Origin: an uncultured delta proteobacterium
GTDB taxonomy: Bacteria > Desulfobacterota > RBG-13-43-22
Direction: 5' to 3'
Assembly: GCA_963790475.1 (NCBI GenBank)
Contig: CAWBOS010000010.1
Coordinates: 352,001-416,000 of the forward strand
Length of the DNA: 64,000 bases
The notes below the pieces were generated by a model, which saw nothing but the letters and a program-made list of their open reading frames with translations, was not told where the DNA came from and did no database searches. Below, one piece after another: positions 1-64,000 of this stretch (position 1 is its first letter; the number at the start of each line of letters is the position of its first letter). Both the position numbers and the translations under genes were made by a program.

Positions 1-1279
1 CGGAGCAGCGGGAATAGACCGGATGACGGTAGAGGAGTTCGAAAAGCGAGAAAGAGAGCTTTTGCAGCTCATCGGCGAGAAGCTGAAAGCGGGCACCTAC
101 CGTTTCAAACCTGCCAGAAGAGTTCTGATTCCCAAGGAAGGCAGTAATAAGATGCGTCCCCTTGGGATACCGGTGGTCATGGATCGAATAATCAGCCAGA
201 GTATCAATTTGGTATTTGAGGGGTTGTTCGACCCGGCTTTTACGAAGTCCAATTTTGGATTTCGTCGAGGCCACAGCCAGCATCAGGCGATTAGACATGT
301 TCAGGGGATAGTGGAAGATGGATATGAATGGGCGGCATCGATAGACTTGAAGAGTTTCTTTGATGAAATCCCGCATGAACTGATATTAACACTTATACGG
401 CGGAAGATAGCCGATGAGAGGCTGGTAACGCTGATTGCAAGAGCGTTAAGGGCCGGTATCGTTATTGATGGAGAATATCAGGAAACACCCAAGGGATGTC
501 CACAAGGATCTCCGCTCTCCCCGATGCTATCGAACATTGTTTTGAATGAACTGGACTGGGAATTGGAAAAGAGAGGGCACCGGTACGGTCGATGGGCTGA
601 TGACTTCCTGATTTTACTTAAATCAGAAAGAGCGGCTGAACGGATCATGGAGGGAATAACGGCGTACCTGGAAGGGAAGCTGAGACTTCCGGTTAACCGG
701 AAAAAGAGCCAAGTAGCTCCGATTAAAGACATTCCTTTCCTGGGGTTTCAAATACTCAGGGGGAAAATCCGAGTCAGCGACAAGGCCCGGGTTAAATTTA
801 AGAATAGGATACGAGAACTAACCCGGAGAAACAATCCCTTATCTATGAACCAGGTGATCCAGGAACTCAATGAATACTTACGAGGGTGGATAGCCTACTT
901 TCGGGTCCAAGAGTTTAGCAAACCATTAGTGGAACTCGATGGCTGGATTCGGAGTCGGCTCAGATCCATGCAACTAAAGAAATGGAAAAACCCCCGCAAA
1001 TTTCAAAGGATGCTAAACCGGTCCGACTATACAGGCCGGGAAACGAACCGAGTCTGGGTCAAGATGAACAAATGGCAATCGGTCAATCGACGGGAGGTTC
1101 GTTGTGTTATGAATCTCCAATGGTTCAGAAGGCAAAGGTTGACCTTTCTAGGTGACTTCATCCAGAGGCAACTACCTCTTGAACTGAAATTCAGTCGCTA
1201 ATCGAAGAGCGGCTTACCTGGCCGGTACGAGCCGTTCTGTTGGGAGGGGGTAGGCCTTCTCGGCTACCTCCTACCAGAT
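1..1279 (+). mobile_element. Group II intron, 3' part (5' end outside window)
   Basis: RT ORF is followed by a domain V-like hairpin AGAGCGGCTTACCTGGCCGGTACGAGCCGTTCT (1206-1238, AGC triad, short stem). A domain VI-like hairpin (about 1242-1275) has a bulged A at 1273, 7 nt from the AT end at 1279. Confidence 0.9.
2..1201 (+). CDS. ltrA: Group II intron reverse transcriptase/maturase (5'-truncated by window), no endonuclease domain
   Basis: Frame open from base 2 (GAAGIDRMT = RT0). Motifs IPK..RPLGIP, GFRRG, DLKSFFD, GCPQGSPLSP, RWADD, FLGF; X domain LNEYLRGWIAYF. Confidence 0.93.
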   Translation, partial: GAAGIDRMTVEEFEKRERELLQLIGEKLKAGTYRFKPARRVLIPKEGSNKMRPLGIPVVMDRIISQSINLVFEGLFDPAFTKSNFGFRRGHSQHQAIRHVQGIVEDGYEWAASIDLKSFFDEIPHELILTLIRRKIADERLVTLIARALRAGIVIDGEYQETPKGCPQGSPLSPMLSNIVLNELDWELEKRGHRYGRWADDFLILLKSERAAERIMEGITAYLEGKLRLPVNRKKSQVAPIKDIPFLGFQILRGKIRVSDKARVKFKNRIRELTRRNNPLSMNQVIQELNEYLRGWIAYFRVQEFSKPLVELDGWIRSRLRSMQLKKWKNPRKFQRMLNRSDYTGRETNRVWVKMNKWQSVNRREVRCVMNLQWFRRQRLTFLGDFIQRQLPLELKFSR

Positions 1280-1381
1280 TCTTAATTTTTGGGACTGGCA
1301 AATTAAAACATTAGTAGGTGTACTCGCAGATTTTCGATAGGAACACATTTTGAAATATCCGTGAGGGAGGATTTTGTTTAG

Positions 1382-2067
1382 TTGATTTAGAAACCCCCGC
1401 CCTAAGGGCGGGGTCATGTGGACTGGCTATGCCGGTCCCGAATGGGCTTGGCTGAAAGCCCACCCACTGCTATTTTTTCCATCGAGTTGTTGCCGCAACA
1501 TCGAAAGAAAGGAGATAGCAGTGAGTAGATTCCGAAAATTATCACATACCATATGGCATTGTCAGTATCATATTGTCTGGGTTCCGAAATATCGCTATCA
1601 GATATTGGCTGGGAACATCGGGGAAACGATGGCCAGCGGGATCCAAGCGATTTGCGGGTATGCGGGTTGTGAAGTTAACGAGTTGAATGTTCAAAAGGAT
1701 CATATTCATCTGGTAGCCATGGTTCCGCCCGAAGTATCGATATCGGACTTGATGGGGCGGGTCAAGGGTCAGACATCGATGAAAATGTTTAACCAGTATC
1801 GGCAGTTGCGGAAGAAGCCGTATTGGGGTAATCATTTTTGGACCCCGGGGTATTGTGTGGATACCGTTGGAATGGATGAGGAACTGATCCGGAAGTATGT
1901 CCGGTATCAAGAGGAAAAAGAAAAACAGTTCGAACAATTGCACTTGAATTTGTAGATCATCCATAACGCGGCACAACTCGGAAGCCCTGCCTCCTCAGGG
2001 GGCAGGGCCATTGCCCCCCTATGGGGGGCCCAGTTAAAGCCACGCCCTATGGGCGTGGATTATTTAC
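1382..2067 (+). mobile_element. IS200/IS605-family element A (tnpA only)
   Basis: Left hairpin CCCCGCCC-TAA-GGGCGGGG preceded by guide AAAC, predicting target TTAG (1378-1381). Right hairpin CCACGCCC-TAT-GGGCGTGG preceded by AAAG, predicting end TTAC (2064-2067). Ends inferred with the IS608 guide/cleavage pairing rule. Confidence 0.85.
1521..1955 (+). CDS. tnpA: Y1 HUH transposase TnpA
   Basis: YHIVWVPKYR, DHIH (HUH), KGQTS, FWTPGY, YVRYQ. GTG start at 1521 after AAGGAG. Confidence 0.95.
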   Translation: MSRFRKLSHTIWHCQYHIVWVPKYRYQILAGNIGETMASGIQAICGYAGCEVNELNVQKDHIHLVAMVPPEVSISDLMGRVKGQTSMKMFNQYRQLRKKPYWGNHFWTPGYCVDTVGMDEELIRKYVRYQEEKEKQFEQLHLNL

Positions 2068-2219
2068 TCCTTCCTGAAAGTTTCGCATGATAAGTTCCAC
2101 AAAAAAACACCTATTCCCCGATGGAGCTTCATATGACCCTGACCTAAATCATAAGTCCAACCCCCGCCTCATCATAATTTTTAGTTGCAAATTTTTCTCT
2201 TTAAAGCGATGATTATTGC

Positions 2220-3092
2220 TTGGAGAGTCCAATGGCTATTTTAATCGACAGAAGAAACCATCCAAGATACCCGATTAACCTTCCTGTTTTTATCTTCTAC
2301 GCAGAAAAGAGGGCTGTGGCCCACACTCTGGATGTGGGACTGGGAGGAATGAAAATATATACTGACAAGGTTTTCCCTTCCCGACGAGGTTTTTTATTTC
2401 ATTTAGTTCTGCAACGAAAAACCATTTGGGTTACGGGACGATTCATTTTCAAACAAACCCAGCCCGAATTGGTGAATTTCTCCTGTATTAAGTTTGAAGA
2501 TATTACGAAAGAATGCTTTCTTGATCTGAAGGAATTTCTCTCGCACTCGCAAAATTTATTGAAGAAAGAGTCCCTTGATATGGAGGTTCGAATCAGGGAA
2601 AAGGAGACTGCATTGGCGAAAGCCAATGAATTGCTGAAGGTTGAAACTGAAAGAAGGAAGAGAGAGGAGCAGGTTATCAAGGAGGTGGGGGAGCGACTTG
2701 GGTATTTATTATCGCTATTTTCGGATGATCGAGAAAAAAGAATAAGAATGACCGTCCGAGGGCTTGATGACCGTATTGAGGCCTTGCTATTGGCGATCAC
2801 TAATGGGCTTAAAAATCTTTACCTCCTTTTGAAGGAGGGGAATGTTGCTGGCCAGATCTCTTTTGAGCAGATCATTTTCAGCATTCAAAACAATTATAAA
2901 GAGATCCGGAGGGTTCTGGAGAACTTAGGGCCATCCATTTTGGATGAGCTCGGAATATTGGGAACTATTGGCTTGCAATGCCAGGAGCTTCAGAATATTT
3001 ATTATGGAATCCAGAACGAAAAGGAAGAGGATGTCCTGGAAGATACCGGGTCCGGGAAAATTCTATATATACAAGGCCGAAAAGCCACATGA
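2220..3092 (+). CDS. PilZ domain fused to a degenerate HisKA_3-like helical region; no ATPase domain
   Basis: RRNHPRY and DVGLGG PilZ motifs, then a coiled coil. RGLDD replaces RELHD; LGPSILDELG resembles LRPSxLDDLG. Confidence 0.7.
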   Translation: MESPMAILIDRRNHPRYPINLPVFIFYAEKRAVAHTLDVGLGGMKIYTDKVFPSRRGFLFHLVLQRKTIWVTGRFIFKQTQPELVNFSCIKFEDITKECFLDLKEFLSHSQNLLKKESLDMEVRIREKETALAKANELLKVETERRKREEQVIKEVGERLGYLLSLFSDDREKRIRMTVRGLDDRIEALLLAITNGLKNLYLLLKEGNVAGQISFEQIIFSIQNNYKEIRRVLENLGPSILDELGILGTIGLQCQELQNIYYGIQNEKEEDVLEDTGSGKILYIQGRKAT

Positions 3093-3179
3093 CTACTTTC
3101 TGAACGCCTAAAGCCTCATCTTTTTAAATAATAAAAGACTTTAAGTGGTAGTCAACGCAAGTGGTTTAATTTTCATAAT

Positions 3180-3811
3180 TTCTTTTAGGTAAACCCCCGG
3201 CTCGGCCGGGGGACTCCCAGAGTTTGACAATTCCGGGAGAATAAGAAAGCCTCCAACCTGTGAACCGCTCAAGTTTACAGAGGAGGAGGCTTTCCATGAA
3301 AAAGGAACAAAGTTTAACCCATACGAAGTGGGAATGCAAATACCATATTGTCTGGATACCGAAGTATCGGAAGAAAAAATTATACGGGCAAGTACGAAAA
3401 TATTTAGGGGCGCTATTCAAGGACTTGGCCATCCAGCGTGAATGTACGATTATCGAAGGGCATTTACAACCGGACCATGTCCACATTTTAATCTCGATAC
3501 CTCCGAAATATGCTGTTTCGCAAGTAGTTGGGTATCTCAAAGGCAAAAGCGCCATTCAAGTAGCCCGAGCCTATTTGGGGCGAAGAAAGAATTTCAGTGG
3601 CCAGAATTTTTGGGCTCGGGGTTATTTTGTTTCAACCGTGGGCAAAGACGAAGATGAAACACGGTTATATATAAAGACTCAAGAAAAGGAAGATCAACGT
3701 CTCGATCAACTCCTTTTGTTCGATGAAGAACCACCTTCAGGTGGTCAATAAATAATCCGCTTTGAGCGGTTCACAATTTCAAGCCTCCGGCTTTGCCGGA
3801 GGTCTGGTGAC
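3180..3811 (+). mobile_element. IS200/IS605-family element B, copy 1 (tnpA only)
   Basis: Near-identical to 42350-42981. Shared sequence starts at target TAAT (3176-3179) and ends at TGAC. Terminal hairpins CCCCCGGC..GCCGGGGG and CCTCCGGC..GCCGGAGG have guides TAAA and CAAG. Confidence 0.95.
3296..3751 (+). CDS. tnpA: Y1 HUH transposase TnpA
   Basis: YHIVWIPKYR, DHVH, KGKS, FWARGYFVSTVG, YIKTQ. ATG after GGAGG. Confidence 0.95.
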   Translation: MKKEQSLTHTKWECKYHIVWIPKYRKKKLYGQVRKYLGALFKDLAIQRECTIIEGHLQPDHVHILISIPPKYAVSQVVGYLKGKSAIQVARAYLGRRKNFSGQNFWARGYFVSTVGKDEDETRLYIKTQEKEDQRLDQLLLFDEEPPSGGQ

Positions 3812-3999
3812 TTTTTACCAATCAAACGGTATGAATTTTATAGGAAACTAATAAATATAGGACGCAATAAAATTTAACTAGGCGGGATTTTGGGTGAGCC
3901 TGATAACCTCTCGGCTATCTAAATCTCCCAGCACTAATCCGAACCAAAGTTTGGCTATCATATTTTTTTAAGAGGAACTGATCTATTTAGGAGGACGTT

Positions 4000-5439
4000 A
4001 TGGAAAAACACGACGAAGGGATGGAGAAGCTTTTAACTATTGAAAAAACCATAACCGGAATGATTGAGTTACACAGTCTGGTTGTTGAATTGAAGGAATT
4101 GGAATCTCAGCAACAGAGGATCATTGAAGACCTTCAGAGGAATGTTAACAAATACAGGACCTTTCTCCAAAATATTCCTATAAGACTCTTTATCAAGAAT
4201 ATGGATCTATCCTATATATACTGCAATCAGATTTATGCGGATGACCTAAAAAAACAACCCGAAGAAATTGCCGGAAACACGGATCGGGACTTCTTCCCGT
4301 CCGATGTGGCTGTAAAATTCATAGGAGACGACAAAAGGGTTCTCGAATCCGGTGAGATTAAAAATATCGAAGACAAATATCTCATAGGGGGTCAGGAGTC
4401 TATCGTTCATATGGTCAAATCTCCTCTCCGGGATGAAAACGGGAACATTGTTGGCTTGATGGGCATATTCTGGGATATCACAGAAGAGAAACACAAAGAA
4501 GAAGAAGCCATGAAATCCCATGCTCTTCTCGAAGGTCTTTTATCCAACCGAACAGATGAACTGGAAAAAACAACCCAGCGACTTCAATTGGAAAATTCAG
4601 AACGCCAACAAGTGGAGGAGAGGCTCAGACAAACGGATGAAATCCGTCAGACCATTTTTGAAGGGACGGGTGCAGCCCTCGCCGTCCTCAGTGAAGAGGA
4701 CATGATCATACTGCAGGCCAACAATAAACTTGAGGAAGTCCTGGGAATCTATCGGGAAGAGATGGAAAACAAGAAATCCCTGTGGGAATTCATCGCCGAT
4801 GGTGATTTAGAAAGAATAAAGGAGCAGTGTCTGATCGTCAGATCGGGTTCGGATGCCAATCCCGGGGGCAGGGAATATCGGTTCGTTGACCAGCAAGGGA
4901 ATGGGAAAGTCATCTTTGTGACCATGGCCCTGATTCCGGGTACCAGGAGAATTACGGCCTCTTTTCTCGATGTCACTGAACGCAACCATATGCAGAAGGC
5001 CCTCCAGCGGTCGGAAGAAAAACATCGATGGTTGGTCGAAAAGGCCCCTGTGGCCATCGGCGTGATTCAGAAGGGTGTATTTAAATTTATCAACCTCAAG
5101 GTCATTGAGATATTCGGATATTCACAAGAGGAGCTCGCTTCACGGCCAGTGTTGGAATTCATTCATACCGATGACAGGGGGATGGACAAACTCCTGTTCA
5201 AAGAATCAAACGATGGGGAACTTCCTCACCTCTTTTTCTTCAAGATCGTCCACAAGGATGGAACTATCCGATGGGTTGAGGATAGGGTGGACTTGATTCA
5301 TTGGGAAGGAAGCCCAGCGACCATAAATTTTTTCACTGATATCACTTTACGAAAGCAGGCCGAGGACGAATTGCTAAGTTCCATCCAGCCCTTTCGCGCC
5401 CTGATTGAAAAGGCACAAAGGGTCATGACTACTGAGTAA
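4000..5439 (+). CDS. Multi-PAS sensory protein (about 3 PAS domains plus coiled coils) with no output domain
   Basis: PAS/PAC ends WDITEEK, DVTERN, DITLRKQAE. Strong RBS AGGAGG. Stops about 25 aa after the last PAS. Confidence 0.85.
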   Translation: MEKHDEGMEKLLTIEKTITGMIELHSLVVELKELESQQQRIIEDLQRNVNKYRTFLQNIPIRLFIKNMDLSYIYCNQIYADDLKKQPEEIAGNTDRDFFPSDVAVKFIGDDKRVLESGEIKNIEDKYLIGGQESIVHMVKSPLRDENGNIVGLMGIFWDITEEKHKEEEAMKSHALLEGLLSNRTDELEKTTQRLQLENSERQQVEERLRQTDEIRQTIFEGTGAALAVLSEEDMIILQANNKLEEVLGIYREEMENKKSLWEFIADGDLERIKEQCLIVRSGSDANPGGREYRFVDQQGNGKVIFVTMALIPGTRRITASFLDVTERNHMQKALQRSEEKHRWLVEKAPVAIGVIQKGVFKFINLKVIEIFGYSQEELASRPVLEFIHTDDRGMDKLLFKESNDGELPHLFFFKIVHKDGTIRWVEDRVDLIHWEGSPATINFFTDITLRKQAEDELLSSIQPFRALIEKAQRVMTTE

Positions 5440-5804
5440 TACCTTGGGCTTTTTTATCAGTTTGTCCGCTTAAGTGCCCTACCTCTATAAATTGATGGAA
5501 AAATCGTGCACATTAATTGGGTAGGCCAACCATTTCTTCCATCTTCTATGCCTAATCATTAATTTTCAGGACTCCCTTTTTGCATGAATTGCAGGTGAAG
5601 TCGCAAAAAGGGTTATCTTGACAAGGGACATTGTGGGATTGGGGTCACCCGTTAGAAGGCCACCTTGCAAGAGAAAAAAGTTTTCCGTATGCAAGAAAGA
5701 ACAATTTTCTTGTAGTGCAGGGACGTGTTAGAACTGCCTTCCGGTTTCCCACGTCTTCACCCTTGCTTAAATTTCAAATCTTCATTCCCTTCCTGCATCA
5801 AGTG

Positions 5805-5813
5805 TGATATAAT
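5805..5813 (+). promoter_or_regulatory. Extended -10 promoter (TG-n-TATAAT) upstream of the acyl-CoA ligase alpha gene
   Basis: TGATATAAT about 80 nt upstream of ATG 5896. Confidence 0.4.
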
Positions 5814-5895
5814 CTGTGGCAAGATTCAGGTGATAAGGCTCGTAAAACATTCGCTCCTGGAAAAAATTATATTATTGTGAAAATTCGGAGGTAAC

Positions 5896-7395
5896 ATGTC
5901 AAAAGATCCATCTTTAAATTTAAACGAATTATTCTACCCTAAAAGCCTGGCCGTGGTGGGGGCTTCTCCCAAAAGAGGGTACCTGAACCGATGGGGCGGG
6001 AACACCTTTATTGAAGGAGCGATCAATCTCAACTTTCAGGGGAACATCTATCCGGTCCACCCCAAAGCGGAAACCATCCTTGGTATCAAGGCTTATAAAA
6101 GTGTCCGGGATATCCCGGGTGAGATCGATCTCGTGATATTCAGTATTCCCTTCTCGGCCGTGCTGCCGGTTATGGAAGACTGCGTGGCCAAAAAAGTCAA
6201 GTTCGTGCATCTTTTTACGGCCGGGTTCAGCGAGACCGGTCGGCCGGAGCTGGCGGAAATTGAAAGGAAATTGATCGCCCTGGCCAAGGAAGGCGGGATC
6301 AGGATAATCGGACCTAACTGCATGGGTCTTTATTGCCCCGAGGGGGGACTGGCCTGGACCAGCGAATTCCCAAGAACACCCGGATCCATTGGCTTTGTTT
6401 CTCAGAGCGGACAGTTGGCCGGGCATTTTGTTCAGGAAGGCGGGGACCAGCGCCTGCGTTTCAGTAAAGTAGTCAGTTTCGGGAATGCTGCCGATCTCAA
6501 AGCCCATGATTTTCTGGAATATCTGGCTGATGATGATAAGACCGATATCATCGGGGCCTATATCGAGGGCCTGAAAGACGGGCGTGCTTTTTTCGAAGTG
6601 GCCGGGAAAATAACCCGAAAAAAACCAATGGTAGTCTGGAAAGGCGGTCAGACCGAAGGCGGCGCCAGGGCCACCCAGTCCCACACCGGCTCCCTGGCCG
6701 GATCCATGCAAATTTGGAAGGCCCTCTGCCGGCAGACGGGTATCATCTCCGTCAATTCGTTGGAGGAGCTTATCGCCACGATCGGGGCGATACAGAGACT
6801 GCCCCTGCCCACCGGCTTGAACGTCGCCATCCTGGGCGGGGCTGGCGGCGGCTCGGTGACCATGACCGATTTGGCTGAAAAAGAAGGATTAAAGGTCCCC
6901 CACCTGACCGATAAGACCATTAGTGCCCTTGAGGAGTTCGTACCGGTTCAGGGAAACAGTGCCAAAAATCCTCTCGATATTTTGGGGGCCCTGCTTGGTG
7001 GAGGAGCAAAGGTATTTGGAAGGCTATTTGAACTTCTGCGGGATGATCCCAATATCGACGCCCTCATCTTCTCTCAAAATATCGATATGTTTTTCAGAAG
7101 ACTCGACCGTTCCTTCCTTGATGATTTTATTAGAATGACGGTTACCGGCATGACCCAATTGGGAAAACCCCTTTATCTCGTCCTGGGAAAATCCCGGTCC
7201 CTGGAAGGAGAAGCTTTGCGCCAGGATGTGGAAACAAGGTATCACCATTATAAAATGGCGACCTTTTCCTCTTTTACCTTGGCCGCCCGCGTATACCATA
7301 ACATGAAAATTTACAAGGATTTTCTTTCTTCCCATAACATTCCCATTCCCGAGTTTCCTCTCAAACCGGACCTCTGGGTTGACCTGCCCGAATAA
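5896..7395 (+). CDS. Acyl-CoA synthetase (NDP-forming) alpha-subunit-like CoA-binding protein
   Basis: PKSLAVVGAS, GPNCMG, SQSG, GNAADL, SHTGSLAG (phospho-His), NPLD. Confidence 0.88.
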   Translation: MSKDPSLNLNELFYPKSLAVVGASPKRGYLNRWGGNTFIEGAINLNFQGNIYPVHPKAETILGIKAYKSVRDIPGEIDLVIFSIPFSAVLPVMEDCVAKKVKFVHLFTAGFSETGRPELAEIERKLIALAKEGGIRIIGPNCMGLYCPEGGLAWTSEFPRTPGSIGFVSQSGQLAGHFVQEGGDQRLRFSKVVSFGNAADLKAHDFLEYLADDDKTDIIGAYIEGLKDGRAFFEVAGKITRKKPMVVWKGGQTEGGARATQSHTGSLAGSMQIWKALCRQTGIISVNSLEELIATIGAIQRLPLPTGLNVAILGGAGGGSVTMTDLAEKEGLKVPHLTDKTISALEEFVPVQGNSAKNPLDILGALLGGGAKVFGRLFELLRDDPNIDALIFSQNIDMFFRRLDRSFLDDFIRMTVTGMTQLGKPLYLVLGKSRSLEGEALRQDVETRYHHYKMATFSSFTLAARVYHNMKIYKDFLSSHNIPIPEFPLKPDLWVDLPE

Positions 7396-7423
7396 ATTTA
7401 GGAAAAAAGGCCTGTTATTGATC

Positions 7424-9889
7424 TTATCCTTTTGGAACTGCTTTATGAAGTCTTAGGGTGTTTCCAATGACCGTCAGACTGCTGGCAAACATGGCCAGAA
7501 CGGCAATCAAAGGATTTAAGAGCCCGCTCACAGCCAAAGGGATTGCGAGTATATTATAGAAAAAGGCAAACCCCAAATTTTGTCTAATAATAATCAGAGT
7601 CCGTTGGGAAAGATCAATCACTTCCTGGATCTTCAGGGGGTCATCGGCTAACAGGGTGATATCCGAAGCCTCCGTCAAAATTCCGGCCCTTATCCCCAGG
7701 GCAAAACCGACATCCGCCTGAGCCAGGGCCGCCGCATCATTAAATCCGTCCCCGATCATACCGACCTGATGCCCCCGGCTCTGAAGTTCTTTGATGAAGT
7801 GTGCCTTGTCCTGAGGCAAGGCCTGTCCGAGAAAAGAGGTTATGCCCAGCTGGCGGGCGATGGCCGCGGTGGTCTCCTCTGAATCTCCGGAAAGCATCCA
7901 GAGTTGAAAGCCTTTTTGCCGAAGACCTGAAAGGGCTTCCAGGGCCGATTCCTTCAAAACATCTCCAAAGATCAATAATCCTTTAACCCATTCTTCCCAA
8001 CCAAAAAACGCGACGGTCATTCCTTCGCCTTCGTCGGTACTGGCTTGGGACTCGAGGATTTTGGGAATATTCAGGCCCCGGGACTGCATCCAGTTCCGAT
8101 TGCCTATAACCACCTCACAGCCGGCTACGAAACCTTTGATCCCCAAACCGGGCAGCATTTGGAAATCTGTTACCGCTTCCAGACTCAGAGAGGATTCCCG
8201 GGCTTGGTCTTGAATGGCCCGGGCCAAAAAGTGATCGGACAAGGATTCTAAGGATGCGATTCTTTGCCAGGCCTCTTGATCACTACATCCTATAGTGACT
8301 ATTTTACGCAGGCCATATCGTCCTTCGGTCAAGGTGCCGGTCTTATCAAAGGCCAAGACATCCAGCCCCCTGATTTTTTCCAAAGCGGCAGGGTCCCGGA
8401 AAAGGAAACCTTTGGTCCGACCCACACCAATGGCCGCCACTTTGGCCAGAGGAATAGCGATCCCGAGGGTGCAGGGACAGGAGATTACCAGTATCGTTAT
8501 GGCCCGTAGCAGGCTTGTCTCCAGCGAATAACCGCGAAAAATAAGATAGAAGGCCGCCCCTGGGGCCAGGACCAGGAGGCAGGGGACGACCCAGCGGGTC
8601 AGCCGATCGGCGAACAGCTCAACGGCGGTCTTCCGGGACAACCCTTCTTGCATCATGGTAATGAGCTGACCGATAGAACTGTCAGTTCCTACACGGGTGG
8701 CCCTGATCCTCAATTGTCCGTCAAGGAGTAAAGAGCCGGCCCGAACCTCATCATCCGGACCTTTTTGAATTGGGCGTGATTCACCGGTTAAAGAGGATTC
8801 GTCCAGACCGGCCTGTCCCCAGAGGATCCGTCCGTCAACGGCCACTCTCTCTCCGGACAAAACCTCAAATTCATCTCCGGGTCGAACGTCTTCAGCGGCC
8901 AGCCAATTTTCCCTGCCATCAATAAGGAAACGCACCTTCTGGTTGGCCAAAAGGTAGATTTCGGTAAGACCCCGGGATATCCTTTCTTTAGCCCGGGACT
9001 CCAGATGCTTTCCCAGCAGGACCAGGACGATCAGCATGGCGGCCGTATCAAAATAGAGGTGAAGACTACCCCTTCCCAGCTGGAAGAGGCTGTAGCCGTA
9101 AGCGGACAAGGCACCGATGGCAATAAGAACTTCCATATTGGGATTTCCGTGGCCCAATCCGATCAAAGCCTTTTTGAAAATGGGGTATCCTCCGTAGAGA
9201 AGAACCGGTGTTGCCAGAACCCACAAAGGGTAAGATAAGTAACCGACGGCCTCGGCACCCAGGTCCTGAAAGAAGCCGGCATAGAGGGCCAGGGAGATCA
9301 TCATGATGTGAAAGGTCAAAATGGCGGAAATTCCCAGACGCAGCTGGGCATTTTTTTTCTCCTTAACCGATGCGGATGTTTCCTGAAGGGGAGAAGGACG
9401 ATATCCTAATTGGGAGATCCGTTCCTGAATATCTTCCAGAGTCACCTGATGGGGAAGGTATCTTATCCTTACCAAATCGGAGAAGAATTGGGCCTCAACC
9501 TTTATCACGCCGCAGGATCGGCTCAGGACCTCTTCAATCAACCAGGAGCAGGCGCTGCACCACATCCCCTCCACCTTGAGAATCAATTCCCTGGTTAGGG
9601 GATCTTCCGCTTCAGAACCCTCTGAGGCATTCGGATCCGGACTTTGAATTTCTCCCTCACCCTTCCCGCGGGTATCAACCCTTTTCCCGATCAGTTCGGA
9701 GGCCTCGCTGAAACGGTAGAGGGTGGTATTTTTAAAGTCATCCGGCAACCCTCCCGGAAGACCGGAGAGGATTTTAAAGACCTGTCGGCAGCCGAAACAG
9801 CAAAAGTGGAGGTCCTTTTCCCCCTGCTTTTCCCTCAGGCCGGAATTTCCGACCGGCAGTCCACATAAGGTACACTCAAGAAGGCTCAT
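7424..9889 (-). CDS. ccoI: Cu-transporting P1B-ATPase, cbb3 assembly type
   Basis: N-terminal CTLC..FCCFGC, HMA CSAC, TGES, CPC, DKTGT, GDGFNDA. Last gene of the cco operon. Confidence 0.9.
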   Translation of the reverse strand: MSLLECTLCGLPVGNSGLREKQGEKDLHFCCFGCRQVFKILSGLPGGLPDDFKNTTLYRFSEASELIGKRVDTRGKGEGEIQSPDPNASEGSEAEDPLTRELILKVEGMWCSACSWLIEEVLSRSCGVIKVEAQFFSDLVRIRYLPHQVTLEDIQERISQLGYRPSPLQETSASVKEKKNAQLRLGISAILTFHIMMISLALYAGFFQDLGAEAVGYLSYPLWVLATPVLLYGGYPIFKKALIGLGHGNPNMEVLIAIGALSAYGYSLFQLGRGSLHLYFDTAAMLIVLVLLGKHLESRAKERISRGLTEIYLLANQKVRFLIDGRENWLAAEDVRPGDEFEVLSGERVAVDGRILWGQAGLDESSLTGESRPIQKGPDDEVRAGSLLLDGQLRIRATRVGTDSSIGQLITMMQEGLSRKTAVELFADRLTRWVVPCLLVLAPGAAFYLIFRGYSLETSLLRAITILVISCPCTLGIAIPLAKVAAIGVGRTKGFLFRDPAALEKIRGLDVLAFDKTGTLTEGRYGLRKIVTIGCSDQEAWQRIASLESLSDHFLARAIQDQARESSLSLEAVTDFQMLPGLGIKGFVAGCEVVIGNRNWMQSRGLNIPKILESQASTDEGEGMTVAFFGWEEWVKGLLIFGDVLKESALEALSGLRQKGFQLWMLSGDSEETTAAIARQLGITSFLGQALPQDKAHFIKELQSRGHQVGMIGDGFNDAAALAQADVGFALGIRAGILTEASDITLLADDPLKIQEVIDLSQRTLIIIRQNLGFAFFYNILAIPLAVSGLLNPLIAVLAMFASSLTVIGNTLRLHKAVPKG

Positions 9890-9963
9890 GATTGATCAAC
9901 AAGAAAGACCTTTATTGGGTTATCGCAAAGAAATCTTTCGATGAAATAATTCCAAATTGTGTT

Positions 9964-10096
9964 TGACAAGTTTGTTAAAAGTCGCTGAAATCCAAGTTGC
10001 GTCATTCCGGTGAAAGCCGGAATCCAGTATTGTTAAGCAGTTAAAAATTCTGGACCCCGGTTTTCACCGGGGCGACGACTTTTTACGAATCCATCA
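9964..10096. repeat. MITE-like palindromic element, family 1
   Basis: Imperfect TIRs TGACAAGTTTGTTAAAAGTCG / CGACTTTTTACGAATCCATCA around the core GTCATTCCGGTGAAAGCCGGAATCCAG...CTGGACCCCGGTTTTCACCGGGGCGAC. Homologous to 60116-60250. Confidence 0.85.
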
Positions 10097-10250
10097 TATT
10101 TATTAAGGGCTTCAATATACTATTGACCAAATTTTGCTGCCGGGGACCGGGTATTCTTCTTTTCCAGAATTATCATAGATTTTTTCTACACGGGATTGGG
10201 CTCCTTTCCGCCCCCATTATAAATTAGTTTCTGATTTGGGGGAAAGGGTT

Positions 10251-10973
10251 TCAATGACATTGGACCAAAGGGAATAGCAGGAGTTTGGCTCCTTTGAACA
10301 TTAAGAACAAACCCATGGCTATGACCGAAAGGGCAGCCACCCGTTCCCCAATGACCCTGATCCTCAGAGTCAGCAGGGAAGCTGAAACTCCCACGGTCAA
10401 CAAGGCTGGAACTGTGCCCAAACCAAAGGCCAGCATGGTCATAGCTCCTTGGGCTACATTTTCCGTTATGGCCGCCCTGATAAGCATGGAAGAGGTAAGG
10501 GAACAGGGCAGGAGTCCGCAGGCAGCCCCAATGGCCATTTTAGAAATGGAACCCGGCCTTTGCCACAGGGAGGGAAGAAAACGGTCCCAAAGGGATCGGA
10601 AGGGCATTGAATAGCGGGTCAAAAAGGCGGGCAAGGGGAAAACTTTCAGGAAAACAAGTCCCAGGAGAGTGATCAGGGCTCCTCCACCCAGGAGGAGGCC
10701 ACCGCGGATATTCAGATAAAGATTAAGACCAACTATAGCAAAAAGACCTGCGACCAGGGCCCCCAATATTCCATAAGTGATGATCCTTCCAGAATGAAAG
10801 GCCAGATGGTGAAAAACCCCTTTGCTCCAGGAAAAGGGATTCGGATTCCCGATTGGTAGTTGAGCCTTTTTTATGTTCAGGGAGTAAGCCATGACCAAAG
10901 GACCGCACATCCCCAGGCAATGAAGGCTGCCCAACAATCCGATCAGGAAAGGGGCCACCAGTTCGACGCTCAT
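10251..10973 (-). CDS. TauE/SafE (DsbD_2)-family membrane protein, cbb3 assembly accessory
   Basis: GSLHCLGMCGP, GRIITY, GLLPC, FGLGTVP motifs. Confidence 0.88.
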   Translation of the reverse strand: MSVELVAPFLIGLLGSLHCLGMCGPLVMAYSLNIKKAQLPIGNPNPFSWSKGVFHHLAFHSGRIITYGILGALVAGLFAIVGLNLYLNIRGGLLLGGGALITLLGLVFLKVFPLPAFLTRYSMPFRSLWDRFLPSLWQRPGSISKMAIGAACGLLPCSLTSSMLIRAAITENVAQGAMTMLAFGLGTVPALLTVGVSASLLTLRIRVIGERVAALSVIAMGLFLMFKGAKLLLFPLVQCH

Positions 10974-11509
10974 CGGGGGGGCTTCCCTTCATCTTTATTT
11001 TCGGCTATGGCCCGAAGATAGTTGATGATGGCCCAGCGGTCTTCCGCTGCGACGGTGGCAAATAAAGGGGGTTGTCTTTTATTGCCCAGGCTGATTTTGT
11101 AAAACAGTTCTCCGTCCGTCTGGGCCTGCACCTTGGGGTCTAAAAGATACGTGGGCAAAGGATAGAAACTTTGCCCCACAGTGGCCTTCCCATCGAGCCC
11201 GGGACCATGACACTGTACACAGTAATATAGATAGCTTTGCCTTCCCTGGTCTATTATCGCTTGGGTCATCGGCAAGGGGTTGATCAATTTTTTGGGGTTT
11301 GATCTTCTCAAGGTCTCGATCCCCCCGCCCTGCGGGATGGTTCCTTTGGGCATGATCGGAAAGGAAATTTGATAAGTATTGATGGCCTCATCATCCCGCA
11401 TCCGGCCGTAGTAGTTGCTGACCAGGATGGAAAGGAAAAAGAGAAAAAAGGCCAAAAGCCCCACACCCAGACCGGAGAGGATAAAGATTTTTTTCCAGGA
11501 CATAGTCAC
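10970..11509 (-). CDS. Membrane-anchored monoheme cytochrome c (ActE-like)
   Basis: N-terminal TM, MPKGTIP..NPLP, CVQCH, TDGELFY, RWAIINY. Confidence 0.8.
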   Translation of the reverse strand: MTMSWKKIFILSGLGVGLLAFFLFFLSILVSNYYGRMRDDEAINTYQISFPIMPKGTIPQGGGIETLRRSNPKKLINPLPMTQAIIDQGRQSYLYYCVQCHGPGLDGKATVGQSFYPLPTYLLDPKVQAQTDGELFYKISLGNKRQPPLFATVAAEDRWAIINYLRAIAENKDEGKPPR

Positions 11510-11847
11510 CGTCCTCCCTGATGAGTGGATTTTTCGCCCCCCAGGGTTTTGCCCATCACATGTTGCTGCCGAATCTTTTCCCCTTCTTCCAGCGGGGCCG
11601 TGCCAGCCTGTTTTTCGGCCCCACGGACCGAATAAATTGACTGGCCGGGCACATCGTCAATGGTGCCGTAGCGCCAGGGAGGCGGCCAACTGACCCCAAC
11701 GGTATAAAAAATAAATAGCCCCCAGAATAAAAAGGCTATGGCCACGACCAGCACGATACTCCAGCTCATGGCCATTGATCCCTCATTTTCAGGAGCAACT
11801 TTTCCCCGTTTTTTGTTGTTCAGGTTTTTTGATTCCATTCTACCCAA
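11506..11847 (-). CDS. Small single-TM hypothetical protein in the cco operon
   Basis: Overlaps both neighbours. One TM segment then WPPPWRYGTIDDVPGQS. Confidence 0.7.
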   Translation of the reverse strand: MGRMESKNLNNKKRGKVAPENEGSMAMSWSIVLVVAIAFLFWGLFIFYTVGVSWPPPWRYGTIDDVPGQSIYSVRGAEKQAGTAPLEEGEKIRQQHVMGKTLGGEKSTHQGGR

Positions 11848-12124
11848 TGGCCTTTACCCTGAGCCCGACCAGGATCAAGTAGGCCAGGGCCCAGACGATG
11901 ACACCGACATAAACAATAATAAGAAACGGCGGCATGGGATTATTCGGCTTCTTCTGTTCCTCCTCGGACCCAACCCCCTCGGGCTTTTTGATATCCTCTC
12001 CGCTTATCTCCGGAGGGGTTTTTGGATAAAAGGCCCAGGCGACATAGAGAAGGACCAAAGTCCCCAGCCCCAAAAAAAAGGCCAGGGCCATTTCCTGCAA
12101 GGTGGTCAAGGGGAAAAAAGGCAT
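11840..12124 (-). CDS. Small 2-TM protein resembling CcoQ / CcoP N-terminus
   Basis: TM, linker, then NNPMPPFL and a second TM (cf. DNPLP of the CcoP N-terminus). Operon position. Confidence 0.65.
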   Translation of the reverse strand: MPFFPLTTLQEMALAFFLGLGTLVLLYVAWAFYPKTPPEISGEDIKKPEGVGSEEEQKKPNNPMPPFLIIVYVGVIVWALAYLILVGLRVKAIG

Positions 12125-12132
12125 GGCCTACC

Positions 12133-12387
12133 TTACCCTTTTAAAGCCAAAAATAAAGAGCCCGTTAAACCCACGACCATCAAAAGTCCGATAAACATTA
12201 AGACATAAACCTCCATGGCCAGCCTGGCCGGATCTTTGACCATGGGCTGGGGGAGGATGTCCCGCAGGGGCAGGTAGCGGGCCCGGTCCTGATCGGAAAA
12301 CTGTCCGCTCTGGAGCCCCCACAAAAAGGCCACCACCGAGACCCACAGGCCGAAAGCGATCAAAATCATCCAGGCTGAAAAATACAT
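12133..12387 (-). CDS. ccoS: cbb3 oxidase maturation protein CcoS with an extra C-terminal TM
   Basis: FLWGLQSGQFSDQD motif. Confidence 0.85.
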   Translation of the reverse strand: MYFSAWMILIAFGLWVSVVAFLWGLQSGQFSDQDRARYLPLRDILPQPMVKDPARLAMEVYVLMFIGLLMVVGLTGSLFLALKG

Positions 12388-12388
12388 C

Positions 12389-13369
12389 CTATTTCTCCTT
12401 CTCCCTGCTCAAGGCCTTGGACAGGGGCTCATTCCCAGGGGGTTCGTAGGCGGCATCGATCCCTTTGGGTTCCTTATGGGCGTCACTTTGGCCGATGAAA
12501 TAAACGGCCACATAATTCCCCACTTCCCAGATCTTGGCGGATTCCAACTCCTTTTTAAAATAAGGCATGGCCGTACCGGTGATTCCGTTCATAACCTGAT
12601 GGTACAAAATACCTCCGGAAACCCCCCGCTGGTTCAACAGAGTAAAGTTGAGGGGCGGGGGAGAGAGATAGGGTTCGGCTGGCCCCATACCGTCGCCGAT
12701 CGGACCGTGGCAGCCGATACAAAAGCCCTGATAAATCTTATGTCCCCGTTCCAGACCGGCCTCGGTGGTCGGGTAGGGGTTGGTCAGCTTTCTCCAGGGC
12801 TCAGGGACCATTTGGTGCAGCCACTTAATATTCTCATCAGGCCCGGTCTCGTAAGCTTTAATGGCCTTGGCCTTCCATACTTTCTGCCTCTGAACCCGGA
12901 AGTCGGCCATACGGAATCCCAGGCTTTGTTTATAGGCGATCAGGGCCTTGATATTTTCCTTTCCCAGAAATTTCCAGGAGGGCATGATCGATTCCGGACG
13001 GACAAACCTGGGGTTGGTAAAGTGGGCCCAATGCCAGTCATCCGGGTGTTCCCCTCCTTCCTGGGAGAGATCCGGACCGGTTCGCTCCGTACCTACCAGA
13101 TGAGGCTGATCTTGGACATAATCGCCGGAGAGGGCGATTCGCTCGGAACCGATGTCCCAGTCCATATCCCGGACAAACTGGGTATGGCAAAAGGTGCATC
13201 CGTTTCGCACATAGACTTCCCGACCCAGAGCCTCTAGGGGGGATCGGGTCCGAAAGATTTCCGAAGGCTGTTCGCTGATGGTCGTCCAGGGTAGGATAAC
13301 GGCGACAAAGAGTACCGAGGCGAAGATGATCAGGCCCCCGAAAACAATGATCCTCAGGTTCATCTTCAT
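12389..13369 (-). CDS. ccoO: cbb3 oxidase subunit II fused to a second cytochrome c domain
   Basis: GREVYVRNGCTFCHTQFVR, GTERTGPDL, SIMP; second heme CIGCH..GTAMP. ATGA overlap with the ccoN stop. Confidence 0.92.
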   Translation of the reverse strand: MKMNLRIIVFGGLIIFASVLFVAVILPWTTISEQPSEIFRTRSPLEALGREVYVRNGCTFCHTQFVRDMDWDIGSERIALSGDYVQDQPHLVGTERTGPDLSQEGGEHPDDWHWAHFTNPRFVRPESIMPSWKFLGKENIKALIAYKQSLGFRMADFRVQRQKVWKAKAIKAYETGPDENIKWLHQMVPEPWRKLTNPYPTTEAGLERGHKIYQGFCIGCHGPIGDGMGPAEPYLSPPPLNFTLLNQRGVSGGILYHQVMNGITGTAMPYFKKELESAKIWEVGNYVAVYFIGQSDAHKEPKGIDAAYEPPGNEPLSKALSREKEK

Positions 13370-14748
13370 GGGGCTTCCCCCTTCCAATCCGTGGAGGACT
13401 CATTAACCCCGTAAATGCTCTTGTAGATGTTGATCAGTCCCAGGACCGCCCCGCCGACGATCAACAGACCGATGGAGGCCCGAAGGATCATGTAAACATG
13501 GATCTCGGGCAGAATCTTGTAAACCACCTGACCGTTCAACCAGCCATGCCCCTGGACCAAACCGGCCGCGGTCAGGACGGTAAAGAAGCCGGTCATGCCG
13601 ATAAGCACCAGCCAATACTGGATATCGGCCCAACGACGGTTGTAGAGGGGACGACCGGTTACCCGGGGCAGGATAAAATAAATTCCCCCCAGGGCAATGG
13701 TTCCGGAAAATCCCAGAACGCCCATGTGGGCATGGGCTACCACCCAGTTGGTCAAATGGGTTACGCGCTGGAGCATGGGCAGTGACTGCAGTGGACCCTG
13801 AATGCAGGTAAAAACATACCAGACCAGACCGGCCATAACAAACTTGCCCCCGATGTCGGCATGGATCAGACCCAGACGGCCGCGCATGGTCAGCCAGAGA
13901 TTGATCAACACGGTCAAAACCGGGATAAACATCCCTAAACTGCCAGTGATGGCCACCACCTTCAACCAGGTGGGCACCGGCGTCTGCAGAAGATGGTGGG
14001 CCCCTATGTGGGTGTAAAGCACCAGGATGCTCCAGAACCCGACCAGGGACAGGGAGTGGCTGTAAAGCGGAGACCGGCAGACAATGGGGATGATGTAATA
14101 AGCAAGGGCAACCGCCAGAGGAGTCAGGAATAATCCCACCACCCCATGGCCGTAAAACCAGGCCAGGACGGCATCGGGCAGGCCGGTAATGGCTCCAGTA
14201 GAAGGGTTCCAGACCGCATTGCCGAAAAAATAGATCAGAAAGATGTAGACCAGACCGGCAAAGATATACCAGATGGACACATACAAGGTCTTTTCCTGGC
14301 GCCTTCCGGCCGTCCGAAAAAGATTATAAAAAAACAGAGAGAAACACAACAAGACCCCTATATCGACCGGCCAGATCCATTCGGCATATTCCCGGCCCTG
14401 GGAATAGCCCAGGGCCAGGGTGACGGTCCCGGAGGCGATAGTCAGATTCCAGATCCACAGGGAAAACTTTCCCAATCGTTCGCTGTACAGAGGACTTCGC
14501 AACAAAGTAGGCACCAGGTAAAAAGCCGAGCCTAACAAGGCGGTGCCGACAAAACCGAAGATGACCACATTGGTGTGCATGGGCCGGGTCCGGCCGAAGA
14601 CCAGCCAGGAGATGTTTCCCAAAAGGTCGGGGGCGACCAGATGGGTGGCATCGATGAAGCCGATCGCTGGACCGATGACAAACCAAACGGCCGCGCTTAA
14701 AAAAAAGGCCTTGACGGTCCCGTAGGATTCCTCTTTCAAAAATTGCAC
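13366..14748 (-). CDS. ccoN: cbb3-type heme-copper oxidase subunit I
   Basis: FGRTRPMHTN, REYAE, WFYGH, LYTHIGAHHL, VAHAHMG. Confidence 0.95.
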   Translation of the reverse strand: MQFLKEESYGTVKAFFLSAAVWFVIGPAIGFIDATHLVAPDLLGNISWLVFGRTRPMHTNVVIFGFVGTALLGSAFYLVPTLLRSPLYSERLGKFSLWIWNLTIASGTVTLALGYSQGREYAEWIWPVDIGVLLCFSLFFYNLFRTAGRRQEKTLYVSIWYIFAGLVYIFLIYFFGNAVWNPSTGAITGLPDAVLAWFYGHGVVGLFLTPLAVALAYYIIPIVCRSPLYSHSLSLVGFWSILVLYTHIGAHHLLQTPVPTWLKVVAITGSLGMFIPVLTVLINLWLTMRGRLGLIHADIGGKFVMAGLVWYVFTCIQGPLQSLPMLQRVTHLTNWVVAHAHMGVLGFSGTIALGGIYFILPRVTGRPLYNRRWADIQYWLVLIGMTGFFTVLTAAGLVQGHGWLNGQVVYKILPEIHVYMILRASIGLLIVGGAVLGLINIYKSIYGVNESSTDWKGEAP

Positions 14749-14806
14749 TTGGTTAACCCCTGTTTTTTGACAATCTCAAAACCAACAAATCATAAATTTT
14801 GAAAAT

Positions 14807-15060
14807 TGATGCAAAAAGCCCCTCTGCGTCATTCCGGCGAAGAGGCTGTGTCGCAATTGTATTTATGTCATTCCGTGCAAGCGAAGCGAGACATGGAATC
14901 CAGTATTTCCAATAAGTTCTGGATACCGGCTTTCGCCGGTAAGACGCCTTTGATGGCACTTCCAGTAATTGTGACACAGCCTCGAAAGCCGGAATCCAGA
15001 ATAAAAAAGATTTCCATGAAGCTATACCTCGGCTTTCGCCAGAAGGGGTGACGATCTTAC
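14807..15060. repeat. Degenerate family 1 palindromic element interrupted by a nested MITE
   Basis: GTCATTCCGGCGAA / GAAAGCCGGAATCCAG halves rejoin to the core seen at 60153-60179. Confidence 0.8.
14842..14983. mobile_element. Nested MITE (142 bp)
   Basis: 17-bp TIRs GAGGCTGTGTCGCAATT / AATTGTGACACAGCCTC (16/17 match). Flanked by direct GAA (14839-14841, 14984-14986). Confidence 0.85.
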
Positions 15061-15080
15061 TCCAAAGCGATACTCCCATC

Positions 15081-15115
15081 CCTTGTACCTTATACCTTGT
15101 ACCATGTACCTTACC
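15081..15115. repeat. Heptamer tandem array (CCTTGTA-type)
   Basis: CCTTGTA CCTTATA CCTTGTA CCATGTA CCTTACC. Confidence 0.8.
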
Positions 15116-15121
15116 CCTTTT

Positions 15122-15673
15122 TTAATGGTGACAGGCCAGCCAGCAATCCAGTTGGGCCTTTTTTAATTTATGGCAGTCAATACAAAATTTCATCTTAAAT
15201 TTCTTTTTTTGCAGCCGGTCCATCCGCTCCACTTCCCCGTGGCAGTCACGGCAATCCAGTTTTCCGAAGCGCAAATGCGGCTGATGCCTGAACTTGACGA
15301 AATCGGGGACATAGAAGATGCGCACCCAGGGCACCGGCCTCCCGCTGTCATAATGCTCCTTTTCTTTAAGGAGCATGGGATGGGTGGGGATGATGTATTT
15401 ATGGCAGAAAAAACATTTTTCCATTTCCGGGAGTCCGGCATGTTCCGACCTCTCCACGTAGGGGTGACAAAACCGGCAGTTGATGGCCTTGACCCCGGCA
15501 TGAACCCGGTGGCTGAAAGGAACGGGCTGTCTGGGTCCGACCCCCTCACCGGGGTAAACATAATAAAAATAGAGCATCAGGGCCATCAGCAAAACTCCTA
15601 AGGAAAACCACTTTTTCCATGACGGCCCCTGCCCATTTTTTTTTGGTCGATCTTCAGCCATGGAGTTCATCAC
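15122..15673 (-). CDS. actA: ACIII pentaheme cytochrome c subunit
   Basis: One TM, QPVPFSHRVH, CRFCH, CFFCH, CRDCH, CIDCH, CWLACH. Confidence 0.9.
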   Translation of the reverse strand: MMNSMAEDRPKKNGQGPSWKKWFSLGVLLMALMLYFYYVYPGEGVGPRQPVPFSHRVHAGVKAINCRFCHPYVERSEHAGLPEMEKCFFCHKYIIPTHPMLLKEKEHYDSGRPVPWVRIFYVPDFVKFRHQPHLRFGKLDCRDCHGEVERMDRLQKKKFKMKFCIDCHKLKKAQLDCWLACHH

Positions 15674-16914
15674 CGGCCTTCCTCATGGTCCGCATTCAGG
15701 GTGTCTAAAAATATGGGGTCCGTCAAGGGGAGCAAGGGGAACCGTTTAAAAAACCATTGGAGGCTCAAGGCCATGAGGCCTAAGAAACCGAGGCTGATCA
15801 AAAATTCCGAAAAACCCAAAGGGAGTCCCGGTCTTTTCCACAGGGAGGGGGCCACCAGCAGAAAACGCTCCAGCCACATCCCGATAAGGATGAGACCGGT
15901 CAGAATCAGCATGGGCCCCTGTTTCATTTTGACCTTTTTGCTCAACAGGGTGCCGAAGGGCACAATAAAAAAGAGGATCAGCACGGTCCAGGCCAGGAAA
16001 TTCCAGGGAGGAAAATTGACCCGGCTGATCACGAACCTGCTCTCTTCCGGCAGGTTCCCATACCAGATCACCAGGAATTGGGAAAAGAAAAAATCACCGT
16101 TGGTCAGACAAAAGGCCAGGAGCAACTTTCCAAGATCATGAAACTGGCTTTTTTGGATGAAATTTCCCAAGTCAAAGGTCTTGACCGAAATGATGGAAAG
16201 AAAGATCAAGGCGGCCAGGGCGCTGTAAAAGGCACCGGTGAAAAAATACATCCCGAAAAGGGTGCTGTACCAGTGGGGGGATAAAGACATGACCAGGTCA
16301 AAGCCGATCAGGCTGAGGGTCAGGGCATAAAGGATGGCCAGGATGGGCGCCAGGATGGCTTGTTTACGCAAGTTTTCTTTTCCTCGGTCCCGGAATCTTT
16401 CCCAGGCTTCAATCCCTTGGGAGGAAACTTCTTTTTCGCCCCGAACCGAAAAATAAACCAGGCCCAGAGAGACGGCCGTCAGCATGAAGAGGAAAATTCC
16501 GTCCCGGGCAAAGAGAAAGCCGATATTCAACCAGGCGGCCTTGAGGGGCAACGGGTGCTGAATCCAGGGGAAAAGTCTTTCCCGGCCTAAAAAAAGGACC
16601 CAGAAAAGCAGGAAGGCCAAGGGCAGAAAGACGACCGGGGCCTCGGCCAGGCGTTTTACCGGTCTTCCCCAACGAGCCTTGGTAATCACCAGGGTGGCGG
16701 AAAAAAGGACCGAGCCGAAGGCCATTCCGGACCAGAAAAGATAATTGATCAAAAAGATCTGCCAGGCCCTTTCCGGCTGTGGTCCCAAGACGCAGAACAA
16801 AAAGACGGCCCCGCCGACCAGGACCGCGGCCAGGAAGACCACGGACCAGCCGTTAGAGCCGGTGTTCTGGCCGGCGGCCTTCATCACTTGGCAGATTTCA
16901 TCCCGCGTAGTCAT
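15670..16914 (-). CDS. actF: ACIII membrane subunit F
   Basis: ARWGRPVKRLAE, DLVMSLSPHWYSTLFG, HDLGKLL, QFLVIWYGNLPEE. Confidence 0.9.
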   Translation of the reverse strand: MTTRDEICQVMKAAGQNTGSNGWSVVFLAAVLVGGAVFLFCVLGPQPERAWQIFLINYLFWSGMAFGSVLFSATLVITKARWGRPVKRLAEAPVVFLPLAFLLFWVLFLGRERLFPWIQHPLPLKAAWLNIGFLFARDGIFLFMLTAVSLGLVYFSVRGEKEVSSQGIEAWERFRDRGKENLRKQAILAPILAILYALTLSLIGFDLVMSLSPHWYSTLFGMYFFTGAFYSALAALIFLSIISVKTFDLGNFIQKSQFHDLGKLLLAFCLTNGDFFFSQFLVIWYGNLPEESRFVISRVNFPPWNFLAWTVLILFFIVPFGTLLSKKVKMKQGPMLILTGLILIGMWLERFLLVAPSLWKRPGLPLGFSEFLISLGFLGLMALSLQWFFKRFPLLPLTDPIFLDTLNADHEEGR

Positions 16915-17437
16915 GGATCTCCTCGGCACCGGCCTCCTTGAGCAGAGCAGCGATTTTTTCCCGTTCCATGGGTGGGCAATAAATCAGCAGGCCGAAACGA
17001 TCATCGGAAAAGCGGGGGTCATAATGGGCCGGCAGATGCAACCGGGGCAGACGGGTGTGGATGAGCATTCCGGCAAAGGAAATAAGGACCCCGCACAAAA
17101 TCAGAAACTCAAAGCCGATGATGACAAAGGGGATCCAGGGGATGATCGGCTTACCGCTGACGATAAACCGCCACTGTAAGACCGTGTAGACGGCCAGGAA
17201 AAAACCGGAAACCAGGCCGAAGAGGCCGCCAAAAAGGGTGTAATAGCGCACCGGGCTTGGCCCCTTATCCAAGGCTTCCTGGACCTCTGGGGCAGCCGAA
17301 GGGCTAAAGACGGTAAAATCCAGGTTGGCCTTTCCGACGGCCTTTAAGGCCCCCAACAGATCGTCCAAATAGATAAAGATCCCCATCAAGGCCGGCCTGG
17401 CCATCGCCCTTTCCGTTTTATTCATGGGCTTATTCAT
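16898..17437 (-). CDS. actD: ACIII subunit D (DUF3341)
   Basis: SGKP..FVIIGFEFLIL, YDPRFSDDRFGL, GAEEI. Confidence 0.88.
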   Translation of the reverse strand: MNKPMNKTERAMARPALMGIFIYLDDLLGALKAVGKANLDFTVFSPSAAPEVQEALDKGPSPVRYYTLFGGLFGLVSGFFLAVYTVLQWRFIVSGKPIIPWIPFVIIGFEFLILCGVLISFAGMLIHTRLPRLHLPAHYDPRFSDDRFGLLIYCPPMEREKIAALLKEAGAEEIHDYAG

Positions 17438-18758
17438 GGGCCGTCCTTTCCCGCCGGGGAGGTTTGACCTCTTCCTTGACTTCGGCGATGGACAGGGTGG
17501 GCAAAAATTTGGAAAACAAAAAGAAGAAAAAGAAAAAGATACTGAAGGCCCCGAAAAGGATCCCGTATTCCACCCAGGTGGGACCGGGATAATGCCTCCA
17601 GATATACGGATCATAGGCATGGGCCGGAGAGCCGATGATGATCACATAACGCTCATACCACATGCCCACGACCACCATAACGGCAATCACATACAAGGTG
17701 ATGGTGTTGGTTCGAATTTTTTTGATAAAGTAAAACAGGGGGGCGACGGAATTACCGAAGACCATCAACCAGAACCATTCTTTATAATAGCCGACCATGC
17801 GCCAGTAAAAGTTGTCCTTTTCCGTGTTATCCCCGCTGTACCAGGAGATGAAGTGCTCGGTCAGATAGGAATAGCCCATGATCAAGCCGGTCAGGATGAT
17901 GGTTTTGGCGATATTTTCCAGGGTTTCCATGGTGATGATATTTTCGAATTTATAAATGCGCCGCAAGGGGATCAACAAGATGAGTACCATGGCCAGCCCG
18001 GAATGGATGGCCCCGGCCACAAAGTAGGGGGCGAAGATGGTGCTGTGCCAGCCGGGTAGAATGGACAGGGCAAAATCCCAGGAAACCACGCTATGGACGG
18101 AGATGACCAAAGGGGTGGCTAGGGCGGCCAGAAGGACAACCGCGCCACCATAATGACGCCACTGCCAGTGGGACCCGGTCCAGTTTAAAGAAAAAAAGCC
18201 GTACACCTTGCGCCGCAGCCCTTGGGACCGATCACGGATGGCCGCCAGGTCGGGAATAAGACCGGTATACCAAAACAGGACACTGACGGTAAGATAGGTG
18301 GAAATGGCGATCACATCAAAAACCAGGGGGGATTGAAAATCAGGCCAGAGAGTGCGCTGGTTGGGATAAGGAAGAATCCAATAAACCACCCAAACCCGAC
18401 CCAGGTGAATAAAAGGAAAAAGGCCGGCCACCATAACGGCGAATACTGTCATGGCCTCGGAGCTGCGCGATATGGCCGTGCGCCAGCGGGCCCGAAATAA
18501 ATAAAGGATGGCTGAGATCAAGGTACCCGAATGAGCCAGACCGACGAAAAAAACAAAATTAACTAGATAGGTGCCCCAGGCGATGGGGTGATTGGGTCCG
18601 GCTACTCCGATGCCCATGAGGATCTGGTAGGCCCAGCAGCCGGCCCCCACCAGAATGCCGCAGAACCAGAAGGCCACGATGCCCAGGTAGAGATTTCCCG
18701 GAGGGGACATGGCCCGTAAAACTTCCTGATTGACGGTGCTGTAGTTAAGGTCTTGCAT
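17430..18758 (-). CDS. actC: ACIII NrfD-family quinol-binding subunit
   Basis: NFVFFVGLAHSGTLISAIL, HLGR, SPLVFD, SVHSVVSWDFA, GWHSTIFAPYFVAGAI. Confidence 0.93.
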   Translation of the reverse strand: MQDLNYSTVNQEVLRAMSPPGNLYLGIVAFWFCGILVGAGCWAYQILMGIGVAGPNHPIAWGTYLVNFVFFVGLAHSGTLISAILYLFRARWRTAISRSSEAMTVFAVMVAGLFPFIHLGRVWVVYWILPYPNQRTLWPDFQSPLVFDVIAISTYLTVSVLFWYTGLIPDLAAIRDRSQGLRRKVYGFFSLNWTGSHWQWRHYGGAVVLLAALATPLVISVHSVVSWDFALSILPGWHSTIFAPYFVAGAIHSGLAMVLILLIPLRRIYKFENIITMETLENIAKTIILTGLIMGYSYLTEHFISWYSGDNTEKDNFYWRMVGYYKEWFWLMVFGNSVAPLFYFIKKIRTNTITLYVIAVMVVVGMWYERYVIIIGSPAHAYDPYIWRHYPGPTWVEYGILFGAFSIFFFFFFLFSKFLPTLSIAEVKEEVKPPRRERTAHE

Positions 18759-18775
18759 AGTTCAAACTAAAATAG

Positions 18776-18871
18776 GGGTCGAGGATTCAAGGGTTCGATG
18801 GTACAAGGTTTAAGGTACAAGGTATACGGTATACGATTTTTTCTAACCTTGAACCTTATACCTTGTACCGT
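18776..18871. repeat. 8-mer plus 7-mer tandem arrays forming an inverted pair between actB and actC
   Basis: AGGTTTA AGGTACA AGGTATA CGGTATA ... ACCTTGA ACCTTAT ACCTTGT. Confidence 0.8.
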
Positions 18872-18874
18872 CCA

Positions 18875-21838
18875 TTACGTTTCCAAAATGTGCGTTATCC
18901 TCTTGAGATAAATGACCGCCGGCTTGGTATTCAGATAACCCAGGACCTGATAACGGCGTTTGTCATCGATCAATCGGGAAACACGGCTTTCCGGGTCGAG
19001 GAGATTTCCAAAAATTAACGTGTCGGTCGGACAGGTCTGGGCGCAGGCCGTGGTGAATTCTCCGTCTCTTACTTTTCGGCCTTCGGCCCGGGCCTGAATC
19101 TTGGCCCCGATGATCCGCTGGACACAAAAAGAGCATTTTTCCATGACTCCTTTCTGGCGGACCGTCACATCGGGGTTGAGCTGCCAGTCCAGGGGACTGG
19201 GACGGGTATAGTTAAACCAGTTGAACCGCCGTACTTTATAGGGGTCGTTTTGCAGACAAAAACGGGTGCCGATACAACGGTTGTAGGTCTGGTTGTTCAG
19301 GCCTTCCGGGTTATGGACCGGGGCATAGACCGGGCAGACCGATTCACAGGGGGCAAAGTCGCAGTGCTGGCAGAGCATGGGCAACCAGCGGGCCATTCCA
19401 TCCTTTGGGTCAAAGTAACGCTGAATCCGGATCCAGGCCATCTCCCGGCCGTTGAGGACTTGCTGTTTTTCCACCACGGCCAGGTTGTTTTCCGCATAAC
19501 AGGCCACCACGCAGGCCGAACAGCCGATGCAGCGGTCCAGGTCGACCATCATCACCCAACGGTATTCCTTATGCTGATGGACAGGGTAAAAGTCCTTTCG
19601 CGGGTCAACCCCTTGCGGTAAAGGCAGGTCGATATAAGGGATCTCTGCGGTCTTAAGGGATTGTTGATAATCCTTCAAGGTCATGACCTGCATGAGATCC
19701 CGATCCCCCTGAAAAAAACTTCCGTCCACATGGGCCAGGGGAATTTGTTTATTTAATTTCCGGAAGCTTACTTTCTGGGTGGAGTGAAAAACCCCTCCTG
19801 AGGCTGGGTCAACGGCCGGAGAAAATAATGACAGGGGATTGACCGGATGTCCATCGGCATACCTTCCGTAATTCCAATGACCCTGACCGAGAGGCAGGGC
19901 CAATAGCCCCGGAGGGACGGTATAAATGGGATAGGCCGGTCCTTCCAGGCTTCCGTAAGGAGAGCTGATCAAAAGGATATCCCCTTTTTGGATCTCCAGG
20001 ACCTTAGCCGTTTCCGGGTGGATCTCAATCCAACCGTCCCAGGTAATCTGGGTCATAGGATCGGGAAGCTCCTGAATCCAGGGCCGGTTGGCCTCTCGGC
20101 CGTCAAAGAACTGGATAGTGGGGTAAACGGTCCATTCCATCATTGGATCGGATTTGGCGGTTTCTTTTATTTTGGAGAAGGAAAAGGATGGAGGCCTTGC
20201 CGGAAAAGCGGCTTTTTTATTTTTTGGCTCCTTCCAGATTCCCCCTTGCTCCAGGGCCTTTTGCCAAAACTCCTCCGGGTTCTGGCCGGCTTCTATTTCC
20301 TTTCCTTTTTGGATCCAATATTCCCGGAGGAATTGATAATAGTCCTTCCAGGGAAATCTATCCGGTCCGCTGACCTTTTTGCCGGATGAAATAAGGAGAT
20401 CCCCTAAAGGACGGGTTTGGAAAACCGGCCCCATGACCGGCTGCATCAACCCTGACACCCCTTCTCTGGGAGAATAGTCACCCCAGGACTCCAGAAAGGT
20501 GTGATTGGGAAGGACCAGGCCGGCCAGGGTGCTGGTCTCATCGGTATAACTGGAAAAACTGACCACTAAAGGGACCGAATTCAGACCTTGCCGAAATTCT
20601 GCCGAGAAGGGAAGGTTGAAAACCGGGTTAACCTGGCCCAGGAGCAAGAGATCGATTTCTTTTCTTTTCATCCTTTCCGTAAGTTCTTTAAGCTCGGTTA
20701 AAAGCGCTGTCCGGCCATAGGCAGTTGGGCTATTGAAATCGATTACTTCTCTCGAACCTGGCTTAAGCAGGCAGAGGAGATTGGCCGCTACGGCTGCATC
20801 CAGGGCATGGGGGCCGGAAAGGCCGAGCCCTTCGGCCAGGGCCAGAGGTTTTTGTGCCCGGCTGAACCTACGGGCCAGATCCCTGATCACTGGTATCTTG
20901 ACCCCGGTTTTTTGTTGGATCTGTTCCAGGGTAAACTCCTGCAGAGTTTTCCGGAGCCACCCTTGCTGATCAGTAGAAAGATAGTTAATCGATCCCTCGT
21001 CCAACAAAACTCGGAGCATACCCAGGCCGATGAGATACTCCTCTCCCGGAGGGACGGCAATCCACAGATCGGCATTGTTGGCTGTTAAAGAAAGTCTTGG
21101 CCCCACAAAGATAAAGGGGTTTTTCCCTTGAGGTTTCAGGGCGTGAAAGGCAGCAAATTGCCGGGCAAATTCCAGGTTGGAGATCCAGGTTTCCAAAAAA
21201 CCGGCCCCAAAAGAAATAAGGAAGTCGGCCTGGTCGATGCGGTAATGGGGTAAACCGTCATATTGAAAGACGAGCCGGTTGGCCTGGCGCAAGGGCTCAT
21301 AAGCAAAGGACTCGTAGCATAATGGGCCTTGGGAACCCATTTCCGAAAGCCAGCGATCGACTAACCCTTTTAAGCTGCCGGTTATCAATTCACTTACGAA
21401 AACAATTCGTTCGCCACGGCCCTGCCGAATAAGGTCGGTCAAGGTGCGGGCCAGCACTTCTTCACCGTGTTGCCAGGACACCGCGGTCAATTTGCCGTTT
21501 GCCTGGCGTTTAAAAGGTCCCGGGAATCGATCGGGATTATAAAGCCCCTGCAAGGAGGCCTGTCCGCGGGCGCAGAGTTTCCCTTGGCTGACAGGATGAA
21601 GAGGGTTCCCCTCCAATTTGACTACCCGTCCATCCCGGTTCTTGGCCACCAGGCCGCAACCGGCCGGACACCCCCGGCAAGTGCCGGCATACCAAACCGC
21701 CTTACCGGGGATGATATCCTCAGGGGGGAAAATATAAGGAACTAAGCGGTTGGGAGTATCGGATGAGCAACCCGTGACGGCGCTTGTTCCAGCTAACCCT
21801 ATGATCTTCAAAAAGTCCCGGCGCTTGAGATCAAACAT
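18875..21838 (-). CDS. actB: ACIII subunit B (molybdopterin-oxidoreductase fold fused to 4Fe-4S domain), Tat signal
   Basis: KRRDFLK, CRGCPAGC..LCARGQ, ANRPWIQELPDP, CIGCSAC, CQHC..PCESVCP, RCIGTRFC, GVMEKCSFC. Confidence 0.93.
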   Translation of the reverse strand: MFDLKRRDFLKIIGLAGTSAVTGCSSDTPNRLVPYIFPPEDIIPGKAVWYAGTCRGCPAGCGLVAKNRDGRVVKLEGNPLHPVSQGKLCARGQASLQGLYNPDRFPGPFKRQANGKLTAVSWQHGEEVLARTLTDLIRQGRGERIVFVSELITGSLKGLVDRWLSEMGSQGPLCYESFAYEPLRQANRLVFQYDGLPHYRIDQADFLISFGAGFLETWISNLEFARQFAAFHALKPQGKNPFIFVGPRLSLTANNADLWIAVPPGEEYLIGLGMLRVLLDEGSINYLSTDQQGWLRKTLQEFTLEQIQQKTGVKIPVIRDLARRFSRAQKPLALAEGLGLSGPHALDAAVAANLLCLLKPGSREVIDFNSPTAYGRTALLTELKELTERMKRKEIDLLLLGQVNPVFNLPFSAEFRQGLNSVPLVVSFSSYTDETSTLAGLVLPNHTFLESWGDYSPREGVSGLMQPVMGPVFQTRPLGDLLISSGKKVSGPDRFPWKDYYQFLREYWIQKGKEIEAGQNPEEFWQKALEQGGIWKEPKNKKAAFPARPPSFSFSKIKETAKSDPMMEWTVYPTIQFFDGREANRPWIQELPDPMTQITWDGWIEIHPETAKVLEIQKGDILLISSPYGSLEGPAYPIYTVPPGLLALPLGQGHWNYGRYADGHPVNPLSLFSPAVDPASGGVFHSTQKVSFRKLNKQIPLAHVDGSFFQGDRDLMQVMTLKDYQQSLKTAEIPYIDLPLPQGVDPRKDFYPVHQHKEYRWVMMVDLDRCIGCSACVVACYAENNLAVVEKQQVLNGREMAWIRIQRYFDPKDGMARWLPMLCQHCDFAPCESVCPVYAPVHNPEGLNNQTYNRCIGTRFCLQNDPYKVRRFNWFNYTRPSPLDWQLNPDVTVRQKGVMEKCSFCVQRIIGAKIQARAEGRKVRDGEFTTACAQTCPTDTLIFGNLLDPESRVSRLIDDKRRYQVLGYLNTKPAVIYLKRITHILET

Positions 21839-22073
21839 GAAAAGATATCCGCGATAGCACAGAAGTCAGAACTGTTTTTGTCAATTTAGTCAGAATCAGT
21901 ATAAAGAAGGTAGAAGAAACGAGTCAAGCATAAAAAGATCCTTCCCCCATTTCAGGGAGAGACTCAAGGTGAAGAAGGGATAAAAAACTTTGGTTTTTCA
22001 GTCCCGCCTTTTTCAGAGTAAAGTCAAAAAAAATCCGTAGACCGGTGGGGCCCATTCTGTTAAAATAAAACAT

Positions 22074-22979
22074 ATGCCAAAGCTGAAATATTTTTTTGCC
22101 CTGTCCAGAACTCCCCACGGCATTCTTGACTTAGCCACCCCGGCCATAGCGGCCTTGCTCTGGTATGGGTCTATTCCCCCCCTTCAAATCCTCATCCTAG
22201 GCCTGGCAACGGCCTTTGCCGGATACACGGCGGTTTATGCTTTGAACGATTTGATGGATTATCATTTGGACCAGAAGAAACTGGAACTGGGAGGATTAGG
22301 TGACGGAGGAGGAGATTTGGATGCCCTGGTAATTCGTCATCCGTTGGCCCAGGGAGTCCTTACTTATAAAGAGGGACTGTTCTGGACAACCGCCTGGTCT
22401 TTTCTGGCCTTGATCGGCGCCTATCTGCTGAATCCTCTTTGCCTCCTTATTTTCCTGAGCGGCTGCGTCCTGGAGATGATTTACTGTCTCCTCTGGAGGA
22501 CCAGCCCGTTTCGGTCCCTTATCAGCGGTGCGGTCAAAACAGTCGGGGGTCTAGCGGCGGTTTTCGCTGTTGATCCCCATCCTTCCCCGGCCTTCCTGGT
22601 TCTCCTTTTTCTTTGGTTATTTTTTTGGGAAATCGGAGGTCAGAACATCCCCAACGACTGGATGGACATGGAGGAAGATCGGATGGTTCGAGCCAAAACC
22701 ATCCCCGTTGAGTTGGGAAAAACCTGGGCCATTTCGATTATTTTTACTTCTCTCCTTTTGGTCGTTGGTTTGAATGGAGTCCTTATGCGGTTTTCACCCT
22801 TGGGGGGGGAATTGAGCGCCGTCGTTGCTTCCCTGGGCCTGGGGATTTATTTGCTCCTTCTGCCCGGCTACCAGCTTATCAAGACGAAAGCCCGTCCTCA
22901 AGCCGTCATTTTATTTAATCGAGCCAGCTATTATCCCTTGGCTGTGCTTACAGTCATCAGCCTGTCCCTCGTGATTTGA
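22074..22979 (+). CDS. UbiA-superfamily prenyltransferase
   Basis: NDLMDYHLD and NDWMDMEED Asp-rich motifs, multiple TMs. Confidence 0.88.
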   Translation: MPKLKYFFALSRTPHGILDLATPAIAALLWYGSIPPLQILILGLATAFAGYTAVYALNDLMDYHLDQKKLELGGLGDGGGDLDALVIRHPLAQGVLTYKEGLFWTTAWSFLALIGAYLLNPLCLLIFLSGCVLEMIYCLLWRTSPFRSLISGAVKTVGGLAAVFAVDPHPSPAFLVLLFLWLFFWEIGGQNIPNDWMDMEEDRMVRAKTIPVELGKTWAISIIFTSLLLVVGLNGVLMRFSPLGGELSAVVASLGLGIYLLLLPGYQLIKTKARPQAVILFNRASYYPLAVLTVISLSLVI

Positions 22980-23001
22980 ATCTGTCGCCAGGAGAATTTC
23001 C

Positions 23002-23745
23002 ATGGAAGAGATCGATCCCAAAGAACTGCCGAAATTCAACGGGAAAGACGGGAATCCGGTTTATATCGCTCATCGTGGCCGGGTTATTGATGTGAGCGCC
23101 AGCAAGTTGTGGAATACCGGCCTTCATATGAACCGACATCATGCCGGAAATGATCTCACGACTGATATCCAAGCCGCTCCTCATGGACTGGAGGTTTTGG
23201 ACCGCTACCCGCAGGTGGCGGTACTCAAGAAAGAGGCCTCGACGGAAAAGCCCATACCGAAATTTTTGGCCTCTCTACTTAAACGATTTCCCATGCTCCG
23301 GCGACATCCCCATCCCATGACCATCCATTTTCCTATTGTCTTTTTGTTTGCCGCCCCCGTATTCACGATTCTTTTCCTTCTAACCGGAAGCCGGAGTTTT
23401 GAAACAACGGCCTGTCATTGTTTGGGGGCCGGCCTCTTTTTTACTCCGATAGCCATGGGTACCGGTTATTACACCTGGTGGCTGAATTATCGGGCTAGAT
23501 CCCTTAGACCGGTGAGGATCAAGAAAAAGGTTTCCGTGATCCTTCTGGGGATTGCCGTGATCGCCATGGGCTGGCGTATTTTGGATCAGGCTATTCTGAT
23601 TTCTCTGAGGCCGATCAGCTGGATTTATTTGATTCTTGTTTTTTCCCTGCTCCCCTTGGTCTCGGTCATGGGCTGGTTCGGCGCTCAGTTAACCTTTCCG
23701 ATTGAAAAGGAAATTCCCGCCGAAGATGAGAAGGGGAAGAGTTAA
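23002..23745 (+). CDS. Cytochrome b5-like heme/steroid-binding domain fused to a DUF2231-like membrane domain
   Basis: FNGKDGNPVYIA..GRVIDVS..W..GLHMNRHHAGNDLT..APHG, then HPMTIHFPI and 4 TMs. Confidence 0.85.
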   Translation: MEEIDPKELPKFNGKDGNPVYIAHRGRVIDVSASKLWNTGLHMNRHHAGNDLTTDIQAAPHGLEVLDRYPQVAVLKKEASTEKPIPKFLASLLKRFPMLRRHPHPMTIHFPIVFLFAAPVFTILFLLTGSRSFETTACHCLGAGLFFTPIAMGTGYYTWWLNYRARSLRPVRIKKKVSVILLGIAVIAMGWRILDQAILISLRPISWIYLILVFSLLPLVSVMGWFGAQLTFPIEKEIPAEDEKGKS

Positions 23746-24032
23746 GCCCCTGACCTTCAGTTAAGATGGAATCGGCCGCGGAGGCAGGGAAACCTTGGGG
23801 CGGAAGCTTTACTTTTCTCTTCAGAGATATACAGTATTTTGATTTGACAAATACTATCCTTCCTGTATTCCTTTCAGATTTTTATTGAGTAAAATTAGTC
23901 CTAAAAAAATAGTGCTCCCTGAATGGAAGGAATGCGTTTCGCCCTTTTCCGCCTAAGAAAAGGGAGTGGCCTATAACCAAGTAAAATTTTGAATATTGAT
24001 CCGGATTATATGGAATGAAGGAGGATATAACC

Positions 24033-24395
24033 ATGAAAAACAAGAACGGTTCACGAAAAAATAGCGCCTTGGCTTTATCATTTACAGCCGGTAGTTTGAT
24101 TGGAGCGGCGGCAGGTTTACTTTTGGCACCCTGGGAAGGACGTCAAGCCAGGGGAAAACTAAAAGAATTTGGGGAGGAAGTCAAGGAGACATCGATTCGC
24201 TTATCCAATAATTGGAAGGAAAAGGCCGTCGGTTTTATGGAAAAAAGAAAAAATAGTTTTCCCCCGGAAAAGGACAACCTTACGGCTGGTCATGATGCCA
24301 AAGAGGCCGAAACCGGAGTCGGAAAAGAGATTCCATTGGCTCCTGAGGGACATAGCGATGAGGATTTCCTTCATCCAGCCCCGGTCTTCGAGTAA
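24033..24395 (+). CDS. YtxH-domain protein
   Basis: GSLIGAAAGLLLAPWEGRQAR. RBS AAGGAGG before ATG 24033. Confidence 0.75.
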   Translation: MKNKNGSRKNSALALSFTAGSLIGAAAGLLLAPWEGRQARGKLKEFGEEVKETSIRLSNNWKEKAVGFMEKRKNSFPPEKDNLTAGHDAKEAETGVGKEIPLAPEGHSDEDFLHPAPVFE

Positions 24396-24488
24396 TTATA
24401 TAGAACAACCCCCGGTTTGAAACTGCTCTGGCAGGTCAAGGGGAAAGTCGGTCTACGCTTGATGGGGAATTTGATACTCTGTGCAGGG

Positions 24489-25316
24489 CTAAACAGAAGG
24501 GCTGTTTTTACAACCCCAGTGTACCACGGCAATCCCGTTGGTCAGGGGTCGATAGTTTACCTGAAGAAACCCGATTTCTTCCAGGAGACGAGTCAATTCT
24601 TTCGGCGAAGGGAAAAGCCGTATGGATTCGGGCAGGTAGGTGTAGGCCTGCCGGGATCCTCCAATAAGGAGTCCCAACAGGGGCATAATATGAAAAGAGT
24701 AAAAATCGTATAACCGGCGGAACAGTGGGTTTGTGGGGTTGGAGAATTCGAGACAGATAAATCGTCCCCCGGGTTTGAGGACCCGATGCATCTCCTTAAA
24801 GCCTTCCTCCATATGGGTCAGGTTTCGGAATCCAAAGCCGACCATGGCCGCATCAAATTGGCCGGATCCAAAGGGCAGCCGTTCTGCATCTCCCTGGGCA
24901 TAAAATATTTTCTTCCTGAACGAGGCATTGGTCGATTTTCGGCGTCCGATTTCCATCATCTTCCGATTAATATCGACTAAGACGACTTTTCCCGAACCTT
25001 TCATTCGCTTTAAGGCCAGGACGGAAAGATCACCTGTGCCGCCGCAGATGTCCAGGAGACTGTCTTCCGGCTGTAATCTTAAGAGATTGACAGTGGTACG
25101 TTTCCAGAGGTAATGAATACCGAAGCTCAGAATGGTATTCATCAAATCGTATTTTTGGGCTACCGTATCGAAATGGTCGCGCACCCAACGGACTTTTTCC
25201 TGGGTCGGGACTTTACGAAATCCGAAATGGGTCGTTTCCTGATCACCTTCCGATTTTTTGCCGGCTTTATTTTCTTCCGCTTCCGGCTTGTTTTCCGAGA
25301 ATTTATGAACAGTCAT
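24489..25316 (-). CDS. ubiE: UbiE/MenG-family quinone C-methyltransferase
   Basis: THFGF, KYDLMNTILSFGIHYLWK, LDICGGTGD, GDAERLPF, RVLKPGG, YTYLPESI. Confidence 0.92.
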   Translation of the reverse strand: MTVHKFSENKPEAEENKAGKKSEGDQETTHFGFRKVPTQEKVRWVRDHFDTVAQKYDLMNTILSFGIHYLWKRTTVNLLRLQPEDSLLDICGGTGDLSVLALKRMKGSGKVVLVDINRKMMEIGRRKSTNASFRKKIFYAQGDAERLPFGSGQFDAAMVGFGFRNLTHMEEGFKEMHRVLKPGGRFICLEFSNPTNPLFRRLYDFYSFHIMPLLGLLIGGSRQAYTYLPESIRLFPSPKELTRLLEEIGFLQVNYRPLTNGIAVVHWGCKNSPSV

Positions 25317-25329
25317 CCTTGGTTCCTCT

Positions 25330-26184
25330 TCAGGCCGGAATTTCTATAGGAAGACCGGATTCCAGGAAAATAGGTTTCAGGTATTGGAGACTGGCCTGGC
25401 CGGCTTCTTCGGGCATGTCCACATAAGGGTAAAGTTCCAGGCTGATATCGCCTTGATATCCCAGGGCAGACATGGCTTTAAAGAGCTTCAAATAGGGAAT
25501 AGCCCCTTGTCCGGCAATAAGATGCTGGTGGACCCGGCTGGGGGCAATATCCTCAAGATGAACATGACCTATCCAGGGGAAAAGATCTTCAAAAACTTTT
25601 ACCGGGTCCTCTCCGGCACAAAAAAAATGACCCATGTCAAAATTCAATCCAACGTTGGGCGAATTCACTTCCAGGATAAACGATTTAAATTGAGAGCTGT
25701 TCTCCAGCAGAAGATCAGGTTCGGGCTCGATCAGGATTTGGATCCCCAAGGACACGGCCGTGGGGATGACCTGTTCCAAACCTTGGTGGAATAATAATAA
25801 GGCCTTTTCCCGGCTCATCTCCTTCAGGGGCCCCCCGGGTGGAACCGATATATTCCTACAACCTAAAATGTCGGCAACCTTAAGACAATCCAGGGTATGA
25901 CGGATCCGCATCCCTCGTCTCTGTTCTTCGGCCTCAATCCAGGAAGGAAGATAGGTGTCTCCAACGGCGAAGAGGGTAAAGCTGTTCAGGTTGGTTATAG
26001 TCAACCCCTGGTCGGAAATAGATCTCTTGAGATGCCTCATTTCCACTTCTCCGAAATCCGGCGGATAGAGATGAGGGCGGTCACACATAATCTCCAGGCC
26101 TTTAAACCCCAAAGAAGCGATCTTGGCCACGGAATCCTCCAGGGAAAATTTGACAAAGGCATTAGTGCTGTAACCGAACTTCAT
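25330..26184 (-). CDS. Sugar-phosphate isomerase/epimerase (xylose-isomerase-like TIM barrel)
   Basis: FGYSTN, IEPEP, NFDMGH, HVHLEDI, HQHL, LELY metal-binding pattern. Confidence 0.88.
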   Translation of the reverse strand: MKFGYSTNAFVKFSLEDSVAKIASLGFKGLEIMCDRPHLYPPDFGEVEMRHLKRSISDQGLTITNLNSFTLFAVGDTYLPSWIEAEEQRRGMRIRHTLDCLKVADILGCRNISVPPGGPLKEMSREKALLLFHQGLEQVIPTAVSLGIQILIEPEPDLLLENSSQFKSFILEVNSPNVGLNFDMGHFFCAGEDPVKVFEDLFPWIGHVHLEDIAPSRVHQHLIAGQGAIPYLKLFKAMSALGYQGDISLELYPYVDMPEEAGQASLQYLKPIFLESGLPIEIPA

Positions 26185-26228
26185 TGACTCCTCAATTTCT
26201 TATCAATCGTTGATGTTTTGCAGGGATG

Positions 26229-27410
26229 CTAAGAGGTAACCGGCTTCCGGGATAGAGAGGTATCACAAACCCTTTCCAACCCATCCAGACCAAATAACTG
26301 GTCTTGAAAAGTCAAGGGGGGGTCCTTCCCAACAGGTTTCTTGAAAAAGAAACTTAGTTCCGAAATAGGCCCTGATTTTCCTGACAGATGAACAGCCGTC
26401 ATCCATCGGGCCAGATCCAATATCAAAGGGGCCGCTAAGACCGAGTCCCGTCCTTGGAAGTCCAGTCGAAGACTCATGGGCAAACCGAACAAGCCCAGGA
26501 AGTCGATAACATCCCAGGCTTCTTTGGCATCTCCGCGAGGCGGATAATAATCAATAGAGACCTTGTGTGAAACCGCTGAATACCTCTTTCCCACTTTATA
26601 CCCCAGGATTTCATCCAGGAGTTCCGTCTTATTTTTAAGTTTTCCCCGGGCCTTGTCCGGGTCGGCCAGGTTCGCCCCGTCCGCATTCCCGAGGATATTC
26701 AGGCTGTACCAGCCATCGATAAAGAGATTTCTGGCTTTGAAGGCTGAGGCCAGGACAACCTTCAAATAAGTCTGACCGGTCTTTCCGTCCCGTCCGCACC
26801 AGGGGACCCCTTTTTTAATGGCTTCCCGAAGGAGCAATGGCAGCTCCACTTCATTAGAGGTGAAATTAATTATCGGGAGTCTGCATTGGATGGCAGCTAA
26901 AACGTAAGCCATATCCGGGAAGGTCCGCGGGTCCAATTCCGAAAAGAGCTGTGACAAGGTACGACAGTGGGATAAATCAGGAGAAGCAGATGCCGGCAGA
27001 AGGTTGATAAAAACAGGACGGCTGTTGGGAAACCGGGTTTTCAATTGCCGGATTTCTTTCACCCTCTGTCCGACCCAGGATTTAAGGTCCAGGGGAGCTT
27101 CCGGGATTTCTATTATAGGAATTCGGTTTAAGACGGGGGCGTAAGGCCTCCAGATTTCTTCCGTAAGAACCCCTTGATCTCTTATGGAGTCAATAAGGCT
27201 TTTTCGACTTTTATCCCATCCGGCTATTTGGATAGCTTGAGGGGATCCAAGATAGGGGAACTTTTCGGCCGTGGTCAAGCTGGGGAGCACCAGACTTGGG
27301 TTCTGGCTTAGGGCGGACACGGCCACGGCCAGGGTGGAAGCTACAGCGCCTTTGGCACCGGCGACCAATAGTAAAATGGGAGAAAGGAAGGGATCGGAAG
27401 ATGAGGTCAT
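26229..27410 (-). CDS. ino1: myo-inositol-1-phosphate (inositol-3-phosphate) synthase
   Basis: GRDGKTGQT, YSLNILGNADG, DYYPPRGDAKEAWD, GRDSVLAAPLILDL. Confidence 0.88.
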   Translation of the reverse strand: MTSSSDPFLSPILLLVAGAKGAVASTLAVAVSALSQNPSLVLPSLTTAEKFPYLGSPQAIQIAGWDKSRKSLIDSIRDQGVLTEEIWRPYAPVLNRIPIIEIPEAPLDLKSWVGQRVKEIRQLKTRFPNSRPVFINLLPASASPDLSHCRTLSQLFSELDPRTFPDMAYVLAAIQCRLPIINFTSNEVELPLLLREAIKKGVPWCGRDGKTGQTYLKVVLASAFKARNLFIDGWYSLNILGNADGANLADPDKARGKLKNKTELLDEILGYKVGKRYSAVSHKVSIDYYPPRGDAKEAWDVIDFLGLFGLPMSLRLDFQGRDSVLAAPLILDLARWMTAVHLSGKSGPISELSFFFKKPVGKDPPLTFQDQLFGLDGLERVCDTSLSRKPVTS

Positions 27411-27690
27411 GGTTTATAATTTAATATTCCTTTGAGTATCCAATAGCATAAACAGGATAGGAAAAAAGGGCAAGGAAAAAATCTGATTTTCAATTGGCAC
27501 TTGTGGCAGCAAGTTAAAATGTTCCCTGTAAGAGTGGAGACAATCCGACCCTCAGGGGATTGATGACTACGGACTGAGGGAGGAAAGGTCTTCGAGGAGA
27601 TTGCCTTTTTAAATGAAGATGCAGCAGACTTTGTGCCGGTCAGAACCTCCGTTGTGCGGGAAAAGTCAAAACGATATGGAGCGGATGATG

Positions 27691-28478
27691 ATGAAATTTC
27701 CTTTTGAAGTTCCTTTTGAGGACGTGCAGGCTGATCTTGACCAGTATGTGACCGCGATATTTTCCTGTAAGGTTTCGTCCGTACTCTCGACCGGGATATC
27801 CGGCTGGCACCGATAACACCCCTTAAGATCAGCAGCCAGAGCGCGGTACGGCTGGATGCCTTGGTCATGACCGCATGTGAGTTCCTTAAAAAGAATGTCC
27901 CGAATGTGGCGCGGAACAAAATACATCGGCTTGACAAGGCTGATACGAGAACAGGTCTGGATGGAATAAGATCACTTGCCGATATCGGGGTTCCTTATGC
28001 CATGCTGCTGTATGAGCGGTTCCTTGGCAGACCTTTCGCGGGTCACCGAGACTCCGTGAGCGATCTTATCGGAGACAGTCTGGAATCGGCAATTGAGGAT
28101 GTGTTAAGCAAGGCAGGTATCACCTACCGGAAGACAAAAAGGGCGGAGAAAATTCAAGATTTTGATCAAACGCCGGATTTTATTATTCCCAGTGAATTCA
28201 ATCCACAGGCTATTATTGAGGCGAAAATAACCGAGGACGATGGTACGGCGCGTGACAAAGTCGCCCGCATCCAACGCCTGGGTACGCTAAGTATGAAAGG
28301 ACAGCCGGAGGGAAAGCCGAAGTACGAAGTCATCGCCTGCATTGCGGGTCGAGGTTTCGGGGTTCGGCGGGAAGACATGAAAAGGATAATCTTGGCAACA
28401 GGGGGGAAGGTGTTTACCCTACAGAATCTGGACAAGCTCGTTGAGTGTACGAAGTTGAAGGAATTTAGAACAAAGTAA
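27691..28478 (+). pseudogene. Frameshifted PD-(D/E)xK type II restriction-endonuclease-like gene
   Basis: MKFPFEVPF..IFSC (ATG 27691) changes frame at about 27770 to GFVRTLDR..PDFIIP..IEAKITEDDGTARDK. No intact methyltransferase adjacent. Confidence 0.6.
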
Positions 28479-28599
28479 TTGTAAGACAATATCCGATAAG
28501 GAGAAAAGAAGAAGCAGACTCCTAATTTTTTATGAAACACACCCTATTATTAGGAATTAGGTGGCACATTTTTGGAGCGAATTGATCCAACACTTAAGT

Positions 28600-29307
28600 C
28601 TAAGAAGCCATCTTACAGACGCCGGATGGGCACTGTTTTCCTTTGATGTGGCCTTCAAATTCTTCTTTGAAGTTGGACAAAACCGACAGGATGATGTGGG
28701 ACACCTTGCCGGCAAAGGAGCAATAGGGGGCCTGTTTCATGAGGACTATCAGGGATTCCATTTCGGTCACGGCATTAGCCGGTGCCTGGCCGCATCTTAT
28801 GGCGGTGATTAAATCGGCCAGTCTCTGTATCCCCAGTCGGCAGGGGGCACATTTGCCGCAGGATTCATCGTAATGGAATTTGATCAGATATTCGGCGATC
28901 TCTACCATACACAAAGAGGGGTCCATGGCCATGATACAACCCGTGGCCTTTTCCCAGATCAAATCACCGCGGATGGATTGAAGCGGGTTGAGTCGCAATA
29001 AGGGGAAAACGATCTTGCCCTGTTGAACGGTTTCTTTCAGAATGGCCTCAATATGACCTTCTTTGACCTTGTGGTAGAAAACACCCAGATAAGGGAAACT
29101 TAAAAAAGCCCCATCCTGACAAGTCCCGGAACATCCGCATTTGGCCGGTTCTACGACCACCGGGATCTTCAGGCGTTCTGCTTCAGCAATAAGACCTTTA
29201 TAGATCGATTCCGCCCCGCAGGTTTTAGCCTTGGGATTGCGGCACACCGTAATCTTCGGGATGGTGGTAATTAGGGGTTCTGCGATATTTAGAGCGGTTT
29301 TAGCCAT
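28600..29307 (-). CDS. Thioredoxin-like [2Fe-2S] domain fused to the NuoF/HydB C-terminal [4Fe-4S] domain; no FMN/NADH domain
   Basis: VC..CGA..CGCSGTC..G..Y.KV; ESCGKCAPCRLG..C; FEGHI..KQCPSGVC. Confidence 0.8.
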   Translation of the reverse strand: MAKTALNIAEPLITTIPKITVCRNPKAKTCGAESIYKGLIAEAERLKIPVVVEPAKCGCSGTCQDGAFLSFPYLGVFYHKVKEGHIEAILKETVQQGKIVFPLLRLNPLQSIRGDLIWEKATGCIMAMDPSLCMVEIAEYLIKFHYDESCGKCAPCRLGIQRLADLITAIRCGQAPANAVTEMESLIVLMKQAPYCSFAGKVSHIILSVLSNFKEEFEGHIKGKQCPSGVCKMAS

Positions 29308-29325
29308 AACCTTTATTAAACTCCG

Positions 29326-30744
29326 TTAAGATATAATCGTCTTGCAGGCCGTCCGGGCCAGATCAAGAAACCAGGCCGGCAAGGTACCCATCAAGAGTAT
29401 GGCCAGGATCAACCCGTAGTTCAATAATCGATTGGAGAAACTCAAGGTCACCGCCGGTAACCCGTCGGGGTCCTGTCCGTAGGCTGAGCGCACGATATTC
29501 AGGTAATAATAAATTGAAATCGCCGCATTCACTGCGGCAATGATCACCAAAGCCAGGTGCCCTTGATTCAAGGCGGCGGCGAAAAGAAAAAATTTTCCGG
29601 TAAATCCGGCTGTAGGTGGAATACCGGCCAGGGCGAAGGCCCCCACCGCCAAGGTAAAGGCTAATAAAGGAGAACGCCGGTACAGTCCGGAAAGGTCGCT
29701 GATGGTGACATTTTCTCCTTCGCGGGAAACGGCACATATCACCAAAAAGCAGGCCAGGTTCATTAATAAATAAGCGGAGATGTGGAATATGGCGGCAGAA
29801 AAGCCAACGGAGTTCAGGGTCAAGACCCCCATCAGGACATAACCGGCATGGGCGATACTGGAATAGGCCAGCAGGCGTTTAAGGTCTTTTTGGACCAAAG
29901 CCGCCAGGTTTCCAAAGGTCATGGAAACAATTGCCAGAAGAACCAGGACTTGAATCAAATCAACGGCCCCGTTTCCGGCCAGGCTGACTAACCGAAGCAA
30001 CAAGGCTACGGCCCCCACTTTTGGCATGGTGGCCACAAAAGACACGGTTTCATTGGCCGCCCCCTGGTAAATATCCGGGGTCCAGAAATGGAAGGGGACC
30101 ACCGCCAGCTTAAAGAAAAACCCACAGAGAACCAGGAGAAGCCCGATAACGGCTATGGGTTCCTTTAACAGCAAAGGCATCTTCTGGAGAATGTCCATCA
30201 AATAGGTGGATTGGGTGACTCCAAAGATATAACTCATGCCGAAAAGCATAACCCCGGTGGCCGCGGCCCCGAAGATAATGTATTTAATAGCCGCTTCCAT
30301 TTGGTTGCCGCCAACCTGATTGCGGATCGGGATCAGGACATAAATGGAGTAAGAAGACAGCTCCATGGCGATAAAAATGGCTAACAGCTCGACACTGCTG
30401 ACCATCAGCATCAGACCCAGGGAGCTGAGACTCAGAAACATATAAAATTCCGGTTGAAGACGTTCCTCGATGCTTTTGAGCTTCCGTCCCAGTCCAATGA
30501 CCAGGAACAGGCCGAGACTAAGCAGACATTTGAATGTTTGTGAGAACAGGTCAACCCGATAAGCCTTATAAAAGAGCTCCCCCGAGGCATTGAGGCTTAA
30601 CAGGCTAATGATTACCACGAGAGCGGAAAGGAAAAAGGCCATTCCCTGATTCAATGCAGCTGACGATTTCCACAAGGATTGGCAGAAAAAGATCAGGGCC
30701 ATTAAAAGTAGAAAGGTTTCCGGTAGAAATAACAAGAAATTCAT
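29326..30744 (-). CDS. nuoN: Complex I subunit N
   Basis: EAAIKY, FKLAVVPFHFWTPDIYQGA, KRLLAYSSIAHAGY. Confidence 0.93.
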   Translation of the reverse strand: MNFLLFLPETFLLLMALIFFCQSLWKSSAALNQGMAFFLSALVVIISLLSLNASGELFYKAYRVDLFSQTFKCLLSLGLFLVIGLGRKLKSIEERLQPEFYMFLSLSSLGLMLMVSSVELLAIFIAMELSSYSIYVLIPIRNQVGGNQMEAAIKYIIFGAAATGVMLFGMSYIFGVTQSTYLMDILQKMPLLLKEPIAVIGLLLVLCGFFFKLAVVPFHFWTPDIYQGAANETVSFVATMPKVGAVALLLRLVSLAGNGAVDLIQVLVLLAIVSMTFGNLAALVQKDLKRLLAYSSIAHAGYVLMGVLTLNSVGFSAAIFHISAYLLMNLACFLVICAVSREGENVTISDLSGLYRRSPLLAFTLAVGAFALAGIPPTAGFTGKFFLFAAALNQGHLALVIIAAVNAAISIYYYLNIVRSAYGQDPDGLPAVTLSFSNRLLNYGLILAILLMGTLPAWFLDLARTACKTIIS

Positions 30745-30769
30745 TATAATTCGTTCCTCGGTAAAATAC

Positions 30770-30795
30770 TCAAAGCTGAAAGCTCCAAGCTCAAA
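30770..30795. repeat. Heptamer array (TCAAAGC-type) between nuoM and nuoN
   Basis: TCAAAGC TGAAAGC TCCAAGC TCAAA. Confidence 0.7.
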
Positions 30796-30827
30796 CAAAA
30801 TACTTAAACAAGAAAGCGTTCAATCTT

Positions 30828-32324
30828 TTATTTCACTAAAGCCAAAGCACTTCCGGCCTGGACTTGCTGGACCAAGTGGTTCACGCTGGCATGCATGACA
30901 TCCAAAAAGGGGCCCGGTGAAAAACCAATCCACAAGACGAATATGGCCAGCGGGACCAGATAAACGATCTCCCGGGTATTCATATCTTTAAAGGAGGGGT
31001 TTCCTTCACCTCCCCAGGCGATCTTCTGCAGCAACCGGAGCATATAGGCGGCAGCCAAAACCACCCCTGGGATGGCAACGGCGCCGATCAGCTTGTTATC
31101 CAAAAAGGTGCCGATTAAAACCAGGAGCTCGCCTACAAAACTGTTGGTCCCGGGAAAGGCCATGGAAGAAAGACTGAAAAAACCTAAAAACCCGATGTAA
31201 ATGGGCATAATTTTGCTTATCCCGGAGTTGACCGTAATCAACCTGCTGTGGCTTCTCTCATAAATGATCCCTACGCAGAGAAAGAGTGCCCCGGTGGTGA
31301 TGCCGTGATTGATCATCTGCAGGATGGCCCCTTCCAGTCCGGATTTATTGAAGAGAAAGGTACCCAAGGTGACAAACCCCATGTGGGCCACGCTGGAATA
31401 GGCGATCAACCGTTTCATGTCGCTTTGCCCCAAGGCCACATACCCGCCATAAATGATGGAGATGATGGAGATCCAAAGGACATAGGGGGCAAAGTAGACA
31501 CTGGCTTGGGGGAGGATAGGCAAACAAAAGCGCACGAAACCGTAAGTCCCCATTTTCAACAGTACGCTGGCCAGGATGACACTGCCCGCGGTCGGGGCCT
31601 CCACATGCGCGGCCGGCAACCAGGTATGGAGCGGGGCCATCGGGACTTTGATGGCGAAAGCGATTCCCATGGCCAGGAAGACCCAGAATTGAAAGTTAAA
31701 GGAGTAGGTATGGGTCATCAATTCCGGGATGCTGAAGGTGCCGGTCTTTACATAAAAGGCGATCATGGCCACCAGGAGGAAGACGCTGCCGGCCATGGTG
31801 TAGATGAAGAACTTGATCGAAGCATAAACCTTGGCCGGGCCACCCCAGACGGCTATCAATAGATACATGGGGACCAGCATGGCCTCAAAGAAAATATAAA
31901 ATAGAACGAAATCCAGAGCCGAGAAAACCCCGACGCAAGCTGTTTCAATCAAAAGGAGACAGAACAGAAATTCTTTGACCCGTTTCTCGATGTATTTCCA
32001 GGAAGCCAGGATACAAATGGGCGTCAAGAGAGTGCTTAACAGGACCAGAAAGAGGCTGATACCGTCTACCCCCAAGGTATAATTGATTTTGAATCCGGGG
32101 ATCCAGGGTATATGTTCCCCAAACTGGTATTTATAGGTGGAAATATTAAAATTAAAATAAAGAGGAAGAGAAAGGGCAAAGTTAACAATACTAATGATCA
32201 AGGCCCAGACTTTGGCCGTCGTTTCATTTCGCAGCATGAAAAGGACCACGGCTCCGCCCAGGGGCAAAAAAATAAGTGTGCTTAAGATCGGATAATTAAG
32301 CTGATTGGGAATGAGAAAATCCAT
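30828..32324 (-). CDS. nuoM: Complex I subunit M
   Basis: LGVDGIS, KFFIYT, PLHTWLPAAHVEAPTAGS, LIAYSSVAHMG. Confidence 0.95.
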   Translation of the reverse strand: MDFLIPNQLNYPILSTLIFLPLGGAVVLFMLRNETTAKVWALIISIVNFALSLPLYFNFNISTYKYQFGEHIPWIPGFKINYTLGVDGISLFLVLLSTLLTPICILASWKYIEKRVKEFLFCLLLIETACVGVFSALDFVLFYIFFEAMLVPMYLLIAVWGGPAKVYASIKFFIYTMAGSVFLLVAMIAFYVKTGTFSIPELMTHTYSFNFQFWVFLAMGIAFAIKVPMAPLHTWLPAAHVEAPTAGSVILASVLLKMGTYGFVRFCLPILPQASVYFAPYVLWISIISIIYGGYVALGQSDMKRLIAYSSVAHMGFVTLGTFLFNKSGLEGAILQMINHGITTGALFLCVGIIYERSHSRLITVNSGISKIMPIYIGFLGFFSLSSMAFPGTNSFVGELLVLIGTFLDNKLIGAVAIPGVVLAAAYMLRLLQKIAWGGEGNPSFKDMNTREIVYLVPLAIFVLWIGFSPGPFLDVMHASVNHLVQQVQAGSALALVK

Positions 32325-32349
32325 GTTTGTTAATTTCCCTGAATTTTAT

Positions 32350-32410
32350 TAGGCGATAGGCGATAGGCAATAGGTTGTAGGTTGAAATTATTATTCCTCT
32401 TGCCTATAGC
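32350..32410. repeat. Heptamer array (TAGGCGA-type) with a short inverted arm
   Basis: TAGGCGA TAGGCGA TAGGCAA TAGGTTG TAGGTTG ... CCTCTTG CCTATAG. Confidence 0.8.
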
Positions 32411-32418
32411 TTGTTTTT

Positions 32419-34185
32419 CTATAAAAACCAATACACCCCAATGATCACAAAAATAACCAGCAAGGCCCCAGCCAGATAATTCTGGATATTTCCGGTCTGG
32501 ACCTTGCGGATTTGATTGCCAAACTCCTGGGTCCCATAGGCGACATTGTCCACCACCCCGTCAATCCCCCAGCGATCGAACCAGGCAAAAAATCCGGCAA
32601 AGGCCATCAGGGCTTTTAGGGCCAGACTCCGGTAGAGCTCTCCCCAACCGGTGTCAAAGCCCTGGATGAATTTCTGGTCGAACCACATAAAACCTTGGAG
32701 GCCTTTGCGGTAAAACCAATCGAAATCCAGATTGATCTTGGCTTCCGGCTGGAGCCTCTTGAGGAGCAGGAAAAAACCTAGCCCGGTAAACATCATCAAT
32801 TGAAGGGTCTCGGAAAGATGGGGGAGATTATAGGGATGAAATTCCGCGGCCGCTTCCTTAAAAGGTAAGAGATCATACAAAACTTTGGGATAAACCCCGA
32901 TTAGGAAACATAAGAAGGAAGTAATCCCCATGGCCCAGAGCATATTTTTGGGTGGTTCCTTGGGCCGCAAACCCGAGTCCTTGCCAAAAAAGGCGAAATA
33001 GGGCAGTTTCAAGCCCACCGAAAGGAAGGTTCCGACCGATGCTAAAAGCATCAGGACCATCAGTACCGGATGATGAGACTCTCCGGCCCCGGAAATGATC
33101 ATGGATTTGCTGACAAAACCGCTAAAAAGAGGCCAACCGGAAATGGAGATACCGCCCACGACATAGAAAATAAGGGTCAGTGGCATATATTTGTAAAGAC
33201 CGCCCAATTTGTTTAATTTGGAGGTCCCGGTCATCATCAGGACCGAACCGGCCCCCATAAACAACAAGGCCTTATAAAGGATGTGGGCATAGGCATGGGC
33301 GCAGGCCCCGTTTAAGGCCAGTTCTGTGCCGATCCCGACACCGGCCACCATGTAACCCACCTGGCTGATGATGTGATAGGAAAGGATGCGGCGCATGTCG
33401 TTTTCGATGGTGGCGTAGCAGACCCCGTAAACAGTCATGACCGTACCCATCACGGCCAGGACATCATAGCCGGGGAAGGCCCGAGCCAGGACATAGATCG
33501 CTGTTTTGGTAGTAAAGGCGCACATAAAGACCGCGCCGGTGACCGTGGCTTCCGGATAGGCATCGGCCAACCAGGCATGTAAAGGGAAGACGGCGGCATT
33601 TAAGGCAAAACCGGCCAGGATCAGATATTCGGCCAAACCGGCGCTGGCCTTGGGGATAACCACGAAGGCCATACTCCCGGTATTTTGGTAATGTAAAAAG
33701 ATGCCGGCCAAAAGCAGCAAACCGCCGAAGATGTGCATCAAAAGATAGCGAAACCCGGCCGAAAGTGATGCCGGCTCTCGGCGGAACCAGATCAGGAAGG
33801 TTGAAGCCAAGGCCATCATCTCCCAGAAGATAAAGACCGTCAGATAGTCTCCGGCAAAGACCACCCCCAAGGAGCCGCCCACATAAAAATAGGAAGCGAT
33901 ATGCTGGGCGTCTTCCTTGACGTGAATCCCGTAAAGGACTCCCAAAAAAGACATGAGGGTGAAGACATGGGCAAAGACAATGGTCAACCGGTCCACCCGA
34001 CCCAGGATAATTTTAAAACCCAGATAGTTGACCTCCCCATAAACCCCCAGGTTCATGTTGAGGACCGTATAGAAGGCGGCCGCGGGTATGAGCAATAAAT
34101 AAATCTGCTTGATCCGGCCCTTGAACACCGGGATCAGGAAGGCGCCTAAAATAAAAAACAGGGCTGGATGAACAAACTTATCCAT
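32419..34185 (-). CDS. MrpD/NuoL-like antiporter subunit with a NuoL-type C-terminal helix
   Basis: PLHAWLADAYPEA, RRILSYHIISQVGYM; C-terminal IDGVVD..RKVQTGNIQNY plus TM. Confidence 0.88.
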   Translation of the reverse strand: MDKFVHPALFFILGAFLIPVFKGRIKQIYLLLIPAAAFYTVLNMNLGVYGEVNYLGFKIILGRVDRLTIVFAHVFTLMSFLGVLYGIHVKEDAQHIASYFYVGGSLGVVFAGDYLTVFIFWEMMALASTFLIWFRREPASLSAGFRYLLMHIFGGLLLLAGIFLHYQNTGSMAFVVIPKASAGLAEYLILAGFALNAAVFPLHAWLADAYPEATVTGAVFMCAFTTKTAIYVLARAFPGYDVLAVMGTVMTVYGVCYATIENDMRRILSYHIISQVGYMVAGVGIGTELALNGACAHAYAHILYKALLFMGAGSVLMMTGTSKLNKLGGLYKYMPLTLIFYVVGGISISGWPLFSGFVSKSMIISGAGESHHPVLMVLMLLASVGTFLSVGLKLPYFAFFGKDSGLRPKEPPKNMLWAMGITSFLCFLIGVYPKVLYDLLPFKEAAAEFHPYNLPHLSETLQLMMFTGLGFFLLLKRLQPEAKINLDFDWFYRKGLQGFMWFDQKFIQGFDTGWGELYRSLALKALMAFAGFFAWFDRWGIDGVVDNVAYGTQEFGNQIRKVQTGNIQNYLAGALLVIFVIIGVYWFL

Positions 34186-34426
34186 AATAATCCTCTTTTT
34201 TCATCAGCCAGGCGTGGGCCAATCCTTTCATAATGCGTATTAAGAGAACACACCCTATAAATCCGAAAACCGTCCAAAACCCGGGAATTTTGTCCCCCCA
34301 AAAATGGGCTTCATGTCGAGGAATCAAAAAATCGAAGACAATCGTAGCCGCCATGACCACATAGAGTATTCGTTTCAAGACTTTCAAACGGTCTCTTAAA
34401 TATTGTATTGGATTTGCCCAGTTCAT
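34178..34426 (-). CDS. Small 2-TM subunit between the antiporter genes
   Basis: IPGFWTVFGFIGC..KKEDYY. Tight operon spacing. Confidence 0.8.
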   Translation of the reverse strand: MNWANPIQYLRDRLKVLKRILYVVMAATIVFDFLIPRHEAHFWGDKIPGFWTVFGFIGCVLLIRIMKGLAHAWLMKKEDYYG

Positions 34427-34428
34427 AA

Positions 34429-35967
34429 TCAGAAAACCGCCTTAACGATATTCATAAGATATTTTGGATCAACTGCTTTAACGATATTCAAAAAATAGTC
34501 CGGATAGAGGCCCATGAGTATGGAAGCCAGGGCCGTTAACAGCAAGGGAATGACCATGACGGCCGGGGCCTCCCGGAGAACGTTGCTCTGATCCGGCAGA
34601 TCATTAGGCAGTGCTTCATTGGAGCGCCCGAAAAAGGCCCGAAGAACTACCGGGAAAAAATAGGCCGTGTTCAAGATGGTGCTGGCCAATAAGACGACTA
34701 AAAAGATAGTTTGGTGAGCCTGCAGGGTCCCTATGGCCAGATACCACTTGGTGACAAAACCGCAAACCAAAGGGACGCCGATCATACTCAGCGAGGCCAC
34801 CGCAAAGGCAGCCATGGTAAAGGGCATTTTGCGTCCGATACCGGACATTTCACTGATTTTTCTGGTATTCGCGGCCACAAAAATCGATCCGGCGCACATA
34901 AAGAGGGTGATCTTGGAAAAGGCGTGATTGGCAATATGGATCAATCCACCGGTGACCGCGCTGGGGGTCATCAGGGCCACACCCAGAATGATATAGGATA
35001 ATTGACTGACTGTTGAATAGGCCAGTCTGGCTTTCAGATCGTCTTTGGTAAGGGCGATGATCGAGGCCAGAATGATAGTGAACGAGGCGGCATAGGCCGT
35101 CGGTATTCCGAGATTCAAGGAGTTTAACAGCCCGACTCCGAAAACCGACAGCATGACCCGGCTGGTACAGAAGACCCCGGCCTTGACCACGGCCACGGCA
35201 TGGAGCAGGGCGCTGACCGGGGTAGGGGCGACCATGGCCGACGGCAGCCAGTTATGAAAAGGCATCATGGCCGCCTTGGCGAAACCGGCCATAAAAAGGA
35301 TATAGGTGATGGTCACCAGCGTCGGATTGGCGGTGGCGGGAAAAATCCCTTTGGTGATACCGGAAGGGGCAAAATCCAAAGTCCCGGCTAAAACATAGGT
35401 CAAGATAACGGCCGGCAGGAAAAAGGATTTAGCCGTCCCGGTCAGATAGACCATGTATTTTCTGGCGCCCTCATAGGCCTCCTCGTCCTGATGATGGGCA
35501 ACCAGGGGATAGGTGAAGATGGTGATGACTTCATAGAAGAAATATAAACTGAACAGGTTACCGGAAAAGGCGACCCCGACCGCCCCGACGATGGCCACGG
35601 CAAAACAGAAATAATAGCGGCCCTGCGCATGTTCTTTTAAGGACCGCATATAGCCGATATTGTAGAAGGTAACCAGGATCCAAAGAAAGGATGAAATGGT
35701 TCCGAAAATAAGCCCCAGGGCATCCACTCTTAATTTCAAAGATATCCCCGGTAAAATGACAAACGGCGTACATTCGAAGGCCTTTCCGGCCAGAATCTGC
35801 GGGGTCATCGAAAGGACGGTCAGGAATGTGGCCACGGCACCTAAAACCGACCAGGTCTCCCTTAAGTTCGGCTTTTTGGACGTGACCATGATCAGCAAAG
35901 AGGCCACGGTGGCAATCAGAACGGCTATGAGGGGCCGTATGGAGATAATGGTTTCCACTGTTTCCAT
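34429..35967 (-). CDS. MrpD/NuoL-like antiporter subunit
   Basis: PFHNWLPSAMVAPTPVSALLHAVAVVKAG, KARLAYSTVSQLSY. Confidence 0.9.
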   Translation of the reverse strand: METVETIISIRPLIAVLIATVASLLIMVTSKKPNLRETWSVLGAVATFLTVLSMTPQILAGKAFECTPFVILPGISLKLRVDALGLIFGTISSFLWILVTFYNIGYMRSLKEHAQGRYYFCFAVAIVGAVGVAFSGNLFSLYFFYEVITIFTYPLVAHHQDEEAYEGARKYMVYLTGTAKSFFLPAVILTYVLAGTLDFAPSGITKGIFPATANPTLVTITYILFMAGFAKAAMMPFHNWLPSAMVAPTPVSALLHAVAVVKAGVFCTSRVMLSVFGVGLLNSLNLGIPTAYAASFTIILASIIALTKDDLKARLAYSTVSQLSYIILGVALMTPSAVTGGLIHIANHAFSKITLFMCAGSIFVAANTRKISEMSGIGRKMPFTMAAFAVASLSMIGVPLVCGFVTKWYLAIGTLQAHQTIFLVVLLASTILNTAYFFPVVLRAFFGRSNEALPNDLPDQSNVLREAPAVMVIPLLLTALASILMGLYPDYFLNIVKAVDPKYLMNIVKAVF

Positions 35968-35980
35968 GGGGATTAAGAAG

Positions 35981-36289
35981 CTATCCTTTCAATTCACTGA
36001 CGGTATCGGGTTTAATCTCTCTAAAGCGACGATAGACGGTGATAATGATACTCAGGGCAATGGCCGTCTCGGCCGCGGCCAGACCCATAATGAACAAGGT
36101 AAATACCTGCCCGACAGCGGCATCTTTGGAAAAAAACATATTAAAGGCCATAAAGTTCAGCGCGGCCCCGTTGAGGATCAATTCGGTGGCGACCAACATA
36201 CCGATCAGACTGGTCTGCTGAAGAAGTCCGAAAATCCCGATACAAAAAAGCAAGGCGCCTAAAATTAAATAGGTGATCAGATGTTCCAT
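35981..36289 (-). CDS. nuoK: Complex I subunit K
   Basis: ELILNGA, LAAAETAIAL, ELKG end. Confidence 0.93.
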   Translation of the reverse strand: MEHLITYLILGALLFCIGIFGLLQQTSLIGMLVATELILNGAALNFMAFNMFFSKDAAVGQVFTLFIMGLAAAETAIALSIIITVYRRFREIKPDTVSELKG

Positions 36290-36293
36290 CTGG

Positions 36294-36827
36294 TTAGTCC
36301 CTTTTCTGGCCGATCCCGGCGATCATGATGGCTCCGATAATGGCAATGGCCAAAAGTAAAGAAATCAGTTCAAAGACCAGAAAATAGCGGGTCAACAATT
36401 GCTGCCCCAGGGTCTTGATGCTCCAGTCGCGGGTGAGGGTTGTCCCCGGCGCCCAGTTAACGCTGAAAATCATTTGGACCATTCCGGCAAAGACCACCAC
36501 ACTGACGATCAGGGCGGCAATGACCTTGGTTACTCTCTTTTTCGGTTGGTCCAGTTCCAAAGGCGGGGAAAGCATAATGGCAAAAATATAAGTGATACAG
36601 ATGGCCCCGACATAAATCAATAACTGCATTACGGCCACGAATTGACTGCCTAAGAATAAATAAATGCCGGCTACCCCGAACATGGATAAGGCCAGCCCCA
36701 AAATATTATGAAGGATTTTGGGGAAAGTGACGGCAATAAAGGCCCCAGCCAGGGTGAAAACAACCATGAGCCAGAAGGCCACCTGGGCGACGATGATCGG
36801 CGGTATGAAATCGGAGATGGTAGTCAT
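36294..36827 (-). CDS. nuoJ: Complex I subunit J
   Basis: QLLIYVGAI, FELISLLL..AIIGA. Confidence 0.92.
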   Translation of the reverse strand: MTTISDFIPPIIVAQVAFWLMVVFTLAGAFIAVTFPKILHNILGLALSMFGVAGIYLFLGSQFVAVMQLLIYVGAICITYIFAIMLSPPLELDQPKKRVTKVIAALIVSVVVFAGMVQMIFSVNWAPGTTLTRDWSIKTLGQQLLTRYFLVFELISLLLAIAIIGAIMIAGIGQKRD

Positions 36828-37285
36828 GGTCTTTCCTCTAATTCTCGCATGAGGTCGATAACCGTATTCCAGCGCCCATAATAGACCAGTTCATATTCGC
36901 TTGAGAACTTAAGGGTTTGTTCCGGGCAGACATCGACACACAGGCCGCACAGGCTGCACTTGGAGAAATCGATGATATATTGACGACCGAATTTCTTATC
37001 GCCGGCCCTGGTCTTTTCCCCCTGAAGCTTGATGACATGGGAAGGACAGGTCCGGGCACATAAACCGCAGGCCACGCAATGATGGGTCTTGGTGTCGTCA
37101 AAGCGGATGAACTCGGTGTGCCCCCGGAAACTCGGAGTCATGGTCAACTTTTGTCTGGGGTATTGGACAGTAATAATGGGCTTAAAAAGCCTCTTGATGG
37201 TGACGCCCAGGCCGATGATCAGACTCTTGGCCCCGACCACTATATCGACGATGTATTGTATAAATGGATTAGCAGGGGATTTCAT
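36824..37285 (-). CDS. nuoI: Complex I subunit I
   Basis: TVQYP, CVACGLCARTCP, CSLCGLCVDVCP. Confidence 0.93.
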   Translation of the reverse strand: MKSPANPFIQYIVDIVVGAKSLIIGLGVTIKRLFKPIITVQYPRQKLTMTPSFRGHTEFIRFDDTKTHHCVACGLCARTCPSHVIKLQGEKTRAGDKKFGRQYIIDFSKCSLCGLCVDVCPEQTLKFSSEYELVYYGRWNTVIDLMRELEERP

Positions 37286-37286
37286 C

Positions 37287-38279
37287 TTATAGGACCTTAA
37301 GGAAAATGGCGGTAACCAATAGGTTTAGCAAGGAGATCGGTATCAAAACCTTCCAGGCGAAATTCATCAGTTGATCGAAACGAATGCGGGGGAAGCTCCA
37401 GCGGGCCCAGTAAACAACGAATATCAGGGCAAAGACTTTAATCAGGAACCAGATTACTCCGGGAAGAAGGGGCCCATGCCAACCTCCCAGAAAAAGGACC
37501 GTAGCCATGGAAGCGGCAATAAACATATTGGTATATTCAGCCAGGAAATACATTCCAAAGCGCATTCCCGTATATTCGGTATGAAACCCGGAAACCAGTT
37601 CCGATTCGGCTTCCACCAGGTCAAAAGGGGCCCGGTTGGTTTCCGCCGTGGTGGAAATGATAAAAATCAGCGCGGCGATGGGTTGATAAAGAATATACCA
37701 GACCGGGCTCTGGGCGGCGACGATTGCACTCATTTTAAAAGAATTGGTCATGATAATGACCGACATGGTGGACAGCAACAAGGGGATTTCATAGGCCACG
37801 TTTTGGGCCACCGAGCGCACCGCCCCGATCAGAGAATATTTATTATTAGAGGCCCAGCCGGCCATCAAGACCGACAAGACCGTCAGACTGGAAAAGGAAA
37901 AGATCAGTAAGATGCCCACGTTCAAATCCTTGACCTGCATCAGGGGCCCGAAGGGAATGACCACAAAACCGACAAAGGCCGGGATGAAGATGGTAATCGG
38001 GGCCAGCCAGTAAAGGAATTTATCGGCCAGTTTGGGGGTGATCATTTCCTTGCCCAGCATTTTAACGGCATCAGCCAGGTTCTGAAGGATCCCGTGGGGC
38101 CCCACCTCCATAAAGGCGGGCCTGAGCTGGAGGTGAGAACAGACCTTCATCTCAAACCAGACCATCCAGACTACGTTCAAAGGGACAAAGAGTAAAAGAA
38201 TCAATAGTCCGATTAGCCCAACCGTAATATCGGGGCCGAGGAAAGCGTATACGTCATTGATGAGTTGTGTCATATTCAC
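37287..38279 (-). CDS. nuoH: Complex I subunit H
   Basis: [47 protein letters not shown]. Confidence 0.95.
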
Positions 38280-39403
38280 CGGTCGATCTCCGGAACGGTT
38301 ACATCGATACTGCCGAAAATGGCAACGACATCAGCCAGGAAATGTCCAGGGCAAATTTTGGACATGACAAACAAGTTAGAAAAAGAAGGGGCACGGACCT
38401 TGATCCGATAGGGGATGCGCGACCCGTCGCTGACGATATAAAACCCAACGGCACCCCGGGCACTTTCAAAGGCAAAATAACAATCGCCCTCCGGCGGGGT
38501 GACAAACCGGGGTACCTTGGAGCGGATGGGGCCGGGCGGCAAATGATCCAGGGCCTGTTCGATGATATTCAGGCTTTGTTCAAATTCGGCCATCCGGACC
38601 AGGTAACGGGCCAGACAGTCGCCTTCTTCCCGGATCGGGACCTCAAATTTAAATTCCGGATAAATCGAATAGGGTTCGTTCTTGCGAACGTCGTATTTAA
38701 CACCCGAACCTCGTAGGGTGGGACCGGTAACCCCGAATTCCAGGGCCGTTTCTTTGGTAATGACCCCGACGTTTTGGGAACGTTTAATAAAGATGATGTT
38801 CCCGGTGATCAGATCATGATAATCCTTTAACCGACCTCGAAAGCGGTCGATAAAACGGCGGGTCCCATCGTAAAACTCCTGGGTGATATCATTGCGGACC
38901 CCCCCGAAGCGGCCGTAACTGTAGGTCAGCCGGGACCCGGCAATCATTTCCAGAAGATCCAATATATGTTCCCGGTCATCCCATCCATAGACGAAAGGGG
39001 TGATGGCCCCCAGACCCATGACAAAATCCATGGCCCCGATTAAATGGCTGGCGATCCGGTTCAGTTCCGAGGTGATGACCCGAATGAATTCCGCTCTCCT
39101 GGGGACCTCGATCCCACAGAGTTTTTCCACGGCCATACAATACCCGTGATTGAAGATCATGCCCGATAGATAATCCATTCGGGCCGGGTTGGGTAAAAAT
39201 TGTTCATAAATCCGGTTTTCGGCCATTTTTTCGTGGCCCCGGTGAGAATAGCCGATGATGGGTTCACAGGAGACCACTACCTCGCCGTCCAGGGTCAATA
39301 AAAAGTGCATGACCCCGTGGGTACTCGGATGTTGAGGGCCGAGATTGAGTTGATAGACCCTTTGACTTTGGGTTGCATCGTCTATGGTTCTTTTGTTCAG
39401 CAT
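38276..39403 (-). CDS. nuoD: Complex I subunit D
   Basis: [23 protein letters not shown] end. No Ni-binding CxxC pairs. Confidence 0.93.
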
Positions 39404-39891
39404 AGGATGTCGTCTATTTCTGCGGTCAATTTGGTCTTGCCGAAGTTCTTCAGTAAAGGGAAATAATCCACATCATCAGGATTGATGATCCTTTTGAGGT
39501 CCGGGTGTTCCTGGAAGCGGATGCCGAAGAAGTCATAGACCTCTCGTTCCAGCCAGATAGCTTCGGGATAAACAGCCGAAACAGAGAACGGGGTGCCGTC
39601 CTTGGGTATTTTGACCCCTGTCTTTAAACGGCAAAAATCTTGATAATAGGTGGAATAAAAATAAACCAATTCAAAATAATCGATAAAATCGACTGCCGTT
39701 ATGGTCTCCAGATAAAACCGCCTGTCCTTCATGACCTGGGCCACCCGCCGCATCCCTACCTGATCCAAACGGACCTCCAGGTGATAACCGGTTCGGGAAT
39801 AGTCGCTTTCCATGACTTGCCCTTCAGGGAGGGTTTGAGTCAGGTTATTTTCTAGATCTTCGAGCAGCTTTTTCTGCCCTGACGTTGGCAT
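39397..39891 (-). CDS. nuoC: Complex I subunit C
   Basis: A.WLEREVYDFFGIRF..HPDLKRI..FPLLK. Confidence 0.9.
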   Translation of the reverse strand: MPTSGQKKLLEDLENNLTQTLPEGQVMESDYSRTGYHLEVRLDQVGMRRVAQVMKDRRFYLETITAVDFIDYFELVYFYSTYYQDFCRLKTGVKIPKDGTPFSVSAVYPEAIWLEREVYDFFGIRFQEHPDLKRIINPDDVDYFPLLKNFGKTKLTAEIDDILC

Positions 39892-40411
39892 CTATAATTC
39901 CTTTGCTCATCTTGGTTTGTAATTTAAGCAATCCCTGGATCAGACCTTCCGGGCGGGGTGGGCAACCGGGGATATAGATATCCACCGGGATGATTTTATC
40001 CGCCCCGTTGACAATGGCATACTGTCCGTCATAAGAAAAAGGTCCCCCGGAGATGGCGCAATTGCCCATGGCAATGACCCATTTCGGCCCGGGCATCTGA
40101 TCATAGAGGGTCTTGATGGTCGGGACCAGTTTATGAGGAATGGTCCCGGCAATAATCATGATGTCGGATTGGCGGGGAGTAGCTCTGGGGATCATCCCAA
40201 AACGCATAACATCAAAACGGGCCATGCTGGGGGCCATCATTTCTATGGCACAGCAGGCGATTCCAAAGGTCAGAAACCAGGGCGAATTGACCCGGACTAT
40301 ATTAATAAGATCCTGTACCGGGACAAATCCCACAACGGCTGATGTTTCTTTTGTGTCTTTCCTGACATCTCGAGAGGGGATGCAGATGGGGGCGTTTGGC
40401 TTTACTTCCAT
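39845..40411 (-). CDS. nuoB: Complex I subunit B
   Basis: GIACCAIEM, PRQSD, MGNCA, PGCPPRPE. Confidence 0.95.
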   Translation of the reverse strand: MEVKPNAPICIPSRDVRKDTKETSAVVGFVPVQDLINIVRVNSPWFLTFGIACCAIEMMAPSMARFDVMRFGMIPRATPRQSDIMIIAGTIPHKLVPTIKTLYDQMPGPKWVIAMGNCAISGGPFSYDGQYAIVNGADKIIPVDIYIPGCPPRPEGLIQGLLKLQTKMSKGIIDANVRAEKAARRSRK

Positions 40412-40785
40412 TTAAAAACTCCTTTACGCCAGGAATAGACGATGGCTAAGGTCAAAATAAACAGAAAGATAAATAATTCAATCAGTTCGTAAAAGGCGGT
40501 TCCTCTCTGGTAGGCAAGCAGTACCGGGAAGAGATAAAGGACATCCACATCGAAGGCCAGGAAGATCAGGGCAAAAAGATAATAAGAGGCCCCGAATTGC
40601 ATCCAGGCGGTTCGTAGTGGTGCCACCCCGCTTTCATAGGTCGCATCCCTTTTTTCACCCCACATCCTTGGACCGAGCACGAAGTTGATAACGATCATAG
40701 CCAAGGGCATAAGGATGCCGACCAGGAAGAATATGAAGACGAACAAAAAATCGCCGAGACCGGCTTGTAACATTTGAGAAAACAC
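40402..40785 (-). CDS. nuoA: Complex I subunit A
   Basis: YESG..P, YYLFALIFLAFDVD, WRKGVFKW. GTG start after AAGGAG. Confidence 0.93.
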   Translation of the reverse strand: MFSQMLQAGLGDFLFVFIFFLVGILMPLAMIVINFVLGPRMWGEKRDATYESGVAPLRTAWMQFGASYYLFALIFLAFDVDVLYLFPVLLAYQRGTAFYELIELFIFLFILTLAIVYSWRKGVFKWK

Positions 40786-40937
40786 TTAATTATTACTCCT
40801 TAAGGTCTTCAAGGTTCTCTTAAAGTCTCTGTTGTTTTCAAGCCCGTTAGAGCTCAAAAATGTCATGGTCGTATTACCTGTTCGAAAGGGTTTTTGTCAA
40901 GGAAAAAAATAAAAAGACTCCCCAGAATTTACTATTT

Positions 40938-41882
40938 TTAATCCACCGCATTTTGGGATACCCAGATTTTGGCTTGTTCGATATCTTTATTGATCTGGGT
41001 CTTCAAGGCTTCGGGGCCGGAGAATGTCCTCTCACCCCGGAGCCGTTTGAGAAAAAATACTTTAATATTCTTGCCATAGAGGTCATCCTTAAAGTTAAAA
41101 ATAAAGGTTTCTATGGAGATTGTTTTGCCGTCGGCAAAGGTGGGGTTGAAGCCGACATTGGTTACCCCATAAAAAAAACCTTGAGGACTTTCGACCCGGA
41201 CCACATAAACGCCGCGCTGGGGGATCAGTTTTTCATTGGGATTCAGATTGGCTGTGGGAAATCCCAAAAGAGATCGGCCGATTCCTTTGCCGGGGATGAT
41301 TGTTCCCGTGAGGGTGAACGGTCGGCCCAGAAGGAGTTTGGCCTCCTCCATGGCCCCGGAGGTAATCAATTCCCGGACGCGGGTACTGCTGACTAAATGA
41401 TTGCCAACAGTTACCGGTGGATGGATATGGACTTTGAATCCTAAATTTTCACCCAATTCTTTAAGAAGATGGATGTTGCCTTCCCGTTTTTTCCCGAAGG
41501 TATAGTCATACCCGACCACGATCTCTTTCATTCCGATGCGGTTGACCAGGATGTCCTGGACAAAACTCTTAGCCGGGACCTGGGAAAACTCCCGGGTAAA
41601 AGGGATGGACAGGACCGCCTCGATCCCGTATTGGAAAATCAGGTCGACTTTATTGTCGTCGGAGACGATCTGTTTGAGGGATTTGCCGGGTCTCAAGATC
41701 TGGGCCGGGTGAGGGTGAAAGGTAATGACCATAGAAGTCCCTTTTATGGCCTTGGCCCGTTCCAGGACTTTTTTTATCAAGCTCTGATGACCCAAATGAA
41801 TGCCGTCAAAGTTTCCGATAGTCAGAACCGGGGCTTTTAACGGTTTGGTGATTTGATTGATATCGGAAAAATAAGTGCCCAT
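40938..41882 (-). CDS. ribF: Riboflavin kinase / FAD synthetase
   Basis: TIGNFDGIHLGHQ, VSSTRVR, GFPTAN, NVGFNPTF. Confidence 0.95.
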   Translation of the reverse strand: MGTYFSDINQITKPLKAPVLTIGNFDGIHLGHQSLIKKVLERAKAIKGTSMVITFHPHPAQILRPGKSLKQIVSDDNKVDLIFQYGIEAVLSIPFTREFSQVPAKSFVQDILVNRIGMKEIVVGYDYTFGKKREGNIHLLKELGENLGFKVHIHPPVTVGNHLVSSTRVRELITSGAMEEAKLLLGRPFTLTGTIIPGKGIGRSLLGFPTANLNPNEKLIPQRGVYVVRVESPQGFFYGVTNVGFNPTFADGKTISIETFIFNFKDDLYGKNIKVFFLKRLRGERTFSGPEALKTQINKDIEQAKIWVSQNAVD

Positions 41883-41989
41883 AGGTTTTTTACGATCGTA
41901 ACGAATCAAATTTTTAGGCTGAGGGGCATTAATAAAGATCGCTTGACAGGCATCAGGAGATTAAGACTGTAAAGGATTTTTCTCTTTTA

Positions 41990-42022
41990 GCCTCTTGCCT
42001 ATCGCCTCACACCTCTCGCCTG
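41990..42022. repeat. Heptamer array (GCCTNTN-type; reverse complement of the 32350 family)
   Basis: GCCTCTT GCCTATC GCCTCAC ACCTCTC GCCTG. Confidence 0.7.
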
Positions 42023-42040
42023 ATTTTTGAATGAATCCCC

Positions 42041-42069
42041 TTGACAGTTTTAAAATATTCATTTATATT
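42041..42069 (+). promoter_or_regulatory. Sigma70 promoter for tRNA-Leu
   Basis: TTGACA-17 nt-TATATT. Confidence 0.7.
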
Positions 42070-42103
42070 TTTAAAAATAATAAAAATCAATTAAATAATG
42101 ATT

Positions 42104-42190
42104 GCCGAAGTGGCGGAATTGGTAGACGCGCTAGGTTCAGGGTCTAGTAGGTGAACACCTGTAGGGGTTCGAGTCCCCTCTTCGGCACCA
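42104..42190 (+). tRNA. tRNA-Leu(CAG)
   Basis: Acceptor GCCGAAG/CTTCGGC plus ACCA, D-loop TGGTAGA, anticodon arm CTAGG-TTCAGGG-TCTAG, long variable arm, GGTTCGAGTCC. Confidence 0.97.
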
Positions 42191-42199
42191 GGTGATTAG

Positions 42200-42238
42200 A
42201 AGCGGGTAAGCTTTCAATAGCTTGCCCGTTTTCATTTT
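42200..42238 (+). terminator. Intrinsic terminator after the tRNA
   Basis: AAGCGGGTAAGCT-TTCAAT-AGCTTGCCCGTTT followed by TCATTTT. Confidence 0.75.
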
Positions 42239-42349
42239 GGGAAGGTTGCGAAAGGTCAGAAGGGTTGTCGGCGTGACGAGTGGGAAATCGACAACCTGGT
42301 TTATTTCAGCCTATTCTTTGTTGGAAGCCTGATTTCCGAAACCGGTAAT

Positions 42350-42981
42350 TTCTTTTAGGTAAACCCCCGGCTCTGCCGGGGGACTCCCAGAGTTTGACAA
42401 TTCCGGGAGAATAAGAAAGCCTCCAACCTGTGAACCGCTCAAGTTTACAGAGGAGGAGGCTTTCCATGAAAAACGAACAAAGTTTAACCCATACGAAGTG
42501 GGAATGCAAATACCATATTGTCTGGATACCGAAGTATCGGAAGAAAAAATTATACGGGCAAGTACGAAAATATTTAGGGGCGCTATTCAAGGACTTGGCC
42601 ATCCAGCGTGAATGTACGATTATCGAAGGGCATTTACAACCGGACCATGTCCACATTTTAATCTCGATACCTCCGAAATATGCTGTTTCGCAAGTAGTTG
42701 GGTATCTCAAAGGCAAAAGCGCCATTCAAGTAGCCCGAGCCTATTTGGGGCGAAGAAAGAATTTCAGTGGCCAGAATTTTTGGGCTCGGGGTTATTTTGT
42801 TTCAACCGTGGGCAAAGATGAAGATGAAACACGGTTATATATAAAGACTCAAGAAAAGGAAGATCAACGTCTCGATCAACTCCTTTTGTTCGATGAAGAA
42901 CCACCTTCAGGTGGTCAATAAATAATCCGCTTTGAGCGGTTCACAATTTCAAGCCTCCGGCTTTGCCGGAGGTCTGGTGAC
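42350..42981 (+). mobile_element. IS200/IS605-family element B, copy 2
   Basis: Near-identical to 3180-3811. Inserted 3' of TAAT (42346-42349), ends TGAC, no TSD. Confidence 0.95.
42466..42921 (+). CDS. tnpA: Y1 HUH transposase TnpA
   Basis: Same protein as 3296-3751 except K3N. Confidence 0.95.
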   Translation: MKNEQSLTHTKWECKYHIVWIPKYRKKKLYGQVRKYLGALFKDLAIQRECTIIEGHLQPDHVHILISIPPKYAVSQVVGYLKGKSAIQVARAYLGRRKNFSGQNFWARGYFVSTVGKDEDETRLYIKTQEKEDQRLDQLLLFDEEPPSGGQ

Positions 42982-43121
42982 TCCCACCTTTGAATGGGAT
43001 CCAACTGGTAATAGACGGCATACCGGATCTGGCCTTCTTCAGCGAATCCAGGACTTCCCCCGGTATTCCCGACAACTGCGCTGGGGACCCCGATACCAAC
43101 GAAAATCTTTCCGAAATTGCC

Positions 43122-43388
43122 TTATTTCTCTTGAGATGCTACGATATATTCAGCCATGGTTTTTATAGAGGTGAATATCTTGCGCGCTTCTTTTGGGTTT
43201 TCGATCTTAATACCGTAATTTTTTTCCAAATACATGACCAGCTCCATCGCATCGATAGAATCAAGACCCAACCCGTCTCCGAAAAGAGGCGCTTCCGTTT
43301 CAATTTCTTCCGGTGTAAGTTCTAACAGGTTCAGCAGGGATATGATATCTTCCTTCAGTTTGAGAATCAGTTCCTCCATGGTTTTCAT
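43122..43388 (-). CDS. Acyl carrier protein (aryl-polyene/ladderane-like type)
   Basis: PLFGDGLGLDSIDAMEL phosphopantetheine site. Confidence 0.9.
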   Translation of the reverse strand: MKTMEELILKLKEDIISLLNLLELTPEEIETEAPLFGDGLGLDSIDAMELVMYLEKNYGIKIENPKEARKIFTSIKTMAEYIVASQEK

Positions 43389-43504
43389 TTTCCTTTAAAT
43401 AGTTTTTCCAAGTTCAAAGGGTAGAAGCTAACACATTCTTTAAATTTTTTAAATCTTTTTATCCTGTCTTCCTGCTCAACCATAAACAGAAAGGATAGAA
43501 ATGG

Positions 43505-43534
43505 TTGACTATTGAGCGTCAGAGGCAGTACAAT
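43505..43534 (+). promoter_or_regulatory. Putative sigma70 promoter for the MBL-fold gene
   Basis: TTGACT-18 nt-TACAAT. Confidence 0.45.
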
Positions 43535-43645
43535 TATCAATAATATAGCTATAGCACTAACGACGAGGGCTCAGACCAGCGTCAATGTGCAAGCTCGCTT
43601 TTGAAAAATAGAATTCCCCTTGCTTCATAAATATATTTCCCCGAA

Positions 43646-43693
43646 AAAATCCCCCCGTCCCCCCTTTGAAAAAGGGGAGCGCAGGGGGATTTT
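43646..43693. repeat. REP-like palindrome
   Basis: AAAATCCCCC..CCCCTTTGAAAAAGGGG..GGGGGATTTT nested inverted repeat. Confidence 0.6.
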
Positions 43694-43711
43694 AATAGGT
43701 GTAGGGCTTTC

Positions 43712-44620
43712 ATGGATCAAATTCTAGAAGGACTTTATCGCTTGGGAAGTCCCGAGTTTCCTGCTTTTCTCGTGGTTGGGAGCCATCGCCTTGTCCAGGT
43801 CGATGCCGGGCCTGCCTTCATGGGGCCGGTGTATCTCCAAGACATCCAAAAAGTGCTGAGGAACGGAAGAGGTCCGGGCTTTCTTTTCCATACCCATTCC
43901 CATTTCGACCATGTAGGCAGCACCCCCTTTCTGCAGCGGCAGTTTCCGGATATAAAAATAGGCGGCAGCGAAACGTTCGCCAGGCGGCTCTCTCAGACAA
44001 AGACTGCGAAAACCATAGCGGATCTCAACCGTGGGCTTGTCCAGAAAAATAATATGGACAGGGCCTTTATCCCCGGGGATTTTGACTACAGCCTTCTAAC
44101 CGTCGAACAGATTCTTAAAGACGGGGATTTTGTTGATCTGGGAGGCGGGGCATCGCTTGAGGTCATCGCCACCCCCGGCCACACCAGCGACAGCCTGAGC
44201 TTCTTTCTGCCCCACCTGGAGGCCGTGCTGGCGGGCGATGCGCTTGGAATCATGCCGGGAGATGATTCCTGGGTGGCGCCCCAGTTTCTATCCAGCTATG
44301 AGGACTATCTCGACTCCATCGAGCGGATCCGGAAGAGAGCGCCGAAAACCATCCTGTTGGGTCATCACTCCGTGGTGCTCCAAGCGGAAGGCGAAAGATT
44401 TTTCAATGCCGCTGTGGCCGACTGTCGGGCGTTTCGGGAAATGATCGAACAGTACCTGAAGCAATCCCAGATGAAGGAAGAACTTGTCGTCCAGCGTATC
44501 CAGGCCGCTGAGTATCAAACGCTTCGAGGGGGCAAACAGCCCGAGGCGGCTTTTCTTTTAAATCTCACCGCCCAGGTTCGCTTGATCGCTATAGCAATGA
44601 AAAGGGACAGGTCCGACTGA
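43712..44620 (+). CDS. MBL-fold metallo-hydrolase
   Basis: THSHFDH, TPGHT, GD, GHH. Confidence 0.9.
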   Translation: MDQILEGLYRLGSPEFPAFLVVGSHRLVQVDAGPAFMGPVYLQDIQKVLRNGRGPGFLFHTHSHFDHVGSTPFLQRQFPDIKIGGSETFARRLSQTKTAKTIADLNRGLVQKNNMDRAFIPGDFDYSLLTVEQILKDGDFVDLGGGASLEVIATPGHTSDSLSFFLPHLEAVLAGDALGIMPGDDSWVAPQFLSSYEDYLDSIERIRKRAPKTILLGHHSVVLQAEGERFFNAAVADCRAFREMIEQYLKQSQMKEELVVQRIQAAEYQTLRGGKQPEAAFLLNLTAQVRLIAIAMKRDRSD

Positions 44621-44653
44621 TTCTTTTGTTGCTGGTTACTTGTCCAGAATTTG

Positions 44654-44774
44654 CGTTCCCACGCAGGAGTCTGGAAACGATAGAATAGGTCAGCCATCCT
44701 GGCTGACTAAATATAATGGTCAGGCAAGATGCCCGACCTATTTTACTTGAGCTTCAGCCTTCAGTCTTCAGCCT
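44654..44774. repeat. Cluster of REP-like hairpins plus a heptamer array between convergent genes
   Basis: CGTTCCCACGCAGGAGTCTGGAAACG; inverted pair ATAGGTCAGCCATCCTGGCTGAC / GTCAGGCAAGATGCCCGACCTAT; CTTCAGC CTTCAGT CTTCAGC. Confidence 0.7.
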
Positions 44775-44780
44775 GTTTTT

Positions 44781-46307
44781 TTAAACCCCCGGTCCGAGCC
44801 TGTCTTTAAGCTCCCTTTTCAGTATCTTACCGGCACTGTTGCGGGGGAATTCTTTTACAAAAACGACCTTTTTGGGAATCTTAAAGTAGGCAACCTTTTC
44901 AAGGAGGATTTCGAACAGTTTTTCTTCAGTCATGGCAGCGCCTTCGTTCAGCAAAACAAAGGCCGCCACCACTTCGCCCCGCTTGGAATCCGGCATCCCG
45001 ACCGCTGCGGCCTCCGCCACTTGAGGAATTGATTCAATGGCACGCTCCACTTCGGCGGCATAGATATTTTCGCCCGAACTGATAATCATATCGATCTTTC
45101 GGCCGACAATAAAAAGAAACCCCTCACCATCCTGTTTCCCCAGATCGCCGGTGTGGAACCATCCATCGCGGAAAGCCGCCTGCGTCTCCTGCGGCTTATT
45201 CCAGTATTTTAATAAAACGGTGGGGCCTTTTACCACCACCTCTCCAACTTCGCCCTGGGGCACATCCCTGCCGCTGTCGTCCACGATTCGCAAATGGGTG
45301 TGGAATACCTCTTTGCCGACCGAGCCGGCTTTGCGGATGGTGTCTTCGAGATCCAGGGAGGTCAGTCGCAGGGTTTCGGTCATAGCATACCCCTGGGTGA
45401 ACCGGACGCCCTTTTCCTCCTGATACTTGCGGATCAGGTCAATGGACATGGAAGCCCCGCCGGCAATAAAGAAATACACATGGGAAAAATCAGCTCTTTC
45501 CCAGGCCTCGCTTTTGGCCATCATGTCAAACATCACCGGCACCGCAAACATGTAGTTGATTTTTTCAGCGCAGATAAGCTCAACAACTTCCGAAGGGTTG
45601 TCGAAACTTTTGAGAACCAGCGAGCCCCCGGCATAAATGACCGGGGTAGCCGAAGCGGCCAGAGCCCCGATGTGAAAAAGGGGAGCCACTACGAGGGATT
45701 TGCAGTTGGAGCCGATGCCGTAGCCGATCAGAGAATGGATGGCCCCAAAAAGAAAGTTTTCATGCGAAAGCACGGCCCCTTTGGGATCGCCTGTCGTCCC
45801 GGAGGTATACATGATTACCAAGGGATCCTTCAGGGTCAATTCTTCCGCTGGAATCGGTTCTTCCTCCGGAAATGAGGCCGTAAAATCCGAAAGAGAAGGA
45901 TCGCTGGAAAATCCGTCGTCGCCATGCTTGAGATAATGTTCAACCGCCGGGGATGCAGCTTTTAGCCCCTCGGCTTTGTCTGCGAATTCAGTAGAATAGA
46001 TTAGGGCCCGGGGAGCGGCATCTTTGATGATATAACCCATTTCCGGAAGCGCCAGTCTTAAATTAATGGGGACGATCATTGCACCGGTTTTGGCGCAGGC
46101 AAAAAAGACTTCCAGAAATTCGCTGGAATTGACCATCAGGGTGGCCACCCGTTCGCCCTTTTTGACGCCGAGCGCTTTCAACGCCCGGGCGGTTTGGTTC
46201 ACCCGGGCATTGAACTGGTGGTTGTTGAATGCCCGGTCTTCCTGTTTTAGAAAAGGGCGCTGCGGATAAGTCAACGCGCGCTTGTAAATCCACTCTCCTA
46301 TGTTCAT
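44781..46307 (-). CDS. Acyl-CoA/AMP-binding ligase
   Basis: YTSGTTGDPKG, QGYAMTE, WFHTGDLG, ISSGENIY, GKILK. Confidence 0.92.
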   Translation of the reverse strand: MNIGEWIYKRALTYPQRPFLKQEDRAFNNHQFNARVNQTARALKALGVKKGERVATLMVNSSEFLEVFFACAKTGAMIVPINLRLALPEMGYIIKDAAPRALIYSTEFADKAEGLKAASPAVEHYLKHGDDGFSSDPSLSDFTASFPEEEPIPAEELTLKDPLVIMYTSGTTGDPKGAVLSHENFLFGAIHSLIGYGIGSNCKSLVVAPLFHIGALAASATPVIYAGGSLVLKSFDNPSEVVELICAEKINYMFAVPVMFDMMAKSEAWERADFSHVYFFIAGGASMSIDLIRKYQEEKGVRFTQGYAMTETLRLTSLDLEDTIRKAGSVGKEVFHTHLRIVDDSGRDVPQGEVGEVVVKGPTVLLKYWNKPQETQAAFRDGWFHTGDLGKQDGEGFLFIVGRKIDMIISSGENIYAAEVERAIESIPQVAEAAAVGMPDSKRGEVVAAFVLLNEGAAMTEEKLFEILLEKVAYFKIPKKVVFVKEFPRNSAGKILKRELKDRLGPGV

Positions 46308-46320
46308 CGAAATTACTCCT

Positions 46321-46480
46321 TAAAAGGTTGCTGAAAAAGGCCCATCTATCCGCCATGGCGGGATTGCCCTCATCCCTCCCCGCCTTTCGGCGGGGCAGGC
46401 TATGCGGCGTACCTCTGTGTACGCCTCATTCCTCGGAATTTCGGGCGCCTTGTATCTGGACCTTTTTGAGCAACCTTTTA
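46321..46480. mobile_element. MITE (160 bp), family 3
   Basis: TIRs TAAAAGGTTGCTGAAAAAGGCCCA / TGGACCTTTTTGAGCAACCTTTTA. Internal hairpins CCCCGCC-TTTC-GGCGGGG and GGCGTAC..GTACGCC. Confidence 0.85.
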
Positions 46481-46503
46481 AAAAATTGTTTTTACGCAAA
46501 TTG

Positions 46504-47727
46504 TTAAGTAATATTTTTTAGCACCAGAGAAACAAAGGTCCCGCCGGAAGAAAACCCGTTGATCAGGCCGAAATTGATGGGAAGGTCTATCTTTTTGTCC
46601 ATGACAAACCGCAGCGAACGGATCGGATTTTCAAGACCGACCGTGGGGGGAATGCTTCCCGCCTTTATCGATACGGCCATGGCCGCCGTCCTTATCCCCC
46701 CCGAGGAGAAGCTCTCACCGACAGCCCCTTTAATAGCGCTGATATAGGGTCGATCCGCAGCACTTCCAAATACGATGGACAGGGCCTCGGCCTCAAGGGC
46801 GTCCAGTCTGCTACCGCCGCTGGCGGCGGCCGAGACATAATCGATGTCGCCGGGGGCGATCCCGGCCGAATTCAGCGCCCGTGTAATCGCCAGGACCGGA
46901 CCCCGGGGATCTGAAGGCCAGTCGGTGGGCGGGGCCGGCGCTGAGCTCTGGCCCCACCCGGCAATTTCACAATAGGGTCTGACCCCGCGGGCCTCGGCCT
47001 GCGAGAAGGTCTCCAGGCATACCATCCCCGCCCCCTCGCCGACTACCGGTCCGTTTCGCCGGATGTCAAAGGGACGGGCTCCCTCCGGCCCCCCGTTGGC
47101 CGGGGAAAGGGCCTTAAAATGGGTCAGCACTCTAAAAAAGAATTCTGAAATTATATCTACTCCACCGGCGAACATAACATCGGCCCGACCTCGTTTAATC
47201 TCAGAAGCGGCGTAGACGATGGCGGTCTCGGCCGAGGCCTCATGGTGATTGATGGTTGAGTTGACCCCCCTGAAGCCAAGCTCGATGGAAGTATGGCCGG
47301 CTGGCGCGTTCATCACGGTATTGGGCACCTGAAAGGGACCGACCATCCCCGGGCCTTCGCTGAAAAGCACTCCGGCAAACTGGGCGGCAACGTCAGTGCT
47401 GCCGACGGCGGTCCCCAGGATAATTCCCGTCCGATCCCGGTTGGAGACGTTTATGCTAACCCCGGCATCCTCCAGGGCCATCCTGGCTGAAGCGGATGTC
47501 AGAGAGGAAGTCCGGTCCATCTTGCGAAGGTTTTTCACGGAGATGAACGCCCTGGGGCTGAAGTCCCTTACGGCCGCCCCCAGTTTGGAAGGAAAACGGG
47601 ACGTATCAAAAGTCGTAATCGGGGAGATGCCACAGTCTCCCCGGAGAAGTTTCTGCGAGAATGCATCCTTGCCAACCCCTAAGGGAGTGACCAGGCCGAC
47701 CCCGGATATGACCACACGGTCACTCAT
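46504..47727 (-). CDS. Catalytically dead ketosynthase (chain-length-factor-like)
   Basis: KS fold. Active-site Cys region reads HHEASAE; both His sites are replaced (VSAAASG, VGESFS). Confidence 0.85.
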   Translation of the reverse strand: MSDRVVISGVGLVTPLGVGKDAFSQKLLRGDCGISPITTFDTSRFPSKLGAAVRDFSPRAFISVKNLRKMDRTSSLTSASARMALEDAGVSINVSNRDRTGIILGTAVGSTDVAAQFAGVLFSEGPGMVGPFQVPNTVMNAPAGHTSIELGFRGVNSTINHHEASAETAIVYAASEIKRGRADVMFAGGVDIISEFFFRVLTHFKALSPANGGPEGARPFDIRRNGPVVGEGAGMVCLETFSQAEARGVRPYCEIAGWGQSSAPAPPTDWPSDPRGPVLAITRALNSAGIAPGDIDYVSAAASGGSRLDALEAEALSIVFGSAADRPYISAIKGAVGESFSSGGIRTAAMAVSIKAGSIPPTVGLENPIRSLRFVMDKKIDLPINFGLINGFSSGGTFVSLVLKNIT

Positions 47728-48967
47728 GGGTGATCCCTCTCGGGGTATAACTTCCCAAAACGATGGCGGTGTTGTTTCCGCCGAAGGCAAAAGAATTGGA
47801 AAGAACGATATTCAACTCCGTCTCCCGGCTGCCTTCGGTAACATAGTCCAGATCACATTCGGGGTCGTGTTCGGTCAGGTGAATCGTTGGCGGAATAAAA
47901 TGCTGAAAAATCCCCAGAACGCAAGCCACTGCTTCGATGGCGCCGGCCGCGCCCAAGGTGTGGCCCGTCATGGATTTTGTGGAACTCACCGGGATGTGAT
48001 AGGCCCGTTTGCCGAAAACCGCCTTGATCCCCATGGTTTCTATAGAATCGTTGGCCGGGGTGGCCGTGCCATGGGCGTTGATATAGTCCACCTGCTCAGG
48101 GGCTACGCCGCTGTCCTGCAAGGCGGCCTCTATACAGCGCACGGCCCCGGAAGCCTGGGGATCCGGAGCGGTCATATGGTAGCTGTCGCAACTCACCCCG
48201 TATCCGAGGACCTCCCCGTAGATGCGCGCTCCCCGCTTTTGCGCCTGGCTCCAGGCCTCCAGGACCATGATGCCGGCACCTTCGCCGAGGGAGAGTCCCT
48301 GCCGGTTTTTGTCAAAAGGCTTGCAATATTCCGGATCCACCGCCTGCAGCGCGTTAAAAGCAGCGTAAGTAATCCGGCAAAGGGGTTCGGCGCCGCCGGC
48401 GATAATAGTGGTTGCCGTCCCCTCCCGGATCAGATCCCTGGCATACCCGATGGCCGTGGCGCCGGATGAACAGGCGGTCATGAATGTGGTTTTGGGTCCC
48501 ATGAGCCCTAAGTTTGATGCGATCTGGTCCGCGGAAGAGGCGCAGCAGAAGGCCGAAAAACGCGAATAGCGGACGCCTTTGCCGCTGCCCTTGAGATATT
48601 GGCGATAGGCCTCTTCGCCTTCCAGCATGCCGCCGGCCCCGCCGCCGATAACAACGCCGGTATCCGCCTGCAGGACTTCCGGAAAAGGGAAAAGTCCAGC
48701 ATCGCTCAAGGCCTCCAGCGCAGCCGCCATGGCCATGCGGTCCGAACGAGACCTCCGCTTCAAGGAGAATTCGGGCGGGATTATCTCGCCGGGTACAAAA
48801 TTTTTAACTTCCCCGCCGGTATGGGTTCTGAAGTCGGTCGTATCAAAAACCGTGACCGGTCCGATGCCGCATACCCCTTGTCTTAGGGCTGCGCTGAATT
48901 TGGAGGCACTCCCGGCGACGGCATTGATGGTTCCCAGTCCGGTGATGACGACTCTTTCTTTTTCCAT
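47720..48967 (-). CDS. Beta-ketoacyl-ACP synthase (FabF/KS-alpha-like)
   Basis: TACSSG, INAHGTAT, TGHTLGA, SNSFAFGG. Confidence 0.92.
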   Translation of the reverse strand: MEKERVVITGLGTINAVAGSASKFSAALRQGVCGIGPVTVFDTTDFRTHTGGEVKNFVPGEIIPPEFSLKRRSRSDRMAMAAALEALSDAGLFPFPEVLQADTGVVIGGGAGGMLEGEEAYRQYLKGSGKGVRYSRFSAFCCASSADQIASNLGLMGPKTTFMTACSSGATAIGYARDLIREGTATTIIAGGAEPLCRITYAAFNALQAVDPEYCKPFDKNRQGLSLGEGAGIMVLEAWSQAQKRGARIYGEVLGYGVSCDSYHMTAPDPQASGAVRCIEAALQDSGVAPEQVDYINAHGTATPANDSIETMGIKAVFGKRAYHIPVSSTKSMTGHTLGAAGAIEAVACVLGIFQHFIPPTIHLTEHDPECDLDYVTEGSRETELNIVLSNSFAFGGNNTAIVLGSYTPRGITHE

Positions 48968-49020
48968 AAGAACTCAATAGGAACTATTTATGACAATAAG
49001 AATTTGCTTTTTGACAGGGG

Positions 49021-49049
49021 AGTATAAACTAAGGGGAAAATGGGGTCAA
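49021..49049 (-). promoter_or_regulatory. Sigma70 promoter for the KS operon
   Basis: Minus strand TTGACC-17 nt-TATACT. Confidence 0.55.
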
Positions 49050-49487
49050 GGCGAAAACGGGCGGAAACCAGGAGAAACCTGACTTTTTTGAAGGCCCGAC
49101 TTGAATGGGATCTTCGGGGAAACCGGCAATCAATCCGGCTGTGGATGCTACCGTTGCCATTTCCCTTCGGAAGCTCTCTGCTGGTCCTGGGGCGCAGGGC
49201 ATGATCCCACTATTGGTTTGTAATTAGAATGCAAATTCTGCATAATAAAGAAATTGTGGGGTCCGGGGAAATAGGGTGTAACGGCCCAACCCTGGAATTT
49301 TAAATGGCTTTTATAAATTACATGACCGCTTTATCTTAATGTGATATAAATATTGCCAATCCGGCCGGAGGAAATTTTCAACCTAACCTTTCCGGATTTT
49401 TCGGTTGGGCGCTTCGTCTATTCCCCTTTATCGAAAACCAAAATAACAAGATGAAATTGACTAGAATATTAAAGAGGTGTAAAGAGG

Positions 49488-50555
49488 ATGGAAACCATCA
49501 ACGGGTATCAGTTTGAAACAGGGATATACCGCCCCCCCAGCGAGGGCGGGAGCAATTCCCTTTTGATGCGGTTTACGCGAAACTGTCCCTGGAACCAGTG
49601 CACTTTTTGCGGGATGTATAAAGAAGAAAAATTTTCTTTCCGGTCTGCGGAGGAAATAAAAAGTGATATCGACTCGATAGCCGCCTTTTGTACCGGATTG
49701 ATGTCCATTTCAGTCGAACTCGGGTTCAAGGGCGAAATAAACCGGGCCGTTATCATGGAGATGATCCAAAGGGAACCGTACTTGAATACCCATTCCGGTT
49801 TAATCATGGTCTTGAACTGGCTCCTGTCCGGAGGAAAAACCGCCTTCTTGCAGGATGGCAACAGCCCGGGCATGCAAACTGAAACTCTGGTTGAGGTCTT
49901 GAAGTATCTTAGAGAGACCTTTCCATCTCTGGAAAGGGTTACCTCCTATGCCCGGTCTAAAACACTGGCCCGCAAAAGTCTGGATGATTGGAAGGCGATT
50001 CATCAGGCCGGTCTGGACCGGCTGCATGTCGGTTTGGAAACCGGGGATGATGCGCTTTTGAAAAGGGTCAAAAAGGGGGTCACTGCCGCCGAACACATCG
50101 AGGGGGGGAAAAAGGCCATGGAGGCCGGGTTTCAACTGTCCGAATACTGGATGCCGGGGCTGGGGGGCAAAGAAGGGTGGGAAGCCCATGCCCGGAATAC
50201 AGCCCTGGTCCTAAGTGCCATTAACCCCCATTACATCCGATCCCGTCCTTTTGTCCCTTCTCCGGGAACCCCAATCTTCGAAGAATTTGCCAGCGGAGCC
50301 AATCACACTTTGACCGGGGAAGAACAACTGCAGGAACTCAAGGTGATGATCGAGGCCCTGGAAGTCACTTCCAAGGTCTGTTTTGACCATGCGGGAAATT
50401 ACTGGTTGAATCGAAGGGGGCATCTGTTGTTCACCCAGGACTATGAGGGATATCGGTTTCCGGATGAGAAACCCCGGGTTCTGACCCTGATCGCTGAAGG
50501 CATCGAGGCCCAGAGAATCCGCCCCCGGACCATAAGATACGATTTCTTGCTCTAA
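49488..50555 (+). CDS. Radical SAM protein
   Basis: YRPPSE, CPWNQCTFC Cys motif, GLETGDD, DHAGNY. Confidence 0.88.
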   Translation: METINGYQFETGIYRPPSEGGSNSLLMRFTRNCPWNQCTFCGMYKEEKFSFRSAEEIKSDIDSIAAFCTGLMSISVELGFKGEINRAVIMEMIQREPYLNTHSGLIMVLNWLLSGGKTAFLQDGNSPGMQTETLVEVLKYLRETFPSLERVTSYARSKTLARKSLDDWKAIHQAGLDRLHVGLETGDDALLKRVKKGVTAAEHIEGGKKAMEAGFQLSEYWMPGLGGKEGWEAHARNTALVLSAINPHYIRSRPFVPSPGTPIFEEFASGANHTLTGEEQLQELKVMIEALEVTSKVCFDHAGNYWLNRRGHLLFTQDYEGYRFPDEKPRVLTLIAEGIEAQRIRPRTIRYDFLL

Positions 50556-50656
50556 GCATCTATCCCAACATGCATAAAATTTTGAAAAGGTCCAAGGGGG
50601 TCTTATGCTTGGGGATCATCCAAGATGTAGAAATTAATTAAGGAGGATAGCTCTAA

Positions 50657-52342
50657 ATGGAAATTAGTAAAACTTCGGAACCATTGCATTACCAATATTG
50701 GCCCAAGGGGGTACCCCGCATGGTCGATATTCCTAAAACCCCATTGGACTATAATCTTGAGGTTTCCGCAACCCGCTACCCTGAGAAAACGGCGATTTCC
50801 TATTATGGATCCCGCCTTTCCTATGCCCGGCTTAAATCAGAGGTCGATGCCTTGGCCGGTTATCTTCAACTGCAATGCGGGGTGAAGAAGGGCGATCGGG
50901 TAATCTTGTATATGCAGAACAGCCCCCAGTTCATCATCGCCTACTATGCTATCCTCCGGGCCGACGCAGTCCTGGTCCCGGCCAATCCCATGAACCTGAC
51001 TGAGGAAATGAAACACTATATTGAAGATTCCGGCGCCTCGGTGGCGATTTGCGCTGTTGACCTTTTCTCCCGCATCGAACCCCTGATGGGTCCGGGAGGA
51101 GTCGAACAGGTCATCGTAGCCGATTATGGAGAGTATGTCACCGAGCCCACCGATATCCCAATCCCCGATTTTATTCGCTCCGCCGTACCGGAAGCGGTCG
51201 GCCATGGGGGCCGCACCTGGAAAGAAGCGCTGACCGCCGGTTGCCAACCGGGACCCCACCTGGCGGGCCCCGATGATCTGGCGGCTATCTGCTATACCTC
51301 CGGAACGACCGGAAAACCGAAAGGCTGTATGCATACCCACAGCACACTCATGGCCACCACCGTATTACCCAGTATCTGGCAATATGGCTCTTGTGAGGAG
51401 GTATTTCTTGGCGTCGTACCTTTCTTTCATGTCACCGGCATGCAGATCCTGATGAACATGCCGATTTATCTCGGAGCGGAGATTGTGGTCATGACCCGCT
51501 GGGACAGGGAATTGGCCCTGGTTTTGATTGACCGCCATCGGGTAACCAACTGGACCAACATTCCCACCATGGTCATCGACCTCTTCGCCAGCCCCAATTT
51601 TAAGAGTGACAGCCTGAAAAGTCTGCGATATATCGGAGGCGGCGGGGCGGCCATGCCCGAAGCCGTGGCCGCCAGACTCTTTGAACTTACCGGGTTGTCG
51701 TACATTGAGGGGTACGGCCTTACCGAGACCGCCGCCCCGACCCACAGCAACCATGAATCCCGTCCCAAGCGACAGTGTCTCGGCATTCCCTTTTTAAACA
51801 CGGAGTCCTTAGTGGTGAATCCCAAGACTCTGGAACCCCTCGGCCCCAACCAGACCGGAGAGATCCTCTCCCGTGGCCCCCAGGTATTTAAAGGGTACTG
51901 GAACAATTCCCAGGCGACTCGGGAATGTTTCGTCGAAATCGGTGGGAAGACCTTCTTTCTCACCGGCGACCTGGGCTATTACGACGAAGATGGGTACTTT
52001 TTCATCGTTGACCGGTTGAAGCGGATGATCAATGCCTCCGGCTTCAAGGTCTGGCCGGCGGAAGTGGAGGCCATGATGTTCGGACATCCGGACATACAGG
52101 AGGCCTGCATTATCAGCACCAGTGATGCCCATCGGGGCGAAACCGTCAAGGCGGTCGTAGTCCTCAAGGAGAAGTCCAAGGGTAAAGTCACCGCCCAGGA
52201 TATCATCGGCTGGTGTAAAGAAAGGATGGCGGCCTATAAATATCCGCGGATCGTCGAGTTTGTTGACGAACTGCCCAAGTCAGGATCCGGTAAGGTCCAG
52301 TGGCGGTTATTGCAGGAAAAGGAGAATGCCAGGGGCAAATAG
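50657..52342 (+). CDS. Long-chain fatty-acid-CoA ligase
   Basis: YTSGTTGKPKG, EGYGLTET, TGDLG, LPKSGSGKV. Confidence 0.92.
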   Translation: MEISKTSEPLHYQYWPKGVPRMVDIPKTPLDYNLEVSATRYPEKTAISYYGSRLSYARLKSEVDALAGYLQLQCGVKKGDRVILYMQNSPQFIIAYYAILRADAVLVPANPMNLTEEMKHYIEDSGASVAICAVDLFSRIEPLMGPGGVEQVIVADYGEYVTEPTDIPIPDFIRSAVPEAVGHGGRTWKEALTAGCQPGPHLAGPDDLAAICYTSGTTGKPKGCMHTHSTLMATTVLPSIWQYGSCEEVFLGVVPFFHVTGMQILMNMPIYLGAEIVVMTRWDRELALVLIDRHRVTNWTNIPTMVIDLFASPNFKSDSLKSLRYIGGGGAAMPEAVAARLFELTGLSYIEGYGLTETAAPTHSNHESRPKRQCLGIPFLNTESLVVNPKTLEPLGPNQTGEILSRGPQVFKGYWNNSQATRECFVEIGGKTFFLTGDLGYYDEDGYFFIVDRLKRMINASGFKVWPAEVEAMMFGHPDIQEACIISTSDAHRGETVKAVVVLKEKSKGKVTAQDIIGWCKERMAAYKYPRIVEFVDELPKSGSGKVQWRLLQEKENARGK

Positions 52343-52343
52343 T

Positions 52344-53435
52344 CTACGGTTGCCTCCGAATCCGGGTTTCTTTTTTCCCTTTAAGAATCGCCAGGCCTAA
52401 TTCAAAAGTATTTTTGAACGGTTCTTGCCGGTCTTCCCTGAGGTGCAAGGTGAGGGATTCCGTCGGGCAAACAGAGGCACATAGACCGCATCCCAGGCAT
52501 TTATCCCGGTTTACCACGGCGGTTTCATCCACCGTTATGGCTTTGACCGGACAGCGGTTGCTGCACTCTTCACAGGCTAAACAAGTCTCTGCATCAACCA
52601 CGGCCTCGTATAAGGCGTTCATATATTTTTGCCTATTATGACCCTTTTGGACCATCCCTTTCATTGAGGCGCAGCAGCAGGGGCAGCAGTTGCAGATATT
52701 AGAAAGATGGGTGGTGTTCGCCCCGGCATGAACCAATCCGGCTTTGTCCGTTTCTTCGAGAATGGTAATGGCTTCATCGGAGCTGATTTCTCTCCCCATA
52801 CCGTTTTCAATATAGTATTCGGCGGCGACCCCGAAACTTAAACAGGTCTCCCGAGGATAGTCGCAGCCGTGATCCATCAGGCGGGTCTCTTTCCGGCAGA
52901 CACACTCGGCCACGGCGATTTTTCTGGCGGCCCGAACTTCCTCTTTGAGTTTTTCAAAGGGAAAAAGTACCAGGTCCGCATCGATATTTTGGGTAATAGG
53001 GATGACCTTGAATCCGGGGACATCGCTGGCGCCCATTTCCTCCTGGTAAGCTTCATCATAATACTGCCGGCAAAGCAGCGCCAATTCTCGGTCCATTTTT
53101 TCTACTGAATATTCATACAAACCGATCATAAAGGGAGCGAGACTGTAAAGCGTTTTTCCCTGACGTCGAATCCTGAAAATGAGGCCTTTTCTTGACATGG
53201 TTGCGAATTTTTCTTCCAGACCATCAATGGGAATATGGTTCCGTTCCGCGACCTGGTGAGTCTCTTCGGGAGTTGGGGTCAAAAGCAGTGCCAGTTCGGC
53301 CTCGGATTCGGAAAACAATTTTTTAAGTATTTTTAGTTCAACACCCGACTGGGTTTCTGGGAATCCCAGAGGCAACCGGTTTAAATAGGCCCGTAATCTC
53401 TCATACGGATTCTTCAAAATCATTTTATCTTCCAT
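52344..53435 (-). CDS. 4Fe-4S binding protein (N-terminal HTH-like region, Cys-rich core, 2x[4Fe-4S])
   Basis: CVCR, ICNCCPCCC, CLACEECSNRCP, CLGCGLCASVCP. Confidence 0.88.
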   Translation of the reverse strand: MEDKMILKNPYERLRAYLNRLPLGFPETQSGVELKILKKLFSESEAELALLLTPTPEETHQVAERNHIPIDGLEEKFATMSRKGLIFRIRRQGKTLYSLAPFMIGLYEYSVEKMDRELALLCRQYYDEAYQEEMGASDVPGFKVIPITQNIDADLVLFPFEKLKEEVRAARKIAVAECVCRKETRLMDHGCDYPRETCLSFGVAAEYYIENGMGREISSDEAITILEETDKAGLVHAGANTTHLSNICNCCPCCCASMKGMVQKGHNRQKYMNALYEAVVDAETCLACEECSNRCPVKAITVDETAVVNRDKCLGCGLCASVCPTESLTLHLREDRQEPFKNTFELGLAILKGKKETRIRRQP

Positions 53436-53519
53436 AATCGTCTCCCCTTCCTTTTTGCAATCATACCGGCTGATTGAAAAATAATCAAATTATTCTCAAA
53501 ACCGGAAAGCCGATAAATG

Positions 53520-54044
53520 TTATTCGGGTTTTCTGCAGACCAGCTGGGCGATGGACCTCCGGGGATTTTCCTGTAACCCTTCAAAGTAATGGATCACCTC
53601 CCAGTCCTTAAACCAATTGAACAATTCCGCACGTTCCAGAAGATGATCGGGATTATGAGGGCGGCCGTAAAGGGGTTGTTGGCTGGAAAAGGTCTCATAG
53701 ATCAGGATGCCCCCCGATTTTATTCCTTTTTTAATATGCGGTATCAAAGGGCGATGGAGGTAGCGGAAAACCAAAATGGCCCGGTATTGGTGTTCTTTCA
53801 GTGGATTTTGATCGATTTCCAGATCGACCTCCCAAAAAGTAACTTGGAGCCCTTTCCCTTCCGCTGCTTTCATGGCCTTTCTCAATAACTCGGGGTTTCG
53901 ATCGGCCAGGATCACGGGAATACCAAGTCTGGCAACAAAAAGACCGTTTTGTCCTCTACCACAAGCCAAATCCAGAACCGGACCCTTTAGGTCTTTTCCC
54001 ATGAGGAGGGGGGCAAAGGATTTTAGCAGTGCATCAGGGGTCAT
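53520..54044 (-). CDS. Class I SAM methyltransferase (TehB-like)
   Basis: VLDLACGRGQN, FRYLHRPL, GGILIYETF. Confidence 0.85.
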   Translation of the reverse strand: MTPDALLKSFAPLLMGKDLKGPVLDLACGRGQNGLFVARLGIPVILADRNPELLRKAMKAAEGKGLQVTFWEVDLEIDQNPLKEHQYRAILVFRYLHRPLIPHIKKGIKSGGILIYETFSSQQPLYGRPHNPDHLLERAELFNWFKDWEVIHYFEGLQENPRRSIAQLVCRKPE

Positions 54045-54406
54045 TTACTATCACCTGGTTCTTGAAAAAAGTTGACGTCTGTTTCCCTTGTTCCATTCTG
54101 CTTCTTAAAAACCGATCTAAGCAGAATTTAAAGGTTTCCGATTGGAATCAAAAATATCTATAAAAATCAATAAAACATATCCAATCGATCAAGTCAATCT
54201 CCCTGGAACAAAACCTATCCGAAAGTTCAAATTATATTTTGTTCTCGAACAAACCCACAGGTTGACATTTGATCAAAGAAATGTGTATATTTTTTATAAA
54301 TGTCGTAAGAGGACCTCCCCCCTATTCCTCATATCAGAAAGTCGGGAGGGTAATTAGAAAGCTTCATTGAATCCATTAACTCAGGTGAAATTATAGGAGG
54401 TACGCT

Positions 54407-55684
54407 ATGGCCAAGGTTCAAGTATTTGAAAATAAAAAACCCACCCTTGGTATTAACGGGTTGGGCAGGATTGGAAAGTTGACGCTGTGGAATCACCTGT
54501 GCCGGAAATATTTTCAGGAGGTCGTTGTCAATATCGGGCGGGAAGCGGGAACAGGGCTTGAAACCATTGCTCAGCGAATCGAAACCGACACGACGTATGG
54601 ACCCCTTCCTCGCTTTCTCTACGGGATCAACGCCCAAAGATTGATCGAAATCGTTGATGAAAAGACAGGGAAAATGGTTATTGACGGTATCCCGGTCACT
54701 ATTTTGAGGGAAGCGCGAAACCCGGCGGAGATCAAGTGGCGCGATTACGGGGTGGATATGGTGGTGGAGTGCACCAGTCAGTTCAGGGACCCCACGATCC
54801 CCCCTGATGATAAGAAGGGCTCCATCCGGGGCCATTTGGCGGCCGGGGCAAAGGTGGTTATCAATTCCTCCCCCTTTAAAATAAAGGATAAGGCCCTGCG
54901 CACGCCTGGGGATGCCATCACGATGATCTACGGTATCAACCAGGCTGCTTTTGATAAGAAAAACCATTTTGTGTTGTCGGCCGCCTCCTGTACCACTACG
55001 GGACTGGCCCATATGGTCAAGCCCCTGCTGGAAAATGAAGAGACCAACAAGATCCTTACCGCTTCCATGACAACGGTCCATGCCGTAACCAATTCCCAAG
55101 CCGTCCTCGATTCCCTGCCCAAGGCCGGGGAAAAGGACTTGAGAAAGAACCGGAGCATCCTGAATAATATCATTCTTACCTCTACCAATGCCGCAGCAGC
55201 TCTTGGTGAGGTCATCCCGGAAGTCAGGAACATCGGTTTTATGGCTGATTCCATCAGGGTACCCATCAAAACAGGATCCCTTATCGTCCTTAATGTCACC
55301 TTTCAAAGTAAGAATACTCCGACTGGGACGGCCTTTGAACTGGACACTGAAACCATCAACCGGATTTATCAGAAGGTCAGTGAGCGGGACCCGGAAAAAT
55401 TGCTCCTTTTTTCAATGCAGCAAAACGTCTCCAGTGATCTCATCGGGTTGAATGCCGCTGTGGTGATCGAAGGCCAGTTCAATCATACCCGGACTTCTTT
55501 TATCGATATCGACTGTGCCTGCATTCCCGGCCTGCCTCCTCAGACCCTTCCCTCCTTGGAGATCAATACCCTCAGGGTACCGGTGGTCCATGCCAAGATC
55601 TTCGGGTGGTATGATAATGAGTATGGGAGCTATGTGAATCGGTTGGGGGATCTAACGATTCACGTGCATAAGCAATTGACTTAA
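54407..55684 (+). CDS. Atypical long type I GAPDH-family dehydrogenase
   Basis: GINGLGRIG, SAASCTTTGL, TVHAVTNSQ, GWYDNE; 425 aa with insertions. Confidence 0.88.
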   Translation: MAKVQVFENKKPTLGINGLGRIGKLTLWNHLCRKYFQEVVVNIGREAGTGLETIAQRIETDTTYGPLPRFLYGINAQRLIEIVDEKTGKMVIDGIPVTILREARNPAEIKWRDYGVDMVVECTSQFRDPTIPPDDKKGSIRGHLAAGAKVVINSSPFKIKDKALRTPGDAITMIYGINQAAFDKKNHFVLSAASCTTTGLAHMVKPLLENEETNKILTASMTTVHAVTNSQAVLDSLPKAGEKDLRKNRSILNNIILTSTNAAAALGEVIPEVRNIGFMADSIRVPIKTGSLIVLNVTFQSKNTPTGTAFELDTETINRIYQKVSERDPEKLLLFSMQQNVSSDLIGLNAAVVIEGQFNHTRTSFIDIDCACIPGLPPQTLPSLEINTLRVPVVHAKIFGWYDNEYGSYVNRLGDLTIHVHKQLT

Positions 55685-55748
55685 CCGATACGGAAACGTA
55701 GAGGATTGAAAGAGTTCAAATTCTAAAGGAGATAATCAAAATTCTGAA

Positions 55749-55846
55749 AGTTCGGAGGCTTTAGTTCGGAGTTCGGAGTAATAAGTTCGGAGCAAAAAGC
55801 AATTTTTTATTCTGAACTCTGAACTCCGAACTAATAACTCCAAACT
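55749..55846. repeat. Inverted heptamer arrays (AGTTCGG / CCGAACT) between convergent genes
   Basis: AGTTCGG AGGCTTT AGTTCGG AGTTCGG AGTAATA AGTTCGG ... CTGAACT CTGAACT CCGAACT AATAACT CCAAACT. Confidence 0.85.
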
Positions 55847-55850
55847 GTTT

Positions 55851-58800
55851 TTAAATCGTGATCCGGTTTGATTCCTGGGCCTCTTCTTCGTGACGGCCCT
55901 GATAAACAGCTCCGCTCCAACCATCAATGGAGATGAAGTCTCCCCCATGAATGGTCTGACCGTCAACGGTACTGTAACCCTTGGTTTCATAGACATTTAA
56001 CTTGGAAAAACCCACCACCCCGACCTTGTCGAGCTGAGGGATGGTTACCGCGGCATGAGAAGTGCTCCCCCCCTTAGCCGTTAACAGGCCTTCAACCTGG
56101 AGAAGCACGCCCACATCATCGGGAACCGAGTCGGGCCGGACCAGGATCAACGGCGTTTCCGGTTCCTTATCCCGGTAAAGGCGGATTTCCTCCTCCGAAT
56201 AGACGGCCCTTCCCGACAAGGCCCCGCCGCTAACCCCGATGCCGGTTCCAAGAAGGGCCCCTTTCAATTCTTCGGTCTCTTTGAATATCCTTAATTTATG
56301 GGTTTCCCGCTGGACCATATCTCTGGTCTGAAGGATATAGAGTCCTTCCCGGGTGGCCTTCTCAAAGGTGAACTCGATTTCCTGGTGGTTGAACCCTTTG
56401 TCATAGATCAATATTTCTGAAAGGTGGATGAGCTCCCGAAAGATTTCCGGAAAATTGGCCTCCAAAGATATCAGGGTATCCTTTCTTTCTCTCAGCCTCT
56501 GCCTTTCCGATATGGGATAGGTGGAGACAAGGCCGGAGACAATGTCATCCCCTTGTACGCCAAAAATAAAATCGCCATACAGGTTGATACCGGGAGATGA
56601 CTCCTTGGGGTCTCTGGTGAATATCACTCCGGACCCCGATTGCTCATTCAAATTTCCGAAAATCATAGCCTGGACGATCACGGCCGTCCCCCAGTCATCG
56701 GAAACATGCATCTGTCGACGGTAAATCCTGGCCTGTTCTGAATTCCAGGAGGCAATGACTTGCAGAAAAGCATCCTGAAGCTGGTCCGCTGGCCGGTGAG
56801 GGGGCTTTATTCCATTTTCCTCCAGTGCCTGCTTGTAAGCCAGGGCAACCTGCTTGATCTGGTCCGGGGCAAATTGGATCTTTCGGCTCACCCCGTACTT
56901 TTGTTTGAAGGTGTCAATAATGGAGTCAAAAAAATTCCGATCCAGTCCCCGCAACATACCATAACTCTGGAGGAACCTGCGAAAGGAATCCCAGGCCGCC
57001 CAGGCAAAGTCCGGCTTTTTGCTGAGGCCCTCGGCGATCTTTTCATTGATACCGACATTCAGAATGGATTGCATCATCCCCGGCAGGGAAAGCGTAGCCC
57101 CGCTGCGCACACTTAAAAGCAAAGGGTTTCGGGGATCTCCAAATCTTCGCCCCACCATCCTCTCCAGCCGCCGGATCTCTTTAGCGACCCTGTTGTTCAA
57201 GTCTTCCAGGATGTATTGGTAACCCAACAGGCCTTCAATCCTGCGAAAGACCTCTGTAGTCAGGATGAAGCCCGGGGGCACCGGGAAACCCAAAAAGGAC
57301 AGTTCCTTCAGAAAATAGCCCTTATTTCCAAGGAGCAATTGATTATCAAGCTTTTTATTACGCTTGTAGAGGGGAGTGATGGTCATTTCCGGGTTATAGG
57401 ACATGACCAGGGTCAGAATCTGTTTGTTCTCTTTAAACTTCTCCAGCTCGGCCTGCAGGGTTCTCAAGATGCTGTTAATAAAATTGTCAAGCACCTGGAG
57501 GCCGAAGGCCGAAGAGACGGCCGCCCGGATAAAATTTTCAGAGAGCTGGAAAAAGATTTCTTTTTCCCCGGCCGAACTGGTTCCTTTGCTTAAGGGTGCG
57601 TTGTTTTCCTTGATGATTTGACCAATGACGATAGGCAGGTTGGGACGGTGGGCATCGATGTGATAATCCCGGATAATGTCCTGAATCCCCTTGGAGATGA
57701 ATTGAAAGATATCAATGTACTGATCGATGGAAAACTGTTTGATCTCCAGGGCGTTACTGACATACTTCATCTTTGCTGTCAGACCTTCGGTGGCTACCCC
57801 TTCCAGATCAAGGGCCTTCACAAAAAGCCAGAGATACTGATGAATTCTCATCAGAGTGCTTTTGGTGATAAACTTCAGGTTGAGGGACTGGATCAATTCC
57901 TCAAACAGGACCGTGGCCAGACTCTCCAGACGCAGGGAAAGCCCCACGGCCTCAAATTTTTCTTCCCGGTAGGTCCCGTACATGGAAGGGATCCCGGCGG
58001 CAATGTGTCTCTTGTGGTAAATGTTCTCAACATACTCTGTTTTCTGGGGAGAGAGGATCTTATCCTTGAGTTGGGCCAGAAACTCGAGAATAATGGCCAG
58101 GCTCTTGGCTTGTTCTTTACCCTGGAGGTGACGTTTGAGGGCCTTCACTTTCGCCGGATCAAAGAGGAAGGAAGCCTCCAGATTTTTGATGACTTCAACG
58201 TGCTGGGGGTTGTATTTTTTGTACAGAAGTTGATAGAATTGGATCAACAGTCGGGCCCTTTTCCGGTCTTTTTCCGGCAGTCCGTTCAGGGTTTGAATCT
58301 CGCGGTCAATCTTAGGGATGTCCCAATCCAGAAAACCCGTCGGATTCCCATGGATCCGGTCAAACAGGCTCTCAAATATCATTCGGAGGCCTTTCGGCTC
58401 CTGGGGGTCGTCTGAAACCTGCTCATACACCTCCTCCGGCAGATGATTACGAAGATGGATTTTTTTCCCGGAGGCCAAATAACGGAAGGTATTTTCCAGG
58501 AAGGCGACCAGCAGGCTGTTGCTCTCCACATGGGACTGTTTTCTAAGGAAATGGATTACCAGGTCCTGACGGGAGGAGAGTTCATCCACCTCGGTCGATA
58601 TTTCCCGGAGTTCTCCCTCGGCTCCGATTTCATTGAAATAGATTGGGAAAAGCCTGAGGAGCTGCTTTATCAGATTGTAGGCCGGGGAAATGTCGGTGTT
58701 CAGAAGGACCGAGATGTTTTTCTGAAGCAGGTCCGTGTCCCGGATGAAGACACCGCCCAGTTTCAGGTTTATAATCAGGGCCGAAAGAAGTCTTTTGGTC

Positions 58801-60071
58801 CAGCGTGGTTTTAAGCCGATGATTTCCAGCCAGGCACGGATATTCTCGATGTGAGCGGGATTGACCCGAATCTGCCATTCCATAGTGGATCCGGCCAACT
58901 GGGGATGCTGAAAGCCGAATAAAATCAGCTCTTCAATAAAGGTATCCACCAGGGGATGCTGATTCAGATTGAAGACCTCCCGGGCCATGGTGATGACACA
59001 ATTCAGGATCGTGTTTCGGTATTGCGAACAGGTGGTACACTTTTTCAGGAGATCAAAGATTTTTCGAATAAAGTCGTTCAGGTTCTCCGGCATCTCTTCC
59101 CGGAAGACCATAGCCAGGCAGCGATTGATCTCGATCAGGGTGCGGCCGTGAATATCGGAGAGGGCCGGGACGTTGATGACATGAAAGAGGAAATCGAGTT
59201 TGACGAGATATTCCCGCCCGCTATATACCTCCGCCTTCTCCAGTTCGTCGGCTACGAGCAGATAACCCTCAATGATTTGCGTATAATCCGGAAGATTGAG
59301 ATAAGAAGCGGTACCGCTTTCATCCCCCTTTTCGGAGAGTTCAGGCAGGGATTCAAGTTTTTCGTTCAGGTCGGAAATCGACCGGTGGCTCAGAGGCTTT
59401 ACAAAGGAATCATATTCGAAGATCGCCGAGGCTTCCTCCCCTTCCTGGTTGAACCAATCGCGAGGGTTGGGCTGGTCCAGCCAAAAAAGATAGGTGGCCC
59501 GGAAGACATTGTGGAGAAAATGCCTTGACCGGTCCTTATCCAGAAGGGCGGAATGCTCAATGGCTGTTTGAAAGAGTTTTTTCCCATAGGTCGAACCCTT
59601 CCGGAAAAGGGTGGCCTCTTTTTGGGAAAGATCGATCAGGGAATCGATGAGATCGGGAAAGAGGGCCATGTTCCGGGAGAGCATCCCGTTGCTCTTGGAC
59701 AGGATCAAGTTCAAAAAATCAAAGAGGAAACGGATCGAGGTCTCCCTGGTCTCTTCATTGGCCGGGGAACTGATGAGGTCCAGGTAAATACCGACCAGGG
59801 TTTCGAGTGCCTTAAGTCCCTTTTCATGCCGGTTGAATTCATAGAAATCACCCATGGACAGGGTGCGGAGCTGCTTAAGCACATGCTCCCAGTTGACAAA
59901 GGGATGATTCATCTCTGTCAAGAGGTCTCGGGTTCTCTTGAACACACCATAATGCTCCTGGGCGATACTGAGCAGGATCTGATACCGGATCGGTATTTCT
60001 ACCGTGGCTGCTGTCCGTTCCAGGTTGACCTGCAGGGCCGAGGAAGTAAATTGGGGTTCCTGTGTTTTCAT
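55851..60071 (-). CDS. Large PPDK-like protein: about 900-aa N-terminal region, ATP-grasp and phosphohistidine swivel domains, no pyruvate-binding barrel
   Basis: LLGNKG..VPPGF, PLLLSVRSGA..PGMM, QAMIFGN, QGDDIVSG, QEIEFT, LQTR, GGSTSHAAV. Likely start MKTQEP (60071). Confidence 0.85.
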   Translation of the reverse strand: MKTQEPQFTSSALQVNLERTAATVEIPIRYQILLSIAQEHYGVFKRTRDLLTEMNHPFVNWEHVLKQLRTLSMGDFYEFNRHEKGLKALETLVGIYLDLISSPANEETRETSIRFLFDFLNLILSKSNGMLSRNMALFPDLIDSLIDLSQKEATLFRKGSTYGKKLFQTAIEHSALLDKDRSRHFLHNVFRATYLFWLDQPNPRDWFNQEGEEASAIFEYDSFVKPLSHRSISDLNEKLESLPELSEKGDESGTASYLNLPDYTQIIEGYLLVADELEKAEVYSGREYLVKLDFLFHVINVPALSDIHGRTLIEINRCLAMVFREEMPENLNDFIRKIFDLLKKCTTCSQYRNTILNCVITMAREVFNLNQHPLVDTFIEELILFGFQHPQLAGSTMEWQIRVNPAHIENIRAWLEIIGLKPRWTKRLLSALIINLKLGGVFIRDTDLLQKNISVLLNTDISPAYNLIKQLLRLFPIYFNEIGAEGELREISTEVDELSSRQDLVIHFLRKQSHVESNSLLVAFLENTFRYLASGKKIHLRNHLPEEVYEQVSDDPQEPKGLRMIFESLFDRIHGNPTGFLDWDIPKIDREIQTLNGLPEKDRKRARLLIQFYQLLYKKYNPQHVEVIKNLEASFLFDPAKVKALKRHLQGKEQAKSLAIILEFLAQLKDKILSPQKTEYVENIYHKRHIAAGIPSMYGTYREEKFEAVGLSLRLESLATVLFEELIQSLNLKFITKSTLMRIHQYLWLFVKALDLEGVATEGLTAKMKYVSNALEIKQFSIDQYIDIFQFISKGIQDIIRDYHIDAHRPNLPIVIGQIIKENNAPLSKGTSSAGEKEIFFQLSENFIRAAVSSAFGLQVLDNFINSILRTLQAELEKFKENKQILTLVMSYNPEMTITPLYKRNKKLDNQLLLGNKGYFLKELSFLGFPVPPGFILTTEVFRRIEGLLGYQYILEDLNNRVAKEIRRLERMVGRRFGDPRNPLLLSVRSGATLSLPGMMQSILNVGINEKIAEGLSKKPDFAWAAWDSFRRFLQSYGMLRGLDRNFFDSIIDTFKQKYGVSRKIQFAPDQIKQVALAYKQALEENGIKPPHRPADQLQDAFLQVIASWNSEQARIYRRQMHVSDDWGTAVIVQAMIFGNLNEQSGSGVIFTRDPKESSPGINLYGDFIFGVQGDDIVSGLVSTYPISERQRLRERKDTLISLEANFPEIFRELIHLSEILIYDKGFNHQEIEFTFEKATREGLYILQTRDMVQRETHKLRIFKETEELKGALLGTGIGVSGGALSGRAVYSEEEIRLYRDKEPETPLILVRPDSVPDDVGVLLQVEGLLTAKGGSTSHAAVTIPQLDKVGVVGFSKLNVYETKGYSTVDGQTIHGGDFISIDGWSGAVYQGRHEEEAQESNRITI

Positions 60072-60115
60072 GGAATTTGTTATTCTAATGAATTCTATTG
60101 CCATAAGGCCAATAT

Positions 60116-60250
60116 TGACGGTTTCGTAAAAAGTCGCCAAAACCCAAATCACGTCATTCCGGCGAAAGCCGGAATCCAGTATTTTAAAACAGTTAGACTT
60201 TTCCTGGACCCCGGCTTTCGCCGGGGTGACGGATTTTTATGAATTCATCA
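60116..60250. repeat. MITE-like palindromic element, family 1
   Basis: TGACGGTTTCGTAAAAAGTCG..GTCATTCCGGCGAAAGCCGGAATCCAG..CTGGACCCCGGCTTTCGCCGGGGTGAC..TTTTTATGAATTCATCA. Confidence 0.85.
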
Positions 60251-60285
60251 CTATTGATTTACTTGAATCCTTGAATCCTCTCTGT

Positions 60286-61296
<1,011 letters not shown>

Positions 61297-61499
61297 TTAT
61301 CCGTACAAGGATTTCAGATAAATTGTTATTTGTCATCAGGTTAAATGATTATTTAAATAGTAACCCAAAGATGAGGTCATGTCAACTTTTTGCACTAATG
61401 AAAACGATTGCAGACAGGGTATATTTTAGGTTAATATTCAGACGCTCTTTAGAGAATCGTCATTCTCTTGAAAAAGATCAGCAGAAAGGGGAATTCTGG

Positions 61500-62153
61500 A
61501 TGGATCTTCAATTTATTCAGGCCCGGGACCTGCCCGATGCCTGGTTTCAATGTGTTTCCGCAATCCTGGACCATGGGAAGGAATATGTCATCGACCGGGG
61601 CAGTTTCAGCGGTCAAAAAAGGCTGGAGTTTGATTATCTGACGGTTCAAGTTAAATATCCCGGGACCTGTCCCCTGATTCCGGACATCCCTCCCGCTCTC
61701 GGTATCCCCAATCCGGTGGCTGATGGCTATGTCGAACAATATCTTCCTTACCTGATGACCGGAGTTAAACAGCCCAATGAGGATTATACCTATGGCCAAT
61801 ACCTGGAACCCCAGATCCAGGAAGTGATCCGCATGTATAAGGAAGAAGGTTATGGGACCAACCAGGCCTATATGACCGTGGGGAACCCCGAGGCCATCTA
61901 TTTGAATGATCCGCCTTGCCTGCGAGGGATCGATACGCGGATTCGAGACGGCCTGCTCCATTTTTTTGTCTATTTTCGGTCCTGGGATTTATGGAACGGC
62001 TTTCCGGCCAACCTGGCGGCTATCCAGTATCTCAAGGAATACATGGCCCATGAAATCGGGGTGGGGGACGGGGAGATTATCGCCTCCAGCAAAGGCCTCC
62101 ATCTCTATGATTATGTCTGGGAACTGGCCAAACTGAGGACGTTGAAGAAGTAA
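61500..62153 (+). CDS. thyA: Short archaeal-like thymidylate synthase family protein
   Basis: YTYG, DPPCL, FRSWDL..GFPAN, LHLY; about 217 aa from ATG 61500. Confidence 0.75.
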   Translation: MDLQFIQARDLPDAWFQCVSAILDHGKEYVIDRGSFSGQKRLEFDYLTVQVKYPGTCPLIPDIPPALGIPNPVADGYVEQYLPYLMTGVKQPNEDYTYGQYLEPQIQEVIRMYKEEGYGTNQAYMTVGNPEAIYLNDPPCLRGIDTRIRDGLLHFFVYFRSWDLWNGFPANLAAIQYLKEYMAHEIGVGDGEIIASSKGLHLYDYVWELAKLRTLKK

Positions 62154-62160
62154 AGGATAT

Positions 62161-62336
62161 GGAAAGGCGAAACGGAGAAACGGGGAAGCGGAGAGTTGTG
62201 ACCAAGGACAAAAAAACCGGCCCCAAGAAGTTTTGTTTTTGAACTTTCATCCGCAATTTGTAATCATCAATCCACAATCATAAATGGTAATGGTTCGTCC
62301 AAAAAATCCGCAATCCGCACCCCTTAATCCGCAATC
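62161..62336. repeat. 8-mer (GGAGAAAC) and 7-mer (AATCCGC) arrays extending into the next ORF
   Basis: GGCGAAAC GGAGAAAC GGGGAAGC; ATCCGCA ATTTGTA ATCATCA ATCCACA; AATCCGC AATCCGC..AATCCGC. Confidence 0.75.
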
Positions 62337-63585
62337 GATTTATGATGTCATCGTCATCGGGGCCGGGGCCTCGGGAATGATGGCCGCGGGCCGGGCCGCG
62401 GAAGTTGGGGCAAAAGTTCTTTTGTTGGAAAAAATGCCCCGGGTCGGCTTAAAGCTTGGTATTACCGGGAAGGGCCGCTGTAATCTGACCAACCAGGGGG
62501 AAATTCAATCCTTCTTAGACAGTTATTCTCCGGACGGCCGTTTCCTGCGAAATTGCTTCGCCCGGTTTCTTAATCAGGATTTGATAAATTTTATTGAGCA
62601 AAGGGGAGTGCCTCTGGTTGTGGAAAGGGGAGGGCGGGTTTTTCCCAAATCCAACCGGGCCTTGGATGTGGTTTCAGCCCTGATGGCCTATGTAAAGGAG
62701 AAAGGGGTCACCTTAAAGAAGGAACAAACGGTAAAAGAGATCCTTTTTCATTCCGGACGGGTCCGGGGGGTTTCGACTAACGGGGAAATCCTCGAGGCCC
62801 GGGCCATAGTCCTGGCCACTGGAGGGGCCTCTTATCCCCGAACCGGTTCGACCGGAGATGGATACCGGATGGCTCAAAAGGTGGGACACAGGATCATTCC
62901 CATCCGACCCTATTTAATCCCCCTGGTCATAAAGGAGGCCTGGGTCAGGGAGCTTCAGGGGTTGGCTTTAAAAAATGTTTCGGCTGCGGTTTATGTTAAC
63001 GGCCGGAAAGGTCCTTCGGAATTCGGAGAGATGCTCTTTACCCATTTTGGGATTTCCGGACCGATCATCCTGACCCTAAGCGGTTCTATCGTCGATGTCC
63101 TTAAACAAGGACAAGTGGAAATTTCGATTAATCTCAAACCGGCCTTAACTCAGGAACAACTGGACGAAAGATTGAAAAGGGAACTAAAGGCCCATCACCT
63201 CAAGGGATTGCAGGCCATTTTAAAACTCTTATTGCCCAACCGGATGATTCCCCTGTTTTTGGCACTGGTAAAAATTCCAGGGGATAAAAAGGGGAATCAG
63301 ATTTCTGCCGAAGAACGAAGCCGGTTGAAAACCCTGCTGACCGATTTGCGGATGACGGTGTCCGGTCCCCGGCCGCTTGATGAGGCGATTATTACCGCCG
63401 GCGGCATTCATCTTAAAGAGGTGGATCCCAAAACGATGGAGTCAAGAATCATTAAAGGTCTTTTCCTTTGCGGAGAAATTTTGGATATCCAGGGCAAAAC
63501 CGGCGGCTATAATCTTCAAGCCGCTTTTTCCACCGGGTGGGTGGCCGGGGAGAGTGCGGCAAGAAGAGTTGCGAGTTACGAGTAA
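62284..63585 (+). CDS. HI0933/YhiN-family FAD-dependent oxidoreductase
   Basis: IGAGASG, TGKGRCNLTN, GRVFP, ATGGASYP.TGSTGDG, LFTHFGISGP, TGGYNLQ. Confidence 0.93.
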   Translation: MVMVRPKNPQSAPLNPQSIYDVIVIGAGASGMMAAGRAAEVGAKVLLLEKMPRVGLKLGITGKGRCNLTNQGEIQSFLDSYSPDGRFLRNCFARFLNQDLINFIEQRGVPLVVERGGRVFPKSNRALDVVSALMAYVKEKGVTLKKEQTVKEILFHSGRVRGVSTNGEILEARAIVLATGGASYPRTGSTGDGYRMAQKVGHRIIPIRPYLIPLVIKEAWVRELQGLALKNVSAAVYVNGRKGPSEFGEMLFTHFGISGPIILTLSGSIVDVLKQGQVEISINLKPALTQEQLDERLKRELKAHHLKGLQAILKLLLPNRMIPLFLALVKIPGDKKGNQISAEERSRLKTLLTDLRMTVSGPRPLDEAIITAGGIHLKEVDPKTMESRIIKGLFLCGEILDIQGKTGGYNLQAAFSTGWVAGESAARRVASYE

Positions 63586-63673
63586 CGAGTTGCGAGCTTT
63601 CGGGTTTCGTGTTACGGGTTACGAGTTTTAAGACTTTTTGCTTAGTCTGAATTTTAAACCCGCAACCCGCAAC
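63566..63673. repeat. Inverted heptamer arrays (GAGTTNC / AACCCGC) overlapping a stop codon
   Basis: GAGTTGC GAGTTAC GAGTAAC GAGTTGC..CGGGTTA CGAGTT ... AACCCGC AACCCGC AAC. Confidence 0.8.
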
Positions 63674-63686
63674 AAATTTTAGGTTT

Positions 63687-64000
63687 ATGAACAAAAAAAT
63701 CGACCTGCGAAATTTGACCTTTGAAGAATTGCAGGACTGGATCACCGGTCTGGGACTGGAGCCTTACCGGGCCGAGCAGATCTCTCGTTGGATATTTCTG
63801 CCGGAGGTTCAATCGTTCGATCAGATGACTAATGTATCCAAGAAATGGAGGAGGCTTTTCCATGAGCAGGCTTATTTGAGTCAATTGATGATTCTAAAGG
63901 TTGAAAATTCTTCGGATGGGACCAGAAAATTTCTATTTGAACTGGAAGATGGAGAACGGGTCGAAAGTGTCCTGATCCCGGAAAGGGGACATTACACCCT
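63687..64000 (+). CDS. rlmN: 23S rRNA A2503/tRNA C2-methyltransferase RlmN (3'-truncated by window; not in ORF track)
   Basis: Hand translation: MNKKIDLRNLTFEELQDWITGLGLEPYRAEQISRWI...SSDGTRKFLFELEDGERVESVLIPERGHYT. Confidence 0.9.
   Translation, partial: MNKKIDLRNLTFEELQDWITGLGLEPYRAEQISRWIFLPEVQSFDQMTNVSKKWRRLFHEQAYLSQLMILKVENSSDGTRKFLFELEDGERVESVLIPERGHYT

Follow-up and report, generated by a model that had tools for sequence, protein, structure and literature searches.

Recurrent, co-varying complementarity between the leader hairpin apex and the post-stop trailer in tnpA-only IS200 elements

The window, that is, the whole stretch of 64,000 nucleotides that was analysed, carries near its beginning two insertion sequences of the IS200 group, both on the forward strand. 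The first, element A, has tnpA as its only gene and lies at about 1377..2067, as delimited by comparing its genome copies and their flanks: six full copies are 100% identical, one more is partial, and the copies share a common sequence running from TTTAG... to ...TTATTTAC, with flanks that differ. The left limit is uncertain by some 5 nucleotides, since the conserved target sequence is inseparable from the element. A subterminal hairpin, CCCCGCCCT A AGGGCGGGG, stands in the left end at 1395..1413 (inverted-repeat pair I10) and recurs in direct orientation as the right-end hairpin (D1, 83%). The leader hairpin follows at 1465..1523 (MFE folds, inverted-repeat pair I3); in these folds it hides the Shine-Dalgarno AGGAG (1510-1514) and extends through its lower stem to the GTG start at 1521-1523, while an apical stem GTTG/CAAC closes the loop TTGCCG at 1490-1495. 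The gene itself, at 1521..1955 with its GTG start, encodes a Y1 transposase of 144 amino acids (PF01797, Y1_Tnp, E = 1.5e-38). Downstream of the trailer discussed below, a series of right-end hairpins at 1984-2008, 2013-2029 and 2040-2058 (together 1984..2058; repeat search I6, I9, D1, D2, and fold) completes the element, the last of them resembling the left-end hairpin. A promoter-like site on the minus strand, from 1565 to 1538, falls in early tnpA; the scan found 4 such sites against 4.1 expected in shuffles, and the site is a lead only.

Element B, at 3184..3811, is delimited by flank comparison: the last letters of the left flank are TTCT or TTCA, and GGTGAC forms the right end. Its genome copies comprise three at 100% identity, one relative at 73% and a number of short derivatives; a further copy inside the window is at 42355-42982. 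The left end holds two hairpins, a subterminal one at 3194..3212 (fold), which the right-end hairpin repeats in direct orientation (D1, 76%), and a second one, CTCCC...GGGAG with TTGACA in the loop, at 3214..3239 (fold), which is retained in relatives and in derivatives without tnpA. The leader hairpin spans 3245..3294 (inverted-repeat pair I7, MFE folds): the lower stem GAAAGCCTCC/GGAGGCTTTC, formed by 3245-3254 with 3285-3294, hides the Shine-Dalgarno GGAGG at 3285-3289, and the upper stem CTGTGAAC/GTTTACAG carries the loop CGCTCAA. The transposase gene, 3296..3751, encodes a Y1 protein of 151 amino acids (PF01797, Y1_Tnp, E = 6.2e-37). After its stop come a small trailer hairpin CCGC-TTTGA-GCGG at 3757..3769 (sequence and fold), kept in B-type relatives and, with a changed stem, in three of four short derivatives, and the right-end subterminal hairpin at 3784..3802 (repeat search and fold).

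A and B are ordinary IS200-group insertion sequences: they measure 628-690 bp, contain a single family ORF, that of the Y1 HUH transposase, and no tnpB, and the two ends of each have subterminal hairpins alike in direct orientation (83% and 76%), without terminal inverted repeats. In the filled sites compared, copies and derivatives of B have left flanks that end in TTCT or TTCA and unrelated right flanks, and the copies of A have TTTAG at the left junction. An earlier note on this DNA had called the two elements unrelated. This is right for their UTRs, which cannot be aligned, but both transposases are Y1_Tnp and 35% identical; the two elements therefore belong, at a distance, to one family. 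The note had also read the leader hairpins as burying the ribosome-binding site, and both hairpins do appear in the MFE folds with the Shine-Dalgarno inside; in the leader alone, its unpaired probability is 0.00 for B and 0.36 for A. Rfam covariance models give no match at E <= 1 in region 1200-4100, on either strand.

In both elements the trailer is complementary to the apex of the leader hairpin, exactly as first noted and as can be read directly from the sequence. In B, the trailer segment TTGAGCGGTTCACA at 3762..3775 (inverted-repeat pair I1) is the exact 14-nt reverse complement of TGTGAACCGCTCAA at 3259..3272, the upper 5' arm plus loop of the leader hairpin; the loop and 3' arm of the small trailer hairpin belong to this segment. 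In A, the leader segment CGAGTTGTTGCCGC at 1483..1496, again upper 5' arm plus loop, pairs with GCGGCACAACTCG at 1968..1980 over 8 + 5 pairs separated by one bulged T, or 13 pairs in all. The leader part sits at -38..-24 in A and B, covering loop and upper arm. The geometry first proposed is thus correct for the upper 5' arm and terminal loop, which are paired, but it does not extend to the lower stem, the actual sequesterer of the Shine-Dalgarno: the complementarity stops 12 nt (B) and 13 nt (A) upstream of that site.

By simple arithmetic, a perfect inverted 14-mer match within 631 nt has a chance expectation of about 7e-4, and comparison of the duplex energy with 300 dinucleotide shuffles of the trailer yields p = 0.003 for B and p = 0.007 for A. 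The search was extended to 129 non-redundant relatives from many phyla, by comparing leader positions -60..-9 with the 80 nt that follow the stop: 74 of the 129 elements contain an exactly complementary run of at least 9 nt, and 45 contain one of at least 11 nt. A cross-family null reaches 0.7% at 9 nt or more (n=3000), and the same-orientation control 1/129; this null was chosen because B-type elements share one motif, which makes non-cognate pairs within them useless as a control. The pairing sequences differ from lineage to lineage, and at least 10 sequence-distinct versions reach p <= 0.013 in the duplex-energy test. Position is constrained on both sides: of the 74 elements with a run of at least 9 nt, 71 have a leader part that begins at -41..-30, and when the ORF plus 200 nt is searched for the best complement of the leader apex, 92 of 122 elements have it in the 90 nt that follow the stop, a stretch making up 14% of the length searched. 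The pairing ranges over Thermodesulfobacteriota, Acidobacteriota, cyanobacteria, Firmicutes and the classical enterobacterial IS200. It is not universal: 55 of the 129 elements have no exact run of at least 9 nt, and by duplex energy (p = 0.16-0.93) the pairing is clearly absent in L091, L122, L042 and a Salmonella/E. fergusonii plasmid element. One further candidate, L068, with an ORF of 452 amino acids, was rejected as an informative relative: it is a truncated or fused element lacking a right end.

The covariation between leader loop and post-stop segment that the earlier note proposed to look for is found in both families, with double changes above every shuffle. In the A family (61 sequences), 85.2% of the cells are paired, versus 37-54% with the partner shifted by 1-3 columns, and changes on both sides occur in 9 of 11 pairs, in 34 cells, a figure reached by 0/500 shuffles; in the B family, where both partners carry the 10-nt core in 42 of 62 elements, both-side changes occur in 19 cells versus 7.8±1.9 in shuffles (0/1000), all such cells being those of related sequences and not independent events. 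Matched variants of the B family include GTGAGCC/GGCTCAC, GTGGACC/GGTCCAC, TCTGAACC/GGTTCAGA and CGCTTAAAG/CTTTAAGCG. Since the complementarity is present, recurs with differing sequences in the same geometry and co-varies, it is under selection, as the shared geometry of A and B had suggested from the outset.

The substitutions also tell which strand is involved. Eight clean pairs of the A family contain 43 G·T/T·G wobbles versus 7 A·C/C·A mismatches, which puts the pairing of this family on the sense strand, as a single strand; the B family has no wobble bias (15 G·T versus 17 A·C). An inverted-repeat binding site for a protein on double-stranded DNA is rejected for the A family, for a duplex site would not separate G·T (43) from A·C (7). 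The classical elements IS200F, IS200C and IS1541A have, at the same place, 12-13 consecutive Watson-Crick/G·U pairs, 3-4 of them G·U, equalled by 17/2000, 22/2000 and 3/2000 shuffles respectively; the duplex-energy test of the E. coli IS200C is not significant (p = 0.23). These wobble-rich pairings suit RNA better than DNA. A search of 400 sampled genomes of the class of G401 for further members of the classical IS200 clade gave no match at E <= 1e-55, which is uninformative either way.

Folding models do not predict the long-range helix. In the RNA nearest-neighbour model the helix, when forced, carries a cost of +6.7 (B) and +7.8 (A) kcal/mol and has an equilibrium probability below 0.001; with DNA parameters the cost is +4.6 (B) and +5.3 (A) kcal/mol and the probability below 0.002. 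When leader and trailer are co-folded, and in equilibrium folds of the whole element, the local hairpin is kept and the long-range helix is absent; RNAalifold, applied to the 61-sequence A-type alignment, likewise returns the local apical stem and not the long-range helix. With the pairing forced, the model leaves the Shine-Dalgarno of B in its 10-bp lower stem and that of A partly open. A different pairing, of the Shine-Dalgarno with the 5' arm of the right-end hairpin in B (inverted-repeat pair I3), was rejected as a general feature: A has no equivalent, and the strand order bars both helices with such short linkers.

The trailer is also tied to the right end. The gap between it and the next right-end-side hairpin has a median of 9.5 nt (IQR 8-12), and the distance to the stop codon an IQR of 9-42. 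In four short B derivatives without tnpA the end hairpins are still present, but a leader-type partner is missing: the longest complement measures 6-8 nt, versus 14 nt in B. The minimal ends that these derivatives retain therefore do not include the pairing. The fixed distance to the hairpin, together with the related small hairpin in three of these four derivatives, nevertheless makes the trailer look like a DNA-level part of the right end as well.

We tentatively read the observed complementarity, with its position, breadth, covariation and sense-strand bias, as a conserved, co-evolving base-pairing module of the sense strand, most likely a contact between the 5'UTR and 3'UTR of the tnpA transcript that modulates expression; we hold this with a little less than even confidence, and we infer RNA as the molecule, action in cis and the direction of the effect. 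One partner would be the terminal loop of the leader hairpin together with one arm of its upper part, in most cases the 5' one; the other, a segment of 9-17 nt after the stop, about 10 nt upstream of the next right-end-side hairpin. The contact would start loop-first, in the manner of a kissing interaction, and could extend into a duplex, presumably without unzipping the stem that hides the Shine-Dalgarno. It would occupy the site used by art200 in the IS200 of Salmonella. There, the upper stem-loop is the determinant of art200 pairing, which is proposed to begin as a kissing-loop contact; the pairing spreads part-way down the leader stem, leaving the Shine-Dalgarno uncovered, and blocks 30S binding (PMC4513863). 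The experiments on art200 worked with RNA of tnpA 1-173 and with fusions comprising the first 323 nt, from which the trailer is absent (PMC4513863). The contact between leader and trailer would modulate, and probably damp or gate, transposase translation or the fate of the mRNA.

Assuming instead that the molecule is DNA, leader and trailer would pair on the active, single-stranded top strand and close the tnpA region into a loop, in line with the second idea of the earlier note, single-stranded DNA pairing that brings the left and right ends together; we regard this as less likely than the RNA contact. The trailer is anchored some 10 nt from the next right-end-side hairpin, and not to the stop codon; the small hairpin is kept with compensatory stem changes in three of the four derivatives without tnpA, and its region therefore has a role independent of translation. 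Such pairing would bring both element ends to one end of the duplex, and its forcing is cheaper with DNA parameters, by the figures given above. The sense-strand wobble bias fits it too, because the conserved left-flank target, following the IS608 paradigm, marks what we take to be the active strand of A and B, which is the sense strand. However, the short derivatives carry no leader-type partner, and the leader partner is always the apex of the hairpin over the ribosome-binding site, whose role at the RNA level is known. The wobbles, moreover, are frequent in the A family, and 3-4 G·T in a duplex of 12-13 bp, as in IS200F, IS200C and IS1541A, are weak as DNA; even with DNA parameters the equilibrium probability stays below 0.002.

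The pairing could also be made in trans, between molecules. A 3'-end RNA, made of trailer and right-end hairpin, might act on the leaders of all copies, much like an antisense control of copy number, or a processed leader RNA might act on trailers or on single-stranded right-end DNA. The elements are indeed multi-copy (six copies of A, three of B), and the polarity of the trailer is that of an art200-type antisense RNA across the leader apex; in Salmonella, stable, processed RNAs about 90-110 nt long accumulate from the hairpin of the tnpA 5'UTR (PMC5435999). We nevertheless find it rather improbable: a 3' fragment has no known promoter or processing site, and local concentration favours the cis contact.

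The earlier note had proposed a toehold switch: in full-length mRNA only, the trailer would invade the leader hairpin and free the Shine-Dalgarno, turning translation on. The complementarity does begin in an accessible loop and continue into the 5' arm, and the pairing would free the 3' strand of the upper stem, which adjoins the Shine-Dalgarno. The proposal does not survive well, and we give it a small probability: the lower stem, which holds the Shine-Dalgarno, is uncovered, and the forced structure leaves B paired and A only partly open; the folding models offer no energetic drive, the pairing costing +6.7/+7.8 kcal/mol and the trailer leaving the leader fold unchanged; and in E. faecium and L058 the partner is the loop with the 3' arm, not the 5' arm. 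The IS200 of Salmonella also speaks against it: there art200, pairing with the same upper stem-loop, represses translation by blocking 30S binding (PMC4513863).

A more speculative, and very improbable, arrangement would have processed leader RNA pair both with the mRNA trailer and with single-stranded top-strand right-end DNA beside the TnpA-bound hairpin, gating 'peel and paste' transposition; if true, it would be an RNA-guided layer of the tnpA-only IS200's own, distinct from the TnpB omega-RNA of its relatives. That the match is without function, due to chance or to inherited complementarity without selection, is hardly credible: 55 of 129 elements lack a run of at least 9 nt and the energy models fail to predict the pairing, but the null and orientation controls (0.7%; 1/129 versus 74/129), the enrichment just after the stop (92/122), the double changes above every shuffle in two families and the 10 or more sequence-distinct versions at p <= 0.013 speak against it.

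Few insertion sequences are as small or as widespread as IS200, which is notorious for its rare movement. Its known brakes are a weak promoter, a left-end terminator, the leader hairpin, art200 and Hfq; to our knowledge, the constructs used to map them all lacked the element's 3' end. A co-varying contact of the leader apex with the right-end side would add a layer of control that links both ends of the element. One short IS200 sequence could then carry two constraints, as part of a DNA end and as an RNA partner, which would matter for reading the ends, for annotating derivatives without tnpA and for the use of the IS200 leader as a riboregulator platform. No earlier description of a pairing between leader and trailer was found in the literature searched, which includes passages of PMC4513863, PMC5435999 and PMC7290912. 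The pairing of leader apex and trailer points to a layer of control that is apparently new to the literature.

Several known systems share part of this design. In the icaR study the 3'UTR reportedly pairs with the Shine-Dalgarno region itself, whereas the partner of the IS200 trailer is a hairpin apex and the Shine-Dalgarno is uncovered. The likeness is that a 3'UTR segment is complementary to the 5'UTR of the same mRNA: in Staphylococcus aureus, the icaR 3'UTR base-pairs with its own 5'UTR and controls translation (PMC3868564). The pairing has the same target as art200 (STnc490; Ellis et al. 2015, PMC4513863), namely the upper stem of the tnpA leader hairpin with its terminal loop, and this holds for A, B, IS200F, IS200C and IS1541A; art200 is a transcript of the opposite strand of the leader, whereas the trailer belongs to the sense strand and follows the stop, about 490 nt further downstream. 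Multicopy inhibition by RNA-IN/RNA-OUT in IS10 likewise consists of a loop-initiated RNA pairing that limits transposase translation; unlike the trailer, RNA-OUT is transcribed separately as an antisense RNA, works in trans and covers the start region (as summarised in PMC4513863). Synthetic toehold switches also combine a hairpin that hides the ribosome-binding site with a complementary trigger that starts on unpaired positions, but here the complementarity ends above the stem of that site, and the models keep the Shine-Dalgarno of B paired. Finally, the ends of IS608 and ISDra2 are recognised through subterminal hairpins and a 4-nt pairing between guide and cleavage site (PMC8266576). The likeness lies in DNA-DNA complementarity within a single strand, which belongs to the mechanism of this family, and in the trailer's place just 5' of a right-end-side hairpin, which is the position of the IS608 guide (PMC8266576); but where the guides are 4 nt long, local to each end and directed at the cleavage site, the complementarity described here extends over 9-17 nt and links the interiors of the left and right ends.

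Between positions 1377 and 3811, the window contains two complete IS200-group insertion sequences. Element A (~1377-2067) encodes a Y1 transposase of 144 aa, from GTG at 1521 to TAG at 1955 (PF01797, E = 1.5e-38), and element B (3184-3811) one of 151 aa, from ATG at 3296 to TAA at 3751 (PF01797, E = 6.2e-37). The transposases are 35% identical, and the untranslated parts of A and B cannot be aligned. An ORF of 290 aa lies between them (2220-3092); its N-terminal part is a PilZ domain (E = 9.8e-7), and the remainder resembles a coiled coil. Each element has a GC-rich subterminal hairpin at its left end, repeated in direct orientation at its right end (repeat family D1), and each, according to folding, has its Shine-Dalgarno buried by a leader hairpin. 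The genome holds six copies of A at 100% identity plus a partial one, and three copies of B at 100% identity, including 42355-42982; this copy, the second within the window and the third overall, has the same leader and trailer segments. In themselves, the two elements are ordinary.

A group II intron, with a reverse transcriptase and maturase ORF at 23-1201 (PF00078, PF08388), was noticed across window positions 1-1300 and, upstream of the window, G000:C10:350482-351239, as well as at G000:C10:894087-894209. Each of its two copies in the genome starts (GTGCGCC...) precisely where an IS200-group element ends on its 3' side: one directly after GGTGAC of a decayed relative of B, the other directly after TTATTTAC of a copy of A. 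Insertion of the intron seems to be targeted (homing) to the position immediately 3' of the right-end hairpins.

The earlier note claimed that a trailer past the stop codon of tnpA is complementary to the loop of the leader hairpin in both elements, and this is borne out. In B, 3259-3272 (TGTGAACCGCTCAA) and 3762-3775 are reverse complements without a mismatch over 14 nt; in A, 1483-1496 and 1968-1980 form 8 + 5 pairs with one bulged T between. On the leader side, the paired segment takes in the upper 5' arm and terminal loop of the hairpin, -38 to -24 from the start codon, and the trailer partner starts 11-13 nt past the stop. By our own arithmetic, chance would yield a perfect inverted 14-mer match some 7e-4 times in 631 nt; against 300 dinucleotide shuffles of the trailer, the duplex energy gives p = 0.003 for B and 0.007 for A. 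The decayed relative of B, just upstream of the window (73% DNA identity, G000:C10:350482-351119), has a broken tnpA frame and retains both end hairpins and a 14-nt leader-trailer match, offset by one base.

Relatives of both transposases were collected from 400 sampled genomes of the same phylum, in two rounds, from species-representative genomes of many phyla (80 loci), and from metagenome contigs (80 loci) and ten named plasmid-borne elements. The 230 tblastn places were reduced by 61 (12 partial, 11 whose flanks were short, 23 with an ORF longer than 165 aa, 14 lacking a start or stop, one with N), and the other 169 yielded 129 elements with flanks at most 80% identical: 67 A-type and 62 B-type. 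When the leader from -60 to -9 is compared with the first 80 nt past the stop, 74 of the 129 have an exact Watson-Crick run of at least 9 nt, and 45 a run of at least 11 nt. When leaders are matched with trailers from the opposite family, runs of at least 9 nt occur in 0.7% of 3000 pairs, and in a same-strand control in 1/129. The best complement of the leader apex, searched over the whole ORF and 200 nt downstream, falls within the first 90 nt past the stop, 14% of the length searched, in 92 of 122 elements.

As the earlier note had it, the geometry recurs with different sequences. The paired sequences are wholly different between lineages, such as TGAGGAAAGCCCCTAAA, GGGGCTTGACGGC, TGAGTTGTCCCAA and TGAAAGGTGC in the collected relatives L051, L046, L060 and L061, or GTCAGCCAAC in a Staphylococcus aureus plasmid element, and the match in the relative L065 reaches about 20 nt. 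When 22 sequence-distinct elements were tested singly against shuffles, ten had p at most 0.013, five had p = 0.03-0.08, and seven had p above 0.1: C. perfringens IS200S, E. coli IS200C, the relatives L042, L122 and L091, and two copies of a Salmonella/E. fergusonii plasmid element. These comparisons argue that the complementarity is a general, selected feature, reaching a large part of the IS200 group.

The covariation that the earlier note proposed to look for, between leader loop and post-stop segment, exceeds that of shuffles in both families. In a MAFFT alignment of whole elements, covering the 61 A-type elements out of 67 whose identity to A is 58% or more, 85.2% of the cells of an 11-pair helix are paired; sliding the 3' partner by 1-3 columns lowers this share to 37-54%. 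Both sides change in 9 of the 11 pairs (34 cells), and the observed values are reached by none of 500 shuffles for four of five measures, and by one for the fifth. Most exchange is at loop positions: TTGCC/GGCAA, TCCCC/GGGGA, TTCCC/GGGAA, GCCCC/GGGGC, TCTGC/GCAGA. The B-type motif is much more conserved, with a 10-nt core on both sides in 42 of 62 elements; its matched variants include GTGAGCC/GGCTCAC, GTGGACC/GGTCCAC, TCTGAACC/GGTTCAGA and CGCTTAAAG/CTTTAAGCG, and both-side changes occur in 19 cells against 7.8±1.9 with trailers shuffled among elements (0/1000). These counts overstate independence, since the sequences counted are related; the variety of unrelated sequence versions is the stronger argument.

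On which strand, and in which molecule, would the pairing form? The eight A-family pairs undisturbed by the bulge register contain 43 G·T or T·G cells against 7 A·C or C·A; both kinds arise from Watson-Crick pairs by transitions. The asymmetry agrees with a structure formed by the sense strand when single-stranded; it opposes an inverted-repeat binding site in duplex DNA, as well as a structure on the antisense strand. The B family has no such bias (15 against 17). The sense strand is the mRNA strand; in the IS608 paradigm a conserved target on the left flank marks the strand active in transposition, and the conserved left-flank target found here suggests that this, too, is the sense strand.

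In the classical elements IS200F (Salmonella), IS200C (E. coli) and IS1541A (Yersinia), an unbroken series of 12-13 Watson-Crick or G·U pairs, three or four of them G·U, links TGCGG-TCTGGCA (upper 5' arm and terminal loop) with a segment at +15 to +29 past the stop. Shuffled trailers reach the same pairing in 17, 22 and 3 of 2000 trials, respectively; if duplex energy alone is used, the result for IS200C lacks significance (p = 0.23) and that for IS1541A is marginal (p = 0.043). The archetype of the group probably belongs among the elements with complementarity, and a duplex with three or four wobbles is plausible for RNA, weak for DNA. We tentatively favor, at somewhat under an even chance, a contact between the 5'UTR and 3'UTR of the transcript, at the site targeted by art200, the antisense RNA of Salmonella IS200; it would modulate tnpA expression and leave the Shine-Dalgarno stem closed.

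A pairing of single-stranded DNA that joins the two element ends, as the earlier note also proposed, is possible, if rather unlikely. The trailer precedes the next perfect downstream hairpin by a median of 9.5 nt (IQR 8-12; 68 of the 74 elements with a run of at least 9 nt), and its distance to the stop codon varies (IQR 9-42). The B-type trailer folds as a small hairpin, (G)CCGC-TTTGA-GCGG(C), whose loop, 3' arm and 3' flank are the leader's partner. Four tnpA-less derivatives of B, 225-333 bp long and of MITE/PATE type (G000:C1:91680-92012, C10:476958-477241, C15:6442-6731, C13:12954-13178), retain the left-end hairpin, a second left-end hairpin with TTGACA in its loop, and the right-end hairpin. 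Three have a small TTTGA- or TTTAA-loop hairpin, with the changed stem GCCCC/GGGGC, 5' of the right-end hairpin. A leader-type partner is missing from all four, whose interior complements reach 6-8 nt at most against 14 in B; the trailer region therefore seems to have a right-end role of its own. As far as these four sequences tell, the long-range pairing is outside the minimal ends they retain.

In B, AGAGTTTGACAATT (3219-3232, 3' of the left-end hairpin) and AGCGGTTCACAATT (3765-3778, 5' of the right-end hairpin) show 79% similarity in direct orientation, which gives the trailer a likeness to the conserved left-end part containing TTGACA as well. When the minus strand is read, a T-rich run comes after the small hairpin of the B trailer (3757-3769), and the site scores terminator-like; this candidate terminator could stop transcription entering B from the right. 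Elements of the GCCGC/GCGGC clade do not conserve the T-run.

A version of the pairing in which the RNA acts in trans is quite unlikely. In Salmonella, the tnpA 5'UTR hairpin accumulates as stable processed RNAs (PMC5435999). The toehold of the earlier note, in which the pairing opens the RBS, is improbable and is not supported by the models: with pairing forced in B, the Shine-Dalgarno is predicted to remain in a 10-bp lower stem, and folding disfavors the pairing. Equilibrium nearest-neighbor folding of A and B does not predict the long-range helix (pair probabilities below 0.002), and the penalty for imposing it is +6.7 kcal/mol in B and +7.8 in A with RNA parameters, or +4.6 and +5.3 with DNA parameters. 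The local hairpin stays when leader and trailer are co-folded, and RNAalifold returns a nearly invariant local apical stem instead of the long-range helix. Such models are unable to represent loop-loop (kissing) contacts, to which the complementary loops seem to point: those of the A family are G/C-rich and 6 nt long, and in the B family UCAA(A) matches UUUGA. That the pairing has no function is very improbable.

The favored contact between the transcript's untranslated regions has a close counterpart in art200. According to PMC4513863, the proposed first step of art200-tnpA pairing is a kissing contact of terminal loops; the pairing spreads along about half of the stem, as far as about -25, and blocks 30S binding in a manner independent of the lower stem. 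Because the RNA and the fusions in that work comprised tnpA 1-173 and the first 323 nt, respectively, they did not include the trailer. Inside early tnpA of A, a promoter-like site on the minus strand (1538-1565: CTGACA, 16 nt, TG-GATAAT) points across the start codon and leader, at a position matching the art200 promoter of Salmonella IS200; equally many such sites occur in shuffled sequence, and the hexamers lie within conserved codons. A full-text literature search, including the available parts of PMC4513863, PMC5435999, PMC7290912 and PMC8266576, returned no mention of a leader-trailer contact; an earlier mention is possible, and a conserved link between the two ends of IS200 elements is apparently new. 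Like art200, the trailer is complementary to that same leader site; unlike art200, it lies on the same strand as the leader, past the stop codon.

Follow-up and report, generated by a model that had tools for sequence, protein, structure and literature searches.

A sugar-phosphate cyclase module beside alternative complex III genes in Desulfobacterota and its possible role in making a benzoquinone-like carrier

Judged from sequence comparison, five neighboring genes of this Desulfobacterota genome belong to a conserved module of the phylum: a deep-branching UbiA-superfamily prenyltransferase (UbiA-like), a cytochrome b5 domain fused to a DUF2231 membrane domain, a UbiE/COQ5 family C-methyltransferase, a xylose-isomerase-like TIM barrel and a divergent myo-inositol-phosphate-synthase-like sugar-phosphate cyclase. 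The gene families, their conservation, linkage and co-occurrence are direct observations. Our preferred reading, with a probability of roughly 0.45, is that a hexose-derived, pre-oxygenated ring would be prenylated and methylated to give a non-menaquinone benzoquinone-like carrier tied to alternative complex III (ACIII) and the cbb3-type oxidase. This suggests an undescribed route to a respiratory quinone ring, starting from sugar and not from aromatic precursors and oxygen, and no paper describing such a pathway was found in the literature. A ring-closing sugar enzyme is repeatedly tied to quinone tailoring and to the oxygen-respiration chain in a group of sulfate-reducer-type bacteria.

Organization of the locus

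In the window (the whole 64-kb stretch of DNA analyzed), the cyclase (26229-27410, 393 aa; PF01658, 102.3 bits; PF07994, 60.2 bits), the TIM barrel (25330-26184, 284 aa; PF01261, 131.5 bits) and UbiE (24489-25316, 275 aa; PF01209, 249 bits; type A paralogue, see below) follow each other head to tail on the minus strand, separated by 44 and 13 nt according to the ORF coordinates, in agreement with the tight run described in the initial annotation. On the plus strand, the UbiA-like gene (22074-22979, 301 aa; PF01040, 103.6 bits) is followed after 22 nt by the b5/DUF2231 gene (23002-23745, 247 aa), and both are divergent from actB across an intergenic region of 235 nt, also as previously annotated. 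Two small ORFs complete the picture. The YtxH-like protein (24015-24395, plus strand; PF12732, 43.5 bits) has a gene at the matching position in one relative only, and in other lineages a SAM methyltransferase of ~200 aa is found there; its membership in the module is doubtful. A 176-aa ORF (27407-27937, minus strand), which shares 4 nt with the start of the cyclase gene, is a doubtful gene, with no Pfam or NCBIfam match and no homologue in 80 related loci and 8 same-family loci.

Respiratory operons flank the module on both sides, all on the minus strand. On one side, the ACIII gene set (15122-21838) comprises ActB (18875-21838), ActC (17430-18758), ActD (16898-17620) and ActF (15670-16929) and a multihaem cytochrome c (15122-15673), assigned by Pfam and NCBIfam matches, next to the cbb3-type oxidase genes for CcoN (13366-14748; COX1, 270.4 bits) and a CcoO/P-like protein (12389-13387; FixO, 116.7 bits, plus Cytochrome_CBB3). 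On the NuoL/M/N side, the cyclase-TIM-UbiE genes continue the distal end of a nuo operon (28600-35967), in which Pfam matches identify a NuoF C-terminal-domain protein (28600-29307), NuoN (29326-30798), NuoM (30828-32324) and two more antiporter-like subunits (32419-34185 and 34429-35967). The two closest relatives (G003 and G009) likewise have NuoN immediately upstream of the cyclase.

This neighborhood is not particular to the window. The divergent UbiA/ActB layout is present in seven other genomes and spans three families, at least three families have the module right next to ACIII, and at one locus the cyclase and TIM genes continue directly into actB. Moreover, in a sample of 301 genomes of the phylum, ActD is encoded in 23/35 genomes with the UbiA-like gene versus 36/266 others, and in 9/11 cyclase-bearing genomes versus 50/290 others. 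The proposed linkage with act and cco genes is borne out both physically, in several families, and by co-occurrence.

Recurrence of the module in Desulfobacterota

Finding the arrangement again in other genera and families shows that it is more than coincidence. Of the 80 genome loci, 77 have the TIM barrel immediately after the cyclase, the three exceptions being contig ends; among the 52 metagenome loci with room upstream, 35 have the pair. UbiE is the next gene downstream in 17/80 genome loci and in 11/53 metagenome loci with room. In G044, from another family, the UbiA-like gene faces a convergent run of cyclase, TIM barrel, UbiE and methyltransferase; G223 has the same order plus b5/DUF2231, and in L224 and L225 the cyclase, TIM barrel, a UbiG-like gene and UbiE converge on UbiA. 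The co-occurrence of the four families stands as a recurrent module; however, it is compact in some lineages only, with UbiA and the cyclase at most 8 kb apart in 2/80 genome loci. A UbiA-like orthologue exists somewhere in 43 of 50 cyclase-bearing genomes, and in the phylum sample it is found in 7/11 cyclase-bearing versus 28/290 cyclase-free genomes (Fisher p=4e-5 at the genome level and 0.005 at the family level, relatives not being independent).

Other counts weigh against the preferred reading. No cyclase orthologue is present in 28 of the 35 UbiA-like genomes of the phylum sample, nor in 6 of 12 in the window's own family. The first of these counts makes the cyclase an accessory or alternative supply instead of an obligatory part, and in UbiA-like genomes lacking it the ring must come from another source. 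Also, a quinone gene is absent within 8 kb of 63/80 cyclase-TIM pairs, whose neighbors vary, and about a third of the TIM orthologues on metagenome contigs have no adjoining cyclase.

The cyclase and TIM barrel pair

The cyclase scores 26.5 bits against the NCBIfam INO1 equivalog (cut-off 638), and its best PDB matches are MIPS structures (PDB code: 7nwr, 151.6 bits; A. fulgidus MIPS, 130.6 bits), with motifs of the catalytic half aligning. Residues G18/K20/G21, D208/K210, K257/K261, K296, D322 and K357 are invariant in 18 orthologues, and the conservation of the MIPS catalytic motifs together with the NAD motif suggests a competent enzyme. A second cyclase copy with ~27% identity is located elsewhere in the genome. 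The TIM barrel falls far under every NCBIfam equivalog cut-off (IolE 40/290, EboE 24/250, IolO 52/300; here and below, bit score/NCBIfam cut-off). Its predicted model (pLDDT 90.6) has as top Foldseek matches the isomerase Art22 (TM 0.82), UlaE, MJ1311, ketose 3-epimerases, IolE and AsbF.

At two loci, in genome G220 (L179) and on metagenome contig L265, a DHQS-like sugar-phosphate cyclase (NF004852 551.7/333; aroB below cut-off, 224/305) adjoins an orthologous TIM barrel (59% and 64% identity), replacing the inositol-phosphate-synthase-like gene. These clusters also carry UbiG (TIGR01983 261/103), UbiA-like and UbiB genes, and in G220 the cbb3-ACIII genes come next. Because an unrelated cyclase was swapped beside an orthologous TIM barrel in such clusters, the idea of a cyclitol-derived ring, suggested in the initial annotation, gains real weight. 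A comparable exchange is described for Actinomycetota in a preprint, where Ino1 and isomerase/dehydratases replace the DHQS-like cyclase (bioRxiv 10.64898/2026.05.21.724671).

The same swap bears on an alternative that we consider unlikely, in which the UbiA-like enzyme, type A UbiE and b5/DUF2231 (with UbiB, UbiD/X or UbiG where present) would make a ubiquinone-, plastoquinone- or methylplastoquinone-like benzoquinone from chorismate-derived 4-hydroxybenzoate. The cyclase-TIM pair would then have a separate job, e.g., making a solute, an antioxidant or a lipid head group from a cyclitol, and would merely share its regulation with micro-oxic respiration. The modules without cyclase and the few pairs near a quinone gene speak for it, as does the presence inside the cluster of G003 and G009 of UbiD and a UbiX-like gene alongside cyclase-TIM, which is consistent with an aromatic precursor bearing a carboxyl group, e.g., 4-hydroxybenzoate, and counts against a sugar-derived ring. 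Type A UbiE scores on the MpqE and UbiE models equal its best on any. The Nitrospirota methylplastoquinone pathway is also patchy, with mpqA, mpqB and mpqE conserved and mpqC, mpqD/X and mpqQ not (PMC11874023); UbiB may decarboxylate without UbiD/X (bioRxiv 10.64898/2026.03.05.709815). UbiB/ABC1 is common in the phylum (142/301 genomes) and shows only a mild enrichment with the UbiA-like gene (22/35 versus 120/266, p=0.07), which counts against the preferred reading. Nonetheless, the non-homologous cyclase was exchanged within UbiG/UbiA/UbiB clusters, several unrelated families have cyclase-TIM flanked by UbiE on one side and by UbiA or UbiB on the other, and most cyclase genomes have the UbiA-like gene. 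Moreover, a search of this genome found neither UbiD nor UbiX, and none of the clusters examined holds a ring hydroxylase.

The prenyltransferase and the b5/DUF2231 protein

The UbiA-like protein is under every NCBIfam cut-off (ubiA_other 71/180.8; UbiA, MqnP, DGGGPS and ChlG, ≤59) and has no EboC-family match in NCBIfam. In 24 orthologues both Asp-rich motifs are invariant (N58, D59, D62, D66; D195, D198, E201, D202), which suggests a competent enzyme. DGGGPS catalyzes O-prenylation of a polyol phosphate, and this enzyme, as the weak best structural relative (26.9 bits, profile against PDB), counts against an aromatic acceptor in the preferred reading. Homology does not assign this deep-branching protein to aromatic over polyol prenylation.

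In the b5/DUF2231 protein, Pfam detects DUF2231 (60.7 bits) and Cyt-b5 slightly below its cut-off (23.2 versus 23.7 bits). The b5 domain is confirmed by a fold search, which matches the N-terminal domain to archaeal cytochrome b5 domain proteins (PDB codes: 6nzx and 6vz6; 45-49% identity, TM 0.90 on target) and finds no PDB match for the DUF2231 domain. Residues H42, H46 and H61 and the motif R101-H-P-H-P-M106..H109 are invariant, and the gene precedes or follows the UbiA-like gene in 16/23 loci.

The combination of sugar-phosphate cyclase, xylose-isomerase-like TIM barrel and UbiA-superfamily enzyme follows the ebo logic (PMC5133447; bioRxiv 10.64898/2026.05.21.724671). By analogy with ebo/thallusin, these enzymes could produce a non-quinone prenylated cyclitol-derived lipid, carrier or signal, methylated by the UbiE-like enzyme. 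The ACIII link would then stem from common regulation or from adaptation of the membrane to oxygen and would not involve electron transfer. The DGGGPS relationship, the lack of a match to any quinone prenyltransferase model and the variable neighborhoods of most cyclase-TIM pairs are in line with this. However, we regard it as somewhat less probable than the 4-hydroxybenzoate route: the EboE score and the missing EboC match speak against it, and the ebo cluster usually holds TatD and phosphodiesterase genes, whereas the ORF list and Pfam show neither here, as noted in the initial annotation. Also, the recurrent partners are tailoring enzymes of quinols (UbiE 277, UbiG 261 and UbiB 436 bits), and ACIII-cbb3 and nuo operons are repeatedly joined physically to the module.

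Proposed reaction sequence

Under the preferred reading, the inositol-phosphate-synthase-like enzyme would convert a hexose phosphate to a (keto)cyclitol phosphate by an NAD-dependent oxidation/aldol mechanism. The metal-dependent TIM barrel may then isomerize and dehydrate it, through enediolate chemistry like that of IolE and AsbF, to a polyhydroxybenzene with ring oxygens already in place. The oxygenation pattern of 1,2,3,4-tetrahydroxybenzene is that of the ubiquinone ring. This compound is the dehydration product of myo-inosose (PMC11467972), and ebo genes are described as giving a cyclitol-derived hydroxylated aromatic prenylated by a UbiA-like enzyme (bioRxiv 10.64898/2026.05.21.724671). 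Next, the UbiA-like enzyme would add the polyprenyl chain and type A UbiE would C-methylate the ring, with extra methyl groups possibly coming from UbiG-like or small SAM methyltransferases in other lineages; this genome's cluster has no O-methyltransferase, a point against the preferred reading. Finally, cytochrome b5/DUF2231 could move electrons in or out, in an aromatizing oxidation or in quinol/quinone handling. All of these reactions are predictions, and so are the assignment of the product as a quinone and the use that ACIII would make of it.

UbiE paralogues and menaquinone genes

To our knowledge, menaquinones are the only quinones reported for cultured Desulfobacterales, which counts against a benzoquinone-like product. 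In the same direction, a 2026 survey predicts ubiquinone solely in class GWC2-55-46 (PMC13386864). Alternatively, the locus could hold ordinary menaquinone genes, with UbiE as MenG, the UbiA-like protein as a variant DHNA/MqnP prenyltransferase, and the cyclase and TIM barrel in unrelated sugar metabolism. UbiE here (MpqE 277.6/335, UbiE NF001242 277.1/351, TIGR01934 256/158, NF001244 236/216) is the sole full-length UbiE of the genome, so it may also serve menaquinone; two MenA-like genes are present (106.1 and 105 bits, cut-off 102). Type A is the only UbiE in many Mqn-positive genomes (e.g., G322, G323 and G326) and is probably able to methylate demethylmenaquinone.

However, this explanation appears improbable, the least likely of those considered. 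MqnA/D are missing from the genome, nothing in it scores above the cut-offs for MqnC, MqnE or MenD, the MenB-like gene is located among acyl-CoA genes, and none of 10 Mqn-positive relatives has the UbiA-like gene. Also, cyclase-TIM is repeatedly found linked to UbiE, UbiA and UbiG in different families. NCBIfam scores and the genome searches place the gene set outside the Men, Mqn and ebo sets. In favor of the preferred reading, the genome seems to have no ordinary benzoquinone starting route; UbiD and UbiX were not found, and the UbiU/V pair is absent, with one U32 peptidase only. Two UbiG-like genes are located elsewhere in the genome. Finally, the UbiE paralogues differ in context: type A (at least 54% identity) adjoins the UbiA-like gene, whereas type B (32-41% identity) adjoins MqnA/D homologues of futalosine clusters, as seen in five genomes, and where both types occur in one genome, type B holds the place in the mqn cluster.

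The locus and its neighbourhood

Three genes form a tight run on the minus strand of the window: an inositol-phosphate-synthase-like cyclase (Inos-1-P_synth; 26229-27410), a xylose-isomerase-like TIM barrel that follows after 44 nt (25330-26184) and, 13 nt further on, a UbiE/COQ5 methyltransferase (24489-25316). Convergent with this run are three genes of the plus strand, encoding a UbiA-family prenyltransferase (22074-22979), a cytochrome b5/DUF2231 membrane protein beginning 22 nt later (23002-23745) and a small YtxH-like protein (24015-24395). The UbiA-like gene diverges from actB (18875-21838), 235 nt away, and 3' of actB lie actC, actD, actF, a multihaem cytochrome c gene and ccoN/ccoO-P. 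The ORF list and the Pfam/NCBIfam scans agree with this layout, including both gaps and the divergence of the UbiA and b5 genes from actB, as the initial annotation had described it. Moreover, a nuo operon has its last genes upstream of the cyclase, in the same orientation, so that, with nuo genes on one side and act/cco genes on the other, the locus reads as one block of NADH dehydrogenase, the five genes, alternative complex III (ACIII) as quinol oxidase and cbb3 oxidase. ACIII was taken as ActB (fused molybdopterin-like and FeS parts), two NrfD-like subunits, ActD and a cytochrome c in one operon, and the window operon contains the ActB domains, NrfD twice (95.6 and 37.1 bits), ActD (132.4 bits) and the multihaem cytochrome c.

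A 176-aa ORF overlapping the cyclase start is a doubtful gene, since it has neither a family match nor a homologue in relatives. Between 21600 and 28800, 8 promoter-like sites were obtained against 6.6 ± 2.7 expected, and 20 terminator-like sites against 10.7 ± 3.3, most of these last being inside genes. After nuoN, a stand-alone 235-aa protein (28600-29307) corresponds to the C-terminal 4Fe-4S domain of NuoF alone; fragments resembling the NuoF C terminus (32% identity) are also found near the UbiA-like gene in two compared loci (L187 and L188). The cbb3 genes are followed downstream by a gene (7424-9889) for a heavy-metal P-type ATPase that has an HMA domain and probably serves ordinary copper delivery of the CcoI type. 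The window genome (G000) amounts to 6.34 Mb in 20 contigs, rated 100% complete and 9.68% contaminated, and its relatives are metagenome-assembled genomes labelled Desulfobacterota or Deltaproteobacteria.

Conservation of the five genes and their link to ACIII

The cyclase has 202 relatives among 268 pattern-matched stretches from a collection of 185,579 species genomes. The best 80 of these 202 show 55-70% identity and all belong to lineages labelled Desulfobacterota or Deltaproteobacteria. Carriers of the cyclase include metagenome-assembled genomes under the labels Desulfosarcina, Desulfatitalea and Desulfatibia. In 77 of these 80 loci the TIM gene directly follows the cyclase, the three misses stopping at a contig edge. 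Also, a scan of metagenome contigs with the TIM alignment as query, independent of the genome set, returned at least 509 relatives of the TIM gene; the cyclase lies immediately upstream of TIM in 35 of 52 loci that offer room for it. UbiE is the next gene after TIM in 17 of the 80 genome loci and in 11 of the 53 metagenome loci with room; otherwise the surroundings of the cyclase-TIM pair vary (ABC transporter, NUDIX, cupin, Lon, DUF169, ADH and others), no neighbour being present in more than 15 of the 80 loci. At the stand-alone TIM loci of the metagenomes no alternative cyclase was found, and the neighbours are PfkB kinases, Usp, a cNMP/PilZ protein and solute-binding proteins.

The UbiA-like gene lies within 8 kb of the cyclase in only 2 of the 80 loci. 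When the first 50 of these best 80 were searched over the whole genome, a UbiA-like orthologue (43-63% identity) was found in 43 of the 50 cyclase genomes. In a phylum sample of 301 genomes, the UbiA-like gene occurs in 35: it is present in 7 of the 11 genomes that have a cyclase orthologue versus 28 of the 290 that have none (Fisher p = 4e-5 by genome and 0.005 by family, tests that overstate the association because relatives are not independent). The b5/DUF2231 gene adjoins the UbiA-like gene in 16 of 23 loci.

In the same sample, ActD is found in 59 of the 301 genomes: in 23 of the 35 that carry the UbiA-like gene and 36 of the 266 that do not, and in 9 of the 11 with the cyclase and 50 of the 290 without it. 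By family, ActD is present in 9 of the 15 that have the UbiA-like gene versus 21 of the 83 that do not (p = 0.013). The co-occurrence of these families with one another and with act/cco genes that the initial annotation had proposed as a check is borne out in the constancy of the cyclase-TIM pair, the presence of the UbiA-like gene in most cyclase genomes and the enrichment of ActD. Furthermore, the divergent UbiA/ActB arrangement recurs in three other genomes of the window's family (G011, G012 and G018), in three of family f37 (G217, G274 and G301) and in one of f35 (G300). A cyclase-TIM-UbiE run lies 5 kb after the ACIII-cbb3 genes in G161, cyclase and TIM lead straight into actB-C-D-F, cytochrome c and ccoN on a metagenome contig (L249), and nuoN is immediately upstream of the cyclase in G003, G009 and the window. 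Taken as a whole, it is very probable that the five genes are one functional module tied to ACIII. Even if its product were not a quinone, the module would be widespread and conserved in sulfate reducers from sediments and linked there to oxygen respiration.

Two further arrangements were seen at related loci. The ACIII-adjacent UbiA-like gene of G300 appears to be in two pieces with an internal TAA (L181:8818-9697), possibly a pseudogene or an assembly error. Of the relatives that carry the cyclase, the two closest have genes for a UbiD (475 aa) and a UbiX-like protein (202 aa) between b5/DUF2231 and UbiE, together with an ABC ATPase and an ORF of 250 aa (L155:9607-13881 in G009 and the matching stretch of L156 in G003).

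Properties of the encoded proteins

The cyclase scores above the Pfam gathering thresholds (PF01658, 102.3 against 27 bits; PF07994, 60.2 against 25) and, aligned with the myo-inositol-phosphate synthase (MIPS) structures 7nwr and 1u1i, keeps the motifs GKTGQT, NILGN.DG, K..(N)K, D.K.AWD, DS.LAAPL and FFFK. The residues of the MIPS catalytic half and the NAD-binding motif are invariant in 18 orthologues; which of the conserved residues are catalytic we assume from the A. fulgidus literature. The protein thus shares its Pfam domains and both sets of motifs with canonical Ino1, but it is a second copy, with an ordinary MIPS-like gene (27% identity) elsewhere in G000, it is always coupled to the TIM barrel, it stays far below the Ino1 equivalog (TIGR03450, 26.5 bits against a cut-off of 638), and its N-terminal 160 residues are divergent, the PDB matches being confined to residues about 163-363. 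MIPS-family members with other products exist, for example the synthase of a five-membered cyclitol phosphate (PDB code: 6k96; 50 bits to the cyclase). A third class of MIPS-like ORFs, of about 400-560 aa and 37-47% identical to the window cyclase mostly over the C-terminal half, occurs in 38 of the 301 genomes, together with the UbiA-like gene in 9 of them (e.g. G064:C3:268582 and G220:C3:3449442).

The TIM barrel belongs to PF01261 (131.5 against 31.1 bits), and its predicted structure (pLDDT 90.6) superposes on Art22, UlaE and MJ1311 with a TM score of 0.8. It falls below every characterised equivalog, the best being hydroxypyruvate isomerase (65.5 against 353), with IolE at 40 against 290 and EboE at 24 against 250; AsbF appears with 39 bits in a PDB search. 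According to the model, the protein resembles metal-dependent isomerases, epimerases and dehydratases of ketoses and ketocyclitols (Art22, UlaE, MJ1311, ketose 3-epimerases, IolE, AsbF).

The window UbiE passes the models of its family (PF01209, 249 against 20.1 bits; TIGR01934, 256.1 against 158.35; NF001244, 236 against 216) and remains below those specific for a single quinone (MpqE, 277.6 against 335; proteobacterial UbiE NF001242, 277.1 against 351; MenG_heptapren, 189.3 against 419.85). The UbiA-like protein belongs to PF01040 (103.6 against 34.2), with its Asp-rich motifs (N58, D59, D62 and D66; D195, D198, E201 and D202) invariant or nearly so. It lies below every NCBIfam branch cut-off among UbiA, MenA, MqnP, DGGGPS, ChlG, heme O synthase and EboC, the best score being 71 against 180.8 for ubiA_other; a profile search of the PDB gave DGGGPS as the best match with just 26.9 bits, and a single-sequence search returned a spurious DAD1 match alone. 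As judged by sequence, this prenyltransferase is remote from all characterised branches, and homology cannot tell prenylation of an aromatic carbon from that of a polyol oxygen.

The fifth protein has a genuine cytochrome b5 domain of the prokaryote type and an invariant His-rich motif where the membrane domain begins; DUF2231 is essentially unstudied, a single paper mentioning it in the literature searched. Another DUF2231 protein, in which the fusion partner is a cytochrome c domain and not cytochrome b5, is encoded directly upstream of the UbiA-like gene in G009 (L155:6371-7111) and G003, and its G000 orthologue is at C12:1498189-1498902. Look-ups of the module proteins in protein atlases gave generic family names only.

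Exchange of the cyclase beside the same TIM barrel

In G220, a genome of family f86, the gene 2 nt beyond a TIM orthologue (59% identity) encodes a 414-aa DHQS-like protein belonging to the sugar-phosphate-cyclase superfamily (PF01761, 126 bits; NF004852, 551.7 bits against a cut-off of 333) that stays below the aroB equivalog (224 against 305). Then come a convergent UbiG (TIGR01983, 261 bits against 103), the UbiA-like gene, a small conserved ORF and UbiB, with ccoN, cytochrome c, actF and actD about 5 kb further along. The metagenome contig L265 carries the same set, namely UbiE, UbiA-like, UbiG, TIM, DHQS-like, UbiB and the small ORF, its DHQS-like protein being 51% identical to that of G220. 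Hence, two unrelated enzyme families that convert sugar phosphates to carbocycles alternate beside the same TIM barrel within clusters of quinone-tailoring genes. This alternation of non-homologous cyclases suggests that the role of the cyclase would be to supply a carbocycle to the pathway, and the swap is hard to explain otherwise. The small ORF (80-100 aa, conserved, no family match) always precedes the cluster-associated UbiB (L153:12305-12553, L154, L166, L168, L179:8922-9185 in G220, L206 and L265).

A comparable replacement is described for the ebo cluster, eboABCDEF, recently linked to thallusin biosynthesis: in Actinomycetota, Ino1 and isomerase/dehydratases are reported in place of the DHQS-like EboD (bioRxiv 10.64898/2026.05.21.724671), whereas here the swap runs in the opposite direction. 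According to the same preprint, ebo relies on the joint action of a sugar-phosphate cyclase, a TIM barrel of the xylose-isomerase type and a prenyltransferase of the UbiA superfamily, as the module would on their counterparts, and a cyclitol-derived ring becomes a hydroxylated aromatic that is prenylated by the UbiA-like EboC. However, the module cluster has no EboA, TatD (EboB) or phosphatase (EboF) gene, its TIM barrel is not EboE, and its prenyltransferase does not match the EboC model. The ebo core of eboB, eboC, eboE and eboF together is not present at the locus; no TatD or phosphatase was found among the ORFs of 22074-27937, in accordance with the earlier statement that TatD and phosphodiesterase genes are absent. 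Moreover, the partners here are UbiE, UbiG, UbiB and b5/DUF2231, and the tie is to ACIII, cbb3 and nuo and not to secondary metabolism. The module thus combines isoprenoid-quinone biosynthesis with the ebo-like logic that leads from a cyclitol to a prenylated aromatic.

A possible sugar-derived route to a benzoquinone

1,2,3,4-Tetrahydroxybenzene has the oxygenation pattern of the ubiquinone ring, and deoxy-inososes lead to 1,2,4-trihydroxybenzene. In the route that we propose, a hexose phosphate would first be cyclised, and the TIM barrel would then shift the carbonyl and eliminate water or phosphate until the ring aromatises. This second step is chemically feasible, since acid dehydration of myo-inosose is described to give 1,2,3,4-tetrahydroxybenzene (PMC11467972). 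Prenylation and C-methylation would finally yield a benzoquinol with no chorismate lyase, decarboxylase or hydroxylase involved, to be followed in other lineages by O-methylation by UbiG-like enzymes or a small methyltransferase. We give a probability of roughly 0.45 to the full statement that a sugar-derived ring is prenylated and methylated to a benzoquinone-type carrier for ACIII-cbb3. It is held at this level because the module often exists without the cyclase, the G003 and G009 clusters include the UbiD/UbiX-like genes, most cyclase-TIM pairs have no nearby quinone gene, and we know of no report of such a quinone from these bacteria. A more demanding version is less probable: here, the cyclase (inositol-phosphate-synthase-like, or DHQS-like in other lineages) and a TIM dehydratase would make a tri- or tetrahydroxybenzene with every oxygen inherited from the sugar, and the UbiA-like, UbiE and UbiG-like enzymes would finish a ubiquinone-like ring derived wholly from sugar phosphate, independently of chorismate, decarboxylase, O2 and ring hydroxylase, for a dedicated nuo-ACIII-cbb3 chain.

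The clusters with UbiD/UbiX-like genes and those that lack the cyclase would fit a benzoquinone made from a conventional precursor. This explanation is unlikely, the genome search of G000 having found none of the UbiD/UbiX-like insert genes of G009 and G003, and the exchange of cyclases pointing to a carbocycle made in place. On the other hand, a prenylated cyclitol that is not a quinone would agree with the lone cyclase-TIM pairs and with a prenyltransferase that could act on a polyol oxygen; it is rather improbable given the quinone-tailoring partners and the association with ACIII.

To our knowledge, all known routes to respiratory benzoquinones begin from an aromatic acid and add ring oxygens by O2-dependent flavin or di-iron hydroxylases, or by UbiU/V. 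There is a substantial chance that the module is a new route to oxygenated benzoquinones. If the sugar-derived, pre-oxygenated ring is correct, it would be a new biosynthetic logic and a third, hydroxylase-free way to these compounds, carrying the ebo logic from signalling to bioenergetics. It would also explain how largely anaerobic Desulfobacterota could furnish an ACIII-cbb3 chain with a suitable carrier, bear on the debate whether high-potential quinones predate atmospheric oxygen, and offer a candidate solution for organisms in which the ring hydroxylase or the decarboxylase has yet to be found. No description of the gene combination was found in full-text literature searches, and the supplementary tables of PMC13386864 and PMC11874023, outside their scope, might cover these lineages.

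Comparison with known quinone pathways

The UbiE matches in relatives fall into two classes, type A, at least 54% identical to the window protein, and type B, with 32-41%. In the window's family, type A occurs in 12 of 21 genomes, the UbiA-like gene in 12 and both in 11, adjoining each other where the assembly permits. Type B adjoins MqnA/D homologues in five relatives (G023, G036, G039, G352 and G359), in two of which, G352 and G359, type A adjoins the UbiA-like gene. Most simply, this would be a second module for prenylation and methylation that exists next to menaquinone synthesis. E. coli UbiE is bifunctional. By analogy, type A may be bifunctional too, since it is the sole UbiE in many genomes, including G000.

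The module could also be seen as ordinary menaquinone genes with incidental neighbours. The late futalosine steps (prenyltransferase MqnP, decarboxylase MqnL/M, methylase MqnK/MenG) likewise involve UbiA-family and UbiE-family proteins, and UbiD/UbiX-like genes are in the G003 and G009 clusters. Nonetheless, MqnP models give at most 28 bits, and an assignment of the UbiA-like protein as the futalosine prenyltransferase MqnP was rejected, as the gene is present in 0 of 10 Mqn-positive relatives. Moreover, taking as evidence of a pathway either MenD with MenB or MqnA/D with MqnC and MqnE above cut-off, G000 has neither set: there is no match to MqnA/D (PF02621), and MqnC (20.6 bits against 428), MqnE (31.3 against 434.55), MenD (95.3 against 244) and a MenB/BadI-like protein among acyl-CoA genes (323.6 against 342.7) are below their cut-offs. 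Two MenA-like genes of about 105 bits (cut-off 102) are in unrelated contexts, and the window UbiE is the one full-length UbiE. The incidental-neighbour explanation is thus very unlikely, and the misfit to the Men and Mqn pathways that the initial annotation had perceived stands, as does the misfit to Ubi, given that UbiD, UbiX-like and the UbiU/V pair were not found in G000.

A role of cyclase-TIM as substitute for a missing menaquinone head-group pathway was also rejected. All 21 genomes of the window's family have no MqnA/D and no MenD above cut-off, cyclase or not, the cyclase being in just 5 of them plus 2 with contig-end fragments; on the contrary, MqnA/D is present in 35 of the 50 cyclase-bearing genomes. 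A UbiE-family methylase is still carried by 18 of these 21 genomes, and any naphthoquinone ring in them would come from salvage or from another pathway. Genomes in which neither menaquinone pathway is present are noted in a 2026 survey of bacterial quinones (PMC13386864).

With methylplastoquinone biosynthesis in aerobic Nitrospirota (PMC11874023) the module shares the top score of type A UbiE on MpqE. This score is under the cut-off, the phylum is another one, and no PlqQ/MpqQ-type methylase was identified. That pathway is described as a mosaic, with conservation of its prenyltransferase, UbiB-like kinase and UbiE-like methylase, patchy occurrence of decarboxylase and chorismate lyase, and an unassigned C1 hydroxylase (PMC11874023). 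The cyclase-TIM pair is not reported for it, 'inositol' occurring 0 times in the main text of that paper. The module gives candidates for unassigned steps both there and in ubiquinone producers that have no decarboxylase.

Like the ubiquinone pathway, the O2-independent UbiT/U/V route included, the module has a UbiA-superfamily prenyltransferase and UbiE, with UbiG and UbiB in some clusters, and, as with the ubiquinone pathway of the class GWC2-55-46 (PMC13386864), it goes together with high-affinity oxidases in a phylum that is mostly anaerobic. Within Desulfobacterota, this survey predicts ubiquinone for that class only, and its main text does not flag the lineages of the module. However, the module prenyltransferase is far from UbiA (35 bits against 275), and cyclase and TIM stand where G000 has no UbiD/X, no UbiU/V pair and no UbiC in the cluster. 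The pathway was taken as UbiA, UbiB, UbiD/X, UbiE, UbiG and three ring hydroxylations (UbiH/I/F or UbiU/V), a set that G000 does not have in a search with flavin hydroxylases and genome-wide UbiC outside its scope; UbiD and UbiX-like gave no match, and one ABC1 kinase and one U32 peptidase were found. ABC1/UbiB was discarded as a marker of benzoquinone synthesis, as it occurs in 142 of the 301 genomes and does not discriminate. Finally, although it has no recognisable ubiquinone pathway, G000 encodes two UbiG-like O-methyltransferases outside the cluster (C6:782848-783426 and C6:829256-829825; 162 and 159.5 bits, TIGR01983 cut-off 103), which adjoin very large ORFs of 1502 and 1567 aa.
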